From a virus, in IMG/VR virus record IMGVR_UViG_3300000233_000007, positions 1 through 64,000 of that record: a stretch of 64,000 bases of DNA. The stretch is one strand, 5' to 3'. The position numbers were made by a program, and so were the translations under genes. Within the stretch, counting starts at the first letter, position 1. The number at the start of each line of letters is the position of its first letter. Shown piece after piece: positions 1 to 64,000 of the stretch. The notes beneath the pieces are model-generated. The model saw only the letters and a program-made list of their open reading frames with translations. It made no database searches and was not told where the DNA came from.

Positions 1-59
1 CTACAACTGGTGCAGCAGCATTAGACAATGCTACAACTGCAAACAAATCAACTTGGTAG
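1..59 (+). CDS. 3' end of a plus-strand gene entering from upstream; C-terminus ...TTGAAALDNATTANKSTW* identical to that of minus-strand ORF 114..857
   Basis: Frame 3 translation of 3..59 ends in TAG at 57-59. It is the mirror image of 114..172. Confidence 0.4.
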   Translation, partial: TTGAAALDNATTANKSTW

Positions 60-172
60 TAATCAAATAAATAAAAGAGAGTTAGAAATAACTCTCTTTT
101 ATTTATTTGATTACTACCAAGTTGATTTGTTTGCAGTTGTAGCATTGTCTAATGCTGCTGCACCAGTTGTAG
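1..172. repeat. Perfect inverted repeat (palindrome): arms 1..84 and 89..172, GAAA centre at 85-88, running to the window edge
   Basis: Reverse complement of 1..84 equals 89..172 exactly (checked base by base across 61..112 and 1..60 vs 113..172). It contains the stop codons and last ~19 codons of two convergent ORFs. Confidence 0.9.
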
Positions 173-857
173 CTCCAACTCCTTGTTGATTTGCTTTAGC
201 TGATTCCATGAAAGAAGAATTTCTATCAAAAGGATGCAAATTTCCTGCATCATCTTTATAATGTAAACCTTTTTCATCTCTAACTTCAACCCATTTTCCA
301 ACAGGAACAACAGAAGCATCAAGGAATCTACCACCTTTCATGTTTTTAGGTAATTCAGGATAAGTTCTATCTTGGTCTTCAGCAATTTCCCATTGATATT
401 CTAAAAAGACATCAACTGGTTTCTTTTGAAATTCTGCTGGTACTAAACCAGTAATTCTTCTTGCCCAATCAGAGAAACTTGATGCTGGAGTAGCAAAAGC
501 TGCATCAATTTGGTCTTGAGTTACACCTACTGCTTTTACTGCATGAGCAATAACAGCCATTTTCTGTTTCATATCATCAGAATACAATTCAGCATAACCT
601 TCTTGACCTGGTTCAATTAATACATTCTTTTTACCATATAGAGAACCTGTTGTTTCATACAATCTTCTTCTATATTCTCTTTCTCCAATTTGAACCCATA
701 CATCTACTGCATTTCCTGGTCCATTATCTTTACCTGCTGTGTCAGTAAATTCAATCTTGGTAATATTACCAAGATTTAATCCAAATTTACCACCACCTGA
801 TTTTCCTTTTAATGATTCATCTCCATCATTAACTGCTCCAAATACAAAATTACTCAT
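114..857 (-). CDS. Hypothetical protein (247 aa). GC-richer than its surroundings; possibly an ssDNA-binding or recombination-associated protein given the neighbouring Sak4-like ATPase
   Basis: Long ORF with Gly/Lys-rich N-terminus. Its C-terminal codons lie inside the palindrome. No motif I can name with certainty. Confidence 0.6.
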   Translation of the reverse strand: MSNFVFGAVNDGDESLKGKSGGGKFGLNLGNITKIEFTDTAGKDNGPGNAVDVWVQIGEREYRRRLYETTGSLYGKKNVLIEPGQEGYAELYSDDMKQKMAVIAHAVKAVGVTQDQIDAAFATPASSFSDWARRITGLVPAEFQKKPVDVFLEYQWEIAEDQDRTYPELPKNMKGGRFLDASVVPVGKWVEVRDEKGLHYKDDAGNLHPFDRNSSFMESAKANQQGVGATTGAAALDNATTANKSTW

Positions 858-922
858 ATTATATATTTTTTAAATTAAATTTGTTTAAGAAAACTCTTTT
901 AAAATAAAACTCTTGAATTTTT

Positions 923-1231
923 TTAGTTATTCCATGTAACTGCTTCACTATTTGAAGCTGTACCCTCTTCAGTAACTTGTTCAGATTCTTCTACTGAAGC
1001 TACTTCTGGTGCATCATTAGTTTCTTGATGAATATCTTCTTCAGAAATTTCATCTTTTACTAATACAAAAGCAGGTGCATGAAATTTTCTGATTTTCAAT
1101 CCTGCTGATTTTAATGCTGCACCCATTTGGGTTACTGGAATGTTGTAGAATTCTGCTAATTCTTTTTTCTTCATTCCATCATTAACTTGTTTAGTTAATG
1201 TTTCTACATTGATTTGAACTGGTTCTCTCAT
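923..1231 (-). CDS. Small HTH DNA-binding protein with an acidic C-terminal tail
   Basis: LTKQVNDGMKKKELAEFYNIPVTQMGAALKSAGL is helix-turn-helix-like. C-terminus is Glu/Asp-rich. Confidence 0.55.
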   Translation of the reverse strand: MREPVQINVETLTKQVNDGMKKKELAEFYNIPVTQMGAALKSAGLKIRKFHAPAFVLVKDEISEEDIHQETNDAPEVASVEESEQVTEEGTASNSEAVTWNN

Positions 1232-1256
1232 TTTTTAAAAAATTTTAAAATTTATA

Positions 1257-1976
1257 TTAATTATAATACTCGTTTACTTTTTCAACTACTAATCCTAAAT
1301 CATTTGGGATATATAATTGCTCAAACATTCCTGGTGCTGATTTTGATGGAAATTGTCCATCAAAATTAGTTACAAATTCTTTACTCACTTTTTTAGCTTG
1401 ATTATCATAAGATTGTTTACCATATAATACAATATCAAACTTTCCTTCAGGAGTAATATAATCTTGGGTCATTTTACCAACTGTCTTATATCTATAAGAA
1501 ACAGTATCACTACTACTATCTTTAAACTCTTCATAATGAGCCATCATAATAAAATTAACAGTATGACTACTTTCCATAGCTGTAAATATTTTATCCATAA
1601 ACTCACCAATTTGTTTAAAAACATCATAACCTTTTTTCATAGCATTTGCCATATAATAATCTTGCATAATATAATTACTATCATCAATAATTATATTTTT
1701 GATTTCTGGTCTATTACCAATAACATAAGTTATTGCTTTTGCCACATCAGCTCCATTATTACTAATAAATCTATTACCATTTTCTTTTGTTGGTGGTTGT
1801 AAAGGATTACAAATTTTGTAAATATTATTACTTCCTTTAAATGGTAATGGTTTACTTGTAGCACTAATAATAAAAGTTTCAGCAGGATTTAAACCTTTAA
1901 GTCCTAATTGTTCAGAACCACCAATACTGGTAGATTTACCAAATCCTGATGGTGCTAATACTAATATTTTTGCCAT
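1257..1976 (-). CDS. P-loop ATPase, AAA_24/Sak4-like (RecA-fold recombination ATPase)
   Basis: N-terminal Walker A ILVLAPSGFGKST and Walker B-like IIIDD. Size and layout are typical of the phage Sak4/AAA_24 family. Confidence 0.55.
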   Translation of the reverse strand: MAKILVLAPSGFGKSTSIGGSEQLGLKGLNPAETFIISATSKPLPFKGSNNIYKICNPLQPPTKENGNRFISNNGADVAKAITYVIGNRPEIKNIIIDDSNYIMQDYYMANAMKKGYDVFKQIGEFMDKIFTAMESSHTVNFIMMAHYEEFKDSSSDTVSYRYKTVGKMTQDYITPEGKFDIVLYGKQSYDNQAKKVSKEFVTNFDGQFPSKSAPGMFEQLYIPNDLGLVVEKVNEYYN

Positions 1977-1977
1977 A

Positions 1978-2760
1978 TTAATTAATAATTATAGGTGTTC
2001 TACCATCAGTAATAATAACTTTATTATTACTATTTCTGATAGCTTCTATCCATTGTTGTTGTAAAACTTCTTTAGTTAAACCTGAAGACTTCATTCTATT
2101 TGTTTCAGCATCAATTTTTGCTTTTTCCAAATACATTTTTGAAGTTTCTAATTCATTTTTAACTTTATTAGCTTGTTGAATAGCATTATTTCTTTCTTCA
2201 ATAGCATTAGCCATTGATTTAGGTGGTGTAAGACCTGAAGTTAATGTATTTAAAGTAAAGAATTTTTGATTAAATCTTTCTTTAAGTATTTGTTCAACAC
2301 TTTTTTCAAAAGTAGCAAGATTATTCATCAATGAATCAGTAGTATAATTTCTTGCTTCTTCTCTAAATACATCAGTTACTAATTTATTTAATACATTACC
2401 TTCTACATTATCAAGAAAACCATCTCCTGTACCTAAATGTTTATAATTTAATACAATATTTGGTCCTTTTGTTCTTGTAACTTGGTAAGTATAACTTGGG
2501 TCAATAGTAAACATACCTGCATCTTTAGCTGAAACTCTAACTGCATCTACATCAGCTTTTTGTTCAAACATAGGTACTTGATATAATTCACTTCCTGGTC
2601 CTAATGGTCCTTGAGCACCAGTAACAACTTTGAAAGATTCAATACCATTTCTACCATAATCTGTCATTAAAACACCTTCATAATTTGGTTCTGGTCTATT
2701 ACAAGATACAGATACAATTGCTAAAATAATAGCAACAACTAATAATTTAATTCTTTTCAT
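1978..2760 (-). CDS. Lipoprotein (signal peptide plus lipobox Cys); possibly an SPFH/band-7-like fold
   Basis: MKRIKLLVVAIILAIVSVSC N-terminus. C-terminal coiled-coil segment. Confidence 0.55.
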   Translation of the reverse strand: MKRIKLLVVAIILAIVSVSCNRPEPNYEGVLMTDYGRNGIESFKVVTGAQGPLGPGSELYQVPMFEQKADVDAVRVSAKDAGMFTIDPSYTYQVTRTKGPNIVLNYKHLGTGDGFLDNVEGNVLNKLVTDVFREEARNYTTDSLMNNLATFEKSVEQILKERFNQKFFTLNTLTSGLTPPKSMANAIEERNNAIQQANKVKNELETSKMYLEKAKIDAETNRMKSSGLTKEVLQQQWIEAIRNSNNKVIITDGRTPIIIN

Positions 2761-2947
2761 CTTTTTTTATTTTAAAAAATTTAACATAAGGAAAACTGAT
2801 TAATAATACTAAATGTAATAACATTATTATAAACCATAAAAATGGTATAGAACTTCTAAAGAAAGATAATGTTATAGTTAACATTAATACATTAAGTAAT
2901 AAAAATAACAATACTTTGAATATAAGAGTTCTCATATTATTGTTCAT
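2747..2947 (-). CDS. Small membrane protein (2 predicted TM helices)
   Basis: 66 aa, very hydrophobic. Start and stop overlap the neighbouring genes by a few nt. Confidence 0.4.
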   Translation of the reverse strand: MNNNMRTLIFKVLLFLLLNVLMLTITLSFFRSSIPFLWFIIMLLHLVLLISFPYVKFFKIKKDEKN

Positions 2948-3479
2948 TTGAAATTACTAACCAATCTTCTGCTAACAAATCAGGATTTGTAGGAGTATAA
3001 GGAGTAACATATCCTAAATCAGTTTTTAATGCAATATAACCAGAGTAAGGAACTTCTTCTCCAAATTCTTCTCTTGCTACATTAGTTCTTGCTGGATATA
3101 CACCAGGAGCAACATAATACAAGTATCTACTTTTACCTTGAATAACCCAAGATTTTCTTGTAACCTTGTAACCTTCTTTTAATGCTTCTAAAGCATCACT
3201 AAAATCATTTAATACACTTTCTCCACATCTTTCACATGTATCAGGATTACCTGAACATTGTGCAATGTCTTCAATGTTTTCTTCTGATTTTTTAAATAAC
3301 TCTTCTTCAGGAGTATTTTCTACTGTATCAACAATCTCTTCTTGTTCAAGTGATTTTAATAAAGCAGTTGAAAGTAGCAAACCTAAAAATGGATTTTTCA
3401 TTCCAATTTCTTTAATGAAATTTGGATTCACATCTTTAATGTCAATTTCTTGACCATTTTGAATAACTCTTACTTGCAT
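2937..3479 (-). CDS. Hypothetical protein; the C-terminal half has a W/P/D...DW pattern reminiscent of the DUF2829 family
   Basis: ORF 180 aa. CxxC-containing middle segment CSGNPDTCERCGES. Confidence 0.5.
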   Translation of the reverse strand: MQVRVIQNGQEIDIKDVNPNFIKEIGMKNPFLGLLLSTALLKSLEQEEIVDTVENTPEEELFKKSEENIEDIAQCSGNPDTCERCGESVLNDFSDALEALKEGYKVTRKSWVIQGKSRYLYYVAPGVYPARTNVAREEFGEEVPYSGYIALKTDLGYVTPYTPTNPDLLAEDWLVISNEQ

Positions 3480-3482
3480 AAG

Positions 3483-3760
3483 TTAATTTTTAATATTAAT
3501 TTGTCTAAAACTCTTTAAATTTCCAAGCATATTTGCTCTGAAATGTTGTGGAAAAATACAATGTCTTGATTCTACAAGATGTATTGTTCTCATATTAGGA
3601 AATATAGGATTATTTTTACTGTCTTTTATAGATAAACCAAAATGTTTAGTTAATTTATATCTTTCATCATTTGGATTAAATATTGTAAATACATAATCAG
3701 CATCTTCTGCTAAATTCTCTTTTATTATCACAGTTGTTCTTTTAATCAACTGTTTCTATA
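3483..3760 (-). CDS. Replicative DnaB-family helicase, exon 3 (C-terminal part; boundary approximate)
   Basis: ...LAEDADYVFTIFNPNDERY matches the DnaB C-terminal motif EQDADVVMFLYRDEYY. The reading frame opens only 12 codons upstream of the listed ATG, directly after an in-frame stop. Confidence 0.55.
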
Positions 3761-4627
3761 TATTTCTATATAGGATGGACTATATCATCATCTCTATTGA
3801 GATGTTGGGTACTCTTGTCAGTATTATATTCTACTATTAAAGTAGTTTCAACCATTAGTCTCTGAACCTTCACACTTTGTTAAAGGTGTGCTTGGCTGCT
3901 GATTACCTTGCATTTCTGTTTAGGCTTCCCAGCAATTCACCCAATTCCTTTACAACATCACTATTGTAAGGGGCTTATTGAATAATTATTTTCTATTATC
4001 TCTTTTAAATTTACTAAAATAAAATCCTTTTATAGATTTTACATTCATATTGTAATTATCAAACCTATTAATATGATTAGAAATTGAAGTTTTAGAAACA
4101 TTTAACTCTTCAGAAGCAAATTTTACTGATTTATACTCTTTATAAAAAGTATTATCACTATTATAACAATAAATAGTATTATAAAAATTTGTTTTATTTT
4201 CTTCTTTATTAAAATATTCTGTTATTTTTCTTTTCCTAACCATTTCATTATTAACATTAATATTTTTAATTAAGTTTCCTGGTCCAGCATCTACACCATT
4301 TACTAAACTATGTTTAATAAAATGTTTTTCAACTAATTTTTTCTCATAAATATGAGATTCTTCCCAAGAACAATTTAAAATTGTTAATAATTTAATTTTT
4401 GGTCCGATACCATTTTTTAATAAACTTCTTATCCAATTCTCTTTATGAGAATTTGAATAATTATTTTTTGATTTACAAATATGTTGTGAAAGTCTTTTTT
4501 CAAGACTACTTTTTGTTCTTCCAATATACCTTATTTCACAATTATAAGGATTATATAAGCAGTAAATTTTTATTTTCATAATCAATTTTTATATGACTAC
4601 AAAGATAAGTAAAAAATTTCTATTTTC
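3761..4627 (-). mobile_element. Putative group I intron 2 in the helicase gene, carrying GIY-YIG HEG 3986..4585 (boundaries approximate)
   Basis: Non-coding 3750..3985 separates helicase motif H4 (..SDDIKDTG) from ..LAEDAD. It shares 12-14-mers (tctctgaacctt at 3859, cttggctgctgatt at 3891) and a near-identical 3' end with the polymerase intron. Confidence 0.5.
3986..4585 (-). CDS. GIY-YIG homing endonuclease
   Basis: IYCLYNPYNCEIRYIGRT...LEKRLSQH...N: canonical GIY-YIG layout with the Arg and His, then a basic C-terminal DNA-binding half. Confidence 0.7.
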   Translation of the reverse strand: MIMKIKIYCLYNPYNCEIRYIGRTKSSLEKRLSQHICKSKNNYSNSHKENWIRSLLKNGIGPKIKLLTILNCSWEESHIYEKKLVEKHFIKHSLVNGVDAGPGNLIKNINVNNEMVRKRKITEYFNKEENKTNFYNTIYCYNSDNTFYKEYKSVKFASEELNVSKTSISNHINRFDNYNMNVKSIKGFYFSKFKRDNRK

Positions 4628-5402
4628 CAAACCTGTATCTTTAATATCATCAGAAGTAGGATATAATTCATCTTTAGCATGTCTTATTCTATCTACATCA
4701 GTCATACCTCTATTTGTATGTATAATAGGTACAAATGTATAACCACACCAATTTCTTAATTCTACCATATATTCAACCATTTTATCAACAGTTTGTTTCA
4801 TCTGCCAACCTCTCTCATTGATTAGTTTTCTTAAATGGTCCATTATTATGATAGTATATTTTTCTGGATGGTCTGATACATATCCACCTATTCTTGATAC
4901 AACACCTGATTGATAACTAACAAATCTTCCTGATTTTTTAGCATGTTCTTTAAGAAATTTATAAATTCCTGTTGGATTATCTTTTTGTTCAATAAATTTA
5001 ATTAAACCTTTTTTCAATAATTCACCATTTTGAGCATATTCTCCAAATAAAGGAATAATTCTGTTTTCATAAACAACTTTTAATGCTTCTTGAACACTTT
5101 CTTTAACTCTTATAATATTTCCATTATCATCTTGTAATCTACCTCTTAAATAATCAGGAGATAAATCAATAATATTATTTGTAATACCACCAGAAGTATA
5201 AGTAATACCTTCATCTAACTGTATTTTTTCCATACCAAAATCATGGAATAGAAAATAAGCAGCAAAATCAAATTCTTTACTTATTCTATCTAATTCAAAA
5301 GAAAAATAAATCCATTCAACAGGTATATTATTCTGTACTGCATATAGAAAAGGTTGTATTACAAAAGCATAATCTACAAATGTACTCTTACCCAAGAGTT
5401 GT
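4628..5402 (-). CDS. Replicative DnaB-family helicase, exon 2 (RecA-like core; boundaries approximate)
   Basis: Begins ..LLGKSTFVDYAF (second half of Walker A). IIIMDHLRKL is the H3-like motif. ...VPIIHTNRGMTDVDR...SDDIKDTG is the DnaB arginine-finger region. The ORF-track M is a TTG, and an in-frame stop lies 2 codons upstream. Confidence 0.7.
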
Positions 5403-6238
5403 TATCTTAAAGGCTCTTTATCCTTTAATTCTGCAATTTCATTTGTTATAGTTGCAGTTCAGACTATATCTTCTACTCTTTGAGTAGTGCTGATTTCTTG
5501 CACATATTATATTCTCTTTTACAGAGTTTCAATGTGTAGTCGTTTGGCATTTACTAATATATTATTATTAGATTTAGCACAGGATTGTCCACTTCTGGAG
5601 TTTCCCTGTTTAACAGCATTTTACAAGACCAGTTTATATGAGAATATATAACCATTCATTTGTTTGTATTTACCATATAATACTCTTTGTATTCCACTTC
5701 TATCCATACCTAATTGTATAGATGCTTGTCTTATACTTGAATATTCATTAATAAAATTACCTTCTAAATCAGTTTGTATAATTGATTTTGAACCATTTGG
5801 TTTCATTCCTTCTTCAAAAAGTTTTAATCTACTAATAGACATTTTCTTTTTACTTTCTTCTGAAGGAGTATTATTAATTACATCTCTTGTTATATTATAA
5901 ACAGGATTTAATTTATCAACAAAATATTGTTCTCTTTCTAATAAAGATTCTGTACAATATTCTAATACACCAAATTTAAAATTTTCAATACCATATTTAT
6001 TTACTGCTGATTGCAACAAATTATTAGGGTTTTTATTATGATTTAATAAACTAAAATGTTTTGTTTTTCTATTACCTAAATTCATAGAACTTCCAATATA
6101 CATTTCATTATTTACTAAATTCACAATTACATAAACACCTTCATTTTTAAAATTATATATTTCCATATCATTTATTTATTGCAAATATAAAAACTAATTT
6201 TTACATCCACAACAAAATGCACCATTTTCTTTAGCCTT
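5403..6238 (-). mobile_element. Putative group I intron 1 in the helicase gene, carrying GIY-YIG HEG 5621..6166 (boundaries approximate)
   Basis: It interrupts the Walker A box: exon 1 ends ..RIYGVAAAP, exon 2 starts LLGKSTF. DnaB has ..VAARPSMGKTAF. Non-coding structured segment 5403..5620. Confidence 0.55.
5621..6166 (-). CDS. GIY-YIG homing endonuclease
   Basis: GVYVIVNLVNNEMYIGSS...R...H...N motif set. Confidence 0.75.
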   Translation of the reverse strand: MEIYNFKNEGVYVIVNLVNNEMYIGSSMNLGNRKTKHFSLLNHNKNPNNLLQSAVNKYGIENFKFGVLEYCTESLLEREQYFVDKLNPVYNITRDVINNTPSEESKKKMSISRLKLFEEGMKPNGSKSIIQTDLEGNFINEYSSIRQASIQLGMDRSGIQRVLYGKYKQMNGYIFSYKLVL

Positions 6239-6376
6239 TGGTGCAGCAGCAACACCATAAATTCTACCTCTTTGTACTCCATTGATAGATTTAGAAACAT
6301 TAGCTAATCCATCACCCATAGGTAATCCTTTATTACTACCTTCCTGACCTTTTTTGAATTCTTCTATTAGATTCAT
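6239..6376 (-). CDS. Replicative DnaB-family helicase, exon 1 (no N-terminal DnaB domain)
   Basis: GLPMGDGLANVSKSINGVQRGRIYGVAAAP matches DnaB GLPTGFxDLDxLTGGLQPGDLIIVAARP. Downstream residues to the stop at 6194 look intronic. Confidence 0.6.
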
Positions 6377-6927
6377 TATTGCATAGTATTAGTTATAGCT
6401 GTTCTACCTTGTTCTTGTTCAATACTTAATTTGTATTTTTCAATCCAATCAAGTAAATCACTTGTTTTAGTAGCACCATCACCTTTTTCAATAAAATAAT
6501 GTGGAAATCTAATATAGTCTGGGTCTGTATTAAGAAGATACATTCTTGTAGCACCTAATACATCTTCTTTTCTTATATCAGGATTTTTAGCAAATAATTT
6601 TTTCATTCTTGCAGTAGCTTCTCTCACTTTTCCACCTCTACTTGAATTATGTTCTTTAAATGCTTCACAAAAATGAGTTTTAACCCAATCAAAAGCAGTT
6701 TGTTGTCCTTCAAATAATGGAATATTCCATTTATAAGAAGTTACATCACCATTTTTACTTATCTTTTCAGCTTCATAAATATTAGTAATATTCATTCTTT
6801 TTTTAAAATCATCAGGAACATAACTTGGATTATAACCATAGAATAAAGATATTAAATAACATATTCCATCATCTTTCTGAATTCTAAATTCAGTTAAGAT
6901 TTCTAAAATGTCTTCATTTATATTCAT
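6376..6927 (-). CDS. Hypothetical protein, probably replication-associated by position
   Basis: 183-aa ORF. Stop overlaps the helicase start (ATGCAATAATG). Confidence 0.5.
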   Translation of the reverse strand: MNINEDILEILTEFRIQKDDGICYLISLFYGYNPSYVPDDFKKRMNITNIYEAEKISKNGDVTSYKWNIPLFEGQQTAFDWVKTHFCEAFKEHNSSRGGKVREATARMKKLFAKNPDIRKEDVLGATRMYLLNTDPDYIRFPHYFIEKGDGATKTSDLLDWIEKYKLSIEQEQGRTAITNTMQ

Positions 6928-7691
6928 AGTTTTTGTTTTACTAATTCATTTAACTGATAATTTAACTCATGTTCATTATCTATATCAATTTCTGTTTGAT
7001 TTATACAATTTCTAACATCATTAATAGATAAACAAGGTTTATTTAATAAAACATATTCTTCAGCTTTTTCTTTTGTTGAAAAATACTTTCTATCTACACC
7101 ATTACCAGTATGAGTTTGTGAAGCTCTATTTACTTTATGTATTTCACTATTAGTATTTTTTAATGCTCCATAATCATAAACCCAATAATCATCACCTTCA
7201 GAAATATTTACACCATCTTCAGTTTTAAATAAAAAAGAAGTATGTCTAATTGTATTTAAAGGCATAGTTGTACCAGATTTAGCTTGACAAATAATCTTTT
7301 CACCAGGATAAAAATATGTTATTTCTTGAATAGCATAATTAGTCAATTCATCTGTTAAAGAATCTTGAACTTTATCACCAATAGTAAAAACTTTTCCATC
7401 AGATAATCTTTCAACTGAATAAATTGTAACACCATGAGTATTTAATAAAGCTGTAATATACTCTTCACCATGTCCAGTCATATTAGATAATCTACCATCA
7501 TGTTGTTTTAAAATTATTATTTTATAATTCTTTTCAACAACTTCTTCCCAATATTCAGGATAACCTTTTGGTTGAAACCAATTATGATTCCAATAATGAG
7601 CATAATCTTTTTGCATAGTAGGTTTTGATATATAACCTATTTCTGGACTATTTTCAAAAGGTAATTTTTTAATTAATTTGAACTTTTTCAT
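6924..7691 (-). CDS. Hypothetical protein
   Basis: 255-aa ORF overlapping both neighbours by 4 nt. No motif I can name. Confidence 0.5.
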   Translation of the reverse strand: MKKFKLIKKLPFENSPEIGYISKPTMQKDYAHYWNHNWFQPKGYPEYWEEVVEKNYKIIILKQHDGRLSNMTGHGEEYITALLNTHGVTIYSVERLSDGKVFTIGDKVQDSLTDELTNYAIQEITYFYPGEKIICQAKSGTTMPLNTIRHTSFLFKTEDGVNISEGDDYWVYDYGALKNTNSEIHKVNRASQTHTGNGVDRKYFSTKEKAEEYVLLNKPCLSINDVRNCINQTEIDIDNEHELNYQLNELVKQKL

Positions 7692-8800
7692 AATTTAATG
7701 TTTTTAAATCTTATATATTCAACTTTGCTTTTATCAAAATTTTGCAATGCAGATTCAACCCATTTTTCATCTTGAGTTCCAATTAAACATAATACCCAGA
7801 TAGTTGCTTTATAATTAGGTTGGTCCAATAATGTTCTTGCTACTTTTTGAGAAGTTAATCCATTTTTATCTGAATCAGCTTGAACCATAAATAAATGGTC
7901 AATTTCTTTATAAGTAGTACCAACTCCACCAGCATTTACCATAGCAATTTCATCAATTTCACCAGAAATAAATTTATTTAGATATTTATCATCAGTTTTA
8001 CTATGAAAAACATTACTACATAAATACTCTGCTTGTTTAATACCAGAAGAAAATATTAACTTTCTTCCTTGTAAATTATCAATAAGATATTTTGCTGCTT
8101 TAGTTTTTGAATCACTATCATAAACTGACCTCATTCTTGCAAGAATTCTAAATTGTGCATCTTTTCTTTTTTGAAAAATAGCTTTTTGTGCTGAACTACT
8201 TAACCATTTATATTGTTCTTCTTCTGAAGTCATAAATGGTTTATCTTTAGTACCAGCTTTTACAGTTTTTTCTCTACTCATATCAATCTCAATTACTTTT
8301 ATAGTATAATTGGCTAATAAACCAATATCTACTGCTTCATTAATTGATAATTCATATAATATAGGTAGTTTTAAAGACTTGTAAAGGTCTTTTTTAGTTT
8401 CATGTTTAGTTTGAGTTCCTGTCATACTAATAATGTAATCAGCAGTAAGTTTTCCATTGATTATATTAGATAAATTGTTTTCAGTAGCAAATTGTTCTTC
8501 ATCTAAAATAATAAGTTCATAATGACCTTTTATTTTATTTAAAGAAGTCCATGTTACTGTCTTCAATTTATTTAAGAACTTTTTAGCTTTCCAAGTATTA
8601 AATTCTTCTGGTATATCTTCTTCAGCTAATTTAGCTAAAGGAGTTACCCAAAGAATTGATTTTGGATTGTTCTTTTTAATAATATCAATAACAAGTTTAC
8701 TTTTACCTACTCTGGGTGCTAATAACAATCTACCATGAGGTTTCAAATCTAAAGAATCAACTATTTCCTTTTGGATTTTACTCTTTTCTTTGTTTGTCAT
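7688..8800 (-). CDS. SF2 DEAD/DEAH-like ATPase/helicase (UvsW/SNF2-like)
   Basis: Motif I LLLAPRVGKSKL, motif II LILDEEQ, motif III ISMTGTQ. Confidence 0.6.
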   Translation of the reverse strand: MTNKEKSKIQKEIVDSLDLKPHGRLLLAPRVGKSKLVIDIIKKNNPKSILWVTPLAKLAEEDIPEEFNTWKAKKFLNKLKTVTWTSLNKIKGHYELIILDEEQFATENNLSNIINGKLTADYIISMTGTQTKHETKKDLYKSLKLPILYELSINEAVDIGLLANYTIKVIEIDMSREKTVKAGTKDKPFMTSEEEQYKWLSSSAQKAIFQKRKDAQFRILARMRSVYDSDSKTKAAKYLIDNLQGRKLIFSSGIKQAEYLCSNVFHSKTDDKYLNKFISGEIDEIAMVNAGGVGTTYKEIDHLFMVQADSDKNGLTSQKVARTLLDQPNYKATIWVLCLIGTQDEKWVESALQNFDKSKVEYIRFKNIKL

Positions 8801-9030
8801 GCTTTAAATTCTTTTAAATATTTTATGACTACAATGATATACTCTATTTCAGCATTAAAAGACTTATTAAAAGTTTCTTTTATATCTTTAAAAATATTAC
8901 TTTCTTTATCAGTAATAATATTTAAAGGAATTTGAGAATCTTCTAATAAATTATTAATAACAAAATTAGAAGAAGGAGTTGCTTTACCTTCAACTTTTGT
9001 AATTATTATAGGATAACAAGTAAAACTCAT
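8797..9030 (-). CDS. Small hypothetical protein
   Basis: 77-aa ORF in operon context with 4-nt overlaps. Confidence 0.4.
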   Translation of the reverse strand: MSFTCYPIIITKVEGKATPSSNFVINNLLEDSQIPLNIITDKESNIFKDIKETFNKSFNAEIEYIIVVIKYLKEFKA

Positions 9031-9665
9031 ATTTTATGTTCTATTAAATTAATAACCTTGTAAACTTCATCAATATAATATTGATAATCAATTTTAGATT
9101 TTATTTCATCAACAGTAGTTAATTCCATATCATTAACAACAGTACATAAATAACCTGCTTCAATATTAGTATTTCTTGGTTTGATTAAAGATTCTTTATA
9201 TTGCTCATAAGTTCCTAAATAACCATTTTTTACTTCTTTATTAAAATCAGTAATCATTTTTTTAGTTTCTTTTTGAGCTAATGGTGGCATTTCTTTAATT
9301 AAAGTAACACCTGTACCATTTTGAATAAATGTTTTTGAATCTTTATCAAATTGTTGATAACCAGAAACATAATACCTAACAATTCTTTGAACTTCTTCTT
9401 GTGATATTATATTACCATTTTCATCAAGTAATCTTGCATATAATTTATCAGTTCTATTGATTTTAGTTCTTTTAAAGAAATCATAAATATCATTATGATT
9501 CATAATAAAATCTTTAACTGGTATATTATTAACAAAATATGCTTCTAATGCTTTTGGTACTATTAACATAGAGAAATTTTTATGAAGTTCTAATTCTCCT
9601 GGTTCTACTTTATATATAAAAGCAGCACCTTTTCTTTTAGCACTTCCATTAGTCTTAACAGCAAT
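9027..9665 (-). CDS. Family-B DNA polymerase, exon 2 (C-terminal thumb/KxY region; 5' boundary approximate)
   Basis: The frame stays open upstream of the listed ATG to an in-frame stop at ~9675: ...KTNGSAKRKGAAFIYKVEPGELELHKNFSMLIVPKAL.... The KxY-like segment follows motif C of exon 1. Confidence 0.6.
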   Translation of the reverse strand: MAVKTNGSAKRKGAAFIYKVEPGELELHKNFSMLIVPKALEAYFVNNIPVKDFIMNHNDIYDFFKRTKINRTDKLYARLLDENGNIISQEEVQRIVRYYVSGYQQFDKDSKTFIQNGTGVTLIKEMPPLAQKETKKMITDFNKEVKNGYLGTYEQYKESLIKPRNTNIEAGYLCTVVNDMELTTVDEIKSKIDYQYYIDEVYKVINLIEHKI

Positions 9666-10660
9666 GTAATTGTTTCACTTTATCTATATACTTTCATATA
9701 TAGGTGGACTATATCTTTAATTACTTGGTATTTTCTCAATATAATAACCTTTAAATAATACTTTATTAGATTTCTTTTTAAACATAGTTGCAATTACATT
9801 TTGTAATTTCATTTTTTGCAACTCATTATAAAATATATTTTTTATAAATGTCATTCTATTATCATACAAATTATAAGAGTATTTAGTTAAATTTTTAGAC
9901 ATTATTTCAGATTGTTGTTCTTTTCTTGAATGATTATCTTTCCAAGATTTTCTTAATTTTTCTGAATGATTATCTCTCAATCCTTCTTTCCATTCCTTTT
10001 TTAATCTATTTGATATTTTTTCAGAAGTTTTTGGATGAACTATCATATTTGTACTACTATCTTTTCTTAAATTATAACCTTTAGAAGAATCAGTTGTATT
10101 ATAATAATCTATCCAATATAATTCTCTATTTGAAATTAAATTCAAATTCTCAATATATTCAATAACAAAAAATTCAAAATTATCAATACTGTATTTGTTA
10201 ATTGAATTTAAAAAATATGAATTTATATGATTGAAATTTTGTCTATTTATTTCATAAATATATTGATGACATCTATTATAAAAACATTTAGTTTTTCCAA
10301 CATAAAGTTTATTATTTTTTAGGTTTCTTATACCATAAATACCTGATTTGTTCTTTAATAATATATTAGGATTCATTGTGAAATTATTTCAACAAAGATA
10401 CATAATTATTATAACTTATCAAACAAACTTTAATAACTATCTTGCTTTTCCCAGTAATAAATTACCAGTACTCCTTTTCAGGATAGTCTCTGAACCTTAC
10501 CCATAATATTTAAGTTATATTTTAGGGTCTTGGCTGCTGATTGTCCATTCATTCATCTCTTTAATTTTCAAGCATTCACACTCACCTTTTCAAGTCATGT
10601 TGTAGCTTAAAGAGCTTTAGGATATTCCAGCAATTAACAAGATTAAGATGCAAACTTTCA
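9666..10660 (-). mobile_element. Putative group I intron in the DNA polymerase gene, carrying GIY-YIG HEG 9717..10376 (boundaries approximate)
   Basis: Non-coding 10377..10616 holds tctctgaacctt (10487) and cttggctgctgatt (10529), shared with helicase intron 2. The 3' end (9676..9716) is near-identical to 3751..3790. Confidence 0.5.
9717..10376 (-). CDS. GIY-YIG homing endonuclease
   Basis: SGIYGIRNLKNNKLYVGKT...NR..QY...N. Confidence 0.75.
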   Translation of the reverse strand: MNPNILLKNKSGIYGIRNLKNNKLYVGKTKCFYNRCHQYIYEINRQNFNHINSYFLNSINKYSIDNFEFFVIEYIENLNLISNRELYWIDYYNTTDSSKGYNLRKDSSTNMIVHPKTSEKISNRLKKEWKEGLRDNHSEKLRKSWKDNHSRKEQQSEIMSKNLTKYSYNLYDNRMTFIKNIFYNELQKMKLQNVIATMFKKKSNKVLFKGYYIEKIPSN

Positions 10661-12137
10661 CATCTTTGATAATCATTTTGGAATACATTACATCTTCAAG
10701 TTCTAAACCAGTAAGAGTTTCCCATCTTCTGCATATAGATTTCATCTGCTCTACATAATTCTTATGAACTCTAACAGTCATACCATCAGTATTAATTTGT
10801 ATCATAGTACAATCAGGAATTTCTTCCATAAATCTTTCTGATAACATACATAATAATAATTGTCCATTAACTGTTGTTTTCATAGTGTAAGCAGGGTCAT
10901 ATAATGCTGAATATTCAGAATTACTTTTACCATAAGAACCATTTAATGCTAATTTCAATGCTAAATTTTCTGCTGGATGTGTTTTCTTATTATAACCTTG
11001 TCTTTCTATGTATATACTTTCATATATATCACAAAATTCTATACCTAAATGTTCAGGATAAAATTTATTTTTAATAGCAAGATTAGGATAATAAGAAGCT
11101 ACATCTACATCCCAAATCTCATATTCATCATCACTAACATAAATACCAGGACTTACAGAACCATGTATTCCACCAACACCAAAATCATATTGAAATCCTT
11201 TGTAAATAACATTTAATGTCTGTTGTTTACCATTTTTCTTTTCAACATAATAATGAGGTTCTAATGAAATTAATTCATCAAATGGAATCTCACTAAATAC
11301 ACCTTTAGTTTCAGTAATTGTTCTTGATTTAAACCATTCAAGTATTTTCTGAAATGGTTCAGTAGTAAATCTAACATAAGGGAATATTACATCATTAAGA
11401 TTAATAAATTCTCTTTTGGTATTTTTGATTTTCTTTCTAACCCCTCTGTCAGTTTCATACTTATCATAAACAACATCTTCTCCTAAATCAGTAATAATTT
11501 TACTTATCAATATATATTCTCCAATTTTAGTTGAATTAAAATTAGTAAAGTCTATTTTGTATTGTGGACTTAATTTTTCTCTTAATTCAATTTCTGGTAA
11601 TGTTTCAACATATACTAATTCAGTAGCATCTACATCATTATCACAATAATCAATTACATTTTGTATTTGTTCATTTGATAATATTGTTCCTGGTTCATAA
11701 GGGAGTTCTCTTATATTCTGCAATCTCAAGTTAAATTGTAACAATTTCAATGAAGTCATTTTTGCTTTATTGTCATAATGATTTATTTTAAACAAATCAA
11801 TTTGCTTTTTAATATAATCATATTCTTTAAAATAAACTTTCTTACCTTTAATAATACTTGTTGAATAATTAAATAATTGACTACAAAAATCTCTTCCTCT
11901 TAATGTCCATAGTTTCATTATAGCATGATGTAATACTGGATAATCATAGTATAAACTATTAAATCCAACCATTTCTTCTACTTCATACTTTAACCATAAA
12001 GCAATATCATTTCTATCATCACCTAATGGACTAACTTGAAATCTTCTTCTTTCTCCTGTTTCACAATGTTTAGCACAAATTAAAAATAGATTAGGATAAA
12101 TTTCTATATCATACACCCATCTTTTTTCATTATTCAT
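10661..12137 (-). CDS. Family-B DNA polymerase (phi29-like compact type), exon 1: exonuclease plus palm motifs A-C
   Basis: Exo I YDIEIY near the N-terminus. Exo II YCDNDVDAT. Motif A DVASYYPN (DxxSLYPS). Motif B KLALNGSYGKSN (KxxxNSxYG). Motif C INTDGMTV (DTDS). The last ~20 residues before the stop look intronic. Confidence 0.75.
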
Positions 12138-12720
12138 AATATTCTAATTTAATGTTTTTTGAAAAATATTTACTTTTCTGTTTTCTTTCTTTACCTATAT
12201 AATAATTAAATAATTTTGGAGTAATTTTAAAAAAATCTGCTGCTTCAACACATGATTCAAATATTTTAATTAATTTGTTATCAATATAATATGCAATTTT
12301 TTTTAATTTAGCTTTTCTAAATTCAATTATATTTTCAGGAACTTTACCTTTAAGTGATTTTGATATTTTTAATTTATGTTCATTAGATAATTTCTTAAAA
12401 CTTCTATTAACACTATCAGAAGCATCTTTAACATTATAAAGTTCTGTTTTTTGTATAGATATATAATATTTTTCTTTTTCTGTTAAATTTTCTTTTACAC
12501 AATACTCTAATATAGAAAAAGAAAAATTTTCTTTTCCATATTTATTATAAGAATGTTGTAAATGAGAATTAGAATGTTTATTATGATTTAATTCAAATCT
12601 ATGATAAATTCCTCTTCTGTAAACATTTTTACTTTGCCCAACATAAACTTTATTATTTAAAAGATTAGTAATAAGATATATACCTGATTTTTCTTGTATT
12701 TGTTTTTTTGATATTTTCAT
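12130..12720 (-). CDS. GIY-YIG homing endonuclease, free-standing; its stop overlaps the polymerase start
   Basis: SGIYLITNLLNNKVYVGQS...YRRGIYH...N. Confidence 0.75.
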   Translation of the reverse strand: MKISKKQIQEKSGIYLITNLLNNKVYVGQSKNVYRRGIYHRFELNHNKHSNSHLQHSYNKYGKENFSFSILEYCVKENLTEKEKYYISIQKTELYNVKDASDSVNRSFKKLSNEHKLKISKSLKGKVPENIIEFRKAKLKKIAYYIDNKLIKIFESCVEAADFFKITPKLFNYYIGKERKQKSKYFSKNIKLEYYE

Positions 12721-12766
12721 TTTACAAATTTACAAAAAAACTTCTATATCCCAAATCCATCTCATA

Positions 12767-13045
12767 CTATAATCTTGTTATATTATTGATATAGATATTA
12801 TTATACCTTTTACCATTCTTTTCAGAACCTTCAAATGAAAACTCAATTTCAACTGTTGAATTTTCATATAAATTATCTAACAATTTTAACTTTGCATTTC
12901 TTACTTCAGGATATAAAACCTGTTCATCAATAGTTTCTATTGTTAAAACTCTTTTATACAAATCAGGAATTCCTGTTCTTTGTATATGCACTAAATCACC
13001 TATTTCAGTGATTACTCCCTTGATTTTCAGATACTCTTTTCTCAT
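12767..13045 (-). CDS. Small hypothetical protein (possibly OB-fold)
   Basis: 92-aa ORF. 4-nt overlap with the Dda-like helicase start. Confidence 0.45.
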   Translation of the reverse strand: MRKEYLKIKGVITEIGDLVHIQRTGIPDLYKRVLTIETIDEQVLYPEVRNAKLKLLDNLYENSTVEIEFSFEGSEKNGKRYNNIYINNITRL

Positions 13046-14370
13046 ACTTTATATAAAATTAATAATTCACTTGCTCTTGTTACTGCTGTGTATAACAATC
13101 TTTTCTTTTCTTTTTCATTTTGGTTGATATTCAAATTCTTAATATTAACAATTGCTTGTTTATATGTAGAACCTTGACTTTTATGAACTGTAATTGCATG
13201 ATTATATTTCAAATCAGCAAATTGTTCAACAAATTCAAAATAGTCTTTCCAACCAATATCAGCAAACTTGGCTTTATCTTTCAATAACTTAACAAGTTTA
13301 TCAAATTCTTTTTCAGAATCTTCATGTATAACAATTATATTATCTACCCAACCAGCTTTTGTAAAATCACTCTCTTCCATATATATAGGATTTATAGAAT
13401 AACATTTTAAAGTTATATACCTATATTTTGGTTCTTCATTTTCAGTTGGGTCATCAACTCCTGTCTTGTTAGATAAATATTGAAATTGTTTTTCAAAAAC
13501 TCTACTTGATTTAACTAATATTTCTTGATTAGTAAAATAATCTTCTTTATATGGTGCATTAAAAACTAAAGTTTCTCCATCTTCAATTTTACTTGGTTTA
13601 CCATAAATTCTTTCTCTTACTTTTTTATTAATTTTATCTACCTCATTATTAGTATATGCAAGGTATTTGAGTTCATCAGTACCATTTATTTTTGCTAAAG
13701 TTTCAATAATTTTATCTTCATCATAAGTATAAATATATCCACCTATTTCACTTCTTTGTGCTTCTTTTGTGTTTATAAGTGATAAATTTCTACTTAAATC
13801 AATGATAGGATTACCCCCTTTTTGTCTTACTATTTCTGTAAGTTCAACTTCAGGATAATCTCTCATAAATACTGGTGATTCCTCTTCATTTACAGGATTT
13901 AATTGTTTATCATCACCAATAAAAATAACTTTACAATTATTTATAGTGGCATGAGCTTCTATATAATCCAAAAGTTCCTCGTTAACCATTGATGCTTCAT
14001 CTATTATAAATAGTTTTACATTTTTTAATGGTGGATATTTTGGGTCAAAAGAAGGTTTAAAAGAAATATCACCTGTTTTGTAATCAATATTTCTTTTTAA
14101 TTTTAGTGCAGCATGAGTAGTAATAAACTGAAGATTATCATATTTTTGAACCTTATCCTTTAATACTGAAACTGCTTTATTTGTAGGTGCAGAACAATAT
14201 ATATGTTCAGATGATTTGATATTCTTTGATAAAATACTAATTAAAGTATCAACCATATATGTTTTTCCTACTCCTGCTGAACCTTTTATTCTTAATCTAT
14301 CACTCCTATTAAGAATAAACAAACTTTCATCAAGTCTTTGTTGCTGATGGTCTGTTAATGCCATAATCAT
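13042..14370 (-). CDS. SF1 Dda/RecD-like DNA helicase
   Basis: Walker A GSAGVGKT, motif II FIIDEASMV, motif V-VI ITVHKSQGSTY / LYTAVTRA. Confidence 0.8.
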   Translation of the reverse strand: MIMALTDHQQQRLDESLFILNRSDRLRIKGSAGVGKTYMVDTLISILSKNIKSSEHIYCSAPTNKAVSVLKDKVQKYDNLQFITTHAALKLKRNIDYKTGDISFKPSFDPKYPPLKNVKLFIIDEASMVNEELLDYIEAHATINNCKVIFIGDDKQLNPVNEEESPVFMRDYPEVELTEIVRQKGGNPIIDLSRNLSLINTKEAQRSEIGGYIYTYDEDKIIETLAKINGTDELKYLAYTNNEVDKINKKVRERIYGKPSKIEDGETLVFNAPYKEDYFTNQEILVKSSRVFEKQFQYLSNKTGVDDPTENEEPKYRYITLKCYSINPIYMEESDFTKAGWVDNIIVIHEDSEKEFDKLVKLLKDKAKFADIGWKDYFEFVEQFADLKYNHAITVHKSQGSTYKQAIVNIKNLNINQNEKEKKRLLYTAVTRASELLILYKV

Positions 14371-14617
14371 TTATTTTTTCAAATGCTAAATTCATCTTTG
14401 AATTATCAGCAAAGTGGATAGATTTAACTCTATTAATCATCCAATCACTAAACTCCATTCTTTCTTTAACATATACTACTGATTTAACAAGTATTCCTTT
14501 TTCTTGTTCATTATTTAATTTGCTCATAAAACTCTTTTTTAATTGATAATGCAAAAAAAATAGAGTATCACAAAAGTAATACTCTATTTTCCTATAAAAA
14601 CTCATAATTTTGAACAC
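14330..14617 (-). CDS. Hypothetical protein
   Basis: 95-aa ORF overlapping the helicase start. Confidence 0.35.
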   Translation of the reverse strand: MFKIMSFYRKIEYYFCDTLFFLHYQLKKSFMSKLNNEQEKGILVKSVVYVKERMEFSDWMINRVKSIHFADNSKMNLAFEKINDYGINRPSATKT

Positions 14618-14653
14618 TAATAAGTTTTTTTTAAAAAACTCTTGTATTAAATA

Positions 14654-15283
14654 TTACAATGATTGTCCTTCTGGGATATGTACTGTACTATTTAATTCAG
14701 CTTTGATTACTGGACTTGCATAAAAATCTGCTGGGTCAACATTTCTTGAATCTACATCTTCAGCAGCAGTTTTGCTAAAAGCAATTCTTCTGTACTGAAC
14801 TTTTCCATCCTTTAATGCTAACATACCTGCATTTTCAGCTCCTTCAGGAACTCTAACAACCTGTCTATTAGCAAATGTATCAATAGTTACATTTGGTAAA
14901 TCTGGATTGTCAATTGCATGTTGTTCTGTATCAGCAATAATTGGCTTGTTAGATAAAATTCTATACAAGTTAGCTTCAGGGAACTTTTTAAGTTGCTCCA
15001 CTACACTTTCTCTTGTACTTCCTTCTGGTACATCAATCCAAGCAATTCTTGTTTCTTTGTTTGGAAATGATTTTTCTTCAAAACCAAAATCAGCCATAGC
15101 AAAAATATTTTCATTTAATGAATTAGCCACAGACTTTGTTGGATAGTAACTTACTGTTGTTACAGTCTGTTTTAGCTCTGCTGTTAATGTGCCTTCTTTT
15201 TGGTAATCAGATTTACTAACTTTTGATACTGATAAAGCTGATACTTCTACTTCTTTTCTGATGTTATTATTTTTAGTTTCCAT
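14654..15283 (-). CDS. Hypothetical protein (GC-richer, Ala/Val/Pro-rich)
   Basis: 209-aa ORF. Its composition is unlike the neighbouring Lys/Asn/Ile-rich proteins. Confidence 0.55.
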   Translation of the reverse strand: METKNNNIRKEVEVSALSVSKVSKSDYQKEGTLTAELKQTVTTVSYYPTKSVANSLNENIFAMADFGFEEKSFPNKETRIAWIDVPEGSTRESVVEQLKKFPEANLYRILSNKPIIADTEQHAIDNPDLPNVTIDTFANRQVVRVPEGAENAGMLALKDGKVQYRRIAFSKTAAEDVDSRNVDPADFYASPVIKAELNSTVHIPEGQSL

Positions 15284-15379
15284 CTTTTTAAAAATTTTAA
15301 ATTAATACTTAAATTTGAATTGTTACACTTTCAGATGTTAAAGTGTGAAAACCTATTTATTCCCAATATGTCAATGAAC

Positions 15380-15700
15380 TTATTTTTTACCAAGTAATTT
15401 ACCAAAGATTCTTTTAAAGAATCCTGGTTCTTCTGGTTGTGATTGTTTTTTAATCTCTTTCATCATTTTTTCATAGCTTTTTCTCTCTTCTGGTATGTAT
15501 TCATTAGCTTTTTGTAATGCTAATACTCTTTTATAACTAATACCAGGACCTTTAACTGGATAATTTCCATAAGGATTAGGAGTAATTGCATATCTACCTG
15601 ATGATTTGATTCTTTTATAGAAATCAAAATTGAAAGTAACTTTATTCCATACTGGAATAAGATTCATTCTTTGTATTTTTCTTGTAAATGATTGTGCCAT
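15380..15700 (-). CDS. Small basic hypothetical protein
   Basis: 106-aa ORF, Lys/Arg-rich. Confidence 0.45.
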   Translation of the reverse strand: MAQSFTRKIQRMNLIPVWNKVTFNFDFYKRIKSSGRYAITPNPYGNYPVKGPGISYKRVLALQKANEYIPEERKSYEKMMKEIKKQSQPEEPGFFKRIFGKLLGKK

Positions 15701-15876
15701 CTTTATAATTGTGTTATGGTTGTATTTGTTTGTGTAAAATATTCTACTGCTTTATCATAAGCAATTCCTAAAAGAAAAATATCTCTTTCATTTCTGATAT
15801 AGATAACTATTTCCTTATTCTTTAGTAAATGTATATAACATTGTACTATTGCAATCATTTCTTCTACTAATTTCAT

Positions 15877-16419
15877 TTATTTAAGTAATAATAGTTTATA
15901 ATTACCAGAATAACCTAAAGGCATTAAATCATCTTTATTAACATAAAGTCCAAAATATCCTTCAAGAAATGGATATAAATTAACTGGTTCATCACCAAAT
16001 ACATAAGATGGTACTACTCCATATTTATATTTCCAATCATTTGAATCATTTATTAATGGCTGAAAAATACCATCTGGTTCATATAATTTAGACATTAAAA
16101 TATCTTCTTTATTTTCTGACATACCATGATAAATAAATAATGGTTTATCATTCATAAAACAATATATTGCTTCTGAATATTGACCTTTACCAACAAATGT
16201 TTTCCATTTACTTTTTTCCATTTTTGTTGGATTTACCATAGGAGCAAGAACAACAAAGTCTGCTTCTTTTAAATCTTTATCACTATATGTTCCTGATTTG
16301 TATTCTGTAACTTCAAAACCAGAACCAATAAGAGATTTTCTTATTGGTTCAATTATTGTGTCTGATAATTGTAATGATTTACTTAAATAAACTTTTAATG
16401 GTTTATTTGTTTTTATCAT
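15877..16419 (-). CDS. Nucleoside 2-deoxyribosyltransferase-like (NDT-fold) protein
   Basis: N-terminal KVYLSKSL strand, ADFVVLAP, then GKGQYSEAIYCFMNDKPLFIY resembling the NDT DSGTAFExGyAxAxGKPV segment. A weak, pattern-level match. Confidence 0.45.
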   Translation of the reverse strand: MIKTNKPLKVYLSKSLQLSDTIIEPIRKSLIGSGFEVTEYKSGTYSDKDLKEADFVVLAPMVNPTKMEKSKWKTFVGKGQYSEAIYCFMNDKPLFIYHGMSENKEDILMSKLYEPDGIFQPLINDSNDWKYKYGVVPSYVFGDEPVNLYPFLEGYFGLYVNKDDLMPLGYSGNYKLLLLK

Positions 16420-16705
16420 TGAACATATATTTTAATGTTTCATTAGCAATTGCAATTTCAGCATCAATTAATTTAATATAAACTAATGCTTTTTGATAAT
16501 CATTTGCCCAAGATTCAAGTTTTGTTTCACTTGTTTCTACTGTAATCATTTCTAATTCTTCTTTTTTAGCTAATAGAGAATCTCTTTTGGCATCAAGATT
16601 ATCAACTAATCTTTCTTGATTTCTTTTTAATTGTCTTGCAATTCTTTCTGCTGCTTTTTGATTTAACTCACCTTTTTTAGCTGTTAAAATGTTTAAATTT
16701 TTCAT
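16403..16705 (-). CDS. Small coiled-coil protein
   Basis: 100-aa ORF with heptad-like Lys/Glu/Leu periodicity. Confidence 0.45.
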   Translation of the reverse strand: MKNLNILTAKKGELNQKAAERIARQLKRNQERLVDNLDAKRDSLLAKKEELEMITVETSETKLESWANDYQKALVYIKLIDAEIAIANETLKYMFNDKNK

Positions 16706-16767
16706 TGTTTTAAAGTTTTAGATATTAATATAAATGTTTGTATATTTTTGTGTTTTTGAAAGTAGAA

Positions 16768-16782
16768 GAAAAGCTGGTTATT
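16768..16782. repeat. Iteron-like 15-mer GAAAAGCTGGTTATT, copy 1; followed by its partial inverted complement CAGCTT at 16791
   Basis: Exact 15-mer repeated at 17086. The 10-mer core is inverted at 17277. Confidence 0.7.
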
Positions 16783-17085
16783 ATGTATAACAGCTTGATT
16801 ATTAAATAGTTAAATAATATATGTGTATTTTATTCTTATGAGTTTACTGTCATTTCAGATACACAAATAAATAGCAGTAATATAATATCTTATACTTTCC
16901 GAAGGTATAAAATACATATTGTTTATCTCTATTTCATAGCAGTTATTACTTAATATAAATAGTTCAGTTATCTATATTGTTCATTGAATACTTGCATCCA
17001 TACCAAGTGCCTTATTATTATTTATTATAAAGAAAAAGCTATTAATATAATATCTTATGATATTTTAGCTTTATTTAAAGTTAAG

Positions 17086-17100
17086 GAAAAGCTGGTTATT
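17086..17100. repeat. Iteron-like 15-mer GAAAAGCTGGTTATT, copy 2
   Basis: Exact repeat of 16768..16782. The second 16-mer family TAATATAATATCTTAT also occurs twice (16878, 17043). Confidence 0.7.
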
Positions 17101-17276
17101 TGTAGTGGAACACACACTCAACACATCAAATTAATCAGTTAAATAACTTATCTCTGCTAAATAAGATAATTATTTAATAAAACTAATAGTTTATGTTAAT
17201 TTTGCCTAATGGTAAGTGAGTGTTATTGACTTCTTTATATTACAATATTACATTCTAATATTTTAATACTACAAAT

Positions 17277-17291
17277 TAACCAGCTTTATAT
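17277..17291. repeat. Inverted copy (TAACCAGCTTTATAT) of the AAGCTGGTTA iteron core
   Basis: Reverse complement of AAGCTGGTTA. Confidence 0.6.
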
Positions 17292-17390
17292 ATTTTTAGG
17301 TGTTAATCAAATTCATCATCATATTATCTACCACATCTGAATACTCCTTATTTGACTAAACACCTTAATTATAAGGTATAACATATTAGT

Positions 17391-17419
17391 CTCAAAATTA
17401 GTGTGGGTTTTTAGGGTAG
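17391..17419. repeat. G-rich ~30-nt motif CTCAAAATTAGTGTGGGTTTTTAGGGTAG, copy 1
   Basis: Identical 29-mer at 17884. Degenerate copies at 18044 and 18333. Confidence 0.8.
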
Positions 17420-17556
17420 GATATAATGATAAAAAATAATATGACATAAGGTGCTTGGTTTTAGTAGTGTTGTTAAATAAAAAATAACTAAAATAATAAT
17501 ATTAGTTAGGAATTAGTAAGGGTTTTTAAGATATGCTGAATGAGAAAATAAATAAA

Positions 17557-17574
17557 GGGAGCATTTCTGCTCCC
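17557..17574 (-). terminator. Intrinsic terminator for minus-strand gene 17581..17853
   Basis: GGGAGCA-TTTC-TGCTCCC hairpin immediately 3' of the stop, followed on the minus strand by TTTATTTATTTT. Confidence 0.6.
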
Positions 17575-17580
17575 AATATA

Positions 17581-17853
17581 CTACAATACTTCTTCTGCTG
17601 GGTTATACATAACAATTCTGATTGCTGTGTATTCTCCTTGTTCTCCTGTTCTTACAGCTTCCTGTAATCCCAGAGAATCAATGTTTGGGTCAGCTTTCAG
17701 TTTTGCAACAGTATCTTTGTGTAAAGATACAGCAACTCTGTTTTCATTATCCCAATGTCTCATCCACTCTGTGTTGTTACCTTCAGCATCTTTTGCTGTG
17801 TTAAGGTTGAATTGTGGAATTCCCAATTTTGATTTGATGTCTGCTAATTTCAT
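17581..17853 (-). CDS. Small GC-richer hypothetical protein (90 aa), isolated in the switch region
   Basis: Clean ORF. Motif copy 2 sits 31 nt upstream. Terminator hairpin just downstream. Confidence 0.6.
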   Translation of the reverse strand: MKLADIKSKLGIPQFNLNTAKDAEGNNTEWMRHWDNENRVAVSLHKDTVAKLKADPNIDSLGLQEAVRTGEQGEYTAIRIVMYNPAEEVL

Positions 17854-17883
17854 AATGTAAATATTTAAAATTAATAATTAATA

Positions 17884-17912
17884 CTCAAAATTAGTGTGGG
17901 TTTTTAGGGTAG
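17884..17912. repeat. G-rich ~30-nt motif, copy 2 (exact)
   Basis: Read on the minus strand it ends ...CACTAATTTTGAG, which contains TAATTTTG (fits the Bacteroidota -7 TAnnTTTG consensus), 31 nt before the ATG at 17853. Confidence 0.8.
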
Positions 17913-18043
17913 TTGATGGATAAAACAAAAAGGGATAACCCCTTAATGTCTATCATAGTTTATTACTTCTGCTATATTAGAAGTTAAACTACCATCTGGT
18001 AATTGATACATTGTTTTCATAATATCCTGCTTAATAGTTAATA

Positions 18044-18070
18044 CTCAATATTTGTTTGGGTTTTTAGACA
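18044..18070. repeat. G-rich motif, degenerate copy (CTCAATATTTGTTTGGGTTTTTAGACA)
   Basis: Shares TTAATACTCAA..T.TG.GGGTTTTTAG with copy 2. Confidence 0.5.
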
Positions 18071-18332
18071 CTTTGCTAAACCAATAGATGCTTAATACAG
18101 AACTGCTTGATAGTAGAATAAACATTGAGCAGTTGTAGATTTGAGATTCTTCTTTTGTCATAGCTACTATGTTACCATTAACATCAACAATATCAGTATG
18201 ATTGTAGATAGCACATACAATTGATGAGTAGAATATAGCAATTAGTAGAATAGACAAAGAGATTATTTTCAATACATTATTTATGGCTGGAAGATTTAAG
18301 TTACACATTGAAAGGTAGGGGGATGTTCCCAT
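18045..18332 (-). CDS. Questionable small hydrophobic ORF (95 aa)
   Basis: Its start abuts motif copy 3 with zero spacing, and motif copy 18044 overlaps its 3' end. May be non-coding. Confidence 0.25.
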   Translation of the reverse strand: MGTSPYLSMCNLNLPAINNVLKIISLSILLIAIFYSSIVCAIYNHTDIVDVNGNIVAMTKEESQIYNCSMFILLSSSSVLSIYWFSKVSKNPNKY

Positions 18333-18365
18333 CTCAAGATTGGTGTGGGTGTTTGGGTAGGGTAG
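18333..18365. repeat. G-rich motif, copy 3 (CTCAAGATTGGTGTGGGTGTTTGGGTAGGGTAG)
   Basis: Same architecture as copies 1 and 2 with substitutions. Confidence 0.6.
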
Positions 18366-18425
18366 CTCACACCTTCATTTTATTTCTCAAAAAAAATTTT
18401 ATGGTAAAAATTTTCAGGCATAAAA

Positions 18426-18450
18426 AAATCCTTATAGTTCAGATAAGGAT
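18426..18450 (-). terminator. Hairpin AATCCTTAT-AGTTCAG-ATAAGGATT with a T-run on the minus strand (A-run on plus)
   Basis: Perfect 9-bp stem, 7-nt loop. Minus-strand reading is followed by TTTTTTTATGCC. Confidence 0.4.
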
Positions 18451-18695
18451 TTTGATTAATATAATATGAGAGAAAACTTCAACAAAATGTTTAAAAAGAA
18501 AAGAACCAAAAGAAAAACTATATATTTATGGCTTATGTTCTTTCAGAACTTATGTCTTACTATTTGTCTGCCCTGGGGGGCAGCATAGTAAAACTATGTT
18601 TGGCAAAGGTAGTCTTTTTTTCTGACATATTCAATAGTTTTAATGTTAAATTTTATAAAAGTTATTAACAAGCTATAATTAATCAAATCCTGGTA

Positions 18696-18736
18696 CTTTA
18701 CTATTTACTATTTACTATTTACTATTTATAGTAAAC
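18696..18736. repeat. Tandem heptamer array (CTATTTA)x4-5, ending in an inverted TAGTAAA
   Basis: ctttactatttactatttactatttactatttatagtaaac. Confidence 0.7.
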
Positions 18737-18769
18737 AACAAAATAAAAAATATTTAATTTTATTATGTA

Positions 18770-18796
18770 TTTGTATTAATATTTTTATTAACTTTG
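18770..18796 (+). promoter_or_regulatory. Candidate Bacteroidota-type promoter (TTTG ... TAACTTTG) for the plus-strand late operon
   Basis: TAACTTTG at 18789..18796 fits TAnnTTTG, 23 nt before the ATG at 18819. The upstream TTTG at 18770 has a 15-nt spacer, shorter than the 19-21 consensus. Confidence 0.3.
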
Positions 18797-18818
18797 CTTC
18801 AATTTTAAATGAATAAAT

Positions 18819-19175
18819 ATGATAGTAGAATTTAAGACTGTAAGGTCAAGTATAGAAGAAAAGTTTGAAAGAGACAAACAAGAAGAAATGAATGGTAAAT
18901 ATAGTTTACCTTTTTTAAATGAGTATGATTACATTGCAAGTATTTTTATTGAACTTAATAATGTAATTGATTTTGAAGAAGGTCAAGTATATGTTAATGA
19001 TAAACTTCATATTTGTGTATATGTCAGAGTTGATGATGATACTTATACAAGAAATGTTTTGATTGAACCAGGAAAATTTAAGAGTATTTTAGAATATAGC
19101 AGAAATGAAAAAATAAAAACTGCAACAGAAATATTAAATATTATAAGTAATGAAAATAATCCAACAAGCATTTAA
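18819..19175 (+). CDS. Hypothetical protein
   Basis: First ORF of the plus-strand block, 118 aa. Confidence 0.5.
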   Translation: MIVEFKTVRSSIEEKFERDKQEEMNGKYSLPFLNEYDYIASIFIELNNVIDFEEGQVYVNDKLHICVYVRVDDDTYTRNVLIEPGKFKSILEYSRNEKIKTATEILNIISNENNPTSI

Positions 19176-19506
19176 TTTAGAAACTCAAGATTATTATGTT
19201 ATGCACTTGAATATTGTTAATGCAATATTACCTGTTAAATTAACTGATAAAGAGTTAGAAGTTTTAGCAGCATTTATGGGATTAGAAAAGAATTTAATTG
19301 AAGAAAATTATTTTAATCCAGTTGCAAGAAAAAAAGTATTGAAAAAAGTAGGACTTTCTCCAGCAGGTTTAAGTAATCATTTAAAGTCAATGATTGATAA
19401 AGGATTTTTATCAAAGAATGATATTACTAATACAATAAGAATTAAACAATTTCTTTTACCAGAAGAAGATGGTCAAGGTTATCAATTTAAAATTGTAAAG
19501 AAATGA
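19150..19506 (+). CDS. HTH-containing small protein (regulator or small terminase candidate)
   Basis: KVGLSPAGLSNHLKSMIDKGFLS is helix-turn-helix-like. Confidence 0.45.
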   Translation: MKIIQQAFNLETQDYYVMHLNIVNAILPVKLTDKELEVLAAFMGLEKNLIEENYFNPVARKKVLKKVGLSPAGLSNHLKSMIDKGFLSKNDITNTIRIKQFLLPEEDGQGYQFKIVKK

Positions 19507-19820
19507 AGCTAACAAGTGAAGAATTATTAATTGAGTTTCACAAAGAAATGGAAAGTAAATATCCTGGTATAACTATTGAACAAGCAAAAGATATTTGTTA
19601 TGGTCCTTGGAGATTTTTAAAATCTGAAATGGAAAATGGAGAATTATCAGAAGTAAGGTTTAAATACTTTGGTACATTTCAAGTATATGAAGGAAGAGCA
19701 ATTAATATGTTAGAGAATATTAAGGAAAGATTTAAGTTTAATAAGATAAAAAAAGAAGAGTATTTTAGAATAAAAAATATGTTAACTAAATTTCTAACTA
19801 AAAATGAAATCAAAAATTAA
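19503..19820 (+). CDS. Hypothetical protein
   Basis: 105-aa ORF with 4-nt overlaps. Confidence 0.45.
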   Translation: MKLTSEELLIEFHKEMESKYPGITIEQAKDICYGPWRFLKSEMENGELSEVRFKYFGTFQVYEGRAINMLENIKERFKFNKIKKEEYFRIKNMLTKFLTKNEIKN

Positions 19821-20148
19821 TTTTAATAATATAGTTGCTTATATACAAGGTAATGTTAGATATAAGTTATGGTATTCTAATCTTTATTTTTTTATATCAT
19901 TGTATATAAGAGAACAAATTGATATGAGAATAGTTTCAATGAATAAAGAATGTTATGATAATGGTTCTTGTATAAAATGTGGATGTCGAACTACTCATTT
20001 ACAAATGGCTAATAAGAAATGTGAAGGAGATTGTTATCCAAAAATGTTAAGTAAAAAACAATGGTCTTATTTTAAGATAAGAAAGTTGATGGTTATTGAT
20101 GGAGTTTTATGGAAAATTAAACATAACAGATTTGAAAAAATTAAATGA
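19804..20148 (+). CDS. Cys-rich small protein (CxxC...C...C)
   Basis: CIKCGCRTTHLQMANKKCEGDC. Confidence 0.45.
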   Translation: MKSKINFNNIVAYIQGNVRYKLWYSNLYFFISLYIREQIDMRIVSMNKECYDNGSCIKCGCRTTHLQMANKKCEGDCYPKMLSKKQWSYFKIRKLMVIDGVLWKIKHNRFEKIK

Positions 20149-20441
20149 TGAAGTGGAAAAGACAATCTATAAATTTAGGAAATATTAAAGTTGGAGTTAA
20201 AAAAATTGTTATATTTGAATCATTAGATGTTTTAGATAATATTGATAATATGATTTCTTCATGTGGTTGTAGTGTTCCAAAGTTAGAAGGTAATAAAATA
20301 ATTGTTACTTATACTCCTGGTACTGTACCAATCCATTTGTACAATATTGGATATTATACTTCAACAAAAACAATAACAGTAAATTACAAAGATGGTAATA
20401 CAGATGTTTTGAGTTTTACAGCAAAAATATTTAGAAATTAA
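20145..20441 (+). CDS. Hypothetical protein
   Basis: 98-aa ORF, 4-nt overlap. Confidence 0.45.
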   Translation: MMKWKRQSINLGNIKVGVKKIVIFESLDVLDNIDNMISSCGCSVPKLEGNKIIVTYTPGTVPIHLYNIGYYTSTKTITVNYKDGNTDVLSFTAKIFRN

Positions 20442-20451
20442 AAAATAAATT

Positions 20452-20982
20452 ATGAAAGATATTGCAATAGTAATAGGACACACACAAAAAAGTAAAGGAG
20501 CATGTTCAACACATAACATACCTTGTGAATGGGATTTTAATAGTAAAGTAGCAGGATTTTTAAAAGATGTAGTTGATATATATACTTATGATAGTTATAC
20601 ATCAGGATATACAACAATGGTTAAGAAAAATGCAGCAAAATTAAATAAAGGTAATTATAAATTAGTTATTGAACTACATTATAATGCAGCATCAGTAGAA
20701 GCTAATGGATGTGAAACTTTATATTATTTTAATAATAAGAAAGGCAAATATCTTGCTGAACAATCAAGTATGTTAATAAGTAGTGTTTTTAAAGTTAAGA
20801 ATAGAGGAGCAAGAGCTTTAGTTAATGATAAAGATAGAGGATTTGCAGCAGTATTTTATCCAAATGCTACTACTATATTATTAGAACCTTTCTTTGGAAG
20901 TAATAAAGGTGATAGTGATAAGTTTAGAGATAAAGAAAAAGAGTATGCAGAGGTTATTAAAAGAATAATTAAATTAGTTTAA
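20452..20982 (+). CDS. N-acetylmuramoyl-L-alanine amidase (Amidase_3-type endolysin)
   Basis: IAIVIGHTQKSKGA (GH), ELHYNAAS...NGCETLYY (H, E), NRGAR, and AVFYPNATTILLEPFFGSN (E) in Amidase_3 order. Confidence 0.7.
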   Translation: MKDIAIVIGHTQKSKGACSTHNIPCEWDFNSKVAGFLKDVVDIYTYDSYTSGYTTMVKKNAAKLNKGNYKLVIELHYNAASVEANGCETLYYFNNKKGKYLAEQSSMLISSVFKVKNRGARALVNDKDRGFAAVFYPNATTILLEPFFGSNKGDSDKFRDKEKEYAEVIKRIIKLV

Positions 20983-20983
20983 T

Positions 20984-21556
20984 ATGGCATTTTTATTTCA
21001 AATAAATGGTAAAGCAGTATTTCCAAATCCTGAAACTTTATTAATACATCCTTTTAAAGATATATGGGATAGAGATGAATCACCAGGAAAGGAAATAGCA
21101 ATACAAGAGTTTGCATACATTGAATTTACTACTTCTATGTTGAAGTCAAATCCTTATAGAGAATATCCAGAAGATAAGAAAGATGTTATTCTTAAAAAAG
21201 AAATAATGTTAGATGAAAATTGGGAAGCTGATGATTTGATTATTGAAGGTATTAAAAAAATTCAAGAGTTACAAAAAGAAGGTTCTATAACATATAGTTA
21301 TTGGATGTCTAATAAAGTAGCTATTGAAAAGATGATAGAATTTTTTAATAACTTTGATATTGATGAAAGAAATTTTAAATCAGGTATGCCAATTTATAAA
21401 CCTAAAGATATAACATCAGCAGTTGCAGATGCAGAAAAAACATTAACTACATTAACAGCATTGAAGTCAAAAGTAGATGAAGAAGTATTTGAAATTTCAA
21501 AAACAAAAAGTGATAAAAAAATTAGTCCATTTGCAAACCCAGATAGTTTAAAATAA
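20984..21556 (+). CDS. Hypothetical protein
   Basis: 190-aa ORF. Confidence 0.5.
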   Translation: MAFLFQINGKAVFPNPETLLIHPFKDIWDRDESPGKEIAIQEFAYIEFTTSMLKSNPYREYPEDKKDVILKKEIMLDENWEADDLIIEGIKKIQELQKEGSITYSYWMSNKVAIEKMIEFFNNFDIDERNFKSGMPIYKPKDITSAVADAEKTLTTLTALKSKVDEEVFEISKTKSDKKISPFANPDSLK

Positions 21557-21562
21557 TAATAT

Positions 21563-23728
21563 ATGTATTCAGAAGGTAAATTAGATGCAGTAAGAAATCC
21601 AGATGGAATATGGATTAATAGTCAAGTGTTTAGAGAAGAAGGTAATAGGTTTAAAAAATATAACTATTATACACCTGACCCTTGGGGTTCTCCTGCTTGG
21701 TTTGACTATTGGCAAGAACAAAGAAAGAGATGTATAAATGGTTATACAGTAAGTGGAGTAAAGATTACAGGTGAACATTATTTTTATTTAAACTTTACAC
21801 CAATTCAAAAGGTTGATAATATTAGTGGAAATAGAGCAGATAAAGTAGAAGGTTTTCCTGACTTTTGGGATGGTGATTATAATTATTTCTGGTCAAGAGA
21901 AATTGCAAAAAATGGTTTAGTAAAAGCATTAGGAATAGATGATAAATTTGAAGAAGAATTTAAAATTCATTGTACTACTTTACCTGAAGCAGAAGCAAGA
22001 AAGAAATTATTGCAAAAATATTTTGATGGATTACAACTTGAAGTAAAAATTGAAGTAGATTATTTAGGTGGTGGTTATAATTTAATTGTAGGTAAATCAA
22101 GAAGAAAGGGTTATTCCCTTAAAAATCAAGCAATTGCAGCAAATAATTATCAAACTATACCAAAAAGTTATACAGCATTTGGTGCTTATGAAAAAAGATT
22201 CCTTTATCCTGGTGCTATTTTTTCATATACAATGGACACAATTAACTTTGTGAATACAAATACAGCATGGGCAATGCCTTCAGATGTATTGAAAAAAGCA
22301 GACCATATTAAATCAAGTTATATTGAATATAAAAATGGTATTAAAATTGAGAATGGTTTTAAATCAGAAATACAAGCAGTTACATTTAAAGATAACCCTG
22401 ATGCTTTAAGGGGTAAGAATGCAAAGGATATTTTCTTTGAAGAATCAGGAGCATTTGGTACACCAGGATTATTGAAAGCATCTTATTCAGCATCACAAGA
22501 CTGTGTAATGGCAGGAGCTATTAAAACAGGAATGATAACAATCTTTGGTACATCTGGAGATATGGAAGGTGGTACTTATGATTATGCTGATATGTTTCAA
22601 AGACCAGAAGCATTTGATTTAATGCCTTTTATTAATGTATGGGATGAAGGTGCAGAAAAAACTAAAGTAGGATTCTTTCACCCAATTAATTGGAATATGG
22701 AAGGGTTTTATGATGAACAAGGTAACTCAAATAAAAAAGCAGCAAAAGATTTAGAATTAGCTACAAGAGCAAAATTGATTCAAAGTGGTGCAACATCAAC
22801 AGAGTTACAACAAAGGATGCAAGAAAAACCACTTGGTCCAGCAGAAGCATTTGCAGCAGTATCAAGTAATACATTTCCAGTAGTAGAATTAAAAGCACAA
22901 TTACAGAAAGTTAAAGGTAATGGTTGGCAATTTACAAAAGGTACACCAGTTGATTTATTACTTGAAGATGGTAAAGTAATAGCTAAACCTATATTAAATG
23001 GTTCAAAAGAACCTATTACAAGTTATCATCATATACCAACTAATAAAAGAGGATGTCCTGTAATATATGAAATGCCTGTACATAATGCTCCTAAAGGTTT
23101 ATATAAGATTGGTTATGACCCTATTAGACAAGAAGAAGGAACATCATTAGCTTCTATTTGTGTTTACAAAGGAGTTCATATTGGTACAGTTTATCATAGT
23201 ATTTTAGTAGCAGAATATATTGGTAGATATGAAGACCCAGATGATATAGATAGGATAGCAGAAATGTTTGCTGATTTATATAACACTACTATAATGTATG
23301 AGAATGAAGTAACAGGTGTAAAGAATTATTTTAGAAGAATTAAAAGATTAGGATTATTAGCATTACAACCTGATTCAGTTATTTCTAAAAATGTAAAACA
23401 TAGTAAAGTAGCAAGGGTTTATGGTTGCCACATGAATGTTCAACTTAAAGATGCTGGAGAAAGATATGTAAAGTCCTGGTTATTAACAGTTTTAGACTAT
23501 GATGAAGAAGGTAATCCTATAAGAGTTATTGATAGAATCTATTCAATTAGATTACTTGAAGAATTAATTTCTTATAATAGAAAAGGTAACTTTGACCTTG
23601 TGTCTTCTTTATTTATGTGTATGTTTCAAGTACAAGAAGAAGTTTTAGGTAAAGAGTATGATGTTAAAAAAGAAAATAAAAATGCAAAAAAATTATTAGA
23701 AATGGTAAATGAAATGTATAAAAAATAA
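21563..23728 (+). CDS. terL: Terminase large subunit
   Basis: 721 aa. Deviant P-loop LIVGKSRRKGYS (22081..22120) resembles lambda gpA KSARVGYS. Sits immediately upstream of the portal. Confidence 0.65.
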   Translation: MYSEGKLDAVRNPDGIWINSQVFREEGNRFKKYNYYTPDPWGSPAWFDYWQEQRKRCINGYTVSGVKITGEHYFYLNFTPIQKVDNISGNRADKVEGFPDFWDGDYNYFWSREIAKNGLVKALGIDDKFEEEFKIHCTTLPEAEARKKLLQKYFDGLQLEVKIEVDYLGGGYNLIVGKSRRKGYSLKNQAIAANNYQTIPKSYTAFGAYEKRFLYPGAIFSYTMDTINFVNTNTAWAMPSDVLKKADHIKSSYIEYKNGIKIENGFKSEIQAVTFKDNPDALRGKNAKDIFFEESGAFGTPGLLKASYSASQDCVMAGAIKTGMITIFGTSGDMEGGTYDYADMFQRPEAFDLMPFINVWDEGAEKTKVGFFHPINWNMEGFYDEQGNSNKKAAKDLELATRAKLIQSGATSTELQQRMQEKPLGPAEAFAAVSSNTFPVVELKAQLQKVKGNGWQFTKGTPVDLLLEDGKVIAKPILNGSKEPITSYHHIPTNKRGCPVIYEMPVHNAPKGLYKIGYDPIRQEEGTSLASICVYKGVHIGTVYHSILVAEYIGRYEDPDDIDRIAEMFADLYNTTIMYENEVTGVKNYFRRIKRLGLLALQPDSVISKNVKHSKVARVYGCHMNVQLKDAGERYVKSWLLTVLDYDEEGNPIRVIDRIYSIRLLEELISYNRKGNFDLVSSLFMCMFQVQEEVLGKEYDVKKENKNAKKLLEMVNEMYKK

Positions 23729-23845
23729 TTTGTATATTTGCAAAAAATTTTAAACTATGGATAAAAAAATAAAAAAGTTTTTTATGAAGATAAAAGCATT
23801 GTCTATATCTGAAAAAATTACAAGAAATAAAATTATATCAAGAAC

Positions 23846-26275
23846 ATGTACACAATAAAACAAAATCAAAGAATATCATATACTGCTAAAAATGCTGATA
23901 ATAAAGCATGGTATAAAGAACAAGCAGATAGAATTGATAGTGAACATAACAGCACAAGTTATGTTCAAGGTGATATATCTAATTATAAGAGAATGAAAGT
24001 TAATTATGATTTATTTAATAATATACTTGACCTCTCTGATTTTGAATATGTATGTAAACCATTTGGTGCTAAAATGGGTGAATTACCAGCTAAAATGGTA
24101 AATAGAGATATTGTATCTGGAAAAATTAAAGCAATGTTAGGTATGGAAATGAAAAGACCATTTTCATGGAATGTTATTGCTACAAATCCAGAAGCAACTA
24201 CAAGAAAAGAACAAGAAGAATTTAAAAGAATAAAAGATTTTGTTATTTCAGAAACTTTAAAACCAATTAGATTACAAATTGAACAACAAAAAGCTGAAGA
24301 AGCTAAAGGTAAACAATTAACACCAGAAGAAATACAACAAATTCAACAACAAATAGAAGAAGAACTTCAAGCACAAACACCAGAAGAAGTTAAGAAGTAT
24401 ATGACAAGAGAACATCAAGACCCAGCAGAGGTTATGTCTCAACAATTACTTGAATATCTTACTCAAAAATGTGATTTAAAAAGAAAATTTAATAATACAT
24501 TTAAGCATGGTTTATTATCAGCTAAAGGTATTATGTATGTTGGTATTTTAAATGGTGAACCAGAAGTTTGGAATGTAAACTCTATGAGATTCAATGGAGA
24601 TAATTCACCTGATTTACAATTTGTTGAAGATGGTGAATATGCAAGTTGTGAATATCCAATGCAACCATCTGAAATAGTTAAATATTTTGGTGATGAATTA
24701 ACTCAAGATGAAATAGACAAGATATATAGCTCATGGTCTGGAAACAGAAAAGGAGTAATGGAAGATGATTTATTTATAGTTGATGAAAAACAAAAAGATT
24801 ATGATGATAATTCATCTATTAAATTAATACATTGTGTTTGGAAATCATTAAGAAAAATAGGATTTTTATCTTATAAAGATGATGATGGAGAAATTCAAGA
24901 AATGATTGTAGATGAAAACTACAAATTAAATAAGGATGCAGGAGATATTAAAATAGAATGGGAATGGATTCCAGAAGTTTATGAAACTTGGAAAATTAAA
25001 ACATTAGAACCTATCTATTTAAAAATGCAACCAATACCAGGACAGTTTAAAGATATTGATAATTTATATTATTGTAAACTTCCTTATTATGGAGTTATAT
25101 ATGATAATATGAACTCTCAAGAAACCTCTTTAATGGATAGACTTAAAATTTATCAATATTACTATAATATAGTAATGTATAGATTAGAGTTACTTTTAGC
25201 TTCTGATAAAGGTAAAAAAGTATTAATGAATATTAATATGATTCCAGATTCAGCAGGTATTGATATTAAACAATGGCAATATTTTATGGAAAGTACACCT
25301 TATATGTGGTATGACCCAAATGAGGAAGGTACAGGATATGCAGATGCTAATACAGTTGCTAAAGTAATTGATTTATCATTAGTTTCTGATATACAAAAAT
25401 ATATTGAAATTGCTGAATATTTAAGAACACAATGTGGTAGAAGTGTTGGTATATCAGACCAAGTTGAAGGTCAAATTGGACCAAATGATAGTGTTGGTGG
25501 AACAAGACAAGCATTAGTTCAATCTTCTCATATACTTGAACCATACTTTGAATTACATAGTTATGTAAAAAGAAATGTATTACAAGCATTAATTGAAACT
25601 GCAAAAATTGCTTATTCAGGAACTAAAAAAAGAAAACTTACTTATTTTCTTGATGATATGTCAAGAAGAGTTATTGATTTAGATGTTGGTTTATTAGATA
25701 CTTCTACATTAGGTATATTTGTTTCTAATTCAGCTAAAGCAGAAGAAGCTAAAGATTTAATTAGACAATTAACTCATGCAGCATTACAAAATCAAAAAGT
25801 TGAATTATCTGATGTTATTTCAGTTATTAGACAAGAGGGTATTGTTGAAGCAGAAGAAACTCTTAAAGCAGCAGAAGCAAAAAGAAATGAATATGAACAA
25901 CAAAGTACTCAATCTACTCTTAAAGCTAATGCAGACGAAGCAGAAAAAGAAAGAGAATTTACAAGAGAAAAATGGCAACATGAAAAAGATTTAGCAGTAT
26001 TGAAAGAAGAAGAGAAAAGAGAAACTGTTATTGTACAAGGTGCTTTAGTTGGAGCTTCATTTAATCCTGACCAGGATGCTGATAATGATGGTTTAAATGA
26101 CTTTATGGAAGTAGCTAAATATGGATTAGATGCAGAAGTTAAAAGAAGAAATGTACAATTACAAGAAAACAAATTAGAACACCAAAAAATGATAGATGAT
26201 AAAAAATTAAAGCAACAAGATAAAAAATTGAGTATTGAAGAAAAGAAATTAAATAAGCCTAATACCAGTAATTAA
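23846..26275 (+). CDS. Portal protein (large, with K/E-rich coiled-coil C-terminal extension)
   Basis: 809 aa, between the terminase and the scaffold/capsid genes. Size typical of crAss-like portals. Assigned by position and size only. Confidence 0.55.
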   Translation: MYTIKQNQRISYTAKNADNKAWYKEQADRIDSEHNSTSYVQGDISNYKRMKVNYDLFNNILDLSDFEYVCKPFGAKMGELPAKMVNRDIVSGKIKAMLGMEMKRPFSWNVIATNPEATTRKEQEEFKRIKDFVISETLKPIRLQIEQQKAEEAKGKQLTPEEIQQIQQQIEEELQAQTPEEVKKYMTREHQDPAEVMSQQLLEYLTQKCDLKRKFNNTFKHGLLSAKGIMYVGILNGEPEVWNVNSMRFNGDNSPDLQFVEDGEYASCEYPMQPSEIVKYFGDELTQDEIDKIYSSWSGNRKGVMEDDLFIVDEKQKDYDDNSSIKLIHCVWKSLRKIGFLSYKDDDGEIQEMIVDENYKLNKDAGDIKIEWEWIPEVYETWKIKTLEPIYLKMQPIPGQFKDIDNLYYCKLPYYGVIYDNMNSQETSLMDRLKIYQYYYNIVMYRLELLLASDKGKKVLMNINMIPDSAGIDIKQWQYFMESTPYMWYDPNEEGTGYADANTVAKVIDLSLVSDIQKYIEIAEYLRTQCGRSVGISDQVEGQIGPNDSVGGTRQALVQSSHILEPYFELHSYVKRNVLQALIETAKIAYSGTKKRKLTYFLDDMSRRVIDLDVGLLDTSTLGIFVSNSAKAEEAKDLIRQLTHAALQNQKVELSDVISVIRQEGIVEAEETLKAAEAKRNEYEQQSTQSTLKANADEAEKEREFTREKWQHEKDLAVLKEEEKRETVIVQGALVGASFNPDQDADNDGLNDFMEVAKYGLDAEVKRRNVQLQENKLEHQKMIDDKKLKQQDKKLSIEEKKLNKPNTSN

Positions 26276-26355
26276 AAAAAAGCTATTAGACATTATTTAA
26301 AAAAATTAAGTTTAAAAATGTAGTTTTATTAATTTTAATTATTAACTTTGTACCC

Positions 26356-27534
26356 ATGATAGTAGAAGAACAAAATAATAGTCTTGAAGGATTTGAAGGT
26401 TGGGCAGACCTTGCACCAGAAACAGACTTTTTTAGTCAGCAAGACACAGAGCAAGAGCCAGGCACAGATGCTAAATCTGTAATTGAAAAATTATCTCAAG
26501 ATGAAGTAGTTGAGGTAAAAGAAGAAAAAGAGAAGAAGAAAGAAACTTCACAAGAAAATAAAGATGAAAAGAATTTATTTGATGTAGAAGAAAATGAAGA
26601 TGAAGACCCTGATGATGAAGGTGAAGACCCAAAAGCAGAATTAGGAAGTAATGTATCAGTATTGAATACATTAAAAGAAAAAGGTTTATTAGATTATGAA
26701 CTTGAAGAAGGTGAAGAATTAACAGAAGAATTAGCAGAAGAATTAATTGAAGAAAAATTTGAAGAAAGTGTTGATAATAAGGTAAAAGAATTATTAATTG
26801 AATTACCAGAATTAGCACAACAATTAATTCAATTCACTTTAAAAGGTGGTAATCCAGTTGAGTTTATTCATAGTTTAACTTCTAATGAAGTTTCATTAAA
26901 ACCAGATATTGATTTAGAAAAAGAAGAAAATCAAATTTTAGTAATGAAACAACTTTTGAAACTTGAAGATAAAGATGATGAAGAAATTGAAACTGAAATT
27001 GAATTCTTAAAAGATTCTGGAAAATTAAAAACAATGTCTGAAAAGAAATTTAACAAGTTTAAATTAGAAGCAGAAAACAGACAAAAAGAATTATTGAAAG
27101 AACAAGAAGAAGCTAAAGAAGAAGAGAAAAAACAAATCAAACAAGCAAAAGCAAAAATTTCTAATTTTTTGAATGAAAGTCAAGAATTAAATGGTGTAAG
27201 TTTTTCTAAAGAAGATAAGAAAGAATTACCATCATATATGAATGACAGAACAGTTAAGTTGCAAAATGGAACTGTTATCACTCAAATGCAAAAAGAATTG
27301 TTTTATGACTTACCAAAGAATGAAAAAGCATTGATACAACTTGCTACATTATTGAAAAATAGAAATGATGATGGAACATTTAATTTTGATAGTATAGTAA
27401 AAAGTACAAAAACAAAAGTAACACAAGAAGTAAGACAAGAAATTAGAAGAAATAAATCGAGTATTCCTGGAAGTTCAACAAGTAAAAGTAATAAGGCAAA
27501 TAAAAATTTAGCTGAATATTTTACAAAAAATTAA
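26356..27534 (+). CDS. Scaffolding-like protein (highly acidic, Lys-rich, coiled coil)
   Basis: Glu/Asp runs (EENEDEDPDDEGEDP), long helical KE repeats, located between the portal and the capsid gene. Confidence 0.5.
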   Translation: MIVEEQNNSLEGFEGWADLAPETDFFSQQDTEQEPGTDAKSVIEKLSQDEVVEVKEEKEKKKETSQENKDEKNLFDVEENEDEDPDDEGEDPKAELGSNVSVLNTLKEKGLLDYELEEGEELTEELAEELIEEKFEESVDNKVKELLIELPELAQQLIQFTLKGGNPVEFIHSLTSNEVSLKPDIDLEKEENQILVMKQLLKLEDKDDEEIETEIEFLKDSGKLKTMSEKKFNKFKLEAENRQKELLKEQEEAKEEEKKQIKQAKAKISNFLNESQELNGVSFSKEDKKELPSYMNDRTVKLQNGTVITQMQKELFYDLPKNEKALIQLATLLKNRNDDGTFNFDSIVKSTKTKVTQEVRQEIRRNKSSIPGSSTSKSNKANKNLAEYFTKN

Positions 27535-27551
27535 AAATTAAAAATTAAATT

Positions 27552-29030
27552 ATGGCACAAGTAATTAACAAATTGCAAGTTAGACAAGCAAAATTTGATT
27601 CTACAAGAATGACTGACTTAAATCATTGGAGTAAGAATCTGGCTATTAAGCCAACTGTGTTTGAAGCACCACAAAGAGCATTGTTTGCTTCAAAAACAAA
27701 TAGTTTAAACCTATCTGCTGGAAATATCCTTGAAGGTGTTTTTGGATTAGGTAAAACTAAATACATAGATGACTTAAATTGGTCATGGAAAATGAATGTA
27801 AAAGGTTATAGACCTATTACTATTCTTGAAAACAGAACTGCTGGAGATACTCCAGGTAAGTTCAGACAAAAAATCAAAGTTTTAGTAGATGTAGATTTGG
27901 CAGCTATTGGTGAATCATGGTCTCCAGGTTCTTCTGATAAATCTCAAATTGTAACAGTTGTAGATAAAGTTAAAGAAGGTAGAGGATATTTATATACTTT
28001 ACAAACTTATACTGAAGGAGCTGAACACTTTATTAGAAAAGAGTATCTTGAACCAGGAACTAAATGGACAAGAATGTACACTATGAGAGGTGAAGCTGCT
28101 GAAAGTGGTGGTCATACTGAAGGATATACTAATGTAGAGTATAAAAACTCATTAGTTAAATTGAGAAAACAATTTAAAGTTACTGACTTTGCATCTCAAG
28201 CTGTATTAGATATTGCTTTTCAAGATGAAAATGGTAAAGTTTATAGAGCATGGATGGATATGCAAGAAGCACAATATCACATGGCTATGAATAAAGAATT
28301 AGCTACTCATGCTATGTATTCAAGATTAGGTGATATGCCATTGATTGACCCAGATTCAGGTTATCCAATCAACCCTGGTGCTGGTATGGAACAACAAATT
28401 GAATTTGGTGGTAACAATGAAAGATACACTACTTTAAGTGCTGATTTAATTGAAGCATTCTTTGATAGAATTGTTTATTCAAGAATTAGTCCTGGTGATT
28501 TAGGTGAAGTTATTGGTTTCTCTGGACACTATGGTATGAAAGAATTTGCTAAAGCTCTTGATACATGGGCAGGTGGTAAAGCTATTGTTAGAGAAAGTTC
28601 TACTTTTGTTTCAAAAGACCCAACTGGTGTTCATAACAATTCATTGAGAGCAGGTTATCAATATACTAAATATGATTTACCTAATGGTGGTTCATTCAAG
28701 TTAATTCATAATCCATTAAATGATGATAAATCTATCCATAGAGATATTGACCCATTAACAGGTTATCCTTTACAATCACAAAGAATTACTATTCTTGATG
28801 TAACTGGTGGTAATGGACAATCAATCAATCAAAAAGATAATATCTGTCTTGTTAGAAAAAACAAAGTATATGGTACAACTTTGATTGAAGGTAGAGTAGG
28901 TCCTGGTGGAGAGATTTCTAAAAATCCTAAACACTCTGGGGATTATTACAGAGTAGATATTTCTGATTCAATTGGTGTTGAAATTAAAGACCCAACTGTA
29001 ACAGGAGAATTGATTAAAACAGTAAACTAA
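27552..29030 (+). CDS. Major capsid protein (by position and size)
   Basis: 492 aa directly after the scaffold-like gene. No sequence motif verified. Confidence 0.5.
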   Translation: MAQVINKLQVRQAKFDSTRMTDLNHWSKNLAIKPTVFEAPQRALFASKTNSLNLSAGNILEGVFGLGKTKYIDDLNWSWKMNVKGYRPITILENRTAGDTPGKFRQKIKVLVDVDLAAIGESWSPGSSDKSQIVTVVDKVKEGRGYLYTLQTYTEGAEHFIRKEYLEPGTKWTRMYTMRGEAAESGGHTEGYTNVEYKNSLVKLRKQFKVTDFASQAVLDIAFQDENGKVYRAWMDMQEAQYHMAMNKELATHAMYSRLGDMPLIDPDSGYPINPGAGMEQQIEFGGNNERYTTLSADLIEAFFDRIVYSRISPGDLGEVIGFSGHYGMKEFAKALDTWAGGKAIVRESSTFVSKDPTGVHNNSLRAGYQYTKYDLPNGGSFKLIHNPLNDDKSIHRDIDPLTGYPLQSQRITILDVTGGNGQSINQKDNICLVRKNKVYGTTLIEGRVGPGGEISKNPKHSGDYYRVDISDSIGVEIKDPTVTGELIKTVN

Positions 29031-29040
29031 ATAAAAATTT

Positions 29041-29862
29041 ATGATAAGTAAAGAGTTAAAAATAGAAATTAGACCAATCCCAAATAGAAATAACATTAAG
29101 CAATTTTCTGAAAATTTGGAATATTTTTCTCAATCTAATACTATATCAGCATTTGTGAACCCTGTCTCATTAAAATATGAGACAGGTCTAACAGAAGAAG
29201 ATAAAAAGTATTTAAAAGATGAAGGATTTCCTTATGACATTTCAGATAATTATACTAAAGGTGTTCCACATCCATTCTGGGAAAGTTCTATGGTAAAGGT
29301 AGAATTGAAAAATAGTCCATCATTCTTATTTCCAGGTAAAAGTCTTTTAGATTATGTAAAATATAAATATTTGTTAGTAAACAATTATATTTATAAATCA
29401 GAAGAAGAAATGAAATCTGGAATTAAACCACAAGCTACTCATTATATCTATAATGAAACTGAAGCTACCTCTTTAAAAGCAAGTGAATTAGAAGTAAGAA
29501 ATTCATTAATTAGAAAAGTAGGAGAATTATCTTTAAAAAGAAAAAGAGATATTGTTCTTATTCTTATGAATGAAAATACTGATAATAAAAATGAAGATTA
29601 TTTAACTGTAAGATTAGATACTATTATTAATAATAAGGAGTTATCTGAACAATTAGCAGAACTTTTAAAAGAAGAAATAGAAGGAGTATCTTTATCAGCA
29701 GAAATTAAGTCTGCAATACAAAAAAATGTTTTGAAGAAAACTAAAAAAGGAATATTTTATTTTGAAACCAATCTTGGTTTTTCAGAAGAAGATGTAAAAG
29801 AGTTTTTAATTCATCCTGAAAACCAGGAAATTTTATTAAATATTAAATCTAAAATTCAATAA
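29041..29862 (+). CDS. Virion-associated hypothetical protein (capsid auxiliary candidate)
   Basis: 273-aa ORF in the structural operon. Confidence 0.45.
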   Translation: MISKELKIEIRPIPNRNNIKQFSENLEYFSQSNTISAFVNPVSLKYETGLTEEDKKYLKDEGFPYDISDNYTKGVPHPFWESSMVKVELKNSPSFLFPGKSLLDYVKYKYLLVNNYIYKSEEEMKSGIKPQATHYIYNETEATSLKASELEVRNSLIRKVGELSLKRKRDIVLILMNENTDNKNEDYLTVRLDTIINNKELSEQLAELLKEEIEGVSLSAEIKSAIQKNVLKKTKKGIFYFETNLGFSEEDVKEFLIHPENQEILLNIKSKIQ

Positions 29863-29864
29863 TT

Positions 29865-30950
29865 ATGAAGAGTACATTAGCAGACATCAAGCAATTATTT
29901 AATGTTAAAGCAATAGCTTATAACACAAATATTAATGCTTTAGATGAAGGACAATTTGGAGTATTTCCAGAAGATAGTGATGTAAGTGTACCAGCAGGTA
30001 CAACTTTTGCAACACTTCCAGCTAAATTTAGAATCATATCTAAATTAAATGGTAAAATTTATTATAGTTTTGACACTATTGAAAAGTCAAAAGTTTTTAA
30101 TCAAGTAGCTTCACCTTATAAAGCTGAACAAGTAAATGTATGGGAAGGTATTATAGAACATTGTAATTGTATTAATGGAGTTCAATTAGTTATCAATATT
30201 GATGAACAATCATTAATTCAAAGAGATGGTCTTACTTGGACACATAGAGATTTTGTAGTTGCAGTATCACCACAAGAATTACTATGTCATTGTGCATGTG
30301 ATGGTACAAAAGCAGTTTATGAAAATAACATTTTAACTAAATTGTTATTTGAAAAAATAAATGCTTTGAACTCTCCTTTTTATGAAGCAGAAGTTGTACA
30401 AGAAGATGGTACTCCTGTACCTGATGTTGCAGCATTTGTTTTAGCAAATGAAGCAGTAAATACTGATGCTGATGATACTAATGATGGACCAAAATTAAAA
30501 TTGGTTATCAAAGGTAAACCTCAACCAGCAGGACTTTACAGAGACCTTGAAGTAAACTATGTTTATCCAAGAGGTGTTAGATTGAATCCAGCAGTACATA
30601 TAAACAATGAACTTGCTATTCAATTTACTCAAACTCAAGCATTGGGTTATGAAATTGGAGCAGGTTATGATTTGAGAGCAGAAGAATTTGAATCAATGTC
30701 TTTATATACTAACATGAACTTCTATCCAAGATTAAGTGATGGTATTCAAAGTCCTGATTTAGTTTATCAGTTTGAAAATAACAAAAACTATGATACTGTA
30801 ACTTTTGAATTTTATTCAAAGAAAAGTGGATTAGAAGATGTTCCAGAAGGAAGATACAAAAAATTTGGTGTATTGTTAGGTGCTGAAGATGGAAGTGCTG
30901 AAGATGGAAGTCCTTCATCTGCTGCAATGACAGCAATGTTTGTAGTCTAA
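29865..30950 (+). CDS. Structural hypothetical protein; C-terminal AEDGSAEDGS tandem duplication
   Basis: 361-aa ORF. 15-nt tandem repeat at 30889..30918. Confidence 0.5.
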   Translation: MKSTLADIKQLFNVKAIAYNTNINALDEGQFGVFPEDSDVSVPAGTTFATLPAKFRIISKLNGKIYYSFDTIEKSKVFNQVASPYKAEQVNVWEGIIEHCNCINGVQLVINIDEQSLIQRDGLTWTHRDFVVAVSPQELLCHCACDGTKAVYENNILTKLLFEKINALNSPFYEAEVVQEDGTPVPDVAAFVLANEAVNTDADDTNDGPKLKLVIKGKPQPAGLYRDLEVNYVYPRGVRLNPAVHINNELAIQFTQTQALGYEIGAGYDLRAEEFESMSLYTNMNFYPRLSDGIQSPDLVYQFENNKNYDTVTFEFYSKKSGLEDVPEGRYKKFGVLLGAEDGSAEDGSPSSAAMTAMFVV

Positions 30951-30968
30951 TAATTAAACTACATAGAT

Positions 30969-31670
30969 ATGACTATAAAAGATATGCACTATGACTTCAA
31001 AAAGAAGTTAAATAAAGTAGATAGTCAACAAAACAGGAATCTTTTGATTCCTGAAATTGACTGGGCATTGAATGAAGGTTATGAGCTATTTGTTAAAATG
31101 ATAGCTCAACCAAGAACAAAGTCATATCTTGGTTTTGAAATTAATCAAAGAAGTATAGATGATATTAGAACATTGGTTGTAAATAACCAATGTTCTTCTA
31201 TATCAAATAATATAGTTCCACTACCTCAAAATTATTGGCATTTTTTAAAAGGAGAAGTTACTGTTTCAAAAGGTAATTGTACTGGTAAAAAAGCTAAATT
31301 TCATTTAAGACAACATGATGATGAATTTGAACAAAGTCCTTTTGATAAAAGTTCTTTTGAATGGAGACATGTTAATGGTATATTTTTTGAAAATGGAATA
31401 AAATTATTTGATGATGGTACTTTTACAAATGATGAATTTTGTATTAGTTATATTAAAAGACCAAGATATATTCACAATGCAGAAGACTTTAGAACAGGTA
31501 CTTACAAATTACCTTCTGGTCAAGTATTAACTGGTTCAGTTGATTGTGAACTACCAGAACATACTCATAGAGAAATTGTTGATATAGCTGTATTAATTGT
31601 AACAGGAGAAATACAAGCATCTGATTATCAAATAAAACTACAAAAATTAAACTTTAATCAATTAAAATAA
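30969..31670 (+). CDS. Structural hypothetical protein
   Basis: 233-aa ORF. Confidence 0.5.
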   Translation: MTIKDMHYDFKKKLNKVDSQQNRNLLIPEIDWALNEGYELFVKMIAQPRTKSYLGFEINQRSIDDIRTLVVNNQCSSISNNIVPLPQNYWHFLKGEVTVSKGNCTGKKAKFHLRQHDDEFEQSPFDKSSFEWRHVNGIFFENGIKLFDDGTFTNDEFCISYIKRPRYIHNAEDFRTGTYKLPSGQVLTGSVDCELPEHTHREIVDIAVLIVTGEIQASDYQIKLQKLNFNQLK

Positions 31671-32350
31671 TGGCATATACAATAACAAGAAACAATAATG
31701 TATTTACAATTAATACTAATGGTGGTAATGCCTTATACATAACTGTATATACTCAAACATTTTGTGGTTCTAATCAATGGGAAGTTCTTATTCCTGAACA
31801 ATTTACAAATGATACAATTAATATTACTTTACCTAACAAAGATGATTTATATAAAATAGTAGTTACAGATAAACAAGGAATGACTGAAAACCATGATGTA
31901 GCAATATATAGTGAGTTTTTAAAATCTTTTGTTGAAGATGTAAATTATGTTTTATGTGGTTGTCCATGTGAAGAATGTGATGATTGTAATAAAAAAGAAA
32001 AAGATTATCTTTCAGCATTAATAAAATTATTATCTTATAATGTTATCAATGGTGGAATATATAATCAATATTTAACAGCAACAAATAATTGTGTTAAATG
32101 TAATGTATTAGATACTAATCAATGTTTACTATTACATGAAACTATGTTGGGTAATGGTGATAATACATTATTAATGAAACAAATAATAGCTTATTATTAT
32201 TTAGTATTCTATTATACAGATTTATTATTAAATAATAATTCTCCTATTGTTACACAAAAATACAATTATAATAATATTATTCAATGTATAAGAAAATTAG
32301 GTTTAGATGAGTTGTGTATAAAAAATAACATACTTATCTTTGAACCCTAA
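31670..32350 (+). CDS. Cys-rich structural protein
   Basis: CGCPCEECDDCNKKEKD and CVKCNVLDTNQC clusters. Confidence 0.5.
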   Translation: MAYTITRNNNVFTINTNGGNALYITVYTQTFCGSNQWEVLIPEQFTNDTINITLPNKDDLYKIVVTDKQGMTENHDVAIYSEFLKSFVEDVNYVLCGCPCEECDDCNKKEKDYLSALIKLLSYNVINGGIYNQYLTATNNCVKCNVLDTNQCLLLHETMLGNGDNTLLMKQIIAYYYLVFYYTDLLLNNNSPIVTQKYNYNNIIQCIRKLGLDELCIKNNILIFEP

Positions 32351-32391
32351 GGAATTTATACTTTTGAATTTAATAATACCTTTATGTAATT

Positions 32392-33168
32392 ATGCCATAT
32401 ACTAAACAACAAGTAAAAGATAACATAGACCAAGATATTAGGTTAAAAACAACAGTTAATAGTATTTCTCCTGAAAATGTAGGGAAGAATATGAAAGATA
32501 TTGTTGATTTAATACCTGATGCAATTGTAGGACCTCAAGGTCCACAAGGAATACAAGGTCCAATTGGTCCTCAAGGTAATCCTGGACAAGATGGAGATTC
32601 TGTTTATGAAGTTGCTGTACAAAATGGTTTTACAGGAACAGTAGAAGAGTGGTTACAAACTTTAGTAGGTCCACCAGGAGCAGATGGTAATGGAAGTGGT
32701 TCTATATCATATTTACCAATACCTCAAATAGCAAAAAGAAAAGTATTTATACCTGATGGTAAAGTTCCACCTTCTAATGATAGAAAAAGATTAGATAGTA
32801 TATCTCCAATTAATTATATATTTGAAGATGTTATGACATTTTCTTTTCCAGAAGAATACTATAAAGAACAATTTGATATATATTTTAATTCTTTTGGTGA
32901 TAGAGATTGGTTATCTTTACCTAATAAAAGAGTAGAACTTTGTATGGTTTCTAATAGACAAAATAAAAAATCTTATAGTAATTCTAATACAAGTGGCTTA
33001 TCAATTAGTGGAAATGGTAATAAAGATAATTATACAAATTCAATAGTTCATCCAGCTAATACTAATGATAGAAATACTACTATTATTAATACAATATATA
33101 GTGGTGGAAATGCTGGAGATTCTAATTTTGACCAAACAGGAAATTCTTTAAATACTTATATTGGGTAA
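32392..33168 (+). CDS. Collagen-like repeat protein (tail fibre or whisker candidate)
   Basis: GPQGPQGIQGPIGPQGNPGQDGDS...GPPGADGNGSG Gly-X-Y repeats (32527..32700). Confidence 0.6.
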   Translation: MPYTKQQVKDNIDQDIRLKTTVNSISPENVGKNMKDIVDLIPDAIVGPQGPQGIQGPIGPQGNPGQDGDSVYEVAVQNGFTGTVEEWLQTLVGPPGADGNGSGSISYLPIPQIAKRKVFIPDGKVPPSNDRKRLDSISPINYIFEDVMTFSFPEEYYKEQFDIYFNSFGDRDWLSLPNKRVELCMVSNRQNKKSYSNSNTSGLSISGNGNKDNYTNSIVHPANTNDRNTTIINTIYSGGNAGDSNFDQTGNSLNTYIG

Positions 33169-33348
33169 ACTGAATGGATATTAGATGAAAATGATACTTC
33201 TTTTGGAGACAGTATATTTAATCATGGTTTAAATAAATTAAACAATCCTAATATAACAATAGAATTAGATATTAGAAGTTTCTTTAGAGAAAGAAGTACA
33301 AGAATACCTATTACTTATCCTTTTAATTTAACAGATAGTAATTATGTT

Positions 33349-33624
33349 ATGGTTAAAAACATAGGATTAATAAAAGATACAGGTAATGGAAAAGTATTTA
33401 AAAGAAATTCTGTATTATTTTTTAGATTGAGTGCAGGTGTTCCTGGTACTGAAAAATTAATAACTGACCCAAAAGGTAATTCTATAACAGTTTATCAAAA
33501 AAGAGTATTTAGTGAATTATCACAACCAATATATATAAAACCTAAAATAAAAATGTTTGTAGATAATACAAATAATAGAGAAGTTCAAGTTATTGTAGGA
33601 CATAAAACTACAATAGGAAAATAA
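33349..33624 (+). CDS. Small hypothetical protein
   Basis: 91-aa ORF. A 180-nt gap upstream may hold an N-terminal extension. Confidence 0.4.
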   Translation: MVKNIGLIKDTGNGKVFKRNSVLFFRLSAGVPGTEKLITDPKGNSITVYQKRVFSELSQPIYIKPKIKMFVDNTNNREVQVIVGHKTTIGK

Positions 33625-33749
33625 AAAATCCATGTTAGAATGTTTGTTTTGATAACACAGATATTCTTTTTAAGGTACTCCCTTTTGATTACAGAGAGAC
33701 CAGAGATAGAGCTGCTTTTTTGATAACAAAGCAGCTCATGGATTTTTTT
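33625..33749. other. Structured intergenic element: 12-bp closing stem AAAAAATCCATG/CATGGATTTTTT around a 10-bp hairpin GAGCTGCTTT/AAAGCAGCTC and a duplicated TTTGATAACA box
   Basis: Inverted repeats read directly from the sequence. A-run and T-run flank it symmetrically (bidirectional-terminator-like). Confidence 0.45.
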
Positions 33750-33774
33750 AATCATTAAAAAACAAATATAAAAA

Positions 33775-34464
33775 ATGGATTTAAAAGACTTAAAAAAATT
33801 ATTCAAATGTGATGAAGATACTATCACAACACCAATAAGTTTTACACTTAATGGTAAATGCACAAATGCTAATCTTATTACTAAATTAGTAAATTTCTGT
33901 GTAAAAAAACAAATGGTTTTATTTAAAGGAAAAAGAATGAGTTTAGCTCAAATAGGTTCTTTTAAAGATGGATATTGTACTTGCTGTGAAGAAGTTATTG
34001 TAACTCCTGGTGGTTCAAGTAATCCAAATGGTTCTGGTTCAGGTGGAGCAGGAATAGGTGGTAGTTCAACAACTTCAGGTTCAGGAGGTGGAGCAGGAAT
34101 AGGTGGAAGTTTAGTAGAAGCATGGGCAAATGCTAAATTATTTCCTAATCAAAGTAATAATGGATTTTTATGTGGAGGAGTTTTTAGTAATGTAAAAGCT
34201 ATTAATTTTGATGGAAAACTTTATTTTGAAGCTTTTTCAAATCAATTTGTTGCACTTAATAATGTATCAATAGAGGTATATTATAATGGTTTAGTATCAC
34301 CTATTATTCACTCTTTAGGTTATTGGAATAGTGGACTTATTAGTTTTAATGGTACTCCTGGTTATAATGTACAAAACATACAAAAAATTGTAATTAAAGC
34401 TTCTACTTATAGTACAAGCAATAATCCTTTATGTACAAGTGGTTCAGTAACATTTACACCTTAA
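33775..34464 (+). CDS. Gly-rich fibre-like protein
   Basis: GSGSGGAGIGGSSTTSGSGGGAGIGGS repeat. Confidence 0.5.
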   Translation: MDLKDLKKLFKCDEDTITTPISFTLNGKCTNANLITKLVNFCVKKQMVLFKGKRMSLAQIGSFKDGYCTCCEEVIVTPGGSSNPNGSGSGGAGIGGSSTTSGSGGGAGIGGSLVEAWANAKLFPNQSNNGFLCGGVFSNVKAINFDGKLYFEAFSNQFVALNNVSIEVYYNGLVSPIIHSLGYWNSGLISFNGTPGYNVQNIQKIVIKASTYSTSNNPLCTSGSVTFTP

Positions 34465-34467
34465 TAT

Positions 34468-35286
34468 ATGAAAGCAGTATTTAGTTTTTGGAACACAAGT
34501 GGTAATGCTTTAGTACAAGCAACTAATTGGGCAAATCCTAAATTTCATTTATACTCATGGACTTTGGCAGTTAATCAAGCTGCCAAATTCTTTGATGAAG
34601 TTGAATTAGTTACAGATAGTGCATCATTACCAATCTTTAAAAAATTAGATTTACCTTTTACAAGTATTAGAACAGACCTTGATGAATTAGAAAAATATCC
34701 AAAATCTTTTTGGTCATTAGGTAAAATAAAAGCATATCAAATACAAGATAAACCTTTTGTACATATAGATAATGATTTTATTATGTTCTTAAAACCATCA
34801 GAAGAATTTTTAAATGCTCCTATTGGATTTCAGAATACAGAAGATGGAGATTGGTTTGAAGGTTATTATAGAGGTCAATTTAACAATTTAAGTGAGTATG
34901 GTCAAGGTCTTCCTGAAAGTTGGGGATTAGTTGATGAAGCATTTAACTTTGGTATTTATAGTTGTAATGATATGAATTACAATAAAAAGTATTGTGAAGA
35001 AGCATTTCAATTAGTTGATAATAATACAGACTTAATGGTAAATACAGGACATCCTGGTTTATATTGTGTATTATTTGAACAATATCTTGGAGCAACAACA
35101 GCTAAACTTTTAAATATAGAACCTTATTTTTTGTCTAAATATTGTAACCATCAAGATATTGAAAGACAAGGATTGATTCATATTTGGGGAGCTAAAAATG
35201 ATGATAAGTTTTATAAGAATATTGAAAGAATAGTTCATAATGAATATCCTGATAAATATGAAATAATTAATAAATTAATAGACTAA
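34468..35286 (+). CDS. Hypothetical protein (possible DxD-type nucleotide-sugar transferase fold)
   Basis: FVHIDNDFIMF acidic motif. Weak. Confidence 0.4.
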   Translation: MKAVFSFWNTSGNALVQATNWANPKFHLYSWTLAVNQAAKFFDEVELVTDSASLPIFKKLDLPFTSIRTDLDELEKYPKSFWSLGKIKAYQIQDKPFVHIDNDFIMFLKPSEEFLNAPIGFQNTEDGDWFEGYYRGQFNNLSEYGQGLPESWGLVDEAFNFGIYSCNDMNYNKKYCEEAFQLVDNNTDLMVNTGHPGLYCVLFEQYLGATTAKLLNIEPYFLSKYCNHQDIERQGLIHIWGAKNDDKFYKNIERIVHNEYPDKYEIINKLID

Positions 35287-35287
35287 T

Positions 35288-35653
35288 ATGAAAGAATGGT
35301 TAATAAGTAACTTAATGAATATAATCTCATTAGTGTTTGGTGGGGGATTTTCTTTAGCTTATTTCTTTGAAAGAAAGAAAAATAAAGCTATGACAAATCA
35401 AGAAGTTGCTAAAGCATCACAAGAAGAAGCAACTGCATTAACTAATATGAGACAAGCATATAAAGATTTTACAGAAGACATGACCCAAAGATATGAAACT
35501 TTGAGTTCAGAAGTAAAAGATTTAAAAAAAAAGCTAACAGATGTGAGTTCTGAATTAGATGAAGAAAAAGGAAAGTATAATAAACTGAAGACTGCTTATG
35601 ATACTCTGAAAAGAGAATTTGATAATTACAAAAAAAAACATAATAATACTTAA
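35288..35653 (+). CDS. Single-pass membrane protein with coiled-coil (holin- or spanin-like candidate)
   Basis: N-terminal TM LMNIISLVFGGGFSLAYFF, then a charged helical region. Confidence 0.45.
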   Translation: MKEWLISNLMNIISLVFGGGFSLAYFFERKKNKAMTNQEVAKASQEEATALTNMRQAYKDFTEDMTQRYETLSSEVKDLKKKLTDVSSELDEEKGKYNKLKTAYDTLKREFDNYKKKHNNT

Positions 35654-35655
35654 TT

Positions 35656-36972
35656 ATGATAAAAAAACAAGTTATAAACTATCTGCTATCCAAATCAGGT
35701 AATTTGGATAGTGGAGAAACTTGGTATGATGTTGGTGTCAAATTTGGCATAGAACCTCAAAATAAAGAAAGAGCTTCAACTGATGAAGCATATAGAAAAA
35801 GGTCAATACAAACTCAAGCTAATGATATTTGGAGAGGATATATAAAACAAACAAATAAATTAGCAGTAGTAAAACAAACTTACAAAGATGGTGAACTTAA
35901 ATTTGAAACATTTAAAGAGAAACCAGAAGATGTTAAAATAAACCATGAAGATTTTGACATTGAAAAATTTACCACTAACCCTTATGGTGGAGCTTGGATA
36001 AAGCTAAAAAGAAAAGAAAAGATGTTTGAACAAGAACATCTTGATACACTAAAAGAAATCCTTACAAAAGAATTAAACCCTGTATTTATTAGAACACCAG
36101 AAGTTATAAATGATAAAGCATTATTTATTTATGGTTCAGACAAACACATAGGAGCATTAACAAAAGAAGATTCTATCTATACTAATAAGTATGATAGAGA
36201 AGAAATGAGACAAAGAATTGTTATTCAAACATTAAATCAAATACAACATAATGTAGCTTTATATGGTCAATTTGATTCATTATTTATAATGGATTTAGGT
36301 GATGCTTTAGATGGGTTTAATGGTAAAACAACAGGTGGATTAAGAGGAACTTCTTCTCATACATTACCTCAACAATTAAATAATAGAGAACAACATGACT
36401 ATTATTTAGAATTACACAAAGAATTATTTGATACAATTGCTGTAAATTTATTTGCTAAAAATATTTATTTTGTAGCTACAAGTAATAGTAATCATGGTGG
36501 AGATTTTGAATATGGAGCTATGAGAAATTTAGAAACATATTTGAATGTAAAATATCCTGATATTAAAACTTATGTATCATATAAAGCATATAATCATTTT
36601 GTTTATGGAAAACATTGTATAATATTTGGTCATGGTAAAGATGATGAAGATATGAAAAATGGTTTACCTTTAGTATTAAATGATAAAGTTTCAAATGTAA
36701 TATCTGATTATATTAGAGTTAATAAATTAGAAGATTATAATATTACATTTGTTTCTGGTGATTTACATCAAAGTGCTGAAACATATTCTAAAAACTTTAG
36801 ATATAAAAAAGTATTATCACAATATGGTAGTTCTAAATGGATGCACACAAATTTTGGTTCAGGTATTCCAGGATTATCTTCAGAAGTATATGAAAAAAAT
36901 TCAAGAAAGATATTTAAAGAAGATGAATTTTTTAATATTGAAAATGAATCTAATACAGGAATTACTTTCTAA
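35656..36972 (+). CDS. Calcineurin-like metallophosphoesterase
   Basis: Ordered motifs GSDKH (DxH), FIMDLGDALDG (GDxxD), TSNSNHGG (GNH), IIFGHGKD (GH), VSGDLHQS (GDxH). Confidence 0.65.
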   Translation: MIKKQVINYLLSKSGNLDSGETWYDVGVKFGIEPQNKERASTDEAYRKRSIQTQANDIWRGYIKQTNKLAVVKQTYKDGELKFETFKEKPEDVKINHEDFDIEKFTTNPYGGAWIKLKRKEKMFEQEHLDTLKEILTKELNPVFIRTPEVINDKALFIYGSDKHIGALTKEDSIYTNKYDREEMRQRIVIQTLNQIQHNVALYGQFDSLFIMDLGDALDGFNGKTTGGLRGTSSHTLPQQLNNREQHDYYLELHKELFDTIAVNLFAKNIYFVATSNSNHGGDFEYGAMRNLETYLNVKYPDIKTYVSYKAYNHFVYGKHCIIFGHGKDDEDMKNGLPLVLNDKVSNVISDYIRVNKLEDYNITFVSGDLHQSAETYSKNFRYKKVLSQYGSSKWMHTNFGSGIPGLSSEVYEKNSRKIFKEDEFFNIENESNTGITF

Positions 36973-36983
36973 TTAAAAATAAT

Positions 36984-37715
36984 TTGTATCTTTGCTGCAT
37001 GGAAAAAGTAAATATACAAATATTAGAATATTTTAAAGGTTTAGAATTTAAAGAAGACAATCATAAATACTTTTTTAAATCTAAACCTATTAAAATATCT
37101 GTTTCTGGTTTAATAAAAAAATATGTTGAAGAGTTTGATTCTTACACTATTAGTTTAAGAATTGCTGAAAGAGATGGTTTAAACCAAAAAGATATTTTAA
37201 AAGAGTGGGATGATGAAGGTAAAAGAGCAAGTAAAAGAGGAAACAAAGCACATTTATTTGGTGAAGTATATCCTTTCAATAGACATATAAAACCAACTGA
37301 TAAATTAGAAGAAGCTATTGTAAAATTTTGGAATGATTTACCTGAACATATTGTACCTGTAATTATGGAACTTCAAATGTTTCATAAAGAATTTATGTTT
37401 GCTGGAACAGCAGACATTTTGTTGTATAATAAAGTTACTGGTATGTTTATTATAGGAGATTATAAAACTAATAAAGATTTGTTTAAAAATTATAAAGAAA
37501 AAAAATTATTAGGTCCATTTTCAAAAATGTTAGATTGTCCTTTTAATAAATATCAATTACAATTATCATTTTATCAAATATTATTTGAACAAACTGGTTT
37601 AAAAGTTTCATCAAGAAAATTAATATGGTTATTAGATGATGGTACATATAAGATGTATAATATGGATGACCACACAGAAGTTTTAAAACAAGAATTAAAA
37701 AATATTGAAATATGA
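36984..37715 (+). CDS. PD-(D/E)xK nuclease (YqaJ or lambda-exonuclease-like)
   Basis: FMFAGTADILLYN....IIGDYKTNK is a D...(D)YK catalytic core. Confidence 0.5.
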   Translation: MYLCCMEKVNIQILEYFKGLEFKEDNHKYFFKSKPIKISVSGLIKKYVEEFDSYTISLRIAERDGLNQKDILKEWDDEGKRASKRGNKAHLFGEVYPFNRHIKPTDKLEEAIVKFWNDLPEHIVPVIMELQMFHKEFMFAGTADILLYNKVTGMFIIGDYKTNKDLFKNYKEKKLLGPFSKMLDCPFNKYQLQLSFYQILFEQTGLKVSSRKLIWLLDDGTYKMYNMDDHTEVLKQELKNIEI

Positions 37716-38416
37716 AAATAGTAGAAATTATACAAAGAATAAAATCACTTTATAATAAAGGTGTTCAATCAGATGATAGTACATTGTCTGATAGACATAT
37801 TTATAATAAAATGATTACTGTTAGAAGTAAACTTATTTCACAAGAAGCTAAAAAAAGACAAAAAATTAATCAATGGAGTTACCAAACATTAAATTGTATT
37901 GAACTTATTAAAGCTCAAGCACATGAATGTCCTTGTTTACCACCAATAGGTTGTGAGATATTGAGAAGTAAATATCCTATACCTAAACCATTAACAGATT
38001 TGAATACACATTTAATTCAGTCTGTTACTACTTTAGATGGTAGTATTATATTTTCTGAAATAAGTTGGAGTGAAAAGAAGTATAAATCTTCAAATAAATA
38101 TACAGCTAATAAACCAGATTATTATATGAGAAATAATTATTTATATATTACTCATAAAAGTGGTTTAAAAGTTATTACATTAACTGGATTATTTGATGAC
38201 CCATTAGAAGCAGAAAAGTTTCCATCTTATTGTAATGAAGATTGTCAAGATTGTTTTGATTGTGAAAGTATGTTAGAAAAAGAATTTCCTATTGATAATG
38301 ATATGATTGATACATTAATTGATATGAGTAAAATTGAATTAATAGAACAATTTTCACAAATGACAGGAGATTTAACAAATAACTCTTCTGATAATATACC
38401 AGAAAATAGTAAATAA
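37712..38416 (+). CDS. Cys-rich hypothetical protein
   Basis: CPCLPPIGCE and CNEDCQDCFDCE clusters. Confidence 0.5.
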   Translation: MKIVEIIQRIKSLYNKGVQSDDSTLSDRHIYNKMITVRSKLISQEAKKRQKINQWSYQTLNCIELIKAQAHECPCLPPIGCEILRSKYPIPKPLTDLNTHLIQSVTTLDGSIIFSEISWSEKKYKSSNKYTANKPDYYMRNNYLYITHKSGLKVITLTGLFDDPLEAEKFPSYCNEDCQDCFDCESMLEKEFPIDNDMIDTLIDMSKIELIEQFSQMTGDLTNNSSDNIPENSK

Positions 38417-38417
38417 T

Positions 38418-38882
38418 ATGCCTTGTAAAAATGTAAGAGATAGTTATAAATTATATAAACAATCAACTCAAAATCCTGTTGATTTAAAACAATATATAGC
38501 TTATGCAAATGATTATAATAAATATTTAATTAGTAAAGTATTAGATGGTGAAGAAATAACATTACCATCAAGACTTGGTACATTATCTATAATAGGTAAA
38601 AAACAAAAAGTATCATTTGATGAAGATGGTAAAATAAAAGGTTTAGCTCCTGATTGGGTTAAAACAAAACAATTATGGGATAGTAATCCTCAAGCAAAAG
38701 AAAAAAAACAATTACTATATCATACTAATAGTCATACTGATAATACAAGATATAAGTTTTTCTGGTCCAAACAAAGAATTTTAATTCAGAACAAAATTTT
38801 ATATTCACTTAAAATAACAAGAGATAATAAAAGAGCTGTTCACAACCTTATTTTAAAAGGTAAACAATATATAACTAAATAA
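38418..38882 (+). CDS. Hypothetical basic protein
   Basis: 154-aa ORF. Confidence 0.45.
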   Translation: MPCKNVRDSYKLYKQSTQNPVDLKQYIAYANDYNKYLISKVLDGEEITLPSRLGTLSIIGKKQKVSFDEDGKIKGLAPDWVKTKQLWDSNPQAKEKKQLLYHTNSHTDNTRYKFFWSKQRILIQNKILYSLKITRDNKRAVHNLILKGKQYITK

Positions 38883-38884
38883 TT

Positions 38885-39151
38885 ATGGAAGCATTAACAA
38901 GAGCTACATTTAAACAAAAGGAAGTTGATAACATTCCTAAAGGTGCAAAGATACTATCTAAAGATGTATCAGTAACAGTAGAAGAAATTGAAAATGGATT
39001 TTTAGTTTCTAAATCTACTGAAGTTAAATATGAATATGAAAAAAGAACTGATTATTCATATAATACAAAAAAATATTTTGCAAAGGATAATCCTTTAGAG
39101 TTAGATATGGAAAAGATTTCAGATAAATCATTAGCAGATAATTTTAATTAA
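38885..39151 (+). CDS. Small hypothetical protein
   Basis: 88-aa ORF. Confidence 0.4.
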   Translation: MEALTRATFKQKEVDNIPKGAKILSKDVSVTVEEIENGFLVSKSTEVKYEYEKRTDYSYNTKKYFAKDNPLELDMEKISDKSLADNFN

Positions 39152-39152
39152 T

Positions 39153-40124
39153 ATGTCAGAATTACAATATACAACAATTGACAGAATTCTTTCTAAATTT
39201 CATAGAGATTTAAGAGGAACATATATAAATGAATCTGATGTTGTTGAATGGATTGGTGAAGCATTAGAATTTCTAAAAGTTCAACAAATCCAAGACCAAG
39301 CTATTGCTTTTATTGAAGTTAATAATCATCATGCTGAAATACCAGAAGGATTTCAAATGGTATTACAAATTGCAAGAAATAATAAATGGGTAAAAGAAGA
39401 AAAAGATAAATGTACTCCTTGTAATACAATAATTAATATTCAACAACCTCAAGAAGATTGTGAAGAATGTAATAGTTGTAATGATGTATTAGTAACTGAT
39501 TGTAATGGATTTATAATAGAAGATAATGAAATTGTAGATTATAAACCACAATTTGATTTAAAATTTGAATATCAATATTGGAAAAATAGTGATTATTATA
39601 AAAGAAATTATTCACCAGTTAGATTAAGTAATCATTCTTTATTCAATTCTATTGTTTGTAAAGAAAAAATAGATGAATGTTTAGGATGTACAGATGAATA
39701 TACAATAGTTGGTACAACAGAAAAAAGATTAAGATTTTCATTTCAAGATGGTCAAATAGCAATGGCATATTTAAAAAATGCTATTGATGAAACAACAGGT
39801 TATCCTTTAGTTCCAGATGAAGTATCATACATAACTGCAATTACTTATTACATACAATGGAAAATTGCACAAATGTTTGATTGGAGTGGTAGAGAAGGAT
39901 TTGCAAGAATATCTCAAGATAAAGAAAAACTTTGGTTGAAGTATGCAAGACAAGCTAAAAATAAAGCTAAAATGCCAAAATCAATTGATGATTTTCAAGA
40001 TTTATTAGAACAAACACATTACTTAATACCAAATCATAAAAAATATTATGGTTATTTTGGTAATTTAGGTAAATCACAACAATTAAGATTTAACTTAAAT
40101 ATAGAAGCAAATTATGGAAATTAA
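39153..40124 (+). CDS. Cys-rich structural protein
   Basis: CTPCNTII...DCEECNSCND cluster. 323 aa. Confidence 0.5.
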   Translation: MSELQYTTIDRILSKFHRDLRGTYINESDVVEWIGEALEFLKVQQIQDQAIAFIEVNNHHAEIPEGFQMVLQIARNNKWVKEEKDKCTPCNTIINIQQPQEDCEECNSCNDVLVTDCNGFIIEDNEIVDYKPQFDLKFEYQYWKNSDYYKRNYSPVRLSNHSLFNSIVCKEKIDECLGCTDEYTIVGTTEKRLRFSFQDGQIAMAYLKNAIDETTGYPLVPDEVSYITAITYYIQWKIAQMFDWSGREGFARISQDKEKLWLKYARQAKNKAKMPKSIDDFQDLLEQTHYLIPNHKKYYGYFGNLGKSQQLRFNLNIEANYGN

Positions 40125-43100
40125 CAATAATAATATTTCTGAATTAAATACAGGTTTACATACAGATAATTCACCACAAAATCAACCTAAAGGTACTTAT
40201 AGATTTGGTTTAAATACTGTGAATGAAACTGATAGAGGAGATGAATTTTTTAGAAGTAATGAAGAAAGTAATGAAAGATGTTATTCATTAACTCCTGGTT
40301 TTGTACCTATTGGTAAATGTTATATTGGTGGCAATGAAACTATTTTATTTTCAGTATCACAAGATAATATTATTTCAGAAATAGGTATATTAAAAAACAA
40401 TTGTAATTATGAAGTGCATGTTAATGACTTATCTTCTGCACCAGAACATAAATTAGGATTTACTATTGAACATCAAATTCAAGCTACTTATAGATTAAGA
40501 AGAGGTTGTGAAAGAACAATTTATTGGACTGATGATAATAGAAAACCAAGATATTATAATTTTGATAAACCAGCAGATTTTAAAAATGATGATGGTACAT
40601 GGGCAGGTAAAAAGTTTAATTTATTCAAAGAATACAATGAAATACCTGAATTTAAAACTGTTGAAGTATTAGATTCTGGTGGTGTACTTGAACCAGGAAG
40701 TTATAATATTGCTATTCAGTATTTAGATGAAGGTTTAAATCCTTCTGAATGGATTATAACTTCTCCTACTATTAATATTTATAATGACTTATCAACAGAA
40801 GATTTTCTTGATATTCAAGGTAGTATAAATTCTGATACAGATTATATTGATTTTCCTGTAACAACTAAATCTATTAAAGTAGAATTTGATAATTTAGATG
40901 AAAGTTATGCTTTTTATAGACTTGCCTTTATGGAAGCTACTAATGGAACTGGTAATATTAGTGATGTAAAATATACTGATACTATACCAACTTCTAAAGA
41001 TTTCTTTATATATACAGGTGAAAATGCAGCAACTACTGGTACACAAGAAGAAATATTATTTTTTAATGAAGTAATATATAAAGCTAATTCAATTGAACAA
41101 ATTGAAAATAGATTAATATTAGTTAATACAGAAGGTAAACAAACTAACTTTTGTAAACTTCAAAAATATGCAAGTAGAATAAAAGCTGATGTTGTTACAA
41201 AAAAAGTATTAACTAATCAATTAGATGACCCAAGAAATACTAAAAATCCTACTGTACATTTTGGAGATATGACCACAGGTGGTACAGGTTATATGCCAGG
41301 TGAAATATATTCATTTGGTATTGTTTATGTATTTGAAGATGGTTCATTAAGTCCAGTATTTCATATACCAGGAAAGAATCCTAATGTAGATGCTTCTATG
41401 GTATTTTCTCCAGGTGATAATACTTATCCTATGGATAATAATAATGAAAGTGTTAATAACAGATATATTGATAATGATAATTGTAATAATAATGATTATT
41501 GGGGATTAGATTCAGAAGGTGTACCTCTTCAAGGTAAACCAGTTAGACATCATAGATTTCCATATAGAAGTAAATTAGGATTACCATTAGCAAAAGAAGA
41601 AACTGCTTTAGGTACAGGAGAACAAACTTTTCCATATTACAGAATACAATTGACAGGTACAGGTACTATAACATTACCAGTAACATGTAGTCAAGATGAA
41701 ATAGATGCAGGTACTTGTACACCAGTATTAGCACCACCATTTCAAGTAAGAGTTACTTATACTGTTGATGGTGTTCAAGAAACTATGGTTGTAAATATTG
41801 ACCCAAGTGTATTATCAAATCCAGTTAATATTTTAGAATTTTCTAATTTATATACTTCAAATAATATAGTTATTATTAAAATTGAAGAAGCAGATGAAAA
41901 TGGAGTAGTTACAGATGTAACTTCAAGTGTTTCACCTAAAGGTATTACTTATGTAGCTTTACCTGTTAATTCAACAATAACTACTGAAGGTAGAGTATAT
42001 TCAACTGAAATATTAGGTATTAAATTTAGTGGTGTAGATTTACCTTCATTAAATGATACTGATGGAGAAAAAATAGTTGGTTACTATATAGTTAGAAATG
42101 AAAGAGTTGAAAATGAAAAAACAATTTTAGATAGTGCTGTATTAGTACCAACATTAAGTAATAATAAATATATAGCTCATGGTTTATTAGCACCTCAAGT
42201 TGCTGATACAAATAGATTAAGTAAAACATTATTTGGTGTTATACATCCTGAACATAAATTTAATGGAAGAGAATATAACAATTTTGATTATATAAAACAA
42301 GAAGGTAACTTTAATGTTGATAAAAGAAATTTAAGTAAAACTATGTATAATGATGTACTTGATGGTTCATCTTATGATGGTGATGCACATAAAGGTGGTA
42401 ATGATGATGGTCATGGAGCTGATGGTCAACCAAGTACAAGAAGTTATGATGGTTGGTCATTAACATTGATTATTAGAGATAATTACTTATCATATAAAAT
42501 TAAAACATTATTTAATATTGTTAAAGCAAATGTAAAAGAAGTATTTTATTTAAAAGCATTGCAAAGTAGAGATATTAATGATGGTGCAAATGCAGCTTAT
42601 AATATTACTGGAGATAATAGAATAGGAATGATTCAATTTAAAAATGATGAAGTAAATCCTGTTATAAACAATTTACCTTATGTATTATTAGGAAGAAATA
42701 TTCTTGATTCATATTCTAATTTTAGAACATTACCTTATTATAAGGATAGTTTAAATTTAGAAAAATTTGATGCAAATGGAGTTGGTGTATCTACTATATT
42801 TAATGGAGATACTTATGTATGTCCTATGAGATATACTAATAGTTTATTTTGGGATAATAGAGTAGCTGAAAGAGCTGGTAGAACTTCTGTATGGAATTAC
42901 ATTATTGGTGGTATATTAATTGTTGTAGGTGCTATTTTAACTTTCTTTACAGCAGGTGCATCTACATTAATTATTGGAGCAGGTATTGCTATTATTGGTG
43001 GTGGTGCTTTATTTATAGCTTCTGGTATTGAAAGAGATGCTTTAGTAAGAGCATATAATGAAGAATATAGAAGAGGATTAAGAGAAACAGCTTTAGATGA

Positions 43101-46035
43101 TTGGGTTGATTCTTTTTATAGATATAGAAATAATATACCTTTTGGTTATTCAGGTAATGGTGATTATGGTGGTTCAGGTCCTTCTGATGATGAGATTCAA
43201 TGGATAGGAGATACATTAACAGATTTATGGTTTGAATCAACTATTAATATTTCATTAAGAAATAAAATGGTATCTGATGCACCTACATTTCTTGATGCTC
43301 CTGGTATTTTAGAATCTGGAAATAATTCTCCAATTAATACTTGGAAATTTTTTGGTAAATATTATACAAATAGTAATCCATCAAGATACCCTGTTTCTAA
43401 ATTAGACTATCACATGAATAAAAAACTATTAGTTTATAATTCAAAAAGAAATGATAGTAGAGAATATATTGGTGCAGCATTAGGAGAATATTATCAAGTT
43501 AATCCTGATTATCAAAGAAAAAATAAAGAAAAGATATTTTATCATTTACCTTTAGAATATGATTGTTGTTCAGAATGTCAGGAAGATTTTCCACACAGAT
43601 GGCATTGGTCAGAGCAATCATTCCAAGAAGAATTAACAGATAATTATAGAGTATTCTTACCTAATAATTATAAAGATTTAGAAGGAGAAACTGGAGAAAT
43701 AACTAATGTATTTAAAATTGGTAATAATCTATTTATGCACACTAAAGAAGCATTATGGCAAATACCAAGAAACTATCAAGAAAGAGTAACAGACCAAATT
43801 ATATCTTTTATTGGTACAGGAAATTATGGTGAAATACCAGCTCAAAAAGTATTAGATGATGATACTGGAAGTTCAGCAGGTTCTCAACATAAATGGGGAT
43901 TAATTAAAACTCCAAATGGTGTATTTTTTCCAAGTGAAAATCAAAGAAAGATATATCAATTTGAAGGTGGTCAATTAAAACCTATTAGTAGTTTGGGTGT
44001 AGGTAATTGGTTTCAAAATAATATGGAATTATTATTAAATAAACAATATTATAATTCAATAGGTAAAAAATATAGTTATAATGATAATCCATCTAATCCA
44101 TTTGGTACAGGATTTATTTCTACTTATGATACTAAAAAAGAAAGAATAATATTTACTAAAAAAGATTTTTTACTTGATGCTGGATTAATTGATAATCCTG
44201 ATTTTGAGTTATGTGTTAATAATGGACAAATGACTTATTTTCCTAACTTTAATCAAATTATTCAGACTGAACAAGCAAGTGGTTGGAGTTATGAAGGATT
44301 GATAGACTGTAAAATGAAGTTTAGTAAAAGTGTAACTAAAACTAGACAAGAACCTAGAGAAGTAACAGTTAATCTACCAAATAATTCTGATATAATTGTA
44401 CAGTTTGATAGTTCAGGTAGTTTTAGTGGAACAGGTGTAGCAAATGTAAAGGCTACTGTATTAGCTTGGTTTTTACAATTCAAATTAAACAATCCTAGTT
44501 TTCAAGGAAGATTACTATATGTATTGGCTAATCAAGGATGTAATGGACAATCTTGGTTAAGAATATTAAATTGGTTACAAAATACTCATAATGTATTTTT
44601 AGTTGATGATGCAGGAGTACAAACACCAATAACTAATTTTAATAATATAAGTAAAAACATAGTAATAGTATCTACTGTTAATGAAGCTGCTATTAATAAT
44701 TGTGGTGGATGTGGAACTTGTGGAGAATACCATCAATCAGGAATTTCTAATCCTACACCAGGACCTTCTCAAGAATATATAAATGATTTTAATGATTATT
44801 TTAATAGATATGATAATTTAAAATCATTAGGATATAATATATTTGGTTTGCAATATCCTATTGTATATAGTCATAGTTCTCAAGGACCTACTAAAGGTAT
44901 GTTACAACATAGTATATCAGCTATTGTTGGAGAAACTTTAGGAGCAACAGAGATAGCAACATTAATGGCTTCTCCTAATGTGTTTGTTCCTATTGTAGAA
45001 TACTCTGTTTTATTAGATGCTTTAGATGGACCTAATCCATATCCAAAATCTACACCAACAGTTGCTAATCCTACTCCAAGAAGTTTAAGAGATATAGGAT
45101 GGCAATATAAACATACAAGAGGTTGGAATGGTAATGGAGATATAATTCCAGTAAGTCAGTTTACACAAGATATTGAATTGTTTCTTGGTAATTTAACTTC
45201 TGTTGAAACTGTTATGGTGGATATACCATATTTAGATATAGAGTATAAATACATTGATGGAGAAGTATTAGATAATCCTGTACAAGCTAATAATTCTTGG
45301 ACTATGAGTTATTCATTAAAACAAAATAGTTGGATTTCATGGCATTCTTATTTACCTAATTTTTATATTAATGTTCCAGAGAAATTTTATTCTTGGATTT
45401 ATGGAAATAACAATATATGGAAACATAATAAAGAAGGACATTATCAAACATTTTATGATAAATTAAATCCATTTATTTTAGAATATGTATCTTTATCAAA
45501 TCCATTAACTACAAGATTATGGGAATATTTATTGTTATTAGTTGAAGTTAAAAAATATAATAATTCATTTAAAGAATTTACTGATATTAATGATACATTT
45601 TTTAATAAATTAATAGCATATAACTCAAGACAATGTTCTGGTTTAATGAATATTAAAGTTAAAGATGCTGACCAAGAATCAGAAGATTATTTATATGAAC
45701 AAATAAATAATTTAGATAATGATGAAATTATTGTTGATAGAAATGAAAGAAATTGGACTTTAAATAATTTAAGAGATATTAGAGTTAATTATAATGAACC
45801 AATATTTATATCAGACTTGGCTTCATTACAAACTGAATATTTTATAGATAAAGTTCTTAATAATAATTCAATTGATTATGAAAAGGATTGGTCAGAGTTA
45901 GAAAGTTTTAGAGATAAATATTTGGTGGTTAAATTAATATTTGATAATTTTGCACAGGAAAGAAAACATGAAGAAGGAACTATCAAAATGATAATGAATT
46001 TTTCAGGAGAAAATGAAAGTCAATCTTTTAGATAA
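40114..46035 (+). CDS. Giant tail or ejection protein (1973 aa) with an internal transmembrane-hairpin cluster
   Basis: Uninterrupted 5.9-kb ORF. WNYIIGGILIVVGAILTFFTAGASTLIIGAGIAIIGGGALFIASGI (about nt 42886..43030) is two or three TM helices inside an otherwise soluble protein. Confidence 0.7.
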   Translation: MEINNNNISELNTGLHTDNSPQNQPKGTYRFGLNTVNETDRGDEFFRSNEESNERCYSLTPGFVPIGKCYIGGNETILFSVSQDNIISEIGILKNNCNYEVHVNDLSSAPEHKLGFTIEHQIQATYRLRRGCERTIYWTDDNRKPRYYNFDKPADFKNDDGTWAGKKFNLFKEYNEIPEFKTVEVLDSGGVLEPGSYNIAIQYLDEGLNPSEWIITSPTINIYNDLSTEDFLDIQGSINSDTDYIDFPVTTKSIKVEFDNLDESYAFYRLAFMEATNGTGNISDVKYTDTIPTSKDFFIYTGENAATTGTQEEILFFNEVIYKANSIEQIENRLILVNTEGKQTNFCKLQKYASRIKADVVTKKVLTNQLDDPRNTKNPTVHFGDMTTGGTGYMPGEIYSFGIVYVFEDGSLSPVFHIPGKNPNVDASMVFSPGDNTYPMDNNNESVNNRYIDNDNCNNNDYWGLDSEGVPLQGKPVRHHRFPYRSKLGLPLAKEETALGTGEQTFPYYRIQLTGTGTITLPVTCSQDEIDAGTCTPVLAPPFQVRVTYTVDGVQETMVVNIDPSVLSNPVNILEFSNLYTSNNIVIIKIEEADENGVVTDVTSSVSPKGITYVALPVNSTITTEGRVYSTEILGIKFSGVDLPSLNDTDGEKIVGYYIVRNERVENEKTILDSAVLVPTLSNNKYIAHGLLAPQVADTNRLSKTLFGVIHPEHKFNGREYNNFDYIKQEGNFNVDKRNLSKTMYNDVLDGSSYDGDAHKGGNDDGHGADGQPSTRSYDGWSLTLIIRDNYLSYKIKTLFNIVKANVKEVFYLKALQSRDINDGANAAYNITGDNRIGMIQFKNDEVNPVINNLPYVLLGRNILDSYSNFRTLPYYKDSLNLEKFDANGVGVSTIFNGDTYVCPMRYTNSLFWDNRVAERAGRTSVWNYIIGGILIVVGAILTFFTAGASTLIIGAGIAIIGGGALFIASGIERDALVRAYNEEYRRGLRETALDDWVDSFYRYRNNIPFGYSGNGDYGGSGPSDDEIQWIGDTLTDLWFESTINISLRNKMVSDAPTFLDAPGILESGNNSPINTWKFFGKYYTNSNPSRYPVSKLDYHMNKKLLVYNSKRNDSREYIGAALGEYYQVNPDYQRKNKEKIFYHLPLEYDCCSECQEDFPHRWHWSEQSFQEELTDNYRVFLPNNYKDLEGETGEITNVFKIGNNLFMHTKEALWQIPRNYQERVTDQIISFIGTGNYGEIPAQKVLDDDTGSSAGSQHKWGLIKTPNGVFFPSENQRKIYQFEGGQLKPISSLGVGNWFQNNMELLLNKQYYNSIGKKYSYNDNPSNPFGTGFISTYDTKKERIIFTKKDFLLDAGLIDNPDFELCVNNGQMTYFPNFNQIIQTEQASGWSYEGLIDCKMKFSKSVTKTRQEPREVTVNLPNNSDIIVQFDSSGSFSGTGVANVKATVLAWFLQFKLNNPSFQGRLLYVLANQGCNGQSWLRILNWLQNTHNVFLVDDAGVQTPITNFNNISKNIVIVSTVNEAAINNCGGCGTCGEYHQSGISNPTPGPSQEYINDFNDYFNRYDNLKSLGYNIFGLQYPIVYSHSSQGPTKGMLQHSISAIVGETLGATEIATLMASPNVFVPIVEYSVLLDALDGPNPYPKSTPTVANPTPRSLRDIGWQYKHTRGWNGNGDIIPVSQFTQDIELFLGNLTSVETVMVDIPYLDIEYKYIDGEVLDNPVQANNSWTMSYSLKQNSWISWHSYLPNFYINVPEKFYSWIYGNNNIWKHNKEGHYQTFYDKLNPFILEYVSLSNPLTTRLWEYLLLLVEVKKYNNSFKEFTDINDTFFNKLIAYNSRQCSGLMNIKVKDADQESEDYLYEQINNLDNDEIIVDRNERNWTLNNLRDIRVNYNEPIFISDLASLQTEYFIDKVLNNNSIDYEKDWSELESFRDKYLVVKLIFDNFAQERKHEEGTIKMIMNFSGENESQSFR

Positions 46036-46062
46036 TATCAATCTGAAATAATTAATATTAAA

Positions 46063-47985
46063 ATGAAAAAAAATAAAGTTAAAAATAAAGTGCCAAAGTT
46101 TGAATTTGGCACTTTAATAGAAAATCCTGCTACTGATTTATATGAAAATCAATTAGCTATGGTTAGAGCTTCACAGAAAGCTGGTAATAATGGTTGGGTA
46201 AAAGGATTAAAAATATTTGGTAATCTTGCACAACAAGTTGGTACATCTATGATGAACAAAGGTGTAGCTAATGGTGAAGGAGCTGATGGAAAAGGTGTTG
46301 CAGGATTCTTAAATAAGAATAATGGTGATATACAATCTGGTATGGGAATGATGGGAGCATTTTCTCAATTTTTAGCTATGGGTGGATTAGTACCAGGAGT
46401 TCCAGTAGAAGTAGAGGGAGAAGAAGTTGGAGAAACTCCACAAGGAGATGTAGTTCAATTTAAAGGACCTTCACATGAACAAGGTGGAATTGATGTTGCA
46501 TTACCAGAAGGAACTGAAATGTTTTCTAAAAGAATTAAAGTTGATGGTGTTTCTATGGCAGATAGAAAAAAGAAGAGAGAGAAAAGAACTATGACTTTAG
46601 AACAACTTTTAGAAAAAAATCCAAGTGATAGTTTTACTAAAAATTCTTTAAAAAGAACTTCAGAAGTAAATGATAAAGAAGACAAGTTTGATAGTAATAT
46701 ACAAGAACTTGTAAAAAATACTTTAGACCAGAAAACTAAAGAGGATAATCATTTAGTAGATATAAATGAAAAGCAAAAATTTCAAGGTGGTGGAACTGTC
46801 ATAGGAGATGGAAAAGGAATAATGGAAGCAAATGGTAATCCAATATTAGGTATGATATTTAATATGATAAATAATGGTGGTATGCTAACTGATAATGCTT
46901 ATGGTGGTTATGGAGATGGAACAAGACCACCTTTAGCAACTCCTGGTATTGTTGCAGATGGCACTAAACCAAAATATAGTATTACTGGAAAGAAGTTATA
47001 TTCTAATTTGAAATATGATGATGTATATGATGAAGTGGATAGAGTTGCAGGTCATTTAGGGTTAAATGTAAATTTTGATGACCCAAATAGTGTTAAAGAA
47101 TACCAAAAAGCAATAGGTATTAAATCTGCTGATGGTAAGTTTGGAAAAGATACTTTTAACATTACAAAGAAGTACTTAACACCAATAGGAGAAGGATTAA
47201 AACCAGCAGGTATAATAATGCCAGAATTAAAAGCACCAGAATTAGATTTAAGCAAGTTACCTTCTCTACTTAATGTGGGTATATCAAATGAGGAAACTTC
47301 AAGTCAAGAAAAAACTGGCAAAGGCACATTTAACCCAAAAGATATATTAGGTAGTTTAACTACTGGAGATGCTTTAGGATTAATAGGAAACTATATATCT
47401 ACTTTTGGTCCTGGTAAAAATACAAAAGCAAATAGAGCTGGAGATACTCCTAATATAGATGCTTTTAAAAATTATGGTAAAAAAGGTTTAGAAACTTTAG
47501 ATAAAACTAAACAATATGTAAATCAAGTAAGAGATGAAAAAAATAAAGATTTAGAATTATCAAGAACAGGTTCTATAAAAAGAAATAGTAATTCTGCAAG
47601 AAGTATTAATACTGTAAGAGCTTTAAATTTAGCAACTGATGCAAGTGTTAATAATACTAAAGAAGAAACTTATAATACTTTTGCAGAACAAATGATGTCA
47701 ATTCTTGGTCAAGAATCTCAAATGGAAAATCAAATTGATAGTGTTGTAATGCAAGGAGAACAAAATAGAGATTTAGCTGATAGACAAGATAGAGATAATT
47801 ATTTTACTCAACTTGCTCAAGATATTTCTACTAAAGGTTTTGGTTTACAAGAAACAGGTAAAGATATTAATCAAATAAAAGAAAGACAAGTTATTCAAAA
47901 TTTATTAAATCAATTATCTAATTATGGAATTACTATTGATTCTAATGGTAATTTATCTTCAAAATCAACAACTAAAAAGAAATAA
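46063..47985 (+). CDS. Virion hypothetical protein (640 aa, Gly-rich N-terminus)
   Basis: ORF in the tail and cargo gene block. Confidence 0.55.
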   Translation: MKKNKVKNKVPKFEFGTLIENPATDLYENQLAMVRASQKAGNNGWVKGLKIFGNLAQQVGTSMMNKGVANGEGADGKGVAGFLNKNNGDIQSGMGMMGAFSQFLAMGGLVPGVPVEVEGEEVGETPQGDVVQFKGPSHEQGGIDVALPEGTEMFSKRIKVDGVSMADRKKKREKRTMTLEQLLEKNPSDSFTKNSLKRTSEVNDKEDKFDSNIQELVKNTLDQKTKEDNHLVDINEKQKFQGGGTVIGDGKGIMEANGNPILGMIFNMINNGGMLTDNAYGGYGDGTRPPLATPGIVADGTKPKYSITGKKLYSNLKYDDVYDEVDRVAGHLGLNVNFDDPNSVKEYQKAIGIKSADGKFGKDTFNITKKYLTPIGEGLKPAGIIMPELKAPELDLSKLPSLLNVGISNEETSSQEKTGKGTFNPKDILGSLTTGDALGLIGNYISTFGPGKNTKANRAGDTPNIDAFKNYGKKGLETLDKTKQYVNQVRDEKNKDLELSRTGSIKRNSNSARSINTVRALNLATDASVNNTKEETYNTFAEQMMSILGQESQMENQIDSVVMQGEQNRDLADRQDRDNYFTQLAQDISTKGFGLQETGKDINQIKERQVIQNLLNQLSNYGITIDSNGNLSSKSTTKKK

Positions 47986-47988
47986 GAA

Positions 47989-49626
47989 ATGGGAAGATTT
48001 TATAAAACAGCACATCCACAATTTGTAGATAGAAATATATATACTCCACCTGCTGAATTAATGGCTAAAGTAATAGGTAATGCAGATACTCAAATTGAAA
48101 AAAATGAGACTGCATTATTATCATTATATGATAAACTTCAAGCACAATCATTAGCAGTTGATGAACCAAGATTAAAAGAAATAATTAATAGTTATCAAAA
48201 TAATATTGAAGAGATGGCTAAAAAGGTTCAAGAAGACCCATTAGCTTTCAGAAAAGAAATTGGTAATATTAGACAATTAAGTAGAAAAATAAATGATGAT
48301 TGGACTAAAGGTGAAGTTGCTGCTATTCAAGGTAATAAACAAACAAGAGATGCTTGGGTTAAAGACCATTTAGAAAAAGCTAAAAAAGAAAAAGGATATG
48401 TAACTCAAGATGATATTACTTATGCTAATAGTGTGTTTGATAAACAATTTAATGAGAAAGGTGGAACTAAATATGATAATGGAAAGTATAATAGTTATAC
48501 AAGTGAAAACCTTAATCCATTTGTTAATTTAGAAGATTTAGGAGAAGAAAGAGCTAAAGGATATATAGCTGATGTAGTAACTAAAAATGGTGTATATACA
48601 GATGGTAAATATATGTACACTTCTGAAAAGAAAAATGAAGTAGTTCCTTTTGAAACAGTTAAACAAGGTGTATTATCATCTATGATTAATGATAAAGAAT
48701 TAATGGCTTATTATGGTCAACAAGTAAGATTAGGAAGATATACACAAGATGAAGTTGCACAAAAATTAGAATCATCAGCAAATAGAGTTGCTGAAAAATA
48801 CAGTTATAAAAAAGAAGAATATGGTAACAAATCAACAACAGGAGACCCTTATGCTTTAGAAAATTTAAGACAATCTCATAGAATTGCTCTTGAAGATTAT
48901 AAAGACAAATTAAAAAATGAAGGATTAATTACTGGACCAGGAGAAAATGTATTATGGGCAACTAAAGAACAGCAATTAGAATGGGATAGAAAAAGTATTA
49001 CTCAATTAAATGAGTTAGCTAAAGCAAGTGGTATTAGAATTAATAGTACAGACCCTATAAAAGTAGTAGCAGCTATGAAAAAGATTTATAATAATCAACT
49101 TACACTTGCTAAAAAATCTAGAAAATCTCAAAAAGTAATTGATGTAATAAATAATAATTTAAGTCAATTAAATAATATTGATGGATTTCATAATAATGGT
49201 AGAGGTGTAGCATCATGGACTGGTATGGCAGAAGGTATTACCTTATTAAGTAATGGTAGATATGATGGAACTAAAATTGCTGCAAATACTAAAAAATCTT
49301 TAGAAGCATATTCTAAAAATGGAGCAATGAATAATGTACCATTTTCAATGGAGATAAATGGTAAAATGGTTAAAACAACAATTAATAAATTATTAAAAGA
49401 AGGTAAAATATCAAATGAAAAAGATGTAGTAATATCTAATTCATTTATGCCTACTTGGAATAATCTTAACCCAAATAAACAACATTTGAATCAAGTAGAT
49501 TTTAAAATAAAATTAAAAGGTAATTCAACAGGTAATTTTGATAGTAATGGTAATGAAGTATTTAATACAGAAGTAGTACCTGTTAAATCAACATTTTCAG
49601 ATTTTGAATTGAATTTTTATCAATAA
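47989..49626 (+). CDS. Virion hypothetical protein (545 aa)
   Basis: ORF in the tail and cargo gene block. Confidence 0.55.
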   Translation: MGRFYKTAHPQFVDRNIYTPPAELMAKVIGNADTQIEKNETALLSLYDKLQAQSLAVDEPRLKEIINSYQNNIEEMAKKVQEDPLAFRKEIGNIRQLSRKINDDWTKGEVAAIQGNKQTRDAWVKDHLEKAKKEKGYVTQDDITYANSVFDKQFNEKGGTKYDNGKYNSYTSENLNPFVNLEDLGEERAKGYIADVVTKNGVYTDGKYMYTSEKKNEVVPFETVKQGVLSSMINDKELMAYYGQQVRLGRYTQDEVAQKLESSANRVAEKYSYKKEEYGNKSTTGDPYALENLRQSHRIALEDYKDKLKNEGLITGPGENVLWATKEQQLEWDRKSITQLNELAKASGIRINSTDPIKVVAAMKKIYNNQLTLAKKSRKSQKVIDVINNNLSQLNNIDGFHNNGRGVASWTGMAEGITLLSNGRYDGTKIAANTKKSLEAYSKNGAMNNVPFSMEINGKMVKTTINKLLKEGKISNEKDVVISNSFMPTWNNLNPNKQHLNQVDFKIKLKGNSTGNFDSNGNEVFNTEVVPVKSTFSDFELNFYQ

Positions 49627-49640
49627 TTAAATAAAACAAT

Positions 49641-52600
49641 ATGGCTAAACAAGTTAGATTAGGAAAAGGTAATTTAGGAGCAAAACAAGAAGTAGATAAA
49701 GAAATTATTAAACTTCAAAAACAACAATTATCTAATAAAGAATATCAAGATTTCTTATTAGAATTTCCTTCATTAAAAGCTCAAGAGAAACAAGAAGAAG
49801 ACCAAAATCTTGCAGTTCTAAATCAATTAGAAAAAGAGCAAGAAATTTCAGAAGTGGTTAAACAAAATCAATCACAAGAGAAATGGTATTCTGGTATTAC
49901 AAATTTTTTTGAATCTTTTAGTGATAGAGGAGATATAGCTGATTTATGGTATAATAAAGAAGATGGTAAATGGTATGAAAAACAATCAGATTTATTTGGT
50001 ACTTATGATAAAGAAAATTTAAAAGAAGTTCCTTATGATAAAGTTCAATCATTAATAGAAGCTCAAGCAAAAAAAATGAGTAAATCTGGTGGTTATCAAA
50101 CTGGTATTGCCACAAATAATATTGTAGATAAAGTATTTGAAGATGGTGTATGGGGAACTGTATATGGTCTTGGTAGTTTAATAACAAGAGGTGTTACTGG
50201 TAATTGGGATGATGTTAATGATTCTCAAATGGAATCACTATGGAATAGAACTAAATATTATGGTGCTAATGTATTAGATGTATTTAATGATGCTATAACA
50301 AGTGCTGATGCTGGTTTAGAAGATGAAGCTAATAATCCTGATATTCCTTTTTCATTCTTAATGAGTAAACAAGAACAAGATATTAGAGATGCAAAATATA
50401 ATAAAGAATATAAACAAATTCAACAAAAAGGACAAAAAGCATTAGAAGTTAGATTTGAAGAAGAAAAGAAAAGAAGAGCTTCTGGTGAAAAACTTTTAAT
50501 TGATAAATTATATGATTGGTCAGAAGTTGAAAAAGATAATGATTGGTTTGCACAACAACAAAAATTAAAACAAACAATTTCTGAAAGAGCTATGGAGCTT
50601 GAAGGAAGAAAGAAAAAATCATTTACAAATGTAAAAGATACTATAAATCCTGGTACTTTTAAATATGTTGATGATGCTAAAAAAATAAACATGGAATTAC
50701 CATTAGAAAAAACTGGTGAAGGTAATTCTAAAAGTATATGGGATGTACAAAAATTAATTATTGATGCTTCTGGTAAACCTGTATTAGATGAAACAGGTCA
50801 ACCAATGTATGCAGATAAATATTCATTTACAGAAAAAATTGCAAATTCTAATTGGGATGTTCTTGGTGATGCTTATTATTTACAAGATGATTTAGCTCAA
50901 GGAGTTGGTACTGCTGCTGGTTTTATAGTAGGTGGTAAAGGTACTAATGCAATGTTAAATACAGTAGGAAAAGGTATTGGTAAAACTGCTAATGTAGTTT
51001 CTAAAGGTTTAAATTTAGAAAACAAAGTATTTAATTATACTAATAAATTATTAAGTACAACTAATAAAGTAACACAACCATTAGGTAAAACTATTAATAC
51101 TATTGATAATACTGCATTTAATAAAACATTAAATATAGTAAATGATAAAGTATCAAAAGCAATAAGAACTACTATTCAATCATATTTAATGTCTAATACT
51201 GAATCTGAACAAATTGGAAGACAAGTTCAAAAACAAGTATTAGATGAACAAATAGATAAGTATGCTAAAATCAATATTCAAGATATTGCAAAAGATTTAA
51301 GTGAAAGTGGTAATTTTTCAAGTGATGCTTCTTTGTTTTTACAAGCACAAATGAAAGCAGAAACTATTAGAAAAGAATGGGCAGATAAAAATCCTGAACT
51401 TTTTAATGAAATATTATTACAATCTCAATTAGCACAAGAACAAGCAAGAGGTATTAATAACATAAACTTTATTAATAATATAACTTCAGCAGGTTTATTT
51501 GTTAAAGGTAAATCTTTTTCAAGAAATTTATTATCTAATCCTTTTTCTAAAGCAAATTTAATAAAAGGTGCATGGACTATATCAAGAGAGATGGTTCAAG
51601 AAGGTTTAATTGAAGAAGGTTTAATTAATGGGTTTGCAGAAAAAGCTGGTAAGCAAACTGGTAATATGAAATTCTATGATGTATCTGACTTCTTTAAAAA
51701 TGATGTTGGTTCATCTGAATTTGTTGAAAATGTTTTTGCTGGAGCAATACTTGGTGGTTTACAAACTGCTGGTACTAAAGGAGTTAATGTTATTAGTGAG
51801 TACAAACAATTTAAAGAACAAAAGAAAATTGTAGATGAGTTATCTAAAATTGGTTCTTTAGATACTAAAGAAAATATTAAAAAAGTAATTGAATATTCAT
51901 TAGACAAAGCTAATAATGAAGCTGTTGCTCAAAGAATGAATGAGTTATTAGCAGAAGGTAAAGAATCAAAAGCAAATGCTTTAGCTGATACTTTATTGTT
52001 AAACAAATCTGTAAGAGCTGCTACTTCAGGAACTACTGAAGTTTTGAATAAATCATTACAAGACTTAATGCAAAATAAAGAATTAAGTCCAGAAGATAAA
52101 CAAGAATTACAAAAAGCAATTGATTTTAATAATAAAATTGCAGATACTTTTGATGCTCATATTAAATATGCAAACAAAAAAGGTATTATTGAAAATAGAG
52201 GTAATAGAGAATTACTTGAAAATTATAAACAAGATTTAATATCTTCATTACCAATTCTTGAAAAAGAATATAATGAAGCATTAGAAAGACAAATTAGAAA
52301 AGAATTATCTTCTGAAAATTCTGATTATTCAAATACTAATTATTCAGAGATTTTTGAAAATAAAAAACAATCATCTAAATTAAATGATGACCATAGAGCA
52401 TCAGTAGAATTAAATACTGCTAAAAAACAATTAGAAGAATTACAAAATGTTCAAGATGAATTAGATGATAAATATGATTATATAATTTCTGATAAAGGTC
52501 AAAAAAAATATATTAAATTAATGAACAATATTAGAAAAAATAATATTGTTAGAGATGTTAATGATAAAAATGTAGATGAAGTAAAAGATAATTTAAGAGA

Positions 52601-55600
52601 AAATGATGAACTAACACCAGAAGTTAATTCTGAAATTAATCAAACAGTTGAAGAAAAAGTTGCTAAAGATAATTCTAAAGTAGTTGAACCTGTTGCTAAT
52701 AAACAGGAAGAATTTGTTGCACCTAATAATGAACAAACAGTAAAAGAAGATACTAAAGATGTTCCAGAAAAAGTTAAGGAAAAAGCAAAAGAATTTAGTG
52801 CAATAGTTCAAGAACCTTTATTTGATGATAATCTTGGAGACCCATCAAATGATGTTAGAAGTAATGAAGAAATTGCTGATGATAATGATTCATTAGCTTT
52901 ACAACCTATTGGATTAGATGAAAATAATTCTAATCATAAAAATATTGTTAGTAAATATACTAACATAATGAAAGCATTAAATAAAAATATTGCTGATGAT
53001 TTTGGTACTAATTTAACTGCTAAAGAAATGTTTGGTTTATTTGCTTCTCAAGTTGGATTTGATGTTGCAGAAAAACATTTTAATTTCTTTAAAAAAGGAT
53101 TTGAACAATCAGGTATTGTTGATGAAAATATTAACTGGGATAATTTATATAGTAAATATTTTGATAAAATTAAATCATTTTCATTTAATGAAGAAGTATT
53201 AGAAACTCCTTCTACTATTGAAGAAGTTAAAAAACAAGATGAAGAAACTAATTCAATTATTCAAGAAGATAGTAAACCAATTGGTTATAATCAAGACAAT
53301 ACTCTTATCAAGTATCTTGGTAGAAAGATTGCTGCTGCTGTTAATAAAATTCCTTTTTTAGGAATTAAATATAGAGCTGTGTTTAATGAAATGGATGGAA
53401 GTGTTACTTATGTTAATGATGAAGATGGAGAATTAAATACAGAAGGAATGTCTAATTTAGATGTTGTTTTAAATCCAGATTTATTAGTTTCTGGTAAAAA
53501 ATTCACATTAGAAATTCCACAAGATTGGAGAACAAGAACTGTATCTGATTGGAAGTCAAATGAATTAGGTGTGTTAATCCAAACTACTATGACTATGGAA
53601 GAATGGATGCAACAAAAAAATATTACTCAAGATTCTCAAGAATGGTTGGATAAAGTTCCAATGGATATGATTGTTGATGGTGTTAATATTGGTCCTGGTA
53701 TACATGATGTTTCTTGGTGGAATACAAGAAATGTAGCTGATTTTGTAGATGCTACTATTAATGATGAAAAAATATCATCTGAACAAGCTAAACAAAGACA
53801 AAGAAAAATTATAAGTGAGGGTAGAGAACTTACAAGAAATATTAGAAAAAATGTTTTAAATGGTAATAATGAAATGGTAATTACTGATAGAGAAGAAGGA
53901 CATACTCTTTCTACTCCTGATGGTAAACTTAATTCAATTACTGAAGCTAATCCTTCAGCACAAATTGCTATATTCAGTCCACAAGGATTTATAGTTAATA
54001 AAGGTGATAATGGTAATGAGTATTCTAAATTAAATATTGTTAATATTAATTCTATTACTGATAAAGGTCATGTTTATATGATTTCAAGAATTGGTACAGA
54101 AGTTAAAGATGGTAAAAATGTTCCTACTTATGTGGCTCATAAATTACACACTAATCATAATCAACAAAATTTAGTTGAACTTGCTAAATCAAGACAAAGA
54201 ATGTATGATGCAGCAGATATTTTAAATAAAATTGGTAAGTATAATAATCCTACACAAGAACAAATTACTTGGGCAGAGAGTGTTAGAAATCAAGTTAGAA
54301 CTATGACTGGTGTATCTATTGATAATATTTCATCAGAAGGTACTTCTATACAATATATTGGGTTAGGTAAATTAAAACAATTATATCCTTTAACAACAAA
54401 AAATAAATCTGGTTTAATGTTATTACCTCAACTTGCAAATATTAATAATCAAAAGTTACCTGTTGTACATGCAGATGGTTCAGTAACTAATTATAAATCA
54501 AAAGCAGGAGAAGGTTATAAAGCTATGTTAATGGATAATTTACATACTCAAAAGAAATTTCATACTATACAAGACCAGGAAGGTAATAGTATGCAAATTC
54601 TTGATATACAACCAAGAATCAAATTTGATTTAGTAAATAAAGACAAAGATGTAGTTAAAGAAGAAAAGAAAGAAGAAATTAAAAAAGCTAAAGAAAAAAC
54701 TTCTTTAAGTGAAACTGAAGTTATTTCTAATGAAACATTTAATGATTTTGTTGATAATGGTACTGTTGATAATTCTGTAATTGAAACAATTGCTGAAAAA
54801 ATAAAAAGTAATGAATCTTTATCAGAAAGAGAGTTAGCAATATTTAATGATAAAACTTCAGAAGTTAATGAAGTTTTAAAAAATATTCCTATTGAATCTA
54901 TAACTCATGGTCAAAGACAAAGAGTAGTTGAACATTTGTTTCATAAAATATTAAGTTCAATTGATATTAGTAAAGATTTTACTAATCAAGATGTATTAAA
55001 TGATATTAAAAATTCATTTGATAATCATTTAGCTGATATTAAAGATACTAAAGAATATGAGTATTTAGTTGCTAATAGAGATTCTATATTAGGTCTTGGT
55101 AATTTTTCTAATGATATTAATACAGTTAAATCTGAAATTGAATCATTTTTAAATCAAGAATTTCAAGAAGATACTAATGAAGAAACTCAATTAAATGATG
55201 AAGGTCAATTTGAAAAAAATAATAATAAAGCATCTTTTGAAAATGATGTAAGAACTTCATTATCTACAAAATTAAAAATGTTTTTTGCAGGTATTGAAAA
55301 AGATAGTTCTAAAGTAGTATCAGAAGATTTTGCTGGTTTAAGTTCTTATTATGGATTAGATGAAGTTATAGGTGGTTTACAAGATATGTTAGTAAATGTA
55401 CCTAATAATCCATTAGCATTTAAAAATAGAATTGAAAACCAAATTGCTAAAAATCCAGAAGAGTTTGGATTTTTACAAAATGTATTAGATAAATTTGAAT
55501 CAGCTCCAGTTGAAATTCAAAAAGAAATTCTTTTTAGATTAAATCAAACTAAAAATGAAATGTCTTTTGTTATGTATTCTAAATCAAAAAATGGTAATTA

Positions 55601-58600
55601 TACACTAATGACTTATGATGCTAATTCAAAAAATCCTAATATTAAAACAAAATTGCAATGGCAAGAGAATTTTAAACAATCTAATTTAATTGAAAATTAT
55701 GGAGATAATTATAGAGTAAAACAAGATATTGCTAATCAATTAATTAATCAATACAATTCATGGAAAGGTAAATATGAAAATGTACCTAATAAAGAATATG
55801 TAGATTGGTTATCTAATTTTGGTATTCAAGTATCTGAAAAAACTATTCAAGATTATAAAGATGGTTTAGTTGATGGTAATATTAATTTTCCTGGTGTATT
55901 TGCTGTAAATGGTGGTGTATTTGGAACATTATATAGTAACCTTACTTCTGCTATTGATAAACAAAATAAAGATTCAAAATTAGTCTTTAAATACAAAAAT
56001 GAAAATAAAAACTCAAAAGATGGGTTCAATATATTAATGAATAACAATAATGGTTTCTTAAAAACTATGATTGATGTTCAAGTTAATAATACATTTAATT
56101 TAGCAAGTAGTATGTATATTGGTGGAAAAACAATTAATGCTTTTTCTCAACCTAATTATACAACTGAACAATTAAGAAAATTAAAAGATGATACTAATCC
56201 TTTAGTTTCTAATTTACAAAATACTGCTTTTGCTAAAAATAGTTTATTATTGAAACTTATTAATAATCCAAAGATTAAAAATGCTTTAAACATTGGATAT
56301 GTAAGTTTACAATCACTTAAACAACAAGGACAAAAATTATATCAAGATTCAGAAATTGTAGATTTATCATCACAAGATTATGATTTATTGTTACAAGGTT
56401 TCTTTGAAAGTGAAGGTGCATATTTCAAAAACCAGGAATTAGAAAATAATGGTATATCATTAAGAGAAACTAAAATGACTTTTCCTACTCTTTCAGATTC
56501 ATCACAAATGTTTGTGTTTAATACTGTTGGATTAGATTTAAAGAAAGGTAATTTTACTTTTGTAGATGGTAAAGTTAAAATCAATTCAGAGGTTTTAGAT
56601 GTTTTATATAGTCAATTAGTACAACCTGATTTAGATAGAATTGAAGCATATTTAAAATCAGTTGGTAATACTAATGTACAAGGATTAGATTTAGGTTCTC
56701 AATTGTTTACAATGATACCAAGTCTTAATACTTTACCAATTAAAGTTAATGGTACTGATGTTAAGTTATTAACTTTGATTCATACAGGAATTAAAAATGG
56801 TAATAATGTAAATGATATAATTGAAGAATATAAAGAACAAATTCATAAAAAATTACAAGATGTAATTTCTAATAGTGCTGAATCAAAAATCAAAGTTGAA
56901 AATCAACAAATGAGTGGTTCATGGGTTACTAATGGATTTGTTCAAAATGGTGAAACTGAAAGGGCAGGTGTTAATGTTAGTTTCTTGGATTCTAAATATA
57001 TTAATTCAAGAGGTACTACAAGTAAATTAGAAGCAACTCAAATTGCTGCTTATGATTTTACTATTAATTATTATATAAATCAAGCACAAATTCAAATGTT
57101 GTTTGCTGGAGATATATCTAATTATGTACAAGATAAACAAGCATCTAAATTTAATATTGATAAAAATGGAAATGTAGATGTTACAAAACCTAAAGTTTCA
57201 GTTAATGATAATGAAAATCAATTAGAAAAAGAACAAGAAGTTTATACTAATATTATTAAAGATACTTCTGTTAATATGTCTAAAAGGTTGAAAGAACTTA
57301 TTAGTCCTGGTAATAGAATAGCTGAAAGTACAAATGAAAAATATATACAAGTAATGGTTAATGATGTTGAAGAAGCATCTAACACATTAGAAGAATTAGT
57401 TAAAATGTGGTATTCTGATTTGTATGAAGAAAATAAAAATGATATTAAAAAACTTAAAGAATTAGAAAGTAAAATAAGAAAAGAAAATAAAGAAGGTAAA
57501 TCTGCTAAAGTTTCAGAGAATGAATATAATGCAATCAAGAAATCATTACAAAATAAATTTCCTGATATTGCTAATTATTTTAAAATTACTGCAACTGATG
57601 CTCAAGAATATACTACTTGGCAAGAACATTTACATATTTTACTTAATCAAGGTAGAATTAAAAAAGATGTATTTGATAGTTTATATTCTAAATTAGATTC
57701 TCAAAGTAAAGATGGTTTAAATGAAAATAATACTTTAAGTAAAGATGAGAAAAAAGTTATCTTTCAAGTTATTAAACCTTTACATGCTGGAATGTATTTT
57801 GAAGATTTAAAAAATAATAAAGGTGAAGTAGTATCAAAAATACAAAGATATGTTTATGTTAAAACATCTTCTTTTCCATTATTACCTCAATTAACTCAAG
57901 GTATTGAATTAGATAATTTGAGAAAAAATATTGAACAATTGGAAGCAAAAACTGGTAAAAAAGTTAGAGTTTCTTATCAATCAGGTAATAAAGTTGGTGG
58001 TGTTAAAAATGCAATAAATATTTCTGAACTTTATTCAGATTATAATGGTGAATTAGAAAGTAAAATTATAGCAAGTTCTGCTACACTTGATAGAGAAAAT
58101 TTTTCTATTCAACAAGATAAACCATTTAAAACTGATAAAAATATTAAAGCTAATAAAAGAGATGAAATTAATAGAGGTACTCAATTTGAAAAAATTATAT
58201 TAGGTAATGGTATTAATCAAATAACAGAAAAAATATTTCCTAATAAATTTGATAGTTCTTTATTAAAATCATTAGGTATTACTGAAGATAATGGTAAAAT
58301 ATCTGGTAAAGATTTATATGCAATATATAATAATCTTTATTCAAGAGAACAAAGTATATTAAGAAATCAATTATATAATTCATTAGGATTAAATAATAAT
58401 GGTGATTGGGTTAATAATATTGAAACTTTAGAACATATTAAAAATGCTTTAAATAAAAGATTATCTAATCAACAAGATAAAGAAATACTTGAGTTATCTT
58501 ATATAGTTGCAGAAGAAGATGAGAATGGTAAATTAGTTAATCATTATTATTCTAAAAAACAAATGGAAGAAAAAGGTTTAAAACCTACAAGAGCAGAATT

Positions 58601-61600
58601 TAATATTCCTATTTGGATGTCTCCAAATTCAAGAAAATTTGAATCTGTACTTAATTCAATTGTTAATAATAAATTGGTTAATCTTAAACTTCCTGGTTTT
58701 TCATCTCCTGTTGCATCTCAAGAAGGATTTAGATTTGTTGATAATTTAGATTCTATTGATAAAACTGGAATTATATTTACAGATAAATTTGAAGGAGAAT
58801 TAAAAGCAACTCATAATTCAGATGGTAGTTTAAAAACTGCACAAGTATTAGTTGCATCTAAATTTAGAGTTAAAAAGGAAAATGAAGATACAGGTAAATA
58901 TACAGATGAATTATTAGACCTTACTCAATATACTAAAACTCTTGAAGATGGTAGAACAGTTCTTGATATGGATAAAGTTAATCCAGAATTATTAGAAATG
59001 TTCTCATTTAGAATTCCAACATCAGCTCACCAATCAGGTGCTTTGATTGAAATAGTTGGTTTCTTACCACATGGTTCAGGAGATTTAATGATTGTACCAA
59101 AAGACCATACTACTCAATTAGGAGAAGATTATGATATTGATACAAGATATGTTTATTCTCAAAATTATAGAATAGATAGTAAAGGTAATGTAAGAAAGAT
59201 TGATGCAAAATACATTCAAAGAAGAATAATAATGTTAGAAGATAATTTTCAATCAGAACAAGAAACTGAAAGAAGAATTGATGACATATTAAATTTATTT
59301 GATTCTATTAGAAATAATGAAGAAATACAAAATATATTTGCTAATGAAAGAACAAGTCAAGAACAAAAAGTACAAATATTAAAAGATAAATTAAACCATC
59401 TATTAATTGAAAATCAAATTATAGATGTATATAAATCTATATTTTCTTCTACTGATGAAAAAATTCAGAAGATGATTGGTGCTACATTATCTACAAAATT
59501 TGCTGAAGATAATGCTAAAGCAATAGATGATAAAATAAACAGTCAAAATACAGGAGAGAATTTTTCAATATTTGATGATAGACACCAGAAATCAATTTTG
59601 AAACTTGGTGCTTCTGGTAAATTAGGTATTGGGGTACATTCTAACTGGGTAGTATTAAATTCATTATTTCAACAAATGGAGAAAAAACCAAGATTGATTA
59701 ATGGATTTAATCAAAAAACTGGTAAAGCAATACCTTTTAGTATGAGAATTGGTAACTTCTTATCAGTTGGTAAATTAGGAGAAACAAAAGCATTAGAACC
59801 AGAAAAACCAATAAAAGGATTTATACCAAGGTTGTTATCAGTAGTTAATATGGAATCTCAAAACTCTGCAACAGATAATCAAAAATTACAGATTATGGGT
59901 AGAAGAAATGAGAATAAATATACTATTAATGTATTTGCTTTGATGTCTAATTTAGGATTTGATAAAGATATAGTAAATGGTAAAGAATTATCTCTTCCTT
60001 CATTATTTATATCTCAACCAATTATTAGAAGATATGTAGAATTAAAAGAACAATATGATTCTATTATATCTGATTATCAAGAAGATGTTGATGAAAAAAT
60101 AACAGGTATATTAGCTCAAGAATTTAGTGAAGGAGTTGATTTAATTAATACTAAAGCTGGATTAAGAATGGATTTTGACCAAATGAAAGGTGTTGAAGTT
60201 TCTGAATTAACTGCTCAAAAATTATATGATAGTTTATTAAAAGGTAATAATGCTCAACAATGGGCTGTGTATGAAAAATTTATGGATTTATCTATTCATG
60301 CTAAAAATATAAATAAAGTTCAACAACTTGCTAATATTGATAGTGATGGTTTAGGAATATCTTTCTTTAATACTATAAACAAAAAAGATTCATTGTTATT
60401 ACAAATGACTTCTGAAAATCTTAATATTGAAGGTATTGAAGGATTGTTTGGTAAACAACAATTAGTTAATAATAATGAAGAAGATTTACAAAATGATTTA
60501 CTTAATGAAGGTTATATTAAAGTTGAAACACAAGATACATATAGTGTTTTTGTTAAACCTACATCACCATTAAATAGTAAATTAATTAGTTCAATATCTT
60601 CTGGTTATAATTTATGGAGAAATGTTTTACCATTTGAAAATGAATTTATTGATGAACAAATTAATAGTATAATTGATATAACAGGTAAAAATGCTGATAC
60701 TAAAAATGGATTAGAATTAAAATATAAAGTAATTTCTGAAATGAAAGATTTTATTTATTCATACTCTAATCTTGGTATATTTGATAAGTCAGTTAATGAA
60801 GAAAGAAATTCTTTATTCATTGATACTGATACTAATCAATCATTAGCATCTTATCTTAATGCACTTAAAAAATCTAATCATAAATTATTTAATGAACCAT
60901 TTTTTAAAGATTTAGAATTTGTATTAAACAAAAATAATGAACCATCATTAGTTAAATATACAACCAATGATAGAACTAATTTTAATAAAAATTCAGTTTA
61001 TAATTTGTTTAGTATATTAAATGAATCTAAAGAATCATTACCAGGATTTAATCAAGATATGAATTATACTTTTGAGAAATTAATAAAAGATTTAACTAAA
61101 TATAGTTTGTTAGCTAATCAAGAAAATGGTGCAATTGGATTTAGAAATTATATTCCATTAGCAGTATTAAATAAATATAAAGTAACTGATAATTTAAGAA
61201 GATATTCTGGTGTAGGTAAAAACAGTAGTCATAATTTATTATTGAATGGTGATTTTAAAGGATTAATGAATATTATTGGTGCATATCAAATAAATGAAGA
61301 TAATACTATTGATGTAGAATATGGTAATTCAAAAATGATTCAAGGTATTATAGATAAGATAAACACTAAATATGGTACATCTTCTTTAGTATATGATGAA
61401 AATAATAGTAGAATAATTGTTAATACAGATTTATCTAATTTTAAAAGTGTATTCATTAGACAATTCTTTCAACATAATCCAGAAGAAGCTAAAAAATTCA
61501 ATTGGAGAACTAAAAAAGAATGGTTAAAACAAGCTAATTCACAAACATTAGAAGAATTAGATTGGTTTGTTCCAAAGAAAGAAATGCCTGAATATATTTC

Positions 61601-62786
61601 AATTAGAGATTCTAAAAATAGTAAATTCTTATTATTTGAAAAAGATTCTAATGGTGTTTATAAAAGAGTAAATAATTTAGGTTCATTTGGATTTAATGAA
61701 TATTCTCCTTTTGTAAATAATAATGAATCATTATTAGAGAGTAATAGAAAAGTAAATATAGTAACAACTCAACCAATAGTTGAAAATATTAATGTTGATG
61801 AAGATTTTGGAATATCTAATGGTTTAAATTCTGTTTTAGAAAATATTATTAAAGATAATTCTAAATTTAAAGATGTTGCTGAATTACTTTTACCATTTAT
61901 TAATAATATTCCAATTGAAGTTAAAAATATTAATGGATTAAAAGCTAATGCTATATATGTTCCTTTACAAAAAGGTGGTGTAGTTAGTACAAGTATTGGA
62001 GAATTAAATAGAGGAACAATTTATATTTCTGAAGATTTATTAAATAGTGGTAATAAAGAACGTATTTATTATGCTATTATGGAAGAGGTAGTTCATTCTG
62101 TTACTATTGATACTGTTGATAAATATGTAGATACAAGAAAATCATACATTAATGAAAAAGGTGAAGTAAATATTAATTATTTAAGTGATAATCCACCTGC
62201 TCATATTGTAAAATTAGTATCTTTATTTAAAGAAGGTTCAAAACATATTTTAAATAAATATGCAAAAAATAGTTCATTAGAAGAAGCTATAAATATTTTA
62301 AACCAACAAAAAGCAATTTGGAATAATGATACTGAACATGAATTATATTCTAATGAAAATAATGCTGATAATAATTTAAAGGTTGATAGTTATAGAACAT
62401 TAAATCTTGGAGAATTTATTGCAGGTGTAATGTTGTCTGATAAATTTAGAAGTGAAATGAATAATGTTGAATATAGACAAACAGGAAAAACTATTCTTTC
62501 ACAATTTGCAGATGTAGTTAGTAGAATTATAAATTCTATTGCTCCTGGTGTTGTTAAAAATTCAATAACTGAACATACATTTGATGCAGTAATGAGTTTA
62601 CTTACAAATAAAGAATCAGAAAGTAATGTAGCAAGTAATTCTAAATTTAATGAAACTAAAGCTGATATTGAAGCTAAAAAACTTTTAAATGAAGAAGGTA
62701 ATCCAGAGAATGATGTAAGAGATGAAAATAGTGTTGATTTACAACCAATTGGATTATCAGAAGTATTGAAAATTAAAACTTGTTAA
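49641..62786 (+). CDS. Giant virion protein (4381 aa) containing a two-barrel (multisubunit-type) RNA polymerase catalytic core: a probable packaged and ejected virion RNAP
   Basis: β-like DPBB motif SGNKVGGVK at nt 57981..58007 (compare bacterial β GRHGNKGV). β'-like DPBB RIPTSAHQSGALIEIVGFLPHG...LMIVPKDHTTQLGEDYDIDT at nt 59010..59141 aligns with E. coli β' RAPTLHRLGIQAFEPVL....NADFDGD. Single uninterrupted 13.1-kb ORF. Confidence 0.8.
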   Translation: MAKQVRLGKGNLGAKQEVDKEIIKLQKQQLSNKEYQDFLLEFPSLKAQEKQEEDQNLAVLNQLEKEQEISEVVKQNQSQEKWYSGITNFFESFSDRGDIADLWYNKEDGKWYEKQSDLFGTYDKENLKEVPYDKVQSLIEAQAKKMSKSGGYQTGIATNNIVDKVFEDGVWGTVYGLGSLITRGVTGNWDDVNDSQMESLWNRTKYYGANVLDVFNDAITSADAGLEDEANNPDIPFSFLMSKQEQDIRDAKYNKEYKQIQQKGQKALEVRFEEEKKRRASGEKLLIDKLYDWSEVEKDNDWFAQQQKLKQTISERAMELEGRKKKSFTNVKDTINPGTFKYVDDAKKINMELPLEKTGEGNSKSIWDVQKLIIDASGKPVLDETGQPMYADKYSFTEKIANSNWDVLGDAYYLQDDLAQGVGTAAGFIVGGKGTNAMLNTVGKGIGKTANVVSKGLNLENKVFNYTNKLLSTTNKVTQPLGKTINTIDNTAFNKTLNIVNDKVSKAIRTTIQSYLMSNTESEQIGRQVQKQVLDEQIDKYAKINIQDIAKDLSESGNFSSDASLFLQAQMKAETIRKEWADKNPELFNEILLQSQLAQEQARGINNINFINNITSAGLFVKGKSFSRNLLSNPFSKANLIKGAWTISREMVQEGLIEEGLINGFAEKAGKQTGNMKFYDVSDFFKNDVGSSEFVENVFAGAILGGLQTAGTKGVNVISEYKQFKEQKKIVDELSKIGSLDTKENIKKVIEYSLDKANNEAVAQRMNELLAEGKESKANALADTLLLNKSVRAATSGTTEVLNKSLQDLMQNKELSPEDKQELQKAIDFNNKIADTFDAHIKYANKKGIIENRGNRELLENYKQDLISSLPILEKEYNEALERQIRKELSSENSDYSNTNYSEIFENKKQSSKLNDDHRASVELNTAKKQLEELQNVQDELDDKYDYIISDKGQKKYIKLMNNIRKNNIVRDVNDKNVDEVKDNLRENDELTPEVNSEINQTVEEKVAKDNSKVVEPVANKQEEFVAPNNEQTVKEDTKDVPEKVKEKAKEFSAIVQEPLFDDNLGDPSNDVRSNEEIADDNDSLALQPIGLDENNSNHKNIVSKYTNIMKALNKNIADDFGTNLTAKEMFGLFASQVGFDVAEKHFNFFKKGFEQSGIVDENINWDNLYSKYFDKIKSFSFNEEVLETPSTIEEVKKQDEETNSIIQEDSKPIGYNQDNTLIKYLGRKIAAAVNKIPFLGIKYRAVFNEMDGSVTYVNDEDGELNTEGMSNLDVVLNPDLLVSGKKFTLEIPQDWRTRTVSDWKSNELGVLIQTTMTMEEWMQQKNITQDSQEWLDKVPMDMIVDGVNIGPGIHDVSWWNTRNVADFVDATINDEKISSEQAKQRQRKIISEGRELTRNIRKNVLNGNNEMVITDREEGHTLSTPDGKLNSITEANPSAQIAIFSPQGFIVNKGDNGNEYSKLNIVNINSITDKGHVYMISRIGTEVKDGKNVPTYVAHKLHTNHNQQNLVELAKSRQRMYDAADILNKIGKYNNPTQEQITWAESVRNQVRTMTGVSIDNISSEGTSIQYIGLGKLKQLYPLTTKNKSGLMLLPQLANINNQKLPVVHADGSVTNYKSKAGEGYKAMLMDNLHTQKKFHTIQDQEGNSMQILDIQPRIKFDLVNKDKDVVKEEKKEEIKKAKEKTSLSETEVISNETFNDFVDNGTVDNSVIETIAEKIKSNESLSERELAIFNDKTSEVNEVLKNIPIESITHGQRQRVVEHLFHKILSSIDISKDFTNQDVLNDIKNSFDNHLADIKDTKEYEYLVANRDSILGLGNFSNDINTVKSEIESFLNQEFQEDTNEETQLNDEGQFEKNNNKASFENDVRTSLSTKLKMFFAGIEKDSSKVVSEDFAGLSSYYGLDEVIGGLQDMLVNVPNNPLAFKNRIENQIAKNPEEFGFLQNVLDKFESAPVEIQKEILFRLNQTKNEMSFVMYSKSKNGNYTLMTYDANSKNPNIKTKLQWQENFKQSNLIENYGDNYRVKQDIANQLINQYNSWKGKYENVPNKEYVDWLSNFGIQVSEKTIQDYKDGLVDGNINFPGVFAVNGGVFGTLYSNLTSAIDKQNKDSKLVFKYKNENKNSKDGFNILMNNNNGFLKTMIDVQVNNTFNLASSMYIGGKTINAFSQPNYTTEQLRKLKDDTNPLVSNLQNTAFAKNSLLLKLINNPKIKNALNIGYVSLQSLKQQGQKLYQDSEIVDLSSQDYDLLLQGFFESEGAYFKNQELENNGISLRETKMTFPTLSDSSQMFVFNTVGLDLKKGNFTFVDGKVKINSEVLDVLYSQLVQPDLDRIEAYLKSVGNTNVQGLDLGSQLFTMIPSLNTLPIKVNGTDVKLLTLIHTGIKNGNNVNDIIEEYKEQIHKKLQDVISNSAESKIKVENQQMSGSWVTNGFVQNGETERAGVNVSFLDSKYINSRGTTSKLEATQIAAYDFTINYYINQAQIQMLFAGDISNYVQDKQASKFNIDKNGNVDVTKPKVSVNDNENQLEKEQEVYTNIIKDTSVNMSKRLKELISPGNRIAESTNEKYIQVMVNDVEEASNTLEELVKMWYSDLYEENKNDIKKLKELESKIRKENKEGKSAKVSENEYNAIKKSLQNKFPDIANYFKITATDAQEYTTWQEHLHILLNQGRIKKDVFDSLYSKLDSQSKDGLNENNTLSKDEKKVIFQVIKPLHAGMYFEDLKNNKGEVVSKIQRYVYVKTSSFPLLPQLTQGIELDNLRKNIEQLEAKTGKKVRVSYQSGNKVGGVKNAINISELYSDYNGELESKIIASSATLDRENFSIQQDKPFKTDKNIKANKRDEINRGTQFEKIILGNGINQITEKIFPNKFDSSLLKSLGITEDNGKISGKDLYAIYNNLYSREQSILRNQLYNSLGLNNNGDWVNNIETLEHIKNALNKRLSNQQDKEILELSYIVAEEDENGKLVNHYYSKKQMEEKGLKPTRAEFNIPIWMSPNSRKFESVLNSIVNNKLVNLKLPGFSSPVASQEGFRFVDNLDSIDKTGIIFTDKFEGELKATHNSDGSLKTAQVLVASKFRVKKENEDTGKYTDELLDLTQYTKTLEDGRTVLDMDKVNPELLEMFSFRIPTSAHQSGALIEIVGFLPHGSGDLMIVPKDHTTQLGEDYDIDTRYVYSQNYRIDSKGNVRKIDAKYIQRRIIMLEDNFQSEQETERRIDDILNLFDSIRNNEEIQNIFANERTSQEQKVQILKDKLNHLLIENQIIDVYKSIFSSTDEKIQKMIGATLSTKFAEDNAKAIDDKINSQNTGENFSIFDDRHQKSILKLGASGKLGIGVHSNWVVLNSLFQQMEKKPRLINGFNQKTGKAIPFSMRIGNFLSVGKLGETKALEPEKPIKGFIPRLLSVVNMESQNSATDNQKLQIMGRRNENKYTINVFALMSNLGFDKDIVNGKELSLPSLFISQPIIRRYVELKEQYDSIISDYQEDVDEKITGILAQEFSEGVDLINTKAGLRMDFDQMKGVEVSELTAQKLYDSLLKGNNAQQWAVYEKFMDLSIHAKNINKVQQLANIDSDGLGISFFNTINKKDSLLLQMTSENLNIEGIEGLFGKQQLVNNNEEDLQNDLLNEGYIKVETQDTYSVFVKPTSPLNSKLISSISSGYNLWRNVLPFENEFIDEQINSIIDITGKNADTKNGLELKYKVISEMKDFIYSYSNLGIFDKSVNEERNSLFIDTDTNQSLASYLNALKKSNHKLFNEPFFKDLEFVLNKNNEPSLVKYTTNDRTNFNKNSVYNLFSILNESKESLPGFNQDMNYTFEKLIKDLTKYSLLANQENGAIGFRNYIPLAVLNKYKVTDNLRRYSGVGKNSSHNLLLNGDFKGLMNIIGAYQINEDNTIDVEYGNSKMIQGIIDKINTKYGTSSLVYDENNSRIIVNTDLSNFKSVFIRQFFQHNPEEAKKFNWRTKKEWLKQANSQTLEELDWFVPKKEMPEYISIRDSKNSKFLLFEKDSNGVYKRVNNLGSFGFNEYSPFVNNNESLLESNRKVNIVTTQPIVENINVDEDFGISNGLNSVLENIIKDNSKFKDVAELLLPFINNIPIEVKNINGLKANAIYVPLQKGGVVSTSIGELNRGTIYISEDLLNSGNKERIYYAIMEEVVHSVTIDTVDKYVDTRKSYINEKGEVNINYLSDNPPAHIVKLVSLFKEGSKHILNKYAKNSSLEEAINILNQQKAIWNNDTEHELYSNENNADNNLKVDSYRTLNLGEFIAGVMLSDKFRSEMNNVEYRQTGKTILSQFADVVSRIINSIAPGVVKNSITEHTFDAVMSLLTNKESESNVASNSKFNETKADIEAKKLLNEEGNPENDVRDENSVDLQPIGLSEVLKIKTC

Positions 62787-62835
62787 GATAGAATTATTTC
62801 ATATCTTTGTTAAAAATTTTAAACATAAAAATATA

Positions 62836-64000
62836 TGAGTTTAGGATGTAATTTAAAAGACATAAAAAAGAATGCTTTTGAAAGTATTCAACAAATAGTA
62901 AAAACTAAAACCATCTCTATGAACAGAGATGGTTTTATTACACTTGATTACTCAAAGAGTAATAAGTACAAAACAAGAGATGCTGCTTATAATGTAGCTG
63001 TAACTATTCAGAATAAAATTAAAGATTTCATTTCTGAACAAGTTGGTCCACAATTTACTGAAGGATGGACTGAAATTATACAAAATAATAATGAGGTTTC
63101 TTTAAGATATACTTTTCCAAAGTATGTTGAAAATGCTTATAATAAAAAATTTGCTATACTTGAAAATAGACAAAAAATTCAAAATGAAATTGAAGAAGCA
63201 AGACAACAACATATTGAAGATGCTAAAAGAGCAGGTATAGATGAATCTGAATTTGCTAATGATTATATGTATTTTCAATATCAAGATGATTTTGATGACT
63301 TTCTTGACCCTGATGTACAAGAAAGAATGGATAATTCTATTCCAAATGATTTTAGTTCTTATTATAAATATAAAACAGAATTATTAAAAAAATTAGAAGA
63401 TAATTTTGAAACTTATAAAATTCTAAATAAAAACAATTATGGTACTGATAAATATAAAACTGATGTATATACTTTTCAATATACTATAAATAAACTAAAA
63501 GATGAAATTGAAAATCTTGATGTTGAAAATACAGAATTAGTATTTCAAGATGTTATTAATGAAATAAATTATCTTAATAGCTTACTTGATACAACTAATA
63601 CTGAATTATTAGGTAATCAAGATATTATTAATAGAATTGATTTCTTACATCAAATGATTACTGGTGAAAATCTTAATGGTGATTTAGTTAATTATGATGT
63701 TTGGAATGGAGATACTTATGTAAAATATGATTCTTTAATTGTTGCTGGGATTACTAAATTATCAAATAAATTAAAAACAAAACAACAAGCAATTATTAAA
63801 GATTTATTATCCAAAGATATTATATATCAAGCACATAAAGATGAATTTACAGAAGAAGAAGTACAATCATTATTTGAAAAAATGTCTGATATTAATGTGT
63901 TACAAGAATTGTTTCTTGGTATAAATTCTAATAATGATAGTATTGTAGCTACTTTATTAAATACTACTTTTCAAACTAATGTTCAGAAAACAAAACAATT
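62836..64000 (+). CDS. 5' part of a further large virion protein; ORF open to the window end (at least 388 codons)
   Basis: ATG at 62836 with no stop through 64000. Same strand and codon style as the giant gene. Confidence 0.55.

Follow-up and report, generated by a model that had tools for sequence, protein, structure and literature searches.

Genomic context of the locus

The DNA analysed here (hereafter the window) is a stretch of 64,000 nt, covering positions 1 to 64,000 of the IMG/VR record IMGVR_UViG_3300000233_000007, and it belongs to a Crassvirales-like phage related to Flavobacteriia phages. Its replication module occupies the minus strand from position 1 to about 16.4 kb and comprises the gene of a phrog_15339 protein, a Sak4-like annealing protein, an SPFH/Band 7 lipoprotein, a Tad2-like protein, helicases and a DNA polymerase. 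The structural genes lie on the plus strand from about 20 kb onwards and include those for a Crass major capsid protein (PF23898, 8.7e-77), a large terminase (phrog_6681, 2.7e-175) and a portal protein (phrog_6547). Two giant ORFs are found on the plus strand 3' of this structural module, at 40114-46035 (1973 aa) and 49641-62786 (4381 aa). The closest phages in GenBank are the Flavobacterium FpV4 group, Cellulophaga phi17:2 and phi4:1, and Bacteroides crAss-like phages, all of which match the window over short stretches only, at 60-80% identity.

The first gene of the window, ORF 114..857, is complete and belongs to the replication module (Table 1). No Pfam or PDB sequence match was found for its product, which has a natural and conserved C-terminus (...KSTW). 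It is flanked by the gene for the Sak4-like annealing protein on one side and, in the true genome arrangement described below, by a DNA primase gene on the other, a position that suggests a role in replication or recombination. Between the stop codon of ORF 114..857 and the edge of the window lie a hairpin and a segment that mirrors the end of the gene.

Table 1 Features at the start of the window. L001 denotes Logan contig SRR407177_22653.
Feature	Position	Strand	Description
Probable fold-back (chimeric) segment	1..67	+	Exact mirror of 106-172; 100% complementary
Terminator-like hairpin	68..105	-	17-bp stem 68-84 / 89-105 (TAAATAAAAGAGAGTTA / TAACTCTCTTTTATTTA), 4-nt loop 85-88; L001 10753-10790
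Probable template arm: true 3' end of ORF 114..857 plus 8 nt of 3' UTR	106..172	-	Identical to L001 10686-10752
Replication-module gene, complete, 247 aa	114..857	-	phrog_15339 (function unknown), PHROG match 4.3e-76

A perfect palindrome at the edge of the window

A repeat search and a script both recovered the exact reverse-complement arms that the first-pass annotation had described at this edge, at positions 1-84 and 89-172 (84 nt each, 100% complementary), with the 4 nt GAAA between them. A perfect palindrome of 172 bases is far outside chance: the runner-up among perfect hairpins with loops of ≤8 nt in the whole 64 kb has a 13-bp stem. The palindrome touches position 1 of the window, which places its full length outside view. 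It is a local hairpin and not a distant pair of repeats, and no inverted terminal repeat was seen in the window, where the central 36-mer occurs once at ≤3 mismatches (0 expected in shuffles); the other genome end lies outside the window.

The arm at 89-172 contains the stop codon of ORF 114..857 (positions 114-116, minus strand), its last 18 full codons and part of the 19th. The arms had previously been said to hold the stop codon and the last 19 codons; the former stands, and the latter count is reduced to 18 codons and a fraction. On the other side, the mirrored arm 1-84 translates on the plus strand as ...TTGAAALDNATTANKSTW, in mirror of the ORF 114..857 codons ...AALDNATTANKSTW, and the stretch 1..67 mirrors the final 18 codons of the gene together with its stop codon and the 8 nt of 3' UTR. 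What had been taken for a second, plus-strand ORF entering from upstream and converging on ORF 114..857 is thus a mirrored 59-nt copy of the 3' end of this one gene. Likewise, the proposed head-to-head duplication of part of a gene comes down to the mirror image of the same tail, with nothing to indicate a second gene.

An independent contig reads through the hairpin

A public, independently assembled contig of 26,882 bp (Logan contig SRR407177_22653, hereafter L001) encodes a 247-aa protein identical to the ORF 114..857 product, which enabled a base-by-base comparison of the two assemblies at this site. In BLASTN, L001 1..10794 corresponds to window 10857..65 with 99.95% identity over 10,794 nt, and the four mismatches in this entire 10.8-kb match are all accounted for by the four loop bases of the hairpin. 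The following 9.5 kb of L001 (10795..20320) has no BLASTN counterpart anywhere in the window. Aligned base by base, the window and L001 are identical across the stop codon and both arms of the 17-bp stem, and they part at the first base past the stem, where the window continues with TTTGATTACTACC (the reversed gene) and L001 with ATTTTGCATTTATG (the approach to, and start of, the primase gene). Written in the sense of the gene, L001 reads ...TGG TAG TAATCAAA TAAATAAAAGAGAGTTA GAAA TAACTCTCTTTTATTTA ATTTTGCATTT ATG (primase)..., whereas the window reads ...TGG TAG TAATCAAA TAAATAAAAGAGAGTTA TTTC TAACTCTCTTTTATTTA TTTGATTACTACCAAGTTG..., which is the gene running backwards. The loop of the window is therefore inverted relative to the long genuine arm (TTTC in gene sense, against GAAA in L001), and the two junctions can be told apart by short signatures, the fold-back junction being the stem followed by TTTGATTAC and the primase junction the stem followed by ATTTTGCAT.

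Beyond the hairpin, L001 continues on the same strand with the gene for a 347-aa DNA primase (phrog_12622, 8.2e-92), whose ATG lies 11 nt on, then with a gene for a UDG-family protein (PF03167) and about 7.8 kb more, the genes being co-directional. The inverted junction is missing from L001. For its proposals that the site is a hairpin end, a terminal duplication or a telomere-resolution site, the first-pass annotation had named in advance the finding that would tell against them, namely unique sequence flanking a short inverted repeat, and in L001 unique sequence indeed flanks an inverted repeat of 17 bp. Going by this alignment, the true inverted repeat measures 17 + 4 + 17 nt (window 68-105), with positions 1-67 and the inverted loop ascribed to the fold-back; at the place of window 1..67, L001 carries the unrelated sequence ATTTTGCATTTATG..., and we accordingly regard that segment of the window as foreign to the phage genome at that position. 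Searches with the 33-nt hairpin core returned no match in IMG/VR viral contigs, in JGI metagenome contigs or in GTDB genome contigs, and a literature search on how the SRR407177 library was prepared found no paper that mentions this accession.

The hairpin between two replication genes

The genuine hairpin begins 8 nt past the stop codon of ORF 114..857. A terminator scan of the L001 copy (10753-10790) reported 17 pairs, three of which are G-C, a 4-nt loop and the T-rich tail ATTTTGCATT, and the folded RNA was predicted at -20.9 kcal/mol (z = -5.7), with none of 200 shuffles as stable. A stable stem-loop and a T/U tract past a stop codon are the sequence features of an intrinsic terminator, and the element looks like either such a terminator or a transcript-stabilising hairpin after the phrog_15339 gene. 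It shares with intrinsic (Rho-independent) terminators the stable stem-loop, the T-rich stretch and an intergenic position 8 nt past a stop codon, but differs from them in its A+T-rich stem (three G-C pairs out of 17), in the co-directional genes on either side being only 57 nt apart and in its absence from phage FpV4, where the spacer at the homologous position has no comparable hairpin. A large bidirectional terminator between convergent genes was also considered and is ruled out by the co-directional orientation of the true neighbour.

Gene order in a cultured relative

The best DNA matches among GenBank phages are 60-80% identical and cover at most 27% of window 1-3000, and since no close relative is thus available among them, gene order is the only evidence that can be drawn from these phages. 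The complete genome of Flavobacterium phage FpV4 (88,308 bp, circular record) carries, on one strand, the homolog of ORF 114..857, then a toprim protein and then a uracil-DNA glycosylase, which matches the order in L001. The FpV4 homolog (ALN97169.1) is 52% identical to the ORF 114..857 product and ends in the same C-terminal KSTW, and the FpV4 toprim protein is 53% identical to the L001 primase (E = 1e-126). This shared order identifies the site as an internal spacer of a conserved co-directional cluster and not as a genome end or a meeting point of convergent genes. Together with the continuation of L001, it also implies that the true neighbour of ORF 114..857 is a co-directional primase gene that is absent from the window.

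Origin of the palindrome

In the light of these comparisons, the palindrome is very probably a fold-back (inverted) chimera that was seeded on the genuine hairpin, at what is most likely a contig end. This is the only one of the three origins put forward by the first-pass annotation that L001 and FpV4 support, the other two being a closed hairpin end or telomere-resolution site and a genuine inverted duplication at a genome terminus. From the data we infer both that the chimera originated in physical chimeric molecules, as opposed to a purely computational misjoin, and that position 1 coincides with the end of a contig. While the library was being prepared or amplified, a 3' end of DNA may have halted at the hairpin and then paired either with the upstream arm of its own strand, by snapping back, or with the complementary arm of a displaced strand. 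Once extended, this end would copy the gene tail in reverse and give rise to molecules, and hence reads, in which the gene tail is followed by the stem, the loop, the stem again and the gene tail reversed. Such chimeric reads would open a branch in the assembly graph at the hairpin, and the contig would have taken the chimeric branch for 84 nt. That it stops after a short mirrored stretch, and that the primase-UDG segment is missing, could both be explained by the fact that any further k-mers would be the reverse complement of sequence already used. The length of the arm was also considered as a possible trace of the assembler (k-1 for k = 85), and we make no claim on this point.

The breakpoint lies at the first base past the 17-bp stem, and thus at a short self-complementary sequence from which snap-back synthesis could be primed. 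No other perfect hairpin in the region has so long a stem, and the fold is very stable, which makes this the site most prone to snap-back. Inverted chimeras account for more than 85% of the rearrangements in multiple displacement amplification (MDA) and are primed by complementary stretches of 2-21 nt (Lasken & Stockwell 2007, PMC1855051), and ligation-based nanopore libraries also yield inverted-repeat chimeric reads (PMC13141652). The palindrome resembles these preparation chimeras in its inverted duplication, its short self-complementary junction, the absence of that junction from an independent assembly and its place at a sequence edge. Typical MDA chimeras have an intervening deletion and are primed over 2-21 nt, whereas here a 17-bp hairpin and a deletion-free snap-back would be involved, in a case known from contigs.

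A similar inverted duplication might instead have arisen at the 17-bp hairpin in vivo, in a real minority of rearranged genomes (snap-back defective genomes, or replication or recombination intermediates), which we consider unlikely. In its specific form, template switching would have taken place between the phrog_15339 and primase genes of a marine or aquatic Crassvirales-like phage, with the rearranged molecules existing alongside the normal genome, and to this version we give the same slim chance. A minority of real molecules would be expected to leave the same contig, a situation in which sequence alone does not separate them from a library artefact; that the junction lies at the foot of a stable hairpin fits template switching in vivo as well as in vitro, and public data contain the normal arrangement too, as a mixed population requires. 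However, nothing points positively to an origin in vivo, sample preparation commonly produces inverted chimeras where short sequences are complementary, as is well documented, a long perfect palindrome would be unstable in the cell, and just 84 nt of the mirrored arm are visible, at the edge of the sequence. The remark in the first-pass annotation that palindromes of this length are unstable in bacteria owing to SbcCD is right in general and becomes moot for a palindrome that the phage most probably does not carry. It is very unlikely that the assembler folded back through the hairpin by itself, in the absence of any chimeric read. The palindrome does lie at a sequence edge, where assemblers leave unresolved graph tips, but the genuine repeat has 17 nt per arm and, by the logic of the graph, a strand switch in a de Bruijn assembly would need a k-1 of ≤17. 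The usual final values of k in assembly are far above 17. Moreover, a loop that is inverted by reference to the long arm needs k-mers that are absent from genuine reads; genuine reads cannot supply the k-mers that join gene, stem and TTTC, which favours chimeric reads over computational error.

There is next to no likelihood that a linear phage has a covalently closed hairpin telomere or a site of telomere resolution here, or that the genome truly ends in an inverted duplication, although a long perfect palindrome at a sequence edge is what might first bring such structures to mind. The otherwise identical L001 reads through the site and continues for 9.5 kb beyond it, and in FpV4, with its circular record, the homologous site falls inside the conserved co-directional replication cluster; both observations contradict a hairpin end or telomere-resolution site, and they contradict a terminal duplication as well. 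The targets of protelomerases (TelN, TelK, ResT) are dyad-symmetric through their centre. The GAAA centre of the palindrome is not self-complementary, and dyad symmetry does not extend through it. The palindrome sequence is not repeated elsewhere in the window, and the phage carries a large terminase, a portal and a Crass capsid protein, which likewise speak against this reading. The protelomerase gene that had been suggested as a companion elsewhere in the genome was not found among the ten ORFs of 370-809 aa in the window that were searched with PHROGs and Pfam; these ten encode helicases, a DNA polymerase, a terminase, a portal, a capsid protein, an exonuclease-like protein and proteins of unknown function. 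The likeness to the hairpin telomeres of N15 (TelN), phiKO2 (TelK) and Borrelia (ResT) is thus limited to a long perfect palindrome at a sequence end and is superficial, whereas the scanned ORFs without a protelomerase, the non-palindromic centre and the internal location of the site in L001 and in relatives all set the present case apart.

Consequences for the phage genome

With the fold-back chimera as the preferred explanation, the real biology at this site is almost certainly that of an ordinary terminator-like hairpin between two replication genes, and the palindrome is almost certainly not a real feature. A perfect palindrome at a contig edge is easily misread as a hairpin telomere, an inverted terminal repeat or a gene duplication, and such artefacts can mislead calls of completeness or of genome termini for uncultured phages; the result is thus mainly one of quality control. 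For this record, positions 1 to 88 of the window (the fold-back stretch 1-67 and the inverted loop) are to be trimmed, and the contig is to be joined to the primase-UDG segment of the Logan contig.

Further features of the replication module

Several other features were observed on the minus strand of the replication module. The SPFH/Band 7 lipoprotein gene (1978-2760) has about 69-71% DNA identity to genes of the Cellulophaga phages phi17:2 and phi4:1 and of Leptolyngbya phage Lbo-JY46, and it is shared more widely than its neighbours. The 180-aa protein encoded at 2937..3479 contains a Tad2-like (Thoeris anti-defence 2) domain (PF11195, E = 1.2e-17) and may serve this Crassvirales-like phage as an anti-Thoeris sponge. 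At 3756-3993 lies a full-length group I intron (RF00028, 89 bits, E = 6e-22), which shares 8 nt with the 3' end of ORF 3986..4585 and is next to an endonuclease-like ORF; the ORFs around this intron, 4589..5395 and 3483..3749, may be two exons of one interrupted gene.

The DNA polymerase gene (9027-12137) is split. Its first part, 10617..12137, corresponds to residues 1 to about 490 of the FpV4 polymerase (55% identity) and its second part, 9030..9650, to residues 503-698 (52% identity). The insert between them, of roughly 1 kb, holds a GIY-YIG homing-endonuclease ORF (9717..10376) between two pieces of a group I intron (RF00028) at 10439-10644 (50.6 bits) and 9687-9719 (18.7 bits), and it looks like a group I intron bearing an endonuclease gene. 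Just upstream of the polymerase gene, ORF 12130..12720 is a further candidate homing endonuclease, being GIY-YIG-like by eye only, and has no similarity to the FpV4 polymerase. A candidate free-standing homing endonuclease is encoded by ORF 5621..6166, for which GIY-YIG and NUMOD/I-HmuI-like Pfam matches are on record for the identical Logan copy. The replication module of this phage appears to be unusually rich in homing-endonuclease elements.

Follow-up and report, generated by a model that had tools for sequence, protein, structure and literature searches.

Homing elements in phage replication genes

The IA2 group I introns of the T4 td, nrdB and nrdD (sunY) genes, associated with the endonucleases I-TevI and I-TevII, belong to the same ribozyme class as two introns located in a helicase gene of the window (the whole 64,000-nt stretch of viral DNA analyzed, IMG/VR record IMGVR_UViG_3300000233_000007). 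Both sets possess P7.1/P7.2-type helices between P7 and P3' and have the J8/7-P7 sequence GAUAUAGUC in common. The T4 introns likewise encode endonucleases combining a GIY-YIG domain with a DNA-binding module, reside in conserved codons of DNA-metabolism genes, and are patchily distributed among related phages. The present introns differ in their host gene, a helicase, in their host phage, which infects Bacteroidota, and in the position of the endonuclease ORFs, which occupy the P1 loop, whereas those of T4 lie in P6a or P9.1. A related core is also present in the DNA polymerase introns of Bacillus phages (SPO1 type; e.g., Hakuna and OmnioDeoPrimus), which similarly leave a replication gene annotated in two pieces, although that gene is not a helicase. 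The endonuclease of the SPO1 intron, I-HmuI, is of the HNH type. By blastn, the P3-P5 part of intron 1 matches T4/T5-like phages in the nrdD region, and the intron 2 core matches crAss-like genomes; the cores found here also resemble introns in Bacillus phage DNA polymerase genes.

The crAss-like phages, Bacteroidota phages of ~90-100 kb, have core genes interrupted by group I introns (Yutin et al. 2021, PMC7886860). These introns were found via the protein domains of their endonucleases, and the helicase described here is not among the listed genes (PMC7886860). The closest cultured relatives of the window are FpV4-type Flavobacterium phages (Fipvunavirus) rather than crAss-like phages proper.

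Inteins of DnaB occupy the P-loop (site b) and motif H4 (sites a and c), and in some DnaB proteins both the P-loop and H4 carry insertions (Novikova et al. 2016, PMC4760082). Like the introns of the window, they are selfish elements with homing endonucleases in the same two motifs of an SF4 helicase; they splice in frame at the protein level, whereas stop codons and ribozyme cores mark the elements described here as RNA introns. The intein of Synechocystis DnaB, inserted at RESG-SIEQDAD (hyphens mark insertion points throughout), presumably occupies a position homologous to DTG-NLAEDAD in the window.

Organization of the helicase locus

The locus very probably represents the helicase gene of an FpV4-like Bacteroidota phage interrupted by two mobile IA2-like group I introns, the splicing of which yields a 379-aa helicase. 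Three coding pieces, two GIY-YIG ORFs and structured non-coding stretches are all found on the minus strand. Exon 1 (6233..6376, 48 codons) ends with ...GVAAAPKA and is followed by intron 1 (5393..6232, 840 nt), which separates the Ala codon of Walker A from its Gly codon (KA-GKST). Exon 2 (4631..5392, 254 codons, GKSTF...DIKDTG) is separated from exon 3 (3483..3716, 77 codons plus stop, NLAEDADYVF...INIKN) by intron 2 (3717..4630, 914 nt), whose insertion point in motif H4 lies after the Gly codon and before the Asn codon (DTG-NLAEDAD). The junctions (6233/6232 and 5393/5392 for intron 1, 4631/4630 and 3717/3716 for intron 2) were placed by gap-free alignment of the spliced product with uninterrupted homologues. 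The predicted ligated-exon sequences are ...CCAAAGGCT joined to GGTAAGAGT... and ...GATACAGGT joined to AATTTAGCA..., and the spliced coding sequence of 1140 nt is in frame. A U, the final base of exons 1 and 2, precedes both introns, and a G is the last base of each (5393 and 3717); the terminal G is likewise present in the related contigs L205, L206, L207 and L209. In-frame stop codons precede both 3' splice sites (TAA 9 nt upstream in intron 1, TAG 39 nt upstream in intron 2), and the non-coding part 3' of the endonuclease ORF comprises 228 nt in intron 1 and 269 nt in intron 2. In the output of gene callers, the helicase appears as at least three hypothetical fragments (60, 268 and 82-88 aa), and related contigs show this fragmentation too.

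The original prediction of a helicase gene in three exons, with two introns bearing homing endonuclease genes, agrees with the homologue alignment and with the group I cores described below. Its view of each gap as a GIY-YIG ORF plus structured non-coding DNA was borne out by domain searches, which recognize both endonucleases. The interruption of the Walker A box also holds, as AAAPKA-GKST, as does the end of exon 2 at SDDIKDTG, which coincides with ...DIKDTG in the alignment. The predicted junctions, 6239/5402 and 4628/3760, require small shifts, to 6233/5392 and 4631/3716; exon 1 ends with ...GVAAAPKA instead of ...AAAP, and exon 2 begins with GKSTF instead of LLGKSTF.

Identity of the helicase

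Hundreds of uninterrupted homologues can be aligned with the spliced product without gaps. The best match, P0001, has the same length of 379 aa (88% identity, 100% coverage, E 9e-234) and is gap-free at both junctions; among the best 80 homologous loci in IMG/VR, all 80 are uninterrupted. No identical protein was found in the databases. Splicing restores the invariant GKST and NxxEDxD columns of the homologue alignment. Pfam DnaB_C recognizes the spliced protein with 33 bits (cut-off 27), and PHROG assigns it to phrog_19 and phrog_243, both DnaB-like helicase families, one match crossing junction 1. A search of the PDB by sequence (helicase profile) returned nothing significant, only chance matches (e.g., tektin and beta-glucosidase), so a fold search was needed to place the helicase: the top 50 Foldseek matches of its AlphaFold model in the PDB are all DnaB, G40P or T7 gp4 (best E 1.8e-12). 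The comparison with DnaB and T7 gp4 suggested in the original prediction thus proves favorable in domain, family and fold searches. The attribution to the DnaB family holds to the extent of these matches, but not in the sense of a canonical DnaB: the protein is only 379 aa long, Pfam detects no N-terminal (primase-binding) DnaB domain in it, and Walker A begins at residue 43. The protein is therefore a DnaB-like (SF4) core of divergent type that lacks the N-terminal domain of DnaB.

Group I ribozyme cores

The catalytic core of intron 1 (5460..5626, minus strand) comprises P3, P4, P5, P6, the 5' strand of P7, the P7.1 domain, P3', P8 and the 3' strand of P7 (within GAUAUAGUC, 5470-5462). It is followed, within 5393..5457, by P9 (5457-5431), P9.1 (5426-5409) and the tail AAGAUAACAACUCUUG with the terminal G at its end; this P9/P9.1/GAUAACA...G arrangement is that of the family members. 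In intron 2, the core from P2 to P9 (3756..3993, minus strand) is followed, within 3717..3753, by P9.1 (3753-3730) and the tail GAUAAUAAAAGAG. Two compensatory pair changes distinguish P9.1 of this intron in the window from that in L206.

Rfam cmscan detects RF00028 in intron 2 (3993-3756, 89 bits, gathering score 50, E 2e-21); in intron 1 the model is absent even at E<=10. RF00028 also misses nine of 15 clear relatives of these introns (family loci). A covariance model, R1, was derived solely from 42 relatives found in other viral contigs; the window sequences did not contribute to it. As the relatives were fetched with a 25-nt motif common to both introns, up to ~50 bits of any R1 score are built in, and the E-values of R1 are only approximate. 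R1 matches over its full length in both introns, with 143.1 bits in intron 2 (3952-3776) and 115.7 bits, with one non-standard pair, in intron 1. In the alignment of the 42 relatives, compensatory changes occur in 24 of the 29 pairs of P3, P4, P5, P6, P7.1 and P8. P7, the helix that would bear the guanosine-binding site, reads GACUA...UAGUC in both introns, as in the family and the Rfam consensus; the helix is invariant, and covariation therefore says nothing about it. The search with Rfam group I models proposed in the original prediction is thus positive for intron 2 and negative for intron 1, which R1 nevertheless recognizes, and where the lack of a foldable group I core would have argued against introns, cores are found in both gaps. 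Weak R1 matches at 51502-51604 and 41803-41854 were dismissed, the first lying within an uninterrupted 4381-aa ORF.

The motif common to both cores occurs twice in the window, with no occurrence expected from shuffles. Together with the gap-free spliced product of the same 379 aa as its best homologue, this excludes chance.

P1 and the predicted splicing pathway

The internal guide sequence of intron 1, GGUCUU (5625..5630, minus strand), pairs with the end of exon 1, AAGGCU (6238-6233), to form a 6-bp P1 with U.G at the splice site. This helix covaries in the same register (AAGGUU/GACCUU in L209 and CAGGAU/GUUCUG in L087); more examples of the register were recognized by eye in L108, L171, L129 and L113. 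The L087 intron resides in a different gene. For intron 2, the P1 assignment is tentative. The proposed 3' strand with the guide (UUCAAUAAGCC, 3982-3972) directly precedes P2 (3971-3947, GUGA tetraloop), the two spanning 3947..3982 on the minus strand. The exon pairing GCC/GGU places U.G at the splice site and involves only three exon base pairs plus three contiguous intron pairs, with possibly three further pairs beyond a bulge of 2 nt; in relatives, the pairing on the intron side is kept imperfectly. AGCC directly 5' of P2 is kept in L206, L207, L208 and L209, and P2 itself covaries among the window, L206 and L209. The exon side of this P1 is invariant among relatives, which puts it beyond a covariation test. 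No convincing P10 candidate was identified in intron 2. In both introns P1 is a long-range pairing, as the endonuclease ORFs (about 550-600 nt) lie within its loop.

Other candidate pairings were rejected. Exon bases -12 to -7 could pair with early intron sequence (GCACC/GGUGC in intron 1, AAAGAU/AUCUUU in intron 2), but the splice-site U would then lack a partner or pair with A. L209 keeps the pairing of intron 1, and the partner strand in intron 2 coincides with the promoter-like motif TATCTTTG. The P9.1 hairpin of intron 1 (AAAGG...CCUUU) is complementary to the end of exon 1; it was rejected as a guide because GGAUAAAGAGCC hairpins constitute the conserved P9.1 family-wide, irrespective of the exon.

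The helicase gene would be transcribed into one pre-mRNA, in which each intron would adopt the P3-P9 ribozyme fold. The guide, which immediately precedes P3 in intron 1 and P2 in intron 2, would pair with the exon end and form P1 with its U.G wobble. Guanosine would then initiate a transesterification, and a subsequent attack at the terminal G would join the exons and create the codons for ...AAAPKA-GKST... (Walker A) and ...DIKDTG-NLAEDAD... (motif H4) of the 379-aa helicase. Splicing of the helicase pre-mRNA in vivo is predicted from the RF00028/R1 cores, the boundaries and the P1 of intron 1, which support group I RNA splicing as the likeliest explanation, as originally proposed.

Alternatively, endonuclease insertions might have split the gene so that three separate polypeptides assemble into an active helicase. 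Free-standing endonuclease genes do split nrdA or DNA polymerase genes in T4-like phages, and the ORFs of exons 2 and 3 can each be opened with TTG. Nevertheless, such an arrangement is very unlikely here: the interval between each endonuclease ORF and the next exon is exactly where a complete group I core is found, abutting that exon, the boundaries have the U and terminal G described above, and P1 of intron 1 covaries. Furthermore, exon 2 would start within the P-loop, leaving over a 48-aa N-terminal fragment, and the TTG start of exon 3 would add 11 residues found in no homologue.

Endonuclease genes

Under the favored reading of two group I introns, the endonuclease ORFs are both situated downstream of the 5' splice site and upstream of the guide sequence, in the P1 loop. 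HEG1 (5621..6166, minus strand) encodes a 181-aa protein with GIY-YIG and NUMOD1/I-HmuI-NUMOD-like parts, its last codons overlapping the guide sequence. Pfam detects GIY-YIG (PF01541, 36.2 bits), NUMOD1 (29.7 bits) and PF22083 (38.8 bits), and PHROG assigns it to homing endonuclease families. HEG2 (3986..4579, minus strand, ATG at 4579) encodes a 197-aa GIY-YIG protein with a NUMOD1-like C-terminal part. Pfam GIY-YIG is absent from the full-length HEG2 ORF at E<=0.01 and reaches 26.7 bits (cut-off 22.6) in a scan restricted to the N-terminal 102 aa; NUMOD1 is borderline (22.4 bits, cut-off 22.8). Homologues of HEG2 occur at the same helicase site in L206-L209.

Each gene probably has its own promoter. 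The sequence TATATTTG (6182..6189, minus strand) ends 16 nt upstream of the HEG1 ATG and is also present in the orthologous L209 intron, while TATCTTTG (4600..4607, minus strand) ends 21 nt upstream of the HEG2 ATG and is kept in L206, L207, L208 and L209. Both fit TAnnTTTG, the Bacteroidota -7 promoter motif. The motif is not enriched on the minus strand of the window (54 observed, ~60 expected), and the two copies are notable only by their position upstream of endonuclease genes; their promoter function is putative. HEG1 and HEG2 would be expected to cut intron-less helicase alleles in co-infection, and repair would copy the intron in.

Distribution among related phages

All four intron states are represented among the relatives: no intron (L001 and others), intron 1 only (the P0013 contig and L205), intron 2 only (L206-L208), and both introns (the window and L209). 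Such a mixture of presence and absence is what mobile introns should show, and it lends indirect support to the predicted cleavage of intron-less alleles and homing. Among GenBank phages, megablast found no match to the locus, so that knowledge of the phage is confined to metagenomes. A tblastn search of the window with the DNA polymerase A of L001 was negative; the polymerase of the window is homologous to the one annotated in FpV4. Within 10 kb of the replication module, the window contains three group I introns and four GIY-YIG genes.

The locus might also be a decaying helicase pseudogene disrupted by mobile DNA in a phage that uses another helicase. A PIF1/UvrD-type helicase-like gene lies near the helicase locus in the relative L001, and the splicing of the helicase is something that we infer. 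A pseudogene is nonetheless highly improbable. Every invariant residue of the family is kept, the exons are free of frameshifts and stops, and the overall dN/dS is 0.14-0.18; exon by exon, nonsynonymous differences are greatly outnumbered by synonymous ones. The locus retains intact ribozyme cores, and phages with helicases 70-85% identical keep the same intron sites. An assembly or chimera artefact, as the perfect fold-back at window positions 1-172 might suggest (it does make that contig end suspect), deserves practically no credence and is already contradicted by the independent Logan contig L004, 99.96% identical over 11.3 kb covering the whole locus, and by the same introns at the same sites in at least five other contigs from other samples.

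Insertion at P-loop codons and significance

A mobile intron in a phage gene is a selfish element of a well-known kind; what is new is the helicase as host gene, interrupted at the two motifs favored by bacterial DnaB inteins. A homologue of HEG1 (45% identity) and a related intron are found in Walker A of a canonical DnaB_C helicase (GARPGV-GKT) that is only ~20% identical to the helicase of the window, the insertion position being 1 nt away. Another related intron is located directly before GKTS in a P-loop protein of no assigned family. Along with the location of intron 2 in the intein motif H4, these cases raise the possibility, still rather doubtful, that the intron 1/HEG1 lineage is specialized on Walker-A-coding DNA and has moved between the P-loops of distantly related or unrelated genes. 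If so, it would constitute an RNA-level counterpart of the P-loop inteins.

The helicase introns do not overturn current understanding. Their exact junctions restore an essential replication gene in annotation. As intron 1 and over half of the tested relatives escape the Rfam model, such introns are probably under-counted in Bacteroidota phages, for which the window provides a compact natural case of intron homing. The occurrence of RNA introns, as well as DnaB inteins, in the P-loop and H4 supports the idea that homing elements, however they splice, converge on the coding DNA that is most highly conserved.

Gene structure and identity of the helicase

On the minus strand between 6376 and 3483, the gene is spread over three coding pieces, and the two gaps between them measure 840 and 914 nt. 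Each gap has one ORF followed by the predicted structured non-coding sequence, which measures 228 or 269 nt rather than 220-240 nt. Conceptual splicing of 6376-6233, 5392-4631, and 3716-3483 (minus strand) yields an in-frame CDS of 1140 nt encoding 379 aa. A search of 5.8 billion proteins returned 670 homologues of this product, the best of which are uninterrupted and equal to it in length (e.g., P0001, 379 aa, identity 88%, query coverage 100%, E 9e-234). In an alignment of 16 sequences neither junction shows gaps, and the joins are flanked by invariant columns (G49, K50, S51, and T52; G302, N303, E306, D307, and D309). With slashes marking the intron ends, junction 1 reads AAG GCU/...G/GGU AAG and junction 2 ACA GGU/...G/AAU UUA; U precedes each intron, G is the last base of each, and any other placement would lose either the protein or this U/G pattern. 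The original prediction of three exons on the minus strand stands, but its junctions (6239/5402 and 4628/3760) lie a few bases off when compared with the homologue alignment. With coordinates corrected, the observation is confirmed and its interpretation as introns is supported; sequence and comparison point to splicing and homing.

As predicted, the spliced protein matches DnaB models, namely Pfam DnaB_C (33 bits, cut-off 27) and PHROG families of DnaB-like helicases; one PHROG match covers residues 9-81 and crosses junction 1. A sequence search of the PDB gave no significant match to the helicase. Its AlphaFold model (pLDDT 73.7, pTM 0.78) retrieved exclusively DnaB, SPP1 G40P, or T7 gp4 among the top 50 Foldseek matches (best E 1.8e-12). 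Because the DnaB N-terminal domain is absent, the assignment to the DnaB family narrows to a divergent, DnaB-like SF4 helicase, not a canonical DnaB. The nearest cultured relatives, FpV4-type phages of Flavobacterium psychrophilum (identity 56%), carry the gene intact and annotated as hypothetical, while crAss-like 'replicative DNA helicase' genes are ~25% identical.

Intron states among relatives

All four intron states are seen among relatives. Neither intron is present in L001, a related locus, or in the best 80 IMG/VR loci; intron 1 occurs alone in the P0013 contig (a 60-aa piece, a GIY-YIG ORF, and 332-aa fused exons 2 and 3) and in L205, intron 2 alone in L206, L207, and L208, and both in the window, its near-identical contig L004, and L209. 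Were the helicase a pseudogene, its coding pieces would not be expected to show a dN/dS of 0.14-0.18 (spliced CDS versus three intron-less homologues) with nonsynonymous differences far fewer than synonymous ones in every exon, and both results argue against that reading. An assembly artefact as the source of the interruptions is argued against by the independent contig, 99.96% identical across 11.3 kb.

Group I cores

Intron 2 belongs to group I: it matches Rfam RF00028 at 3993-3756 with 89 bits (gathering score 50). Intron 1 gave no Rfam match even at E<=10. This miss says little, because Rfam finds only 6 of 15 loci bearing the core motif shared by the two introns, UUGAAAC-N-AAUAUAAUA-N-GAUAUAGUC (P7.1 domain, P3', P8, and P7 3'). 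The motif occurs twice in the window (0 expected), and 119 or more IMG/VR stretches contain it. Despite the Rfam miss, intron 1 is a group I intron. From an alignment of 42 non-redundant relatives, which left out the window and its near-twin L087, RNAalifold recovers P3, P4, P5, P6, a two-tier P7.1 domain, and P8, with compensatory changes at 24 of 29 pairs. The covariance model derived from it (R1) matches both introns over all 169 model positions, scoring 143.1 bits for intron 2 and 115.7 bits for intron 1; up to ~50 bits of these scores arise by construction, because relatives were retrieved by 25 fixed bases, and the rest is still large. In the Michel-Westhof classification, subgroup IA is characterized by additional helices that separate P7 from P3'. 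By blastn, the cores are linked to introns of Staphylococcus phages, crAss-like phages, DNA polymerase genes of Bacillus phages, and the nrdD gene of T4/T5-like phages.

Endonucleases

Each gap holds a GIY-YIG ORF, as anticipated. HEG1 (6166-5621, minus strand), in intron 1, combines GIY-YIG, NUMOD1, and an I-HmuI NUMOD-like domain and matches PHROG homing endonuclease families. HEG2 (4579-3986, minus strand), in intron 2, reaches GIY-YIG (26.7 bits, cut-off 22.6) only with its N-terminal domain scanned alone, and its NUMOD1 score is borderline. BLASTP detects no similarity between the two. Both occupy the P1 loop, downstream of the 5' splice site and upstream of the guide, and both have TAnnTTTG 16-21 nt upstream of the ATG. 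This sequence, the Bacteroidota -7 promoter motif, is kept in orthologous introns and may act as a promoter.

Splice-site pairing

The intron 1 guide, GGUCUU (5630-5625), overlaps the end of the endonuclease ORF, and P3 begins 6 nt downstream. It pairs with the last six bases of exon 1, AAGGCU, placing U.G at the splice site. L209 has exon AAGGUU facing guide GACCUU in its orthologous intron, a compensatory change from C-G to U-A at position -2. L087 carries a near-identical core within a uracil-DNA glycosylase gene (GQD/PYP), with a LAGLIDADG endonuclease, and its exon CAGGAU and guide GUUCUG keep the register of intron 1; by eye, relatives without an endonuclease ORF have the same layout. 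A short P10 (ACU with GGU) is possible in intron 1. GCACC at -12 to -8 of exon 1 is complementary to GGUGC at +10 to +14 of intron 1 (window 6244-6219, minus strand), and both arms are kept in L209. This pairing would set the 5' splice site within a 16-nt loop; one possible role is that of an alternative fold in competition with P1.

The intron 2 guide is found directly 5' of the P2 hairpin, which has a GUGA tetraloop. The GCC of this guide pairs with GGU at the end of the exon, again with U.G at the splice site. In the window, P1 gains three contiguous intron pairs and possibly three more beyond a 2-nt bulge. AGCC beside P2 is kept in four orthologues despite their diverged cores, and P2 and P9.1 covary among them. 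This P1 assignment is tentative, because its exon side is invariant, intron-side pairing is imperfectly conserved, and a search for P10 in intron 2 found none.

Other elements in the window and its relatives

The DNA polymerase gene (ORF 12137-10617 with continuation into 9569-9027) is split by another group I intron, the third (984 nt, 9676-10659, minus strand), the exons ending at 10660 and resuming at 9675. When the C-terminus of the FpV4 DNA polymerase is the tblastn query, the junction falls at DV/NNY. The P1 of this intron is a classical hairpin, AAGAUGU/GAAAGUUU-GCAUCUU, and its terminal base is G. A GIY-YIG ORF (10376-9717) separates P3'/P8 from the P7 3' strand (GATATAGTC, 9715-9707). 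This intron has no Rfam match and a partial R1 match only (17 bits, 10574-10445). Immediately upstream of the gene, a fourth GIY-YIG ORF, with NUMOD3 (12130-12720, minus strand), appears to be a free-standing homing endonuclease; no ribozyme was detected around it.

L001 and the window have helicases 88% identical and unrelated DNA polymerases (L001 568-2493; window 10617-12137), resembling the polymerase swapping of crAss-like phages: that of L001 is Pfam DNA_pol_A, whereas the FpV4-type window polymerase has no Pfam match and no tblastn similarity to it. Just downstream of its intron-less helicase, between ORFs of 35 and 192 aa, L001 strongly matches R1 at 7675-7858 (96 bits), probably a same-family intron in another gene. 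GenBank records of Fpv1, Fpv2, FpV21, and related phages contain at ~79.7-79.9 kb an unannotated stretch like P4-P6 of the intron 2 core; elsewhere in their genomes, these cultured FpV4-type Flavobacterium phages probably have a group I intron that has not been described. Window 1-172 forms an inverted repeat without mismatches, its arms (1-84 and 89-172) being 100% complementary and separated by 4 nt. It seems to be an artefact of folding back where the contig ends, because L004, otherwise identical, continues differently here. On the plus strand, 49641-62786 is one uninterrupted ORF of 4381 aa.

Insertion sites and known systems

Introns 1 and 2 are inserted in the P-loop and motif H4, respectively. 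A literature search found no paper on introns in this helicase. Exactly the same motifs are occupied by DnaB inteins, at the P-loop (site b) and motif H4 (sites a/c), at times both in one protein (PMC4760082). A HEG1 homologue (45% identity) and a related intron occur in the Walker A motif, GARPGV/GKT, of a helicase that is a canonical DnaB_C protein (Pfam E 1.4e-23) and only ~20% identical to the window helicase. In L095, L110, L149, and similar loci, a set of related introns carrying GIY-YIG ORFs interrupts an unassigned P-loop protein 1 nt upstream of GGTAAAAC (GKTS); the translation of the adjoining gene resembles, by eye, a VWA domain. The P3-P4 region of these introns resembles that of the window polymerase intron. 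The GARPGV/GKT and GKTS-adjacent insertions hint that P-loop codons may be targeted repeatedly by related introns. Group I introns are reported to be dense in crAss-like phages (PMC7886860), and the helicase introns share the classical phage arrangement of T4 td, nrdB, and nrdD and SPO1 DNA polymerase. The two-intron helicase is a further case of a known phage intron type.

Follow-up and report, generated by a model that had tools for sequence, protein, structure and literature searches.

The region analysed here is an intergenic gap within a window of 64,000 nucleotides (positions 1 to 64,000 of IMG/VR record IMGVR_UViG_3300000233_000007) from a crAss-like phage of the Flavobacterium-phage type, whose major capsid protein has its nearest counterparts, at 35% identity, in the Flavobacterium psychrophilum phages FpV4 and Fpv1-3. 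Positions 114 to 18332 make up the minus-strand replication module, with a Dda-like helicase and a family-A-like DNA polymerase among its genes, and the late module, which encodes a protein of 4381 aa, starts at 18819 on the plus strand. The gap itself, 16706-17580, is bordered by a 100-aa gene (16403-16705) and a 90-aa gene (17581-17853), both on the minus strand, and the switch between the divergent modules lies 750 bp away, at 18333-18818; the original prediction was therefore wrong to place the gap between the replication and late modules. It is instead a composite intergenic region heading the minus-strand early/replication module, and its GC content is 23%, compared to 26% in the window.

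The earlier claim that these ~870 bp are free of ORFs is borne out. The longest ORFs within the gap encode 52 aa (from a TTG start on the plus strand) and 39 aa, and as TAA, TAG and TGA each occur in all six frames, stop-codon reassignment rescues no ORF and a hidden recoded gene is ruled out. The sequence is reproduced by an independent Logan assembly (L004), which is 100% identical to the window across 10403-17419, and no DNA similarity to INPHARED phages was found in either near or distant search modes. The first relatives, collected via the 100-aa protein (62-67% identity), carry unrelated cargo upstream of its gene and have no similarity to the gap. A pseudogene of this cargo (107-aa, RNA ligase, LAGLIDADG, PRTase and 76/74/92/109-aa proteins) was considered and rejected, as tblastn with the relatives' cargo proteins detected no protein remnants in the gap. 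The features that we recognise in it, in minus-strand order, are the following:

17557-17574, minus strand: intrinsic terminator of the 90-aa early gene (GGGAGCAGAAATGCTCCC then TTTATTTATT), from a terminator scan
17511-17533, minus strand: degenerate extra copy of the promoter-like motif (AAAAACCCTTACTAATT), repeat family D3
17390-17415, minus strand: 26-nt promoter-like motif, copy 1, perfect (CCTAAAAACCCACACTAATTTTGAGA)
17298-17365, minus strand: 5' hairpin P0 (AGGUGUUUAGUCAAAU ... AUUUGAUUAACACCU), from folds
17080-17290, minus strand: structured core domain of ncRNA-1, from independent folds and homologues
17268-17287 (5' arm) and 17088-17106 (3' arm), minus strand: closing helix P1, 19 bp
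Inside the domain, minus strand: P1a, a small hairpin
17225-17237, minus strand: conserved unpaired stretch UAAAGAAGUCAAU between P1 and P2
17218-17223 with 17114-17119, minus strand: helix P2, ACACUC/GAGUGU
Inside the domain, minus strand: P3, a long irregular hairpin
17086-17100, plus strand: copy 2 of the predicted 'iteron', which on the minus strand reads as the 3' arm of P1 and the start of the U-tract (AATAACCAGCTTTTC)
17077-17087, minus strand: U-rich tail of ncRNA-1
17030-17076, minus strand: leader-module copy B (…ATAAGATATTATATTAATAGCTTTTTCTT), holding the 16-mer copy at 17043-17058
16801-17021, minus strand: element 2, a second conserved non-coding block, from similarity to contig L339
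16771-16796, minus strand: local hairpin (AAGCUGUUAU…AUAACCAGCUU then UUUCUUCUACUUUC), part of a ~130-nt duplication
16706-16732, minus strand: leader-module copy A (TATATTAATATCTAAAACTT at 16713-16732)

The 26-nt motif is found four times in the window, always on the minus strand and between 17390 and 18357, where chance would produce none. Each of its three other copies (17908, 18068 and 18357) is followed after ~30 nt by a small ORF on the minus strand, and two of them come after a terminator. Many related crAss-like contigs have its core, AAAACCCWCACTWATTT, ahead of small early ORFs, with 32-36 nt between core and ORF (…AG TATTAAT…ATG). Copy 1 is followed by two -10-like hexamers, ACTAAT at 17388-17383 and TATAAT at 17373-17368, and a sigma-70-like match (11/12) covers 17395-17368. 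These sequence features suggest that the motif, which is promoter-like across the family and marks early transcription units, acts as an early promoter. The surroundings of copy 1 also recur, in that contigs L342 and L338 have a similar degenerate motif copy at the matching relative place and the homologous gene is likewise trailed by terminators in L158, L139/L314 and L342. In more distant relatives, candidates for a promoter followed by no ORF proved to have a conserved 56-aa ORF behind a leader of ~100 nt.

On the minus strand, the terminator of the 90-aa gene is followed by the motif (17415-17390), the 5' hairpin P0 and a domain of 211 nt (17290-17080), a unit that we refer to as ncRNA-1. 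P0 encloses a mini-ORF of two codons behind an AAGGAG. The domain is closed by P1, and the stretch UAAAGAAGUNAAU (written UAAAGAAGU as a loop) is kept unpaired between P1 and P2 in each of the folds obtained. P1 is followed by a short U-tract (UUUUCCUU) and closes an insert of 160 nt, which is atypical for an intrinsic terminator. The stems of P1 and of the hairpin at 16771-16796 hold 3-6 G-C pairs and are followed by UUUUCCUU or UUUCUUCU; neither was called by the terminator scan, owing to the 160-nt enclosure in the case of P1 and to the bulge in the case of the hairpin. In L344, a simple terminator (AAAAAGUGGG..CCCACUUUUU) resembles the outer part of P1.

Three homologues of ncRNA-1 were found, in L158 (5856-6054), L139 (450-656) and L342 (~1477-1660). 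The first two came from an IMG/VR scan with the promoter core, and the third, a more diverged fourth copy, from contigs that encode homologues of the 90-aa protein. Window positions 17483-17037 match L158/L146 at 67% identity over 464 nt (E 3e-17); L158 is the same contig as L002, and its ncRNA-1 unit lies ~11 kb upstream of its 100-aa homologue. All four share the same order of terminator, promoter, ~60-nt hairpin, ~200-nt domain, U-tract, leader box and next gene, and the plan of P1 (19-20 bp), P1a, unpaired stretch, P2 and P3 is recovered from each sequence folded alone. The 5' hairpin is the looser part: L342 retains the P0 stem base, GGUGUU/AACACC, with a different interior, and L158 and L139 have in its place a hairpin of similar size and different sequence. 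The flanks vary from phage to phage, with a 76-aa ORF, a 92-aa ORF, another small ORF or no gene downstream, and the 90-aa or, in L139, a 113-aa gene upstream, so that the unit is not the leader of one particular gene.

The pairing of P1 is conserved while its sequence is not. Among the paired changes are G-C to A-U before CUGG, and UUUG/CAAA in the window against UAUG/CAUA in L158 and GGUG/CACC in L139; in P2, an A-U pair is U-A in L139. In L342 the sequence of P1 is wholly different (GGGAUGUAUUUUUGCAACAC / GUGUUGC…CAAAAAUACAUCCC then UUUUUAUCC) and still forms 20 bp at -25 kcal/mol. Duplex energies are -23 to -28 kcal/mol for cognate arms and -10 to -19 kcal/mol for swapped arms, so that each arm prefers its own partner by 5-15 kcal/mol. 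In a CM alignment of three of the sequences, 78% of cells are paired, compared to 34-46% when partners are slid, and this understates the pairing, as the alignment misplaces the inner part of P1 in two of them. Six pairs carry double changes in the same alignment, a number reached by 24 of 500 shuffles; with only four distinct homologues, the covariation statistics are weak and this significance is modest.

The domain also folds more stably than its shuffles. In the window, L158, L139 and L342, the z scores are -5.9, -5.0, -5.3 and -4.7 for the sense strand and -4.9, -3.6, -1.3 and -6.2 for the antisense strand. The antisense fold is thus the weaker in three of the four, as expected if the minus strand uses G-U pairs; the exception is L342, where it is at least as good as the sense fold. 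Indels between the homologues are not multiples of three, and their comparison revealed no conserved small ORF running through ncRNA-1. The original prediction had allowed for a non-coding RNA driven by the motif at 17391, and this is supported: the region downstream of the motif is conserved in three contigs, with the same fold and compensatory changes, and independently of the neighbouring genes.

Known RNAs do not account for the region. Against the Rfam 15 families, positions 16650-17650 gave only chance-level matches below 15 bits, and a tRNA or an intron was rejected on the lack of any ARAGORN or Rfam match in the gap. No site near a start codon in the window was found with which the unpaired motif could base-pair. 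With default filters the CM search missed one of its own training sequences, L158, and it was rerun with the filters off; no further homologue emerged in phage phi14:2, in the relatives that carry a tmRNA or in seven other contigs with the 90-aa protein, and a match at 2-178 of the window proved to be a perfect palindrome and not a homologue. Searches with an internal pattern recovered only the known homologues from IMG/VR and JGI and nothing real from GTDB genomes, where the 90-aa protein has no match either. The domain is also missing from the close relatives L337, L338, L340, L343 and L344 and is hence dispensable. ncRNA-1 would be a structured early RNA gene of narrow distribution that has not been catalogued before.

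Part of this gene had been read as a set of iterons. The repeats are exactly where they were predicted and well above chance: the 15-mer GAAAAGCTGGTTATT has exact copies at 16768 and 17086, the 16-mer TAATATAATATCTTAT at 16878 and 17043, and the three copies of the core AGCTGGTTA in the 64 kb all fall within the gap (16772 and 17090 on the plus strand, 17277 on the minus strand), where its length would lead one to expect 0.04. The longest exact direct repeat in the gap, of 16 nt, is attained in 0.5% of 1000 dinucleotide shuffles, and its nine repeated 12-mers, against a shuffle mean of 0.47, in none of the 1000. The meaning of the repeats, on the other hand, changes once the minus strand is folded. 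The 'inverted core' (17268-17287) pairs with one 'iteron' (17088-17106) over 19 bp, interrupted by a single bulge, as the inverted repeat AAAGCTGGTTA(A)TTTGTAGT / ACTACAAATAACCAGCTTT, and the two are the arms of the closing helix P1. The copy at 16768 sits in a partial duplication of ~130 nt (16697-16825 versus 17014-17146), and the 16-mers belong to the TATTAAT box of a leader module. Scanning the collection with the bare 15-mer produced single chance matches only, and a loose gapped pattern, TGTAGTA..AAAGAAGT, matched mostly by chance.

The leader module consists of CCAGCTTTT, 40-43 nt, TATTAATAGCYAAAACTT, 7-14 nt and an ATG, and it precedes unrelated genes, twice in L158 and twice in L139/L314; in each case CCAGCUUUU forms the 3' side of a helix and is followed by U's. 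In the window, 7 nt separate the box of copy A from the ATG (16705) of the 100-aa gene downstream, and copy B has ATA where relatives have ATG 7-14 nt after the box, with no gene following. Between them lies the predicted palindromic hairpin at 16771-16796, which we recover as 10 bp with one bulge (-7.2 kcal/mol); it carries 'iteron' copy 1 (16768-16782, plus strand) and looks like a terminator. Element 2 is 76% identical to L339 3708-3934 (E ~1e-17), where its counterpart lies between a promoter copy and a paralog of the 90-aa gene. A C(UUCG)G loop occupies 16899-16904 within this block, and the other 16-mer, at 16878-16893, is a degenerate copy of the leader box; no significant fold was found in the block (z +0.3 and -1.0). 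The 370 bp beyond ncRNA-1 are a remnant and a partial duplicate of the terminator/leader module, together with element 2.

The reading that we favour, with moderate confidence, is that the locus holds a structured early non-coding RNA gene of ~300 nt whose product acts in trans as a stable RNA. It would be a self-contained minus-strand gene from ~17376 to ~17077. Transcription would begin at the promoter-like motif (17415-17390), and the RNA would form the 5' hairpin and then the ~210-nt domain, whose outermost 19-20 nt at each end would pair with one another as P1. With a U-rich tract directly adjoining it, P1 probably acts as the terminator and shields both ends of the RNA. The unpaired UAAAGAAGUNAAU between P1 and P2 would be a likely contact site for a partner, and ncRNA-1 would most likely bind a protein or an RNP, in the slot where relatives have a tmRNA. 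Read-through past P1 into the 100-aa gene may turn the RNA into a long 5' leader.

Such a leader could also be the function itself. In this case, ncRNA-1 would be a cis-acting leader or attenuator of the replication-operon mRNA, with P1 and the hairpin at 16771-16796 as conditional terminators that time the replication genes, and an early factor, or the RNA itself, would modify the polymerase so that both are read through, as in put/nut-type antitermination. This fits the position of the unit, which separates the clustered immediate-early mini-genes from the replication genes and shares their strand. It also fits the two similar helix/U-tract modules in series, 318 nt apart, the short U-tracts, which suggest weak and regulatable terminators, and the start of the relatives' next gene ~75 nt past P1. 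We nevertheless regard both the leader function and its antitermination mechanism as rather unlikely, because the downstream gene differs in every phage, near relatives without the domain retain promoter and leader module (L338), a long closing helix with a 5' hairpin is typical of stable stand-alone RNAs, and there is no similarity to Rfam antiterminator RNAs. The gap might otherwise lack a function and be what gene loss left behind, a mixture of decayed genes and duplicated modules, with a helix that arose by chance or from a selfish, MITE-like repeat. The region is hypervariable, with unrelated cargo between the 90-aa and 100-aa homologues of relatives (~11 kb in L158/L002), the ATG of leader module B is gone, units A and B partly duplicate each other and element 2 lacks a significant fold, and for parts of 16706-17076 this explanation can apply. 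For the gap as a whole it is very unlikely, since four lineages share the core domain, with compensatory changes and with a fold that is strand-specific in three of them, and since the relatives' proteins have left no detectable remnants. A MITE is likewise rejected for ncRNA-1, which is single-copy and syntenic and has G-U pairs and nested helices.

A replication origin would be either an iteron origin bound by an initiator, as originally predicted, or a transcript-primed R-loop origin in AT-rich DNA. Several features are compatible with one: 16700-17100 is the most AT-rich DNA nearby (20-22.5% GC), a strong promoter-like motif is directed into it, and the family-A-like DNA polymerase and helicases are encoded on the same strand. 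In prototypic crAssphage, moreover, OriFinder-type predictions place origins near the start of the replication strand (PMC10983915). The cumulative GC skew, proposed as a check, has its minimum across the gap, but this minimum is broad and flat over 1.6 kb (~16.5-18.1 kb) and follows gene orientation, and hence cannot discriminate for or against an origin. Like iteron origins (lambda ori, P1 oriR, plasmid iterons), the gap is rich in AT, free of ORFs and adjacent to replication genes, and it repeats words of 15 nt; unlike them, it has too few copies, two direct ones 318 bp apart and an inverted one 190 bp away, neither phased nor clustered. One direct copy moreover pairs with the inverted one as the two strands of a 19-bp helix, the remaining copies belong to a terminator/leader module found ahead of unrelated genes, and no initiator gene is adjacent. 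Nor are the repeats conserved in relatives, where the arms change compensatorily (L158, L139) or are wholly replaced (L342) and the pairing is kept; freedom of sequence with retained complementarity fits an RNA helix or terminator and is the opposite of what an initiator-binding iteron would show. Transcript-primed origins, such as the T7 primary origin (phi1.1A/B), T4 oriF/oriG and ColE1 RNA II, resemble the locus in that a promoter, possibly a tandem one, leads into a structured transcript and very AT-rich DNA. They differ in that the AT-rich DNA after ncRNA-1 is not conserved in relatives: L158, L139 and L342 lack the spacer, and a gene follows at once. An origin is thus very unlikely here, though a transcript-primed one less so, and the removal of this call indicates that repeats in AT-rich gaps of phage genomes can represent the sides of RNA helices, or terminator/leader modules, and not iterons.

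The crAss-like phages rank with the most abundant phages known, and their early programme is poorly understood. In phi14:2, whose crAss-like transcriptome is the one that has been studied, two long intergenic regions close to where the early module begins (g004-g005 and g005-g006) are transcribed co-directionally, early, persistently and at a high level, as abundant lncRNAs whose function was left unexplained (bioRxiv 10.1101/2020.03.07.982082), and the replication module is early throughout (Drobysheva et al., bioRxiv 10.1101/2020.03.07.982082). The candidate RNA described here is similar in being long, ORF-free and co-directional, and in coming after a few small genes of the early/replication module of a crAss-like phage of Flavobacteriia. 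It differs in that it has no sequence or CM similarity to phi14:2 and in that the window lacks a tmRNA gene such as the one within one of the phi14:2 regions. We accordingly see it as a positional analogue of these lncRNAs, as far as genomic context can indicate, and not as their sequence homologue. What it adds is a candidate RNA family outside Rfam that is supported by structure and has the same genomic position as the phi14:2 lncRNAs.

Two known RNA classes invite comparison. The tmRNA (RF00023) of relatives occupies the same neighbourhood and strand, measures ~300-500 nt and pairs its 5' and 3' ends, and the window RNA differs from it in lacking a tRNA-like domain (no GGGG start, GGUUCGA T-loop or CCACCA-type end). 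A divergent tmRNA was also sought in the window and rejected, with no ARAGORN match and no cmscan match at E <= 10, and an nhmmer profile built from four phage tmRNAs found no match in the window. Rod-like RNAs of the 6S type loosely resemble ncRNA-1 in architecture, with a long stem closing the ends, a large asymmetric loop with a conserved unpaired strand and an extended terminal stem; the loop in the window is strongly asymmetric, however, and there is no match to Rfam 6S models, including those of Flavobacteria and Bacteroidales. It is quite unlikely, though conceivable, that ncRNA-1 represents a new family of abundant early phage RNAs in the tmRNA slot, which would serve as decoys for host ribosome rescue and translation or, in the manner of 6S, for RNA polymerase; binding of RNA polymerase by ncRNA-1 is pure speculation. 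Were it a decoy, it would be part of the host take-over by crAss-like phages.

The tmRNA of relatives is found in the early module of L003, L005, L006 and L007, and in L005-L007 just upstream of the 100-aa homologue. In phi14:2, positions 4031-4502, within the g005-g006 region, are a tmRNA as well, which provides new evidence for a tmRNA gene inside one of the regions described as encoding lncRNAs.

In Cellulophaga phage phi14:2 (L127, NC_021806), both ARAGORN and Rfam call a tmRNA gene at 4031-4502 on the plus strand, with the tag GSSVQKLAMVA; the Rfam hit scores 46 bits (E = 7e-16), where the gathering score is 47. The call falls inside the g005-g006 intergenic region, which has been described as an abundant early lncRNA (Drobysheva et al., bioRxiv 10.1101/2020.03.07.982082); at least one of the phi14:2 'lncRNAs' is probably a phage tmRNA. 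We also found tmRNA genes in the early/replication module of related crAss-like phage contigs:

L003, 11097-11471: tmRNA gene
L005, 4953-5367: tmRNA gene
L006, 5157-5657: tmRNA gene
L007, 644-1142: tmRNA gene

In L005-L007, the gene lies 350-650 nt upstream of the homolog of the 100-aa gene that borders the ORF-free gap of the window. No tmRNA was found in the 64-kb window, nor in the stretches of the contig of its nearest full-length relative (L002, also L158). In this relative, 3973-5119 holds 745 nt devoid of ORFs and, after them, an ORF for a LAGLIDADG endonuclease; the region matches neither tmRNA nor intron models, and its ORF-free part may be another RNA gene or an intron that has degenerated.

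The core of the promoter-like motif, AAAACCCWCACTWATTT..AG(TATTAAT), recurs ahead of small early ORFs throughout the crAss-like family with Flavobacterium-phage-type members; it is not a good match to either the Bacteroidetes -33/-7 or the sigma-70 consensus. Its copies, and the tandem or small ORFs associated with them, are located as follows:

Window, 17390-18357, minus strand: copies of the motif core, also found in L003, L131, L142, L144, L155, L156, L165, L188 and others
L003 6001-7720, L339 3001-4748, L344 2486-3193: tandem paralogs of the 90-aa early protein
L141 4343, L156 8948, L178 4700, L150 7445, L136 4015, L003 10485: ~56-aa ORF after a motif copy

The 90-aa early protein, which has 63 homolog clusters and carries no Pfam or PHROG annotation, is single-copy in the window and occurs as 2-4 tandem paralogs in several relatives, with one motif copy per paralog. 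In many relatives, Fpv3-like contigs among them, a motif copy is followed by the conserved ~56-aa ORF (M.KRNRILVGRLVAS…), and the leader between the two is unusually long, at about 100 nt. Two Logan contigs (L004 and L341) break off precisely where a copy of the motif lies, which points to recombination at the motif repeats or to variation in their copy number.

Inside the gap, the conserved non-coding block at 17021-16801 (minus strand; element 2) is 76% identical to L339 3708-3934, with a fold that is not significant; it contains a conserved mini-ORF of 6 codons (MDASIQ* vs MEARTQ*) and, in the window, a C(UUCG)G loop. Within the 5' hairpin of the gap, 17340-17305 (minus strand) carries a good Shine-Dalgarno-like AAGGAG, followed after 7 nt by the 2-codon ATG TGG TAG and then by an 8-codon ORF (MMMNLINT*). 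The homologs do not conserve this feature of the 5' hairpin.

Elsewhere in the window, we observed:

1-172: perfect inverted repeat, 84-nt arms 100% complementary, 4-nt loop
3756-3993, minus strand: group I intron (Rfam RF00028, 89 bits)
12130-12720, minus strand: GIY-YIG homing-endonuclease-like ORF, 196 aa (Pfam match of the identical L004 gene)

The inverted repeat begins at base 1 of the window and extends into the 3' end of ORF 114-857 (minus strand); it may represent a giant hairpin, a terminator or a contig-end assembly artefact. The intron is flanked by ORFs 3483-3749 and 3986-4585, both with TTG starts and probably the two exons of one split gene. The GIY-YIG-like ORF shares bases with the beginning of the ORF for the 506-aa DNA polymerase (10617-12137).

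Follow-up and report, generated by a model that had tools for sequence, protein, structure and literature searches.

The question raised by this locus is whether a short C-rich sequence, repeated where the genes of a phage genome change orientation, serves as a promoter and, if it does, which RNA polymerase reads it. The window (the whole analyzed stretch of 64,000 nucleotides) is from a crAss-like phage, whose closest relatives in culture are the FpV4 phages of Flavobacterium psychrophilum, and its GC content is ~26% by composition count rather than the ~30% given in a preliminary description of the locus. To our knowledge, all crAss-like phages carry a giant injected RNA polymerase akin to eukaryotic RNAi polymerases. 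Here the gene at 49641..62786 (plus strand) encodes a virion protein of 4381 aa that carries the crAss-type two-barrel RNA polymerase, with DYDID at residues 3163-3167. The product matches gp66 of phage phi14:2 (BLASTP E = 7e-28, catalytic DYDID aligned to DFDID) as well as PHROG 16227 (virion structural protein), and a Pfam search of the giant open reading frames (ORFs) gave zero matches.

The motif is a 30-base sequence, C-rich on the minus strand, with the minus-strand consensus CC[T/C]nnn[C/T]TCAAaACCC[t/c]CACTaATTttt[A/G]G. Its five copies in the window are found on the minus strand only and cluster where the replication arm begins, within 17391-18362: A (18333..18362, CCCTACCCAAACACCCACACCAATCTTGAG), B (18044..18073), C (17884..17913, ACTACCCTAAAAACCCACACTAATTTTGAG), D (17506..17535), and E (17391..17420). 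Four of them had been described before, with A, B, C, and E as copies 4, 3, 2, and 1. The identity claimed for two of these is borne out by the exact 29-mer CTCAAAATTAGTGTGGGTTTTTAGGGTAG at 17391-17419 and 17884-17912, for which 0 of 100 shuffles gave a match. A repeat search placed all four in register (17390, 17883, 18043 with 81%, and 18332 with 85%; repeat family D1), while copy D, from repeat family D3, had been overlooked. Scored with a position weight matrix built from relatives, copies C and E reach 41.2 and 40.8 bits, D 24.7 bits, and A 21.5 bits, and the next-best site on either strand of the 64-kb window scores 3.5 bits, so the earlier statement that the motif is not seen elsewhere is correct. 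Of the two copies first called degenerate, A and B, the latter, at 10.8 bits, falls by itself within the shuffle range (2 of 20 shuffles score above it) and is counted as real solely on account of its conserved position in the relative L004. Copy D is degenerate as well, carrying T for C17 and A for G29 and lacking TTTG, and it is not present in L004. Successive copies are spaced by 115, 378, 160, and 289 nt, and genes and terminators lie in the intervals.

Copy A, the first at the arm head, lies in a context that extends beyond the motif. Its upstream side (18363..18410, minus strand) holds an A/T tract, AAAATTTTTTTT, and then a GTGTGA(G/A)C box, and this context is conserved in an alignment of the window, L004-L058, FpV4, and phi14:2; orthologous first copies share the extended context in 15 relatives, and phi14:2 has a diverged version. 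On the 3′ side a C-rich box (18314..18330, minus strand; GGGAACATCCCCCTACC) is likewise found after first copies in relatives. A conserved 5′ hairpin had been considered here from compensatory stems seen by eye, and RNAalifold on 14 sequences predicts no pair; the conserved C-rich sequence box is all that stands after this test. The small hydrophobic (membrane) protein ORF that follows (18045..18308, minus strand; 87 aa) starts at ATG 18308, an alternative ATG at 18332 not being conserved, and gives a weak match to DUF4234 (E = 0.019). The relatives have an ORF of 76-77 aa ~53 nt past their first copy.

Copy B overlaps the final codons of the upstream ORF and has no terminator upstream. Beyond it lie a micro-ORF of 25 aa (17943..18020, minus strand; MKTMYQLPDGSLTSNIAEVINYDRH), which L004 shares with near-identical 5′ codons, and an intrinsic terminator (17930..17944, minus strand), which is matched in position, though not in sequence, by a hairpin in L004. 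Both the membrane-protein ORF (18045..18308/18332) and the micro-ORF are conserved in L004, and the gene downstream of copy C is not the only clean gene of the region, as had been stated.

Copy C begins 17 nt 3′ of the terminator stem, immediately past its T-rich tail, and lies 31 nt from the ATG (17853) of a 90-aa early protein gene (17581..17853, minus strand), the distance originally reported; the strong terminator said to close this gene is found as an intrinsic hairpin at 17557..17574 (minus strand). The 90-aa protein belongs to a conserved family, often duplicated in relatives, with 63 homologous clusters of which 0 are named and 0 have a Pfam domain. Its AlphaFold model (pLDDT 92) has a five-strand plus helix topology, and fold searches with this model returned nothing significant and no DNA-binding fold. 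Short assembled contigs with the 90-aa gene were considered as transcript proxies and turned out to be low-coverage metagenome fragments instead.

Copy E heads a non-coding RNA region and the replication gene block. The 685 nt past it contain no minus-strand ORF of at least 30 aa, in agreement with the ~690 nt without ORF noted at first. A leader (17293-17390) is followed by a structured domain (17078..17292, minus strand) with a long-range closing stem and then a U-run, folding with an MFE of -68 kcal/mol (z = -3.98). Its 43 pairs are 89.9% paired, against 35-48% in slid controls, and 16 pairs have changed on both sides. With nhmmer and a covariance model this RNA is detected in the window, L004, and L006 only; an Rfam search with the 685-nt stretch gave no match at the gathering threshold and one chance-level match (E = 0.6) at a relaxed threshold. 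A second non-coding stretch (16745..17077, minus strand) ends in a terminator-like hairpin and U-run (16763-16797). This stretch ends with a duplicate of the structured domain's 3′ module (repeat families D4 and D5) and folds no better than shuffles (z = -0.66). The first protein gene of the replication-arm block (16403..16705, minus strand; 100 aa) has a homologue 3′ of the internal motif copy in L172, and copy E is the counterpart of this near-invariant "internal" copy, which lies 5′ of the p100/p209/helicase genes in relatives.

A scan of 49 loci from relatives (terminase 57-90% identical, 696 kb in total) yielded 66 matrix hits, all on the strand opposite to the terminase gene and 2.9-9.8 kb upstream of it, with 0 on the other strand. 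About 30 of the 66 were found by construction, because the matrix was seeded from minus-strand instances, and the other 36 are independent. The motif is clearly conserved, rather than absent from or variable in related genomes, the outcome that the preliminary description had set against its promoter reading. None of the 64 unique copies lies inside an ORF of at least 100 aa, and a terminator hairpin ends at most 60 nt upstream of 22 of them, compared with 3.8% of random positions (a roughly nine-fold enrichment). The copies precede small early genes, structured non-coding RNA, or the replication gene block, at tight motif-to-ATG distances of about 29-56 nt. Their order is syntenic, the first copy being followed by the 76-77-aa ORF, a later copy by an ORF of ~90 aa, and the last copy by no ORF; many relatives have a near-invariant copy 5′ of the p209/helicase block, and an extra copy lies 3-4.5 kb into the arm, ahead of replication genes.

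Genomes of the window's clade hold 3-7 clear copies each. The count for the complete FpV4 genome is exactly five, each copy being at the head of its replication arm, with the copies carrying CACTTATT at positions 403, 286, 27, 87818, and 83720 on the minus strand. The motif is also present in each of the 29 cultured F. psychrophilum phages of the FpV4 type, where it falls in intergenic DNA that bears no annotation. In phi14:2 there is at most one diverged copy (9.6 bits), in the same conserved context in its switch region, and the motif was not found in crAss001, so it is not general to Crassvirales. When the whole collection was scanned, the testably long loci with a high-scoring or multi-copy hit all encoded homologues of window-phage proteins; some short high-scoring loci had no protein match. 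An exact-pattern scan of viral contigs was also tried for the spread of the motif and given up, the 15-base core occurring near chance frequency among them and the full matrix alone separating real hits.

The single orientation, the intergenic position after terminators and ahead of genes or non-coding RNA, and the conservation throughout the clade all strengthen the promoter reading first proposed, and from these sequence patterns the motif is very probably a promoter. Copy A would then drive the small membrane protein unit and copy C the 90-aa protein unit, while the weak copy B may serve the 25-aa micro-ORF, unless the latter is co-transcribed from copy A. Copy D would be a decayed copy, and copy E would give rise to the structured RNA of ~300 nt and, by read-through, to the replication genes. 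Transcription would start at the conserved purine-G or a few bases beyond it (17392/17391 for copy E, 17885/17884 for copy C).

The enzyme proposed to read these promoters is the injected crAss-type two-barrel RNA polymerase and not the host sigma-A holoenzyme, because the syntenic replication arm of phi14:2 is transcribed by the injected polymerase. By this synteny the motif is most likely a promoter of the crAss-type virion RNA polymerase encoded at 49641-62786. The genome has both the gene for a virion polymerase and a conserved motif at the head of the early arm, in a single orientation and ahead of early units. The initial leaning toward a phage-specific rather than a host-type promoter is indirectly supported by the clade motif, which does not keep the host -7 and -33 consensus, and by its place at the head of the arm that the virion polymerase transcribes in phi14:2. 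We incline, by a narrow measure, to the full statement that a contiguous promoter of ~30 bp starts five leftward units and is read by the injected virion RNA polymerase. On the broader claim, that the motif would be a sequence-specific promoter of the crAss-type two-barrel virion RNA polymerase, the first for that family, driving the early genes, the RNA, and the replication block, our judgment is evenly balanced. No description of a promoter for a crAss-type virion RNA polymerase was found in the literature searched, and a 2023 review of Crassvirales leaves promoters unmentioned.

It is possible, though we consider it unlikely, that the copies are early promoters for host sigma-A, equipped with an upstream element specific to the phage. 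The Bacteroidota sigma-A consensus consists of TTG at -33 and TAnnTTTG at -7. Host polymerase would recognize a TAAT(T)-type -7-like element, and the role of the absent -33 element would fall to the C-rich block, acting as a strong spacer, as a UP-like determinant, or as the binding site for an activator that is either injected or of host origin; in T4, the MotA box replaces the -35 element in this way. Copies C and E do hold a perfect host -7 element, TAATTTTG, and the host polymerase could therefore use them, TAATT is well conserved clade-wide, classical intrinsic terminators close the units, and the authors of the phi14:2 study saw no common motif for gp66 transcripts. The perfect -7 elements of copies C and E, the hairpin and U-run terminators of the short units, and the lack of a detectable common motif upstream of the gp66 transcripts, together with the absence of the motif from crAss001 and the restriction of gp66 activity in vitro to denatured DNA, also speak against assignment to the virion polymerase. 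Terminators of this type are typical of host polymerase, and phage polymerases also respond to them.

However, TAnnTTTG is matched by 4 of the 64 unique copies clade-wide (its G is present in 16%), and a -33 TTG, 17-21 nt upstream of -7, occurs in 1 of 64 and in none of the window copies. The overlap with the host -7 consensus pointed out earlier is thus real for copies C and E and is not a conserved feature of the motif. The information content peaks in AAnACCCnCAC and the purine-G, the conserved blocks include CACTAATT, and the flanks carry almost no information. With the conserved purine-G taken as the start, the top information lies at about -9 to -19, and we know of no base-specific reading by sigma-A across this spacer region. 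Bona fide host-type promoters of the same genomes, on the other hand, keep the consensus exactly: TAnnTTTG is present without mismatch in 29 of 46 structural-arm intergenic gaps of the same loci, and in the gap after the portal gene, scorable in 15 relatives, there is one exact TAnnTTTG 4-8 nt before the next gene. To judge from their sequences, these host-type promoters are a separate, well-conserved class. In the replication arm of the window, exact -7 elements near a start codon stand only ahead of three homing-endonuclease genes, and the host-type promoters considered for the core replication genes belong to these instead. The motif was also considered to supply the -35 element of an E. 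coli-type promoter, from TTGAGA-16-TATAAT at copy E, which is unconserved in the other copies and in relatives; such a consensus is not expected to be used by the host.

The copies could also be operator sites, at which a phage regulator binding the block shuts off or times early transcription, with the promoter determinants elsewhere or overlapping. A contiguous block of high information does recur at each unit, and the early genes of crAss001 include a transcriptional regulator, but no separate conserved promoter element adjoins the copies, whose flanks are nearly information-free. The motif is asymmetric, with no dyad, its orientation strictly follows gene direction, and searches with the 90-aa protein brought up no DNA-binding fold, which makes this explanation improbable. 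Still less credit is given to a signal that acts on the RNA or where the upstream unit ends, such as a sequence-specific terminator or pause site of the virion polymerase, a 5′ leader, or a processing site. A conserved terminator motif is present near the leading end of Thermus phage P23-45, and many copies here directly follow hairpin terminators; yet in every genome the first copy lacks a same-strand gene upstream that it could terminate, other copies already have hairpin terminators upstream, and the tight distance of about 29-56 nt to the ATG is at odds with such a role.

Replication-origin iterons or a packaging or terminus signal are suggested by the position of the copies at the cumulative GC-skew minimum, where gene orientation switches, and appear very remote: the skew switches because gene orientation changes there, the copies lie 115-493 nt apart with genes and terminators between and form no helically spaced cluster, and relatives have the extra copy 3-4.5 kb into the arm, before replication genes. 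A promoter for a T7-like single-subunit RNA polymerase, for which a contiguous T7-type architecture of ~25-30 nt and the 12-mer AACCCTCACTAA shared by the clade consensus and the T3 promoter AATTAACCCTCACTAAAGGGAGA can be cited (the T3 string was confirmed from published primers, and the 12-nt identity is found in copies such as CAAAACCCTCACTAATT of L009, L016, and L035), is hardly credible, as the replication arm of the window has no ORF above 506 aa, the full FpV4 annotation has the gp66-type giant protein as its sole RNA polymerase, the giant ORF has no Pfam match, the motif lacks a conserved +1 GGG, and the comparison was made post hoc against a well-known sequence. A cryptic T7-like domain might nevertheless lie within one of the giant virion proteins.

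Recognition by the injected virion polymerase, if true, would place the small early genes and the replication block, together with an abundant structured non-coding RNA made early, under the control of this enzyme across an environmental crAss-like clade that includes FpV4. It would define a small insulated early set composed of a membrane protein, a micro-ORF, a 90-aa protein, and a structured RNA. A candidate promoter of 30 bp would make promoter recognition by a crAss-type polymerase testable by standard assays, in a clade that includes 29 cultured F. psychrophilum phages, and the motif could aid annotation of early regions in environmental crAss-like genomes.

Among known systems, the T7 and T3 promoters resemble the motif in their contiguous block of ~25 nt and the shared 12-mer, but no T7-like polymerase was detected in the window and the +1 GGG is lacking; the resemblance to the T3 promoter is most likely coincidental. 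Bacteroidota sigma-A promoters and the middle promoters of phi14:2 are approached by TAATT, which resembles the 5′ half of the -7 element and is extended to a match of the whole element in copies C and E. The early promoters of coliphage N4, which serve its virion RNA polymerase, a T7-like enzyme, are DNA hairpins with a 3-nt loop on a stem of 5-7 bp. The window is similar in having few candidate promoters of an injected polymerase, clustered at the early-gene end of the genome, and differs in a motif without hairpin and in a two-barrel rather than T7-like polymerase. An N4-type hairpin was rejected for copies E, C, and B on both DNA strands (z of -0.73 to +1.04 against shuffles), the DNA of copies E and C being essentially unstructured (-1.1 to 0 kcal/mol).

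Phage phi14:2 shares the genome architecture of the window and has a homologous polymerase. Its replication arm is wholly early, rifampicin-resistant, and transcribed by gp66; early non-coding RNAs with high expression lie close to where this arm begins, and host-type TTG/TAnnTTTG promoters serve the other arm (bioRxiv 10.1101/2020.03.07.982082). The gp66-dependent early transcripts are reported to have no detectable common upstream motif, and gp66 was active in vitro on denatured DNA only (bioRxiv 10.1101/2020.03.07.982082). In this respect the two differ, phi14:2 having at most the one diverged copy of 9.6 bits as against 3-7 clear copies per genome in the window's clade. In P23-45, the virion two-barrel RNA polymerase gp96 uses AT-rich pre-early promoters with a strongly conserved repeated motif before the first-entering genes, and the pre-early terminators carry a 26-nt motif (PMC10770324). 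The P23-45 assignment comes from cappable-seq starts and ChIP-seq and that for the window from comparative inference only, and the two are unrelated in sequence and phage lineage. As in the window, the contiguous motif of P23-45 recurs ahead of the short genes that come first at one genome end, and it is attributed to a virion-delivered two-barrel polymerase and kept only in relatives with that polymerase.

The gene layout of the window, the alignment of its 4381-aa ORF to a known virion RNA polymerase and its FpV4-type relatives, together with the lack of any nucleotide-level match among cultured phages, identify it as an environmental crAss-like phage. Its GC content is ~26% and the cumulative GC skew has its minimum at ~17-18 kb. 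Left of this point are minus-strand genes, encoding a Dda-like helicase, DNA polymerase and other helicases; right of it are plus-strand genes, namely terminase (21563-23728), portal, major head protein, the crAss "muzzle" protein and the 4381-aa ORF (49641-62786). This ORF aligns to gp66, the virion RNA polymerase carried by phi14:2, a crAss-like phage (E = 7e-28), with DYDID at residues 3163-3167 paired with the catalytic DFDID of gp66. The polymerase region (~residues 2150-3600) is embedded within the single ORF, whose N-terminal ~2100 residues have no detectable similarity to phi14:2 gp67, Pfam or PDB; FpV4 gp32 is close in size (4287 aa). The closest cultured relatives are the FpV4-type phages of Flavobacterium psychrophilum (terminase identity 57%).

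The motif, a C-rich ~30-nt repeat on the minus strand, is located in the divergent switch region between the replication and structural arms. The preliminary description, reading it as a G-rich 30-mer, had listed four copies, two of them identical at 17391 and 17884. The exact 29-mer shared by these two was matched by 0 shuffles, and repeat alignment places all four copies in register, but the count was short, as the repeat search found a fifth at 17506-17535. In minus-strand order, and scored with a weight matrix built on relatives, they are copy A (CCCTACCCAAACACCCACACCAATCTTGAG, 18362..18333, 21.5 bits), copy B (AAGTGTCTAAAAACCCAAACAAATATTGAG, 18073..18044, 10.8 bits), copy C (ACTACCCTAAAAACCCACACTAATTTTGAG, 17913..17884, 41.2 bits), copy D (CATATCTTAAAAACCCTTACTAATTCCTAA, 17535..17506, 24.7 bits), and copy E (CCTACCCTAAAAACCCACACTAATTTTGAG, 17420..17391, 40.8 bits). 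No other site on either strand scores above 3.5 bits, confirming that the motif is not found elsewhere in the 64 kb.

On the minus strand the switch region is a succession of short units. Downstream of copy A is a small hydrophobic ORF; the ATG at 18332, which abuts copy A, is not kept in L004, a related locus from a viral metagenome contig, which places the true start probably at 18308 or later. The weak copy B overlaps the final codons of this ORF and is followed by a 25-aa micro-ORF (17943-18020, minus), nearly identical in L004 with its 5' codons almost unchanged, which may encode a genuine micro-protein or act as a conserved RNA element. Copy C begins straight after the T-rich tail of the next terminator (17944..17930, minus), 17 nt past the hairpin stem. 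As described earlier, 31 nt separate it from the 90-aa gene downstream, and a strong terminator (17574..17557) does close that gene. For the 90-aa protein, 63 homologous clusters were found, none of them named or carrying a Pfam domain; the predicted model of the protein (pLDDT 92; beta1-3, helix, beta4-5 topology) resembles OB-fold single-strand-binding proteins only weakly and without significance. Copy D is degenerate and absent from L004, and after copy E no ORF occurs for 685 nt, close to the ~690 nt first noted. The terminators of L004 keep the same positions as in the window while their sequences differ, which argues that they are functional. In the divergent intergenic region, ~90 nt ahead of the first gene on the plus strand, a 7-nt unit is perfectly repeated in tandem (TTTACTA x 4.6, 18697-18728); near it, two hairpins were read from the sequence, one at 18421-18455 with A-run and T-run flanks that could terminate both ways, and a GC hairpin at 18570-18585.

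A terminase-based search gave 55 related loci from viral metagenome contigs, where a simple pattern was enough to recover the core of the motif, on the strand opposite to terminase. Scanning 49 loci (696 kb) with the weight matrix returned 66 matches above 14 bits, all of them opposite the terminase gene (0 on the other strand) and 2.9-9.8 kb upstream of it, with ~1 false match expected in 696 kb from shuffles; 30 minus-strand instances seeded the matrix and are recovered by construction, and the other 36 matches are independent. Far from being absent or unconserved in related genomes, the motif is thus conserved. In the complete FpV4 genome (88 kb) the copies number exactly five, four in the switch region and one at 4.1 kb into the replication arm, and the motif is present in 29/29 FpV4-type phages of the cultured-phage collection, always in DNA without an annotated feature. 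All testably long loci with a high-scoring or multi-copy match in the collection-wide pattern scan encode homologues of window-phage proteins; some short high-scoring loci have no protein match, and single low-scoring matches are chance matches of the 15-base core. The crAss-like phage crAss001 has 0 copies. One diverged candidate (9.6 bits) was found in the switch region of phi14:2, upstream of g111, sharing the first-copy context of the clade: A/T tract, GTGTGA box, CCCCCAC, TTTTTGGAA, and C-rich box.

None of the 64 unique copies lies inside an ORF of at least 100 aa on either strand, and for 22 of them a terminator hairpin on the same strand ends no more than 60 nt upstream, versus 3.8% of random positions. 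In relatives, the first copy has a 76-77-aa ORF ~53 nt downstream, a later copy has a ~90-aa ORF at 29-47 nt, and the last has no ORF within 200 nt; the order of these units is syntenic. A near-invariant copy, CCTCCTCTCAAAACCCTCACTAATTTGTAGCA, lies 1.3-2.5 kb upstream of the p209/helicase genes in many relatives, followed by ~100-160 nt of non-coding DNA and then small ORFs, and copy E holds the same position relative to p100, p209, and helicase. Given this intergenic, post-terminator and syntenic placement, the motif therefore heads the replication gene block as well as a non-coding RNA and small early units. Together with its conservation, these features of the sequence strongly support the promoter interpretation first proposed.

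The logo of the 64 copies is a contiguous block of ~30 nt, with most information at A9, A10, A12, C13-C15, C17, A18, C19, T20, A22-T24, and purine-G at 28-29. In copies C and E a perfect host -7 element is present, an argument against reading by the virion polymerase. Across the 64 copies, however, only 16% keep the G in TAnnTTTG, the Bacteroidota -7 consensus, 4/64 match the whole consensus and 1/64 carries TTG at -33 spacing, which does not fit a sigma-A promoter. As an internal control, exact TAnnTTTG occurs in 29/46 structural-arm intergenic gaps of the same loci; where the gap that follows the portal gene was scorable (15 relatives), one lies 4-8 nt ahead of the next gene. The window has it 5 nt before this gene (26343-26350, plus), among host-type -7 elements at 18790, 23733, 26343, and 32359; the post-portal element matches a host-type promoter-like site upstream of phi14:2 g092. 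In the replication arm of the window, the only exact -7 elements near start codons precede three free-standing GIY-YIG homing-endonuclease ORFs (12130..12720, 9717..10376, and 5621..6166, minus), as parts of Bacteroidota-type promoters TTG-N17-21-TAnnTTTG (12725-12754, 10393-10422, and 6182-6212, minus) 4-16 nt upstream. The neighboring core replication genes have no canonical promoter of this type, and it seems that the mobile genes carry host-type promoters with them. The same arm has a group I intron (Rfam RF00028, 3756-3993, minus, 89 bits, E = 2e-21) directly after ORF 3986..4585, which has a host-type promoter-like site 20 nt upstream.

With the motif lacking the sigma-A consensus and the structural arm carrying exact TAnnTTTG, these phages carry two promoter classes, split by arm. 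This agrees with the experimental picture in phi14:2, where the virion polymerase transcribes the replication arm, which is early and rifampicin-resistant, host polymerase serves the other arm from sigma-A-type promoters, and the experimentally defined middle promoters are of TAnnTTTG type (bioRxiv 10.1101/2020.03.07.982082). On the strength of this match, reading of the motif by the injected virion polymerase is the best-supported candidate assignment, with moderate confidence; against it, the phi14:2 authors saw no common early motif (bioRxiv 10.1101/2020.03.07.982082). A 2023 Crassvirales review gives the same transcription scheme and mentions no promoter.

The 316 nt after copy E fold with an MFE of -68 kcal/mol (z = -3.98). 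Alignment with L004 and another related locus, L006, gives a non-coding RNA domain (17078-17292, minus) with a 213-position structure of 43 pairs, in which 89.9% of cells are paired versus 35-48% in slid controls and 16 pairs are changed on both sides versus 2-6, including the long-range closing stem (window AAAGCUGG/CCAGCUUU, L004 AAAACUGG/CCAGUUUU). Since the structure was derived from the same three sequences, this covariation is suggestive of a conserved RNA, not conclusive. The covariance model has no occurrence beyond these three, and Rfam has no matching family. The next 340 nt give no folding signal and at their end carry a duplicated 3' module that includes a terminator-like hairpin. 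The RNA has a parallel in phi14:2, for which abundant early non-coding RNAs are reported close to the head of the early arm. Reminiscent of both, crAss001 (MH675552) has ~570 nt without an annotated CDS (~101985-102560) upstream of its first early gene, the transcriptional regulator gp104, and a TROVE-domain (Ro-like, RNA-binding) protein is among its early gene products. FpV4 (NC_041872) has CDS-free stretches at 81438-83768 (2.3 kb) and 87120-87988 (0.87 kb), each downstream of a motif copy, the latter with an unannotated small hydrophobic ORF; ACCCAACATTATG recurs at start codons of its early genes.

Among known systems, the T3 promoter shares the 12-mer AACCCTCACTAA with the clade consensus, which is treated as coincidence because no T7-like polymerase is encoded as far as visible. 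An N4-type hairpin promoter is rejected by DNA folding. The motif strings have no occurrence in the searchable literature, and the motif reading is directly testable in the culturable FpV4/F. psychrophilum pair. Read as a promoter, the motif makes up a new, previously unreported class in a system of a known kind; its closest functional analogue is the AT-rich repeat motif used by the P23-45 virion polymerase (PMC10770324).
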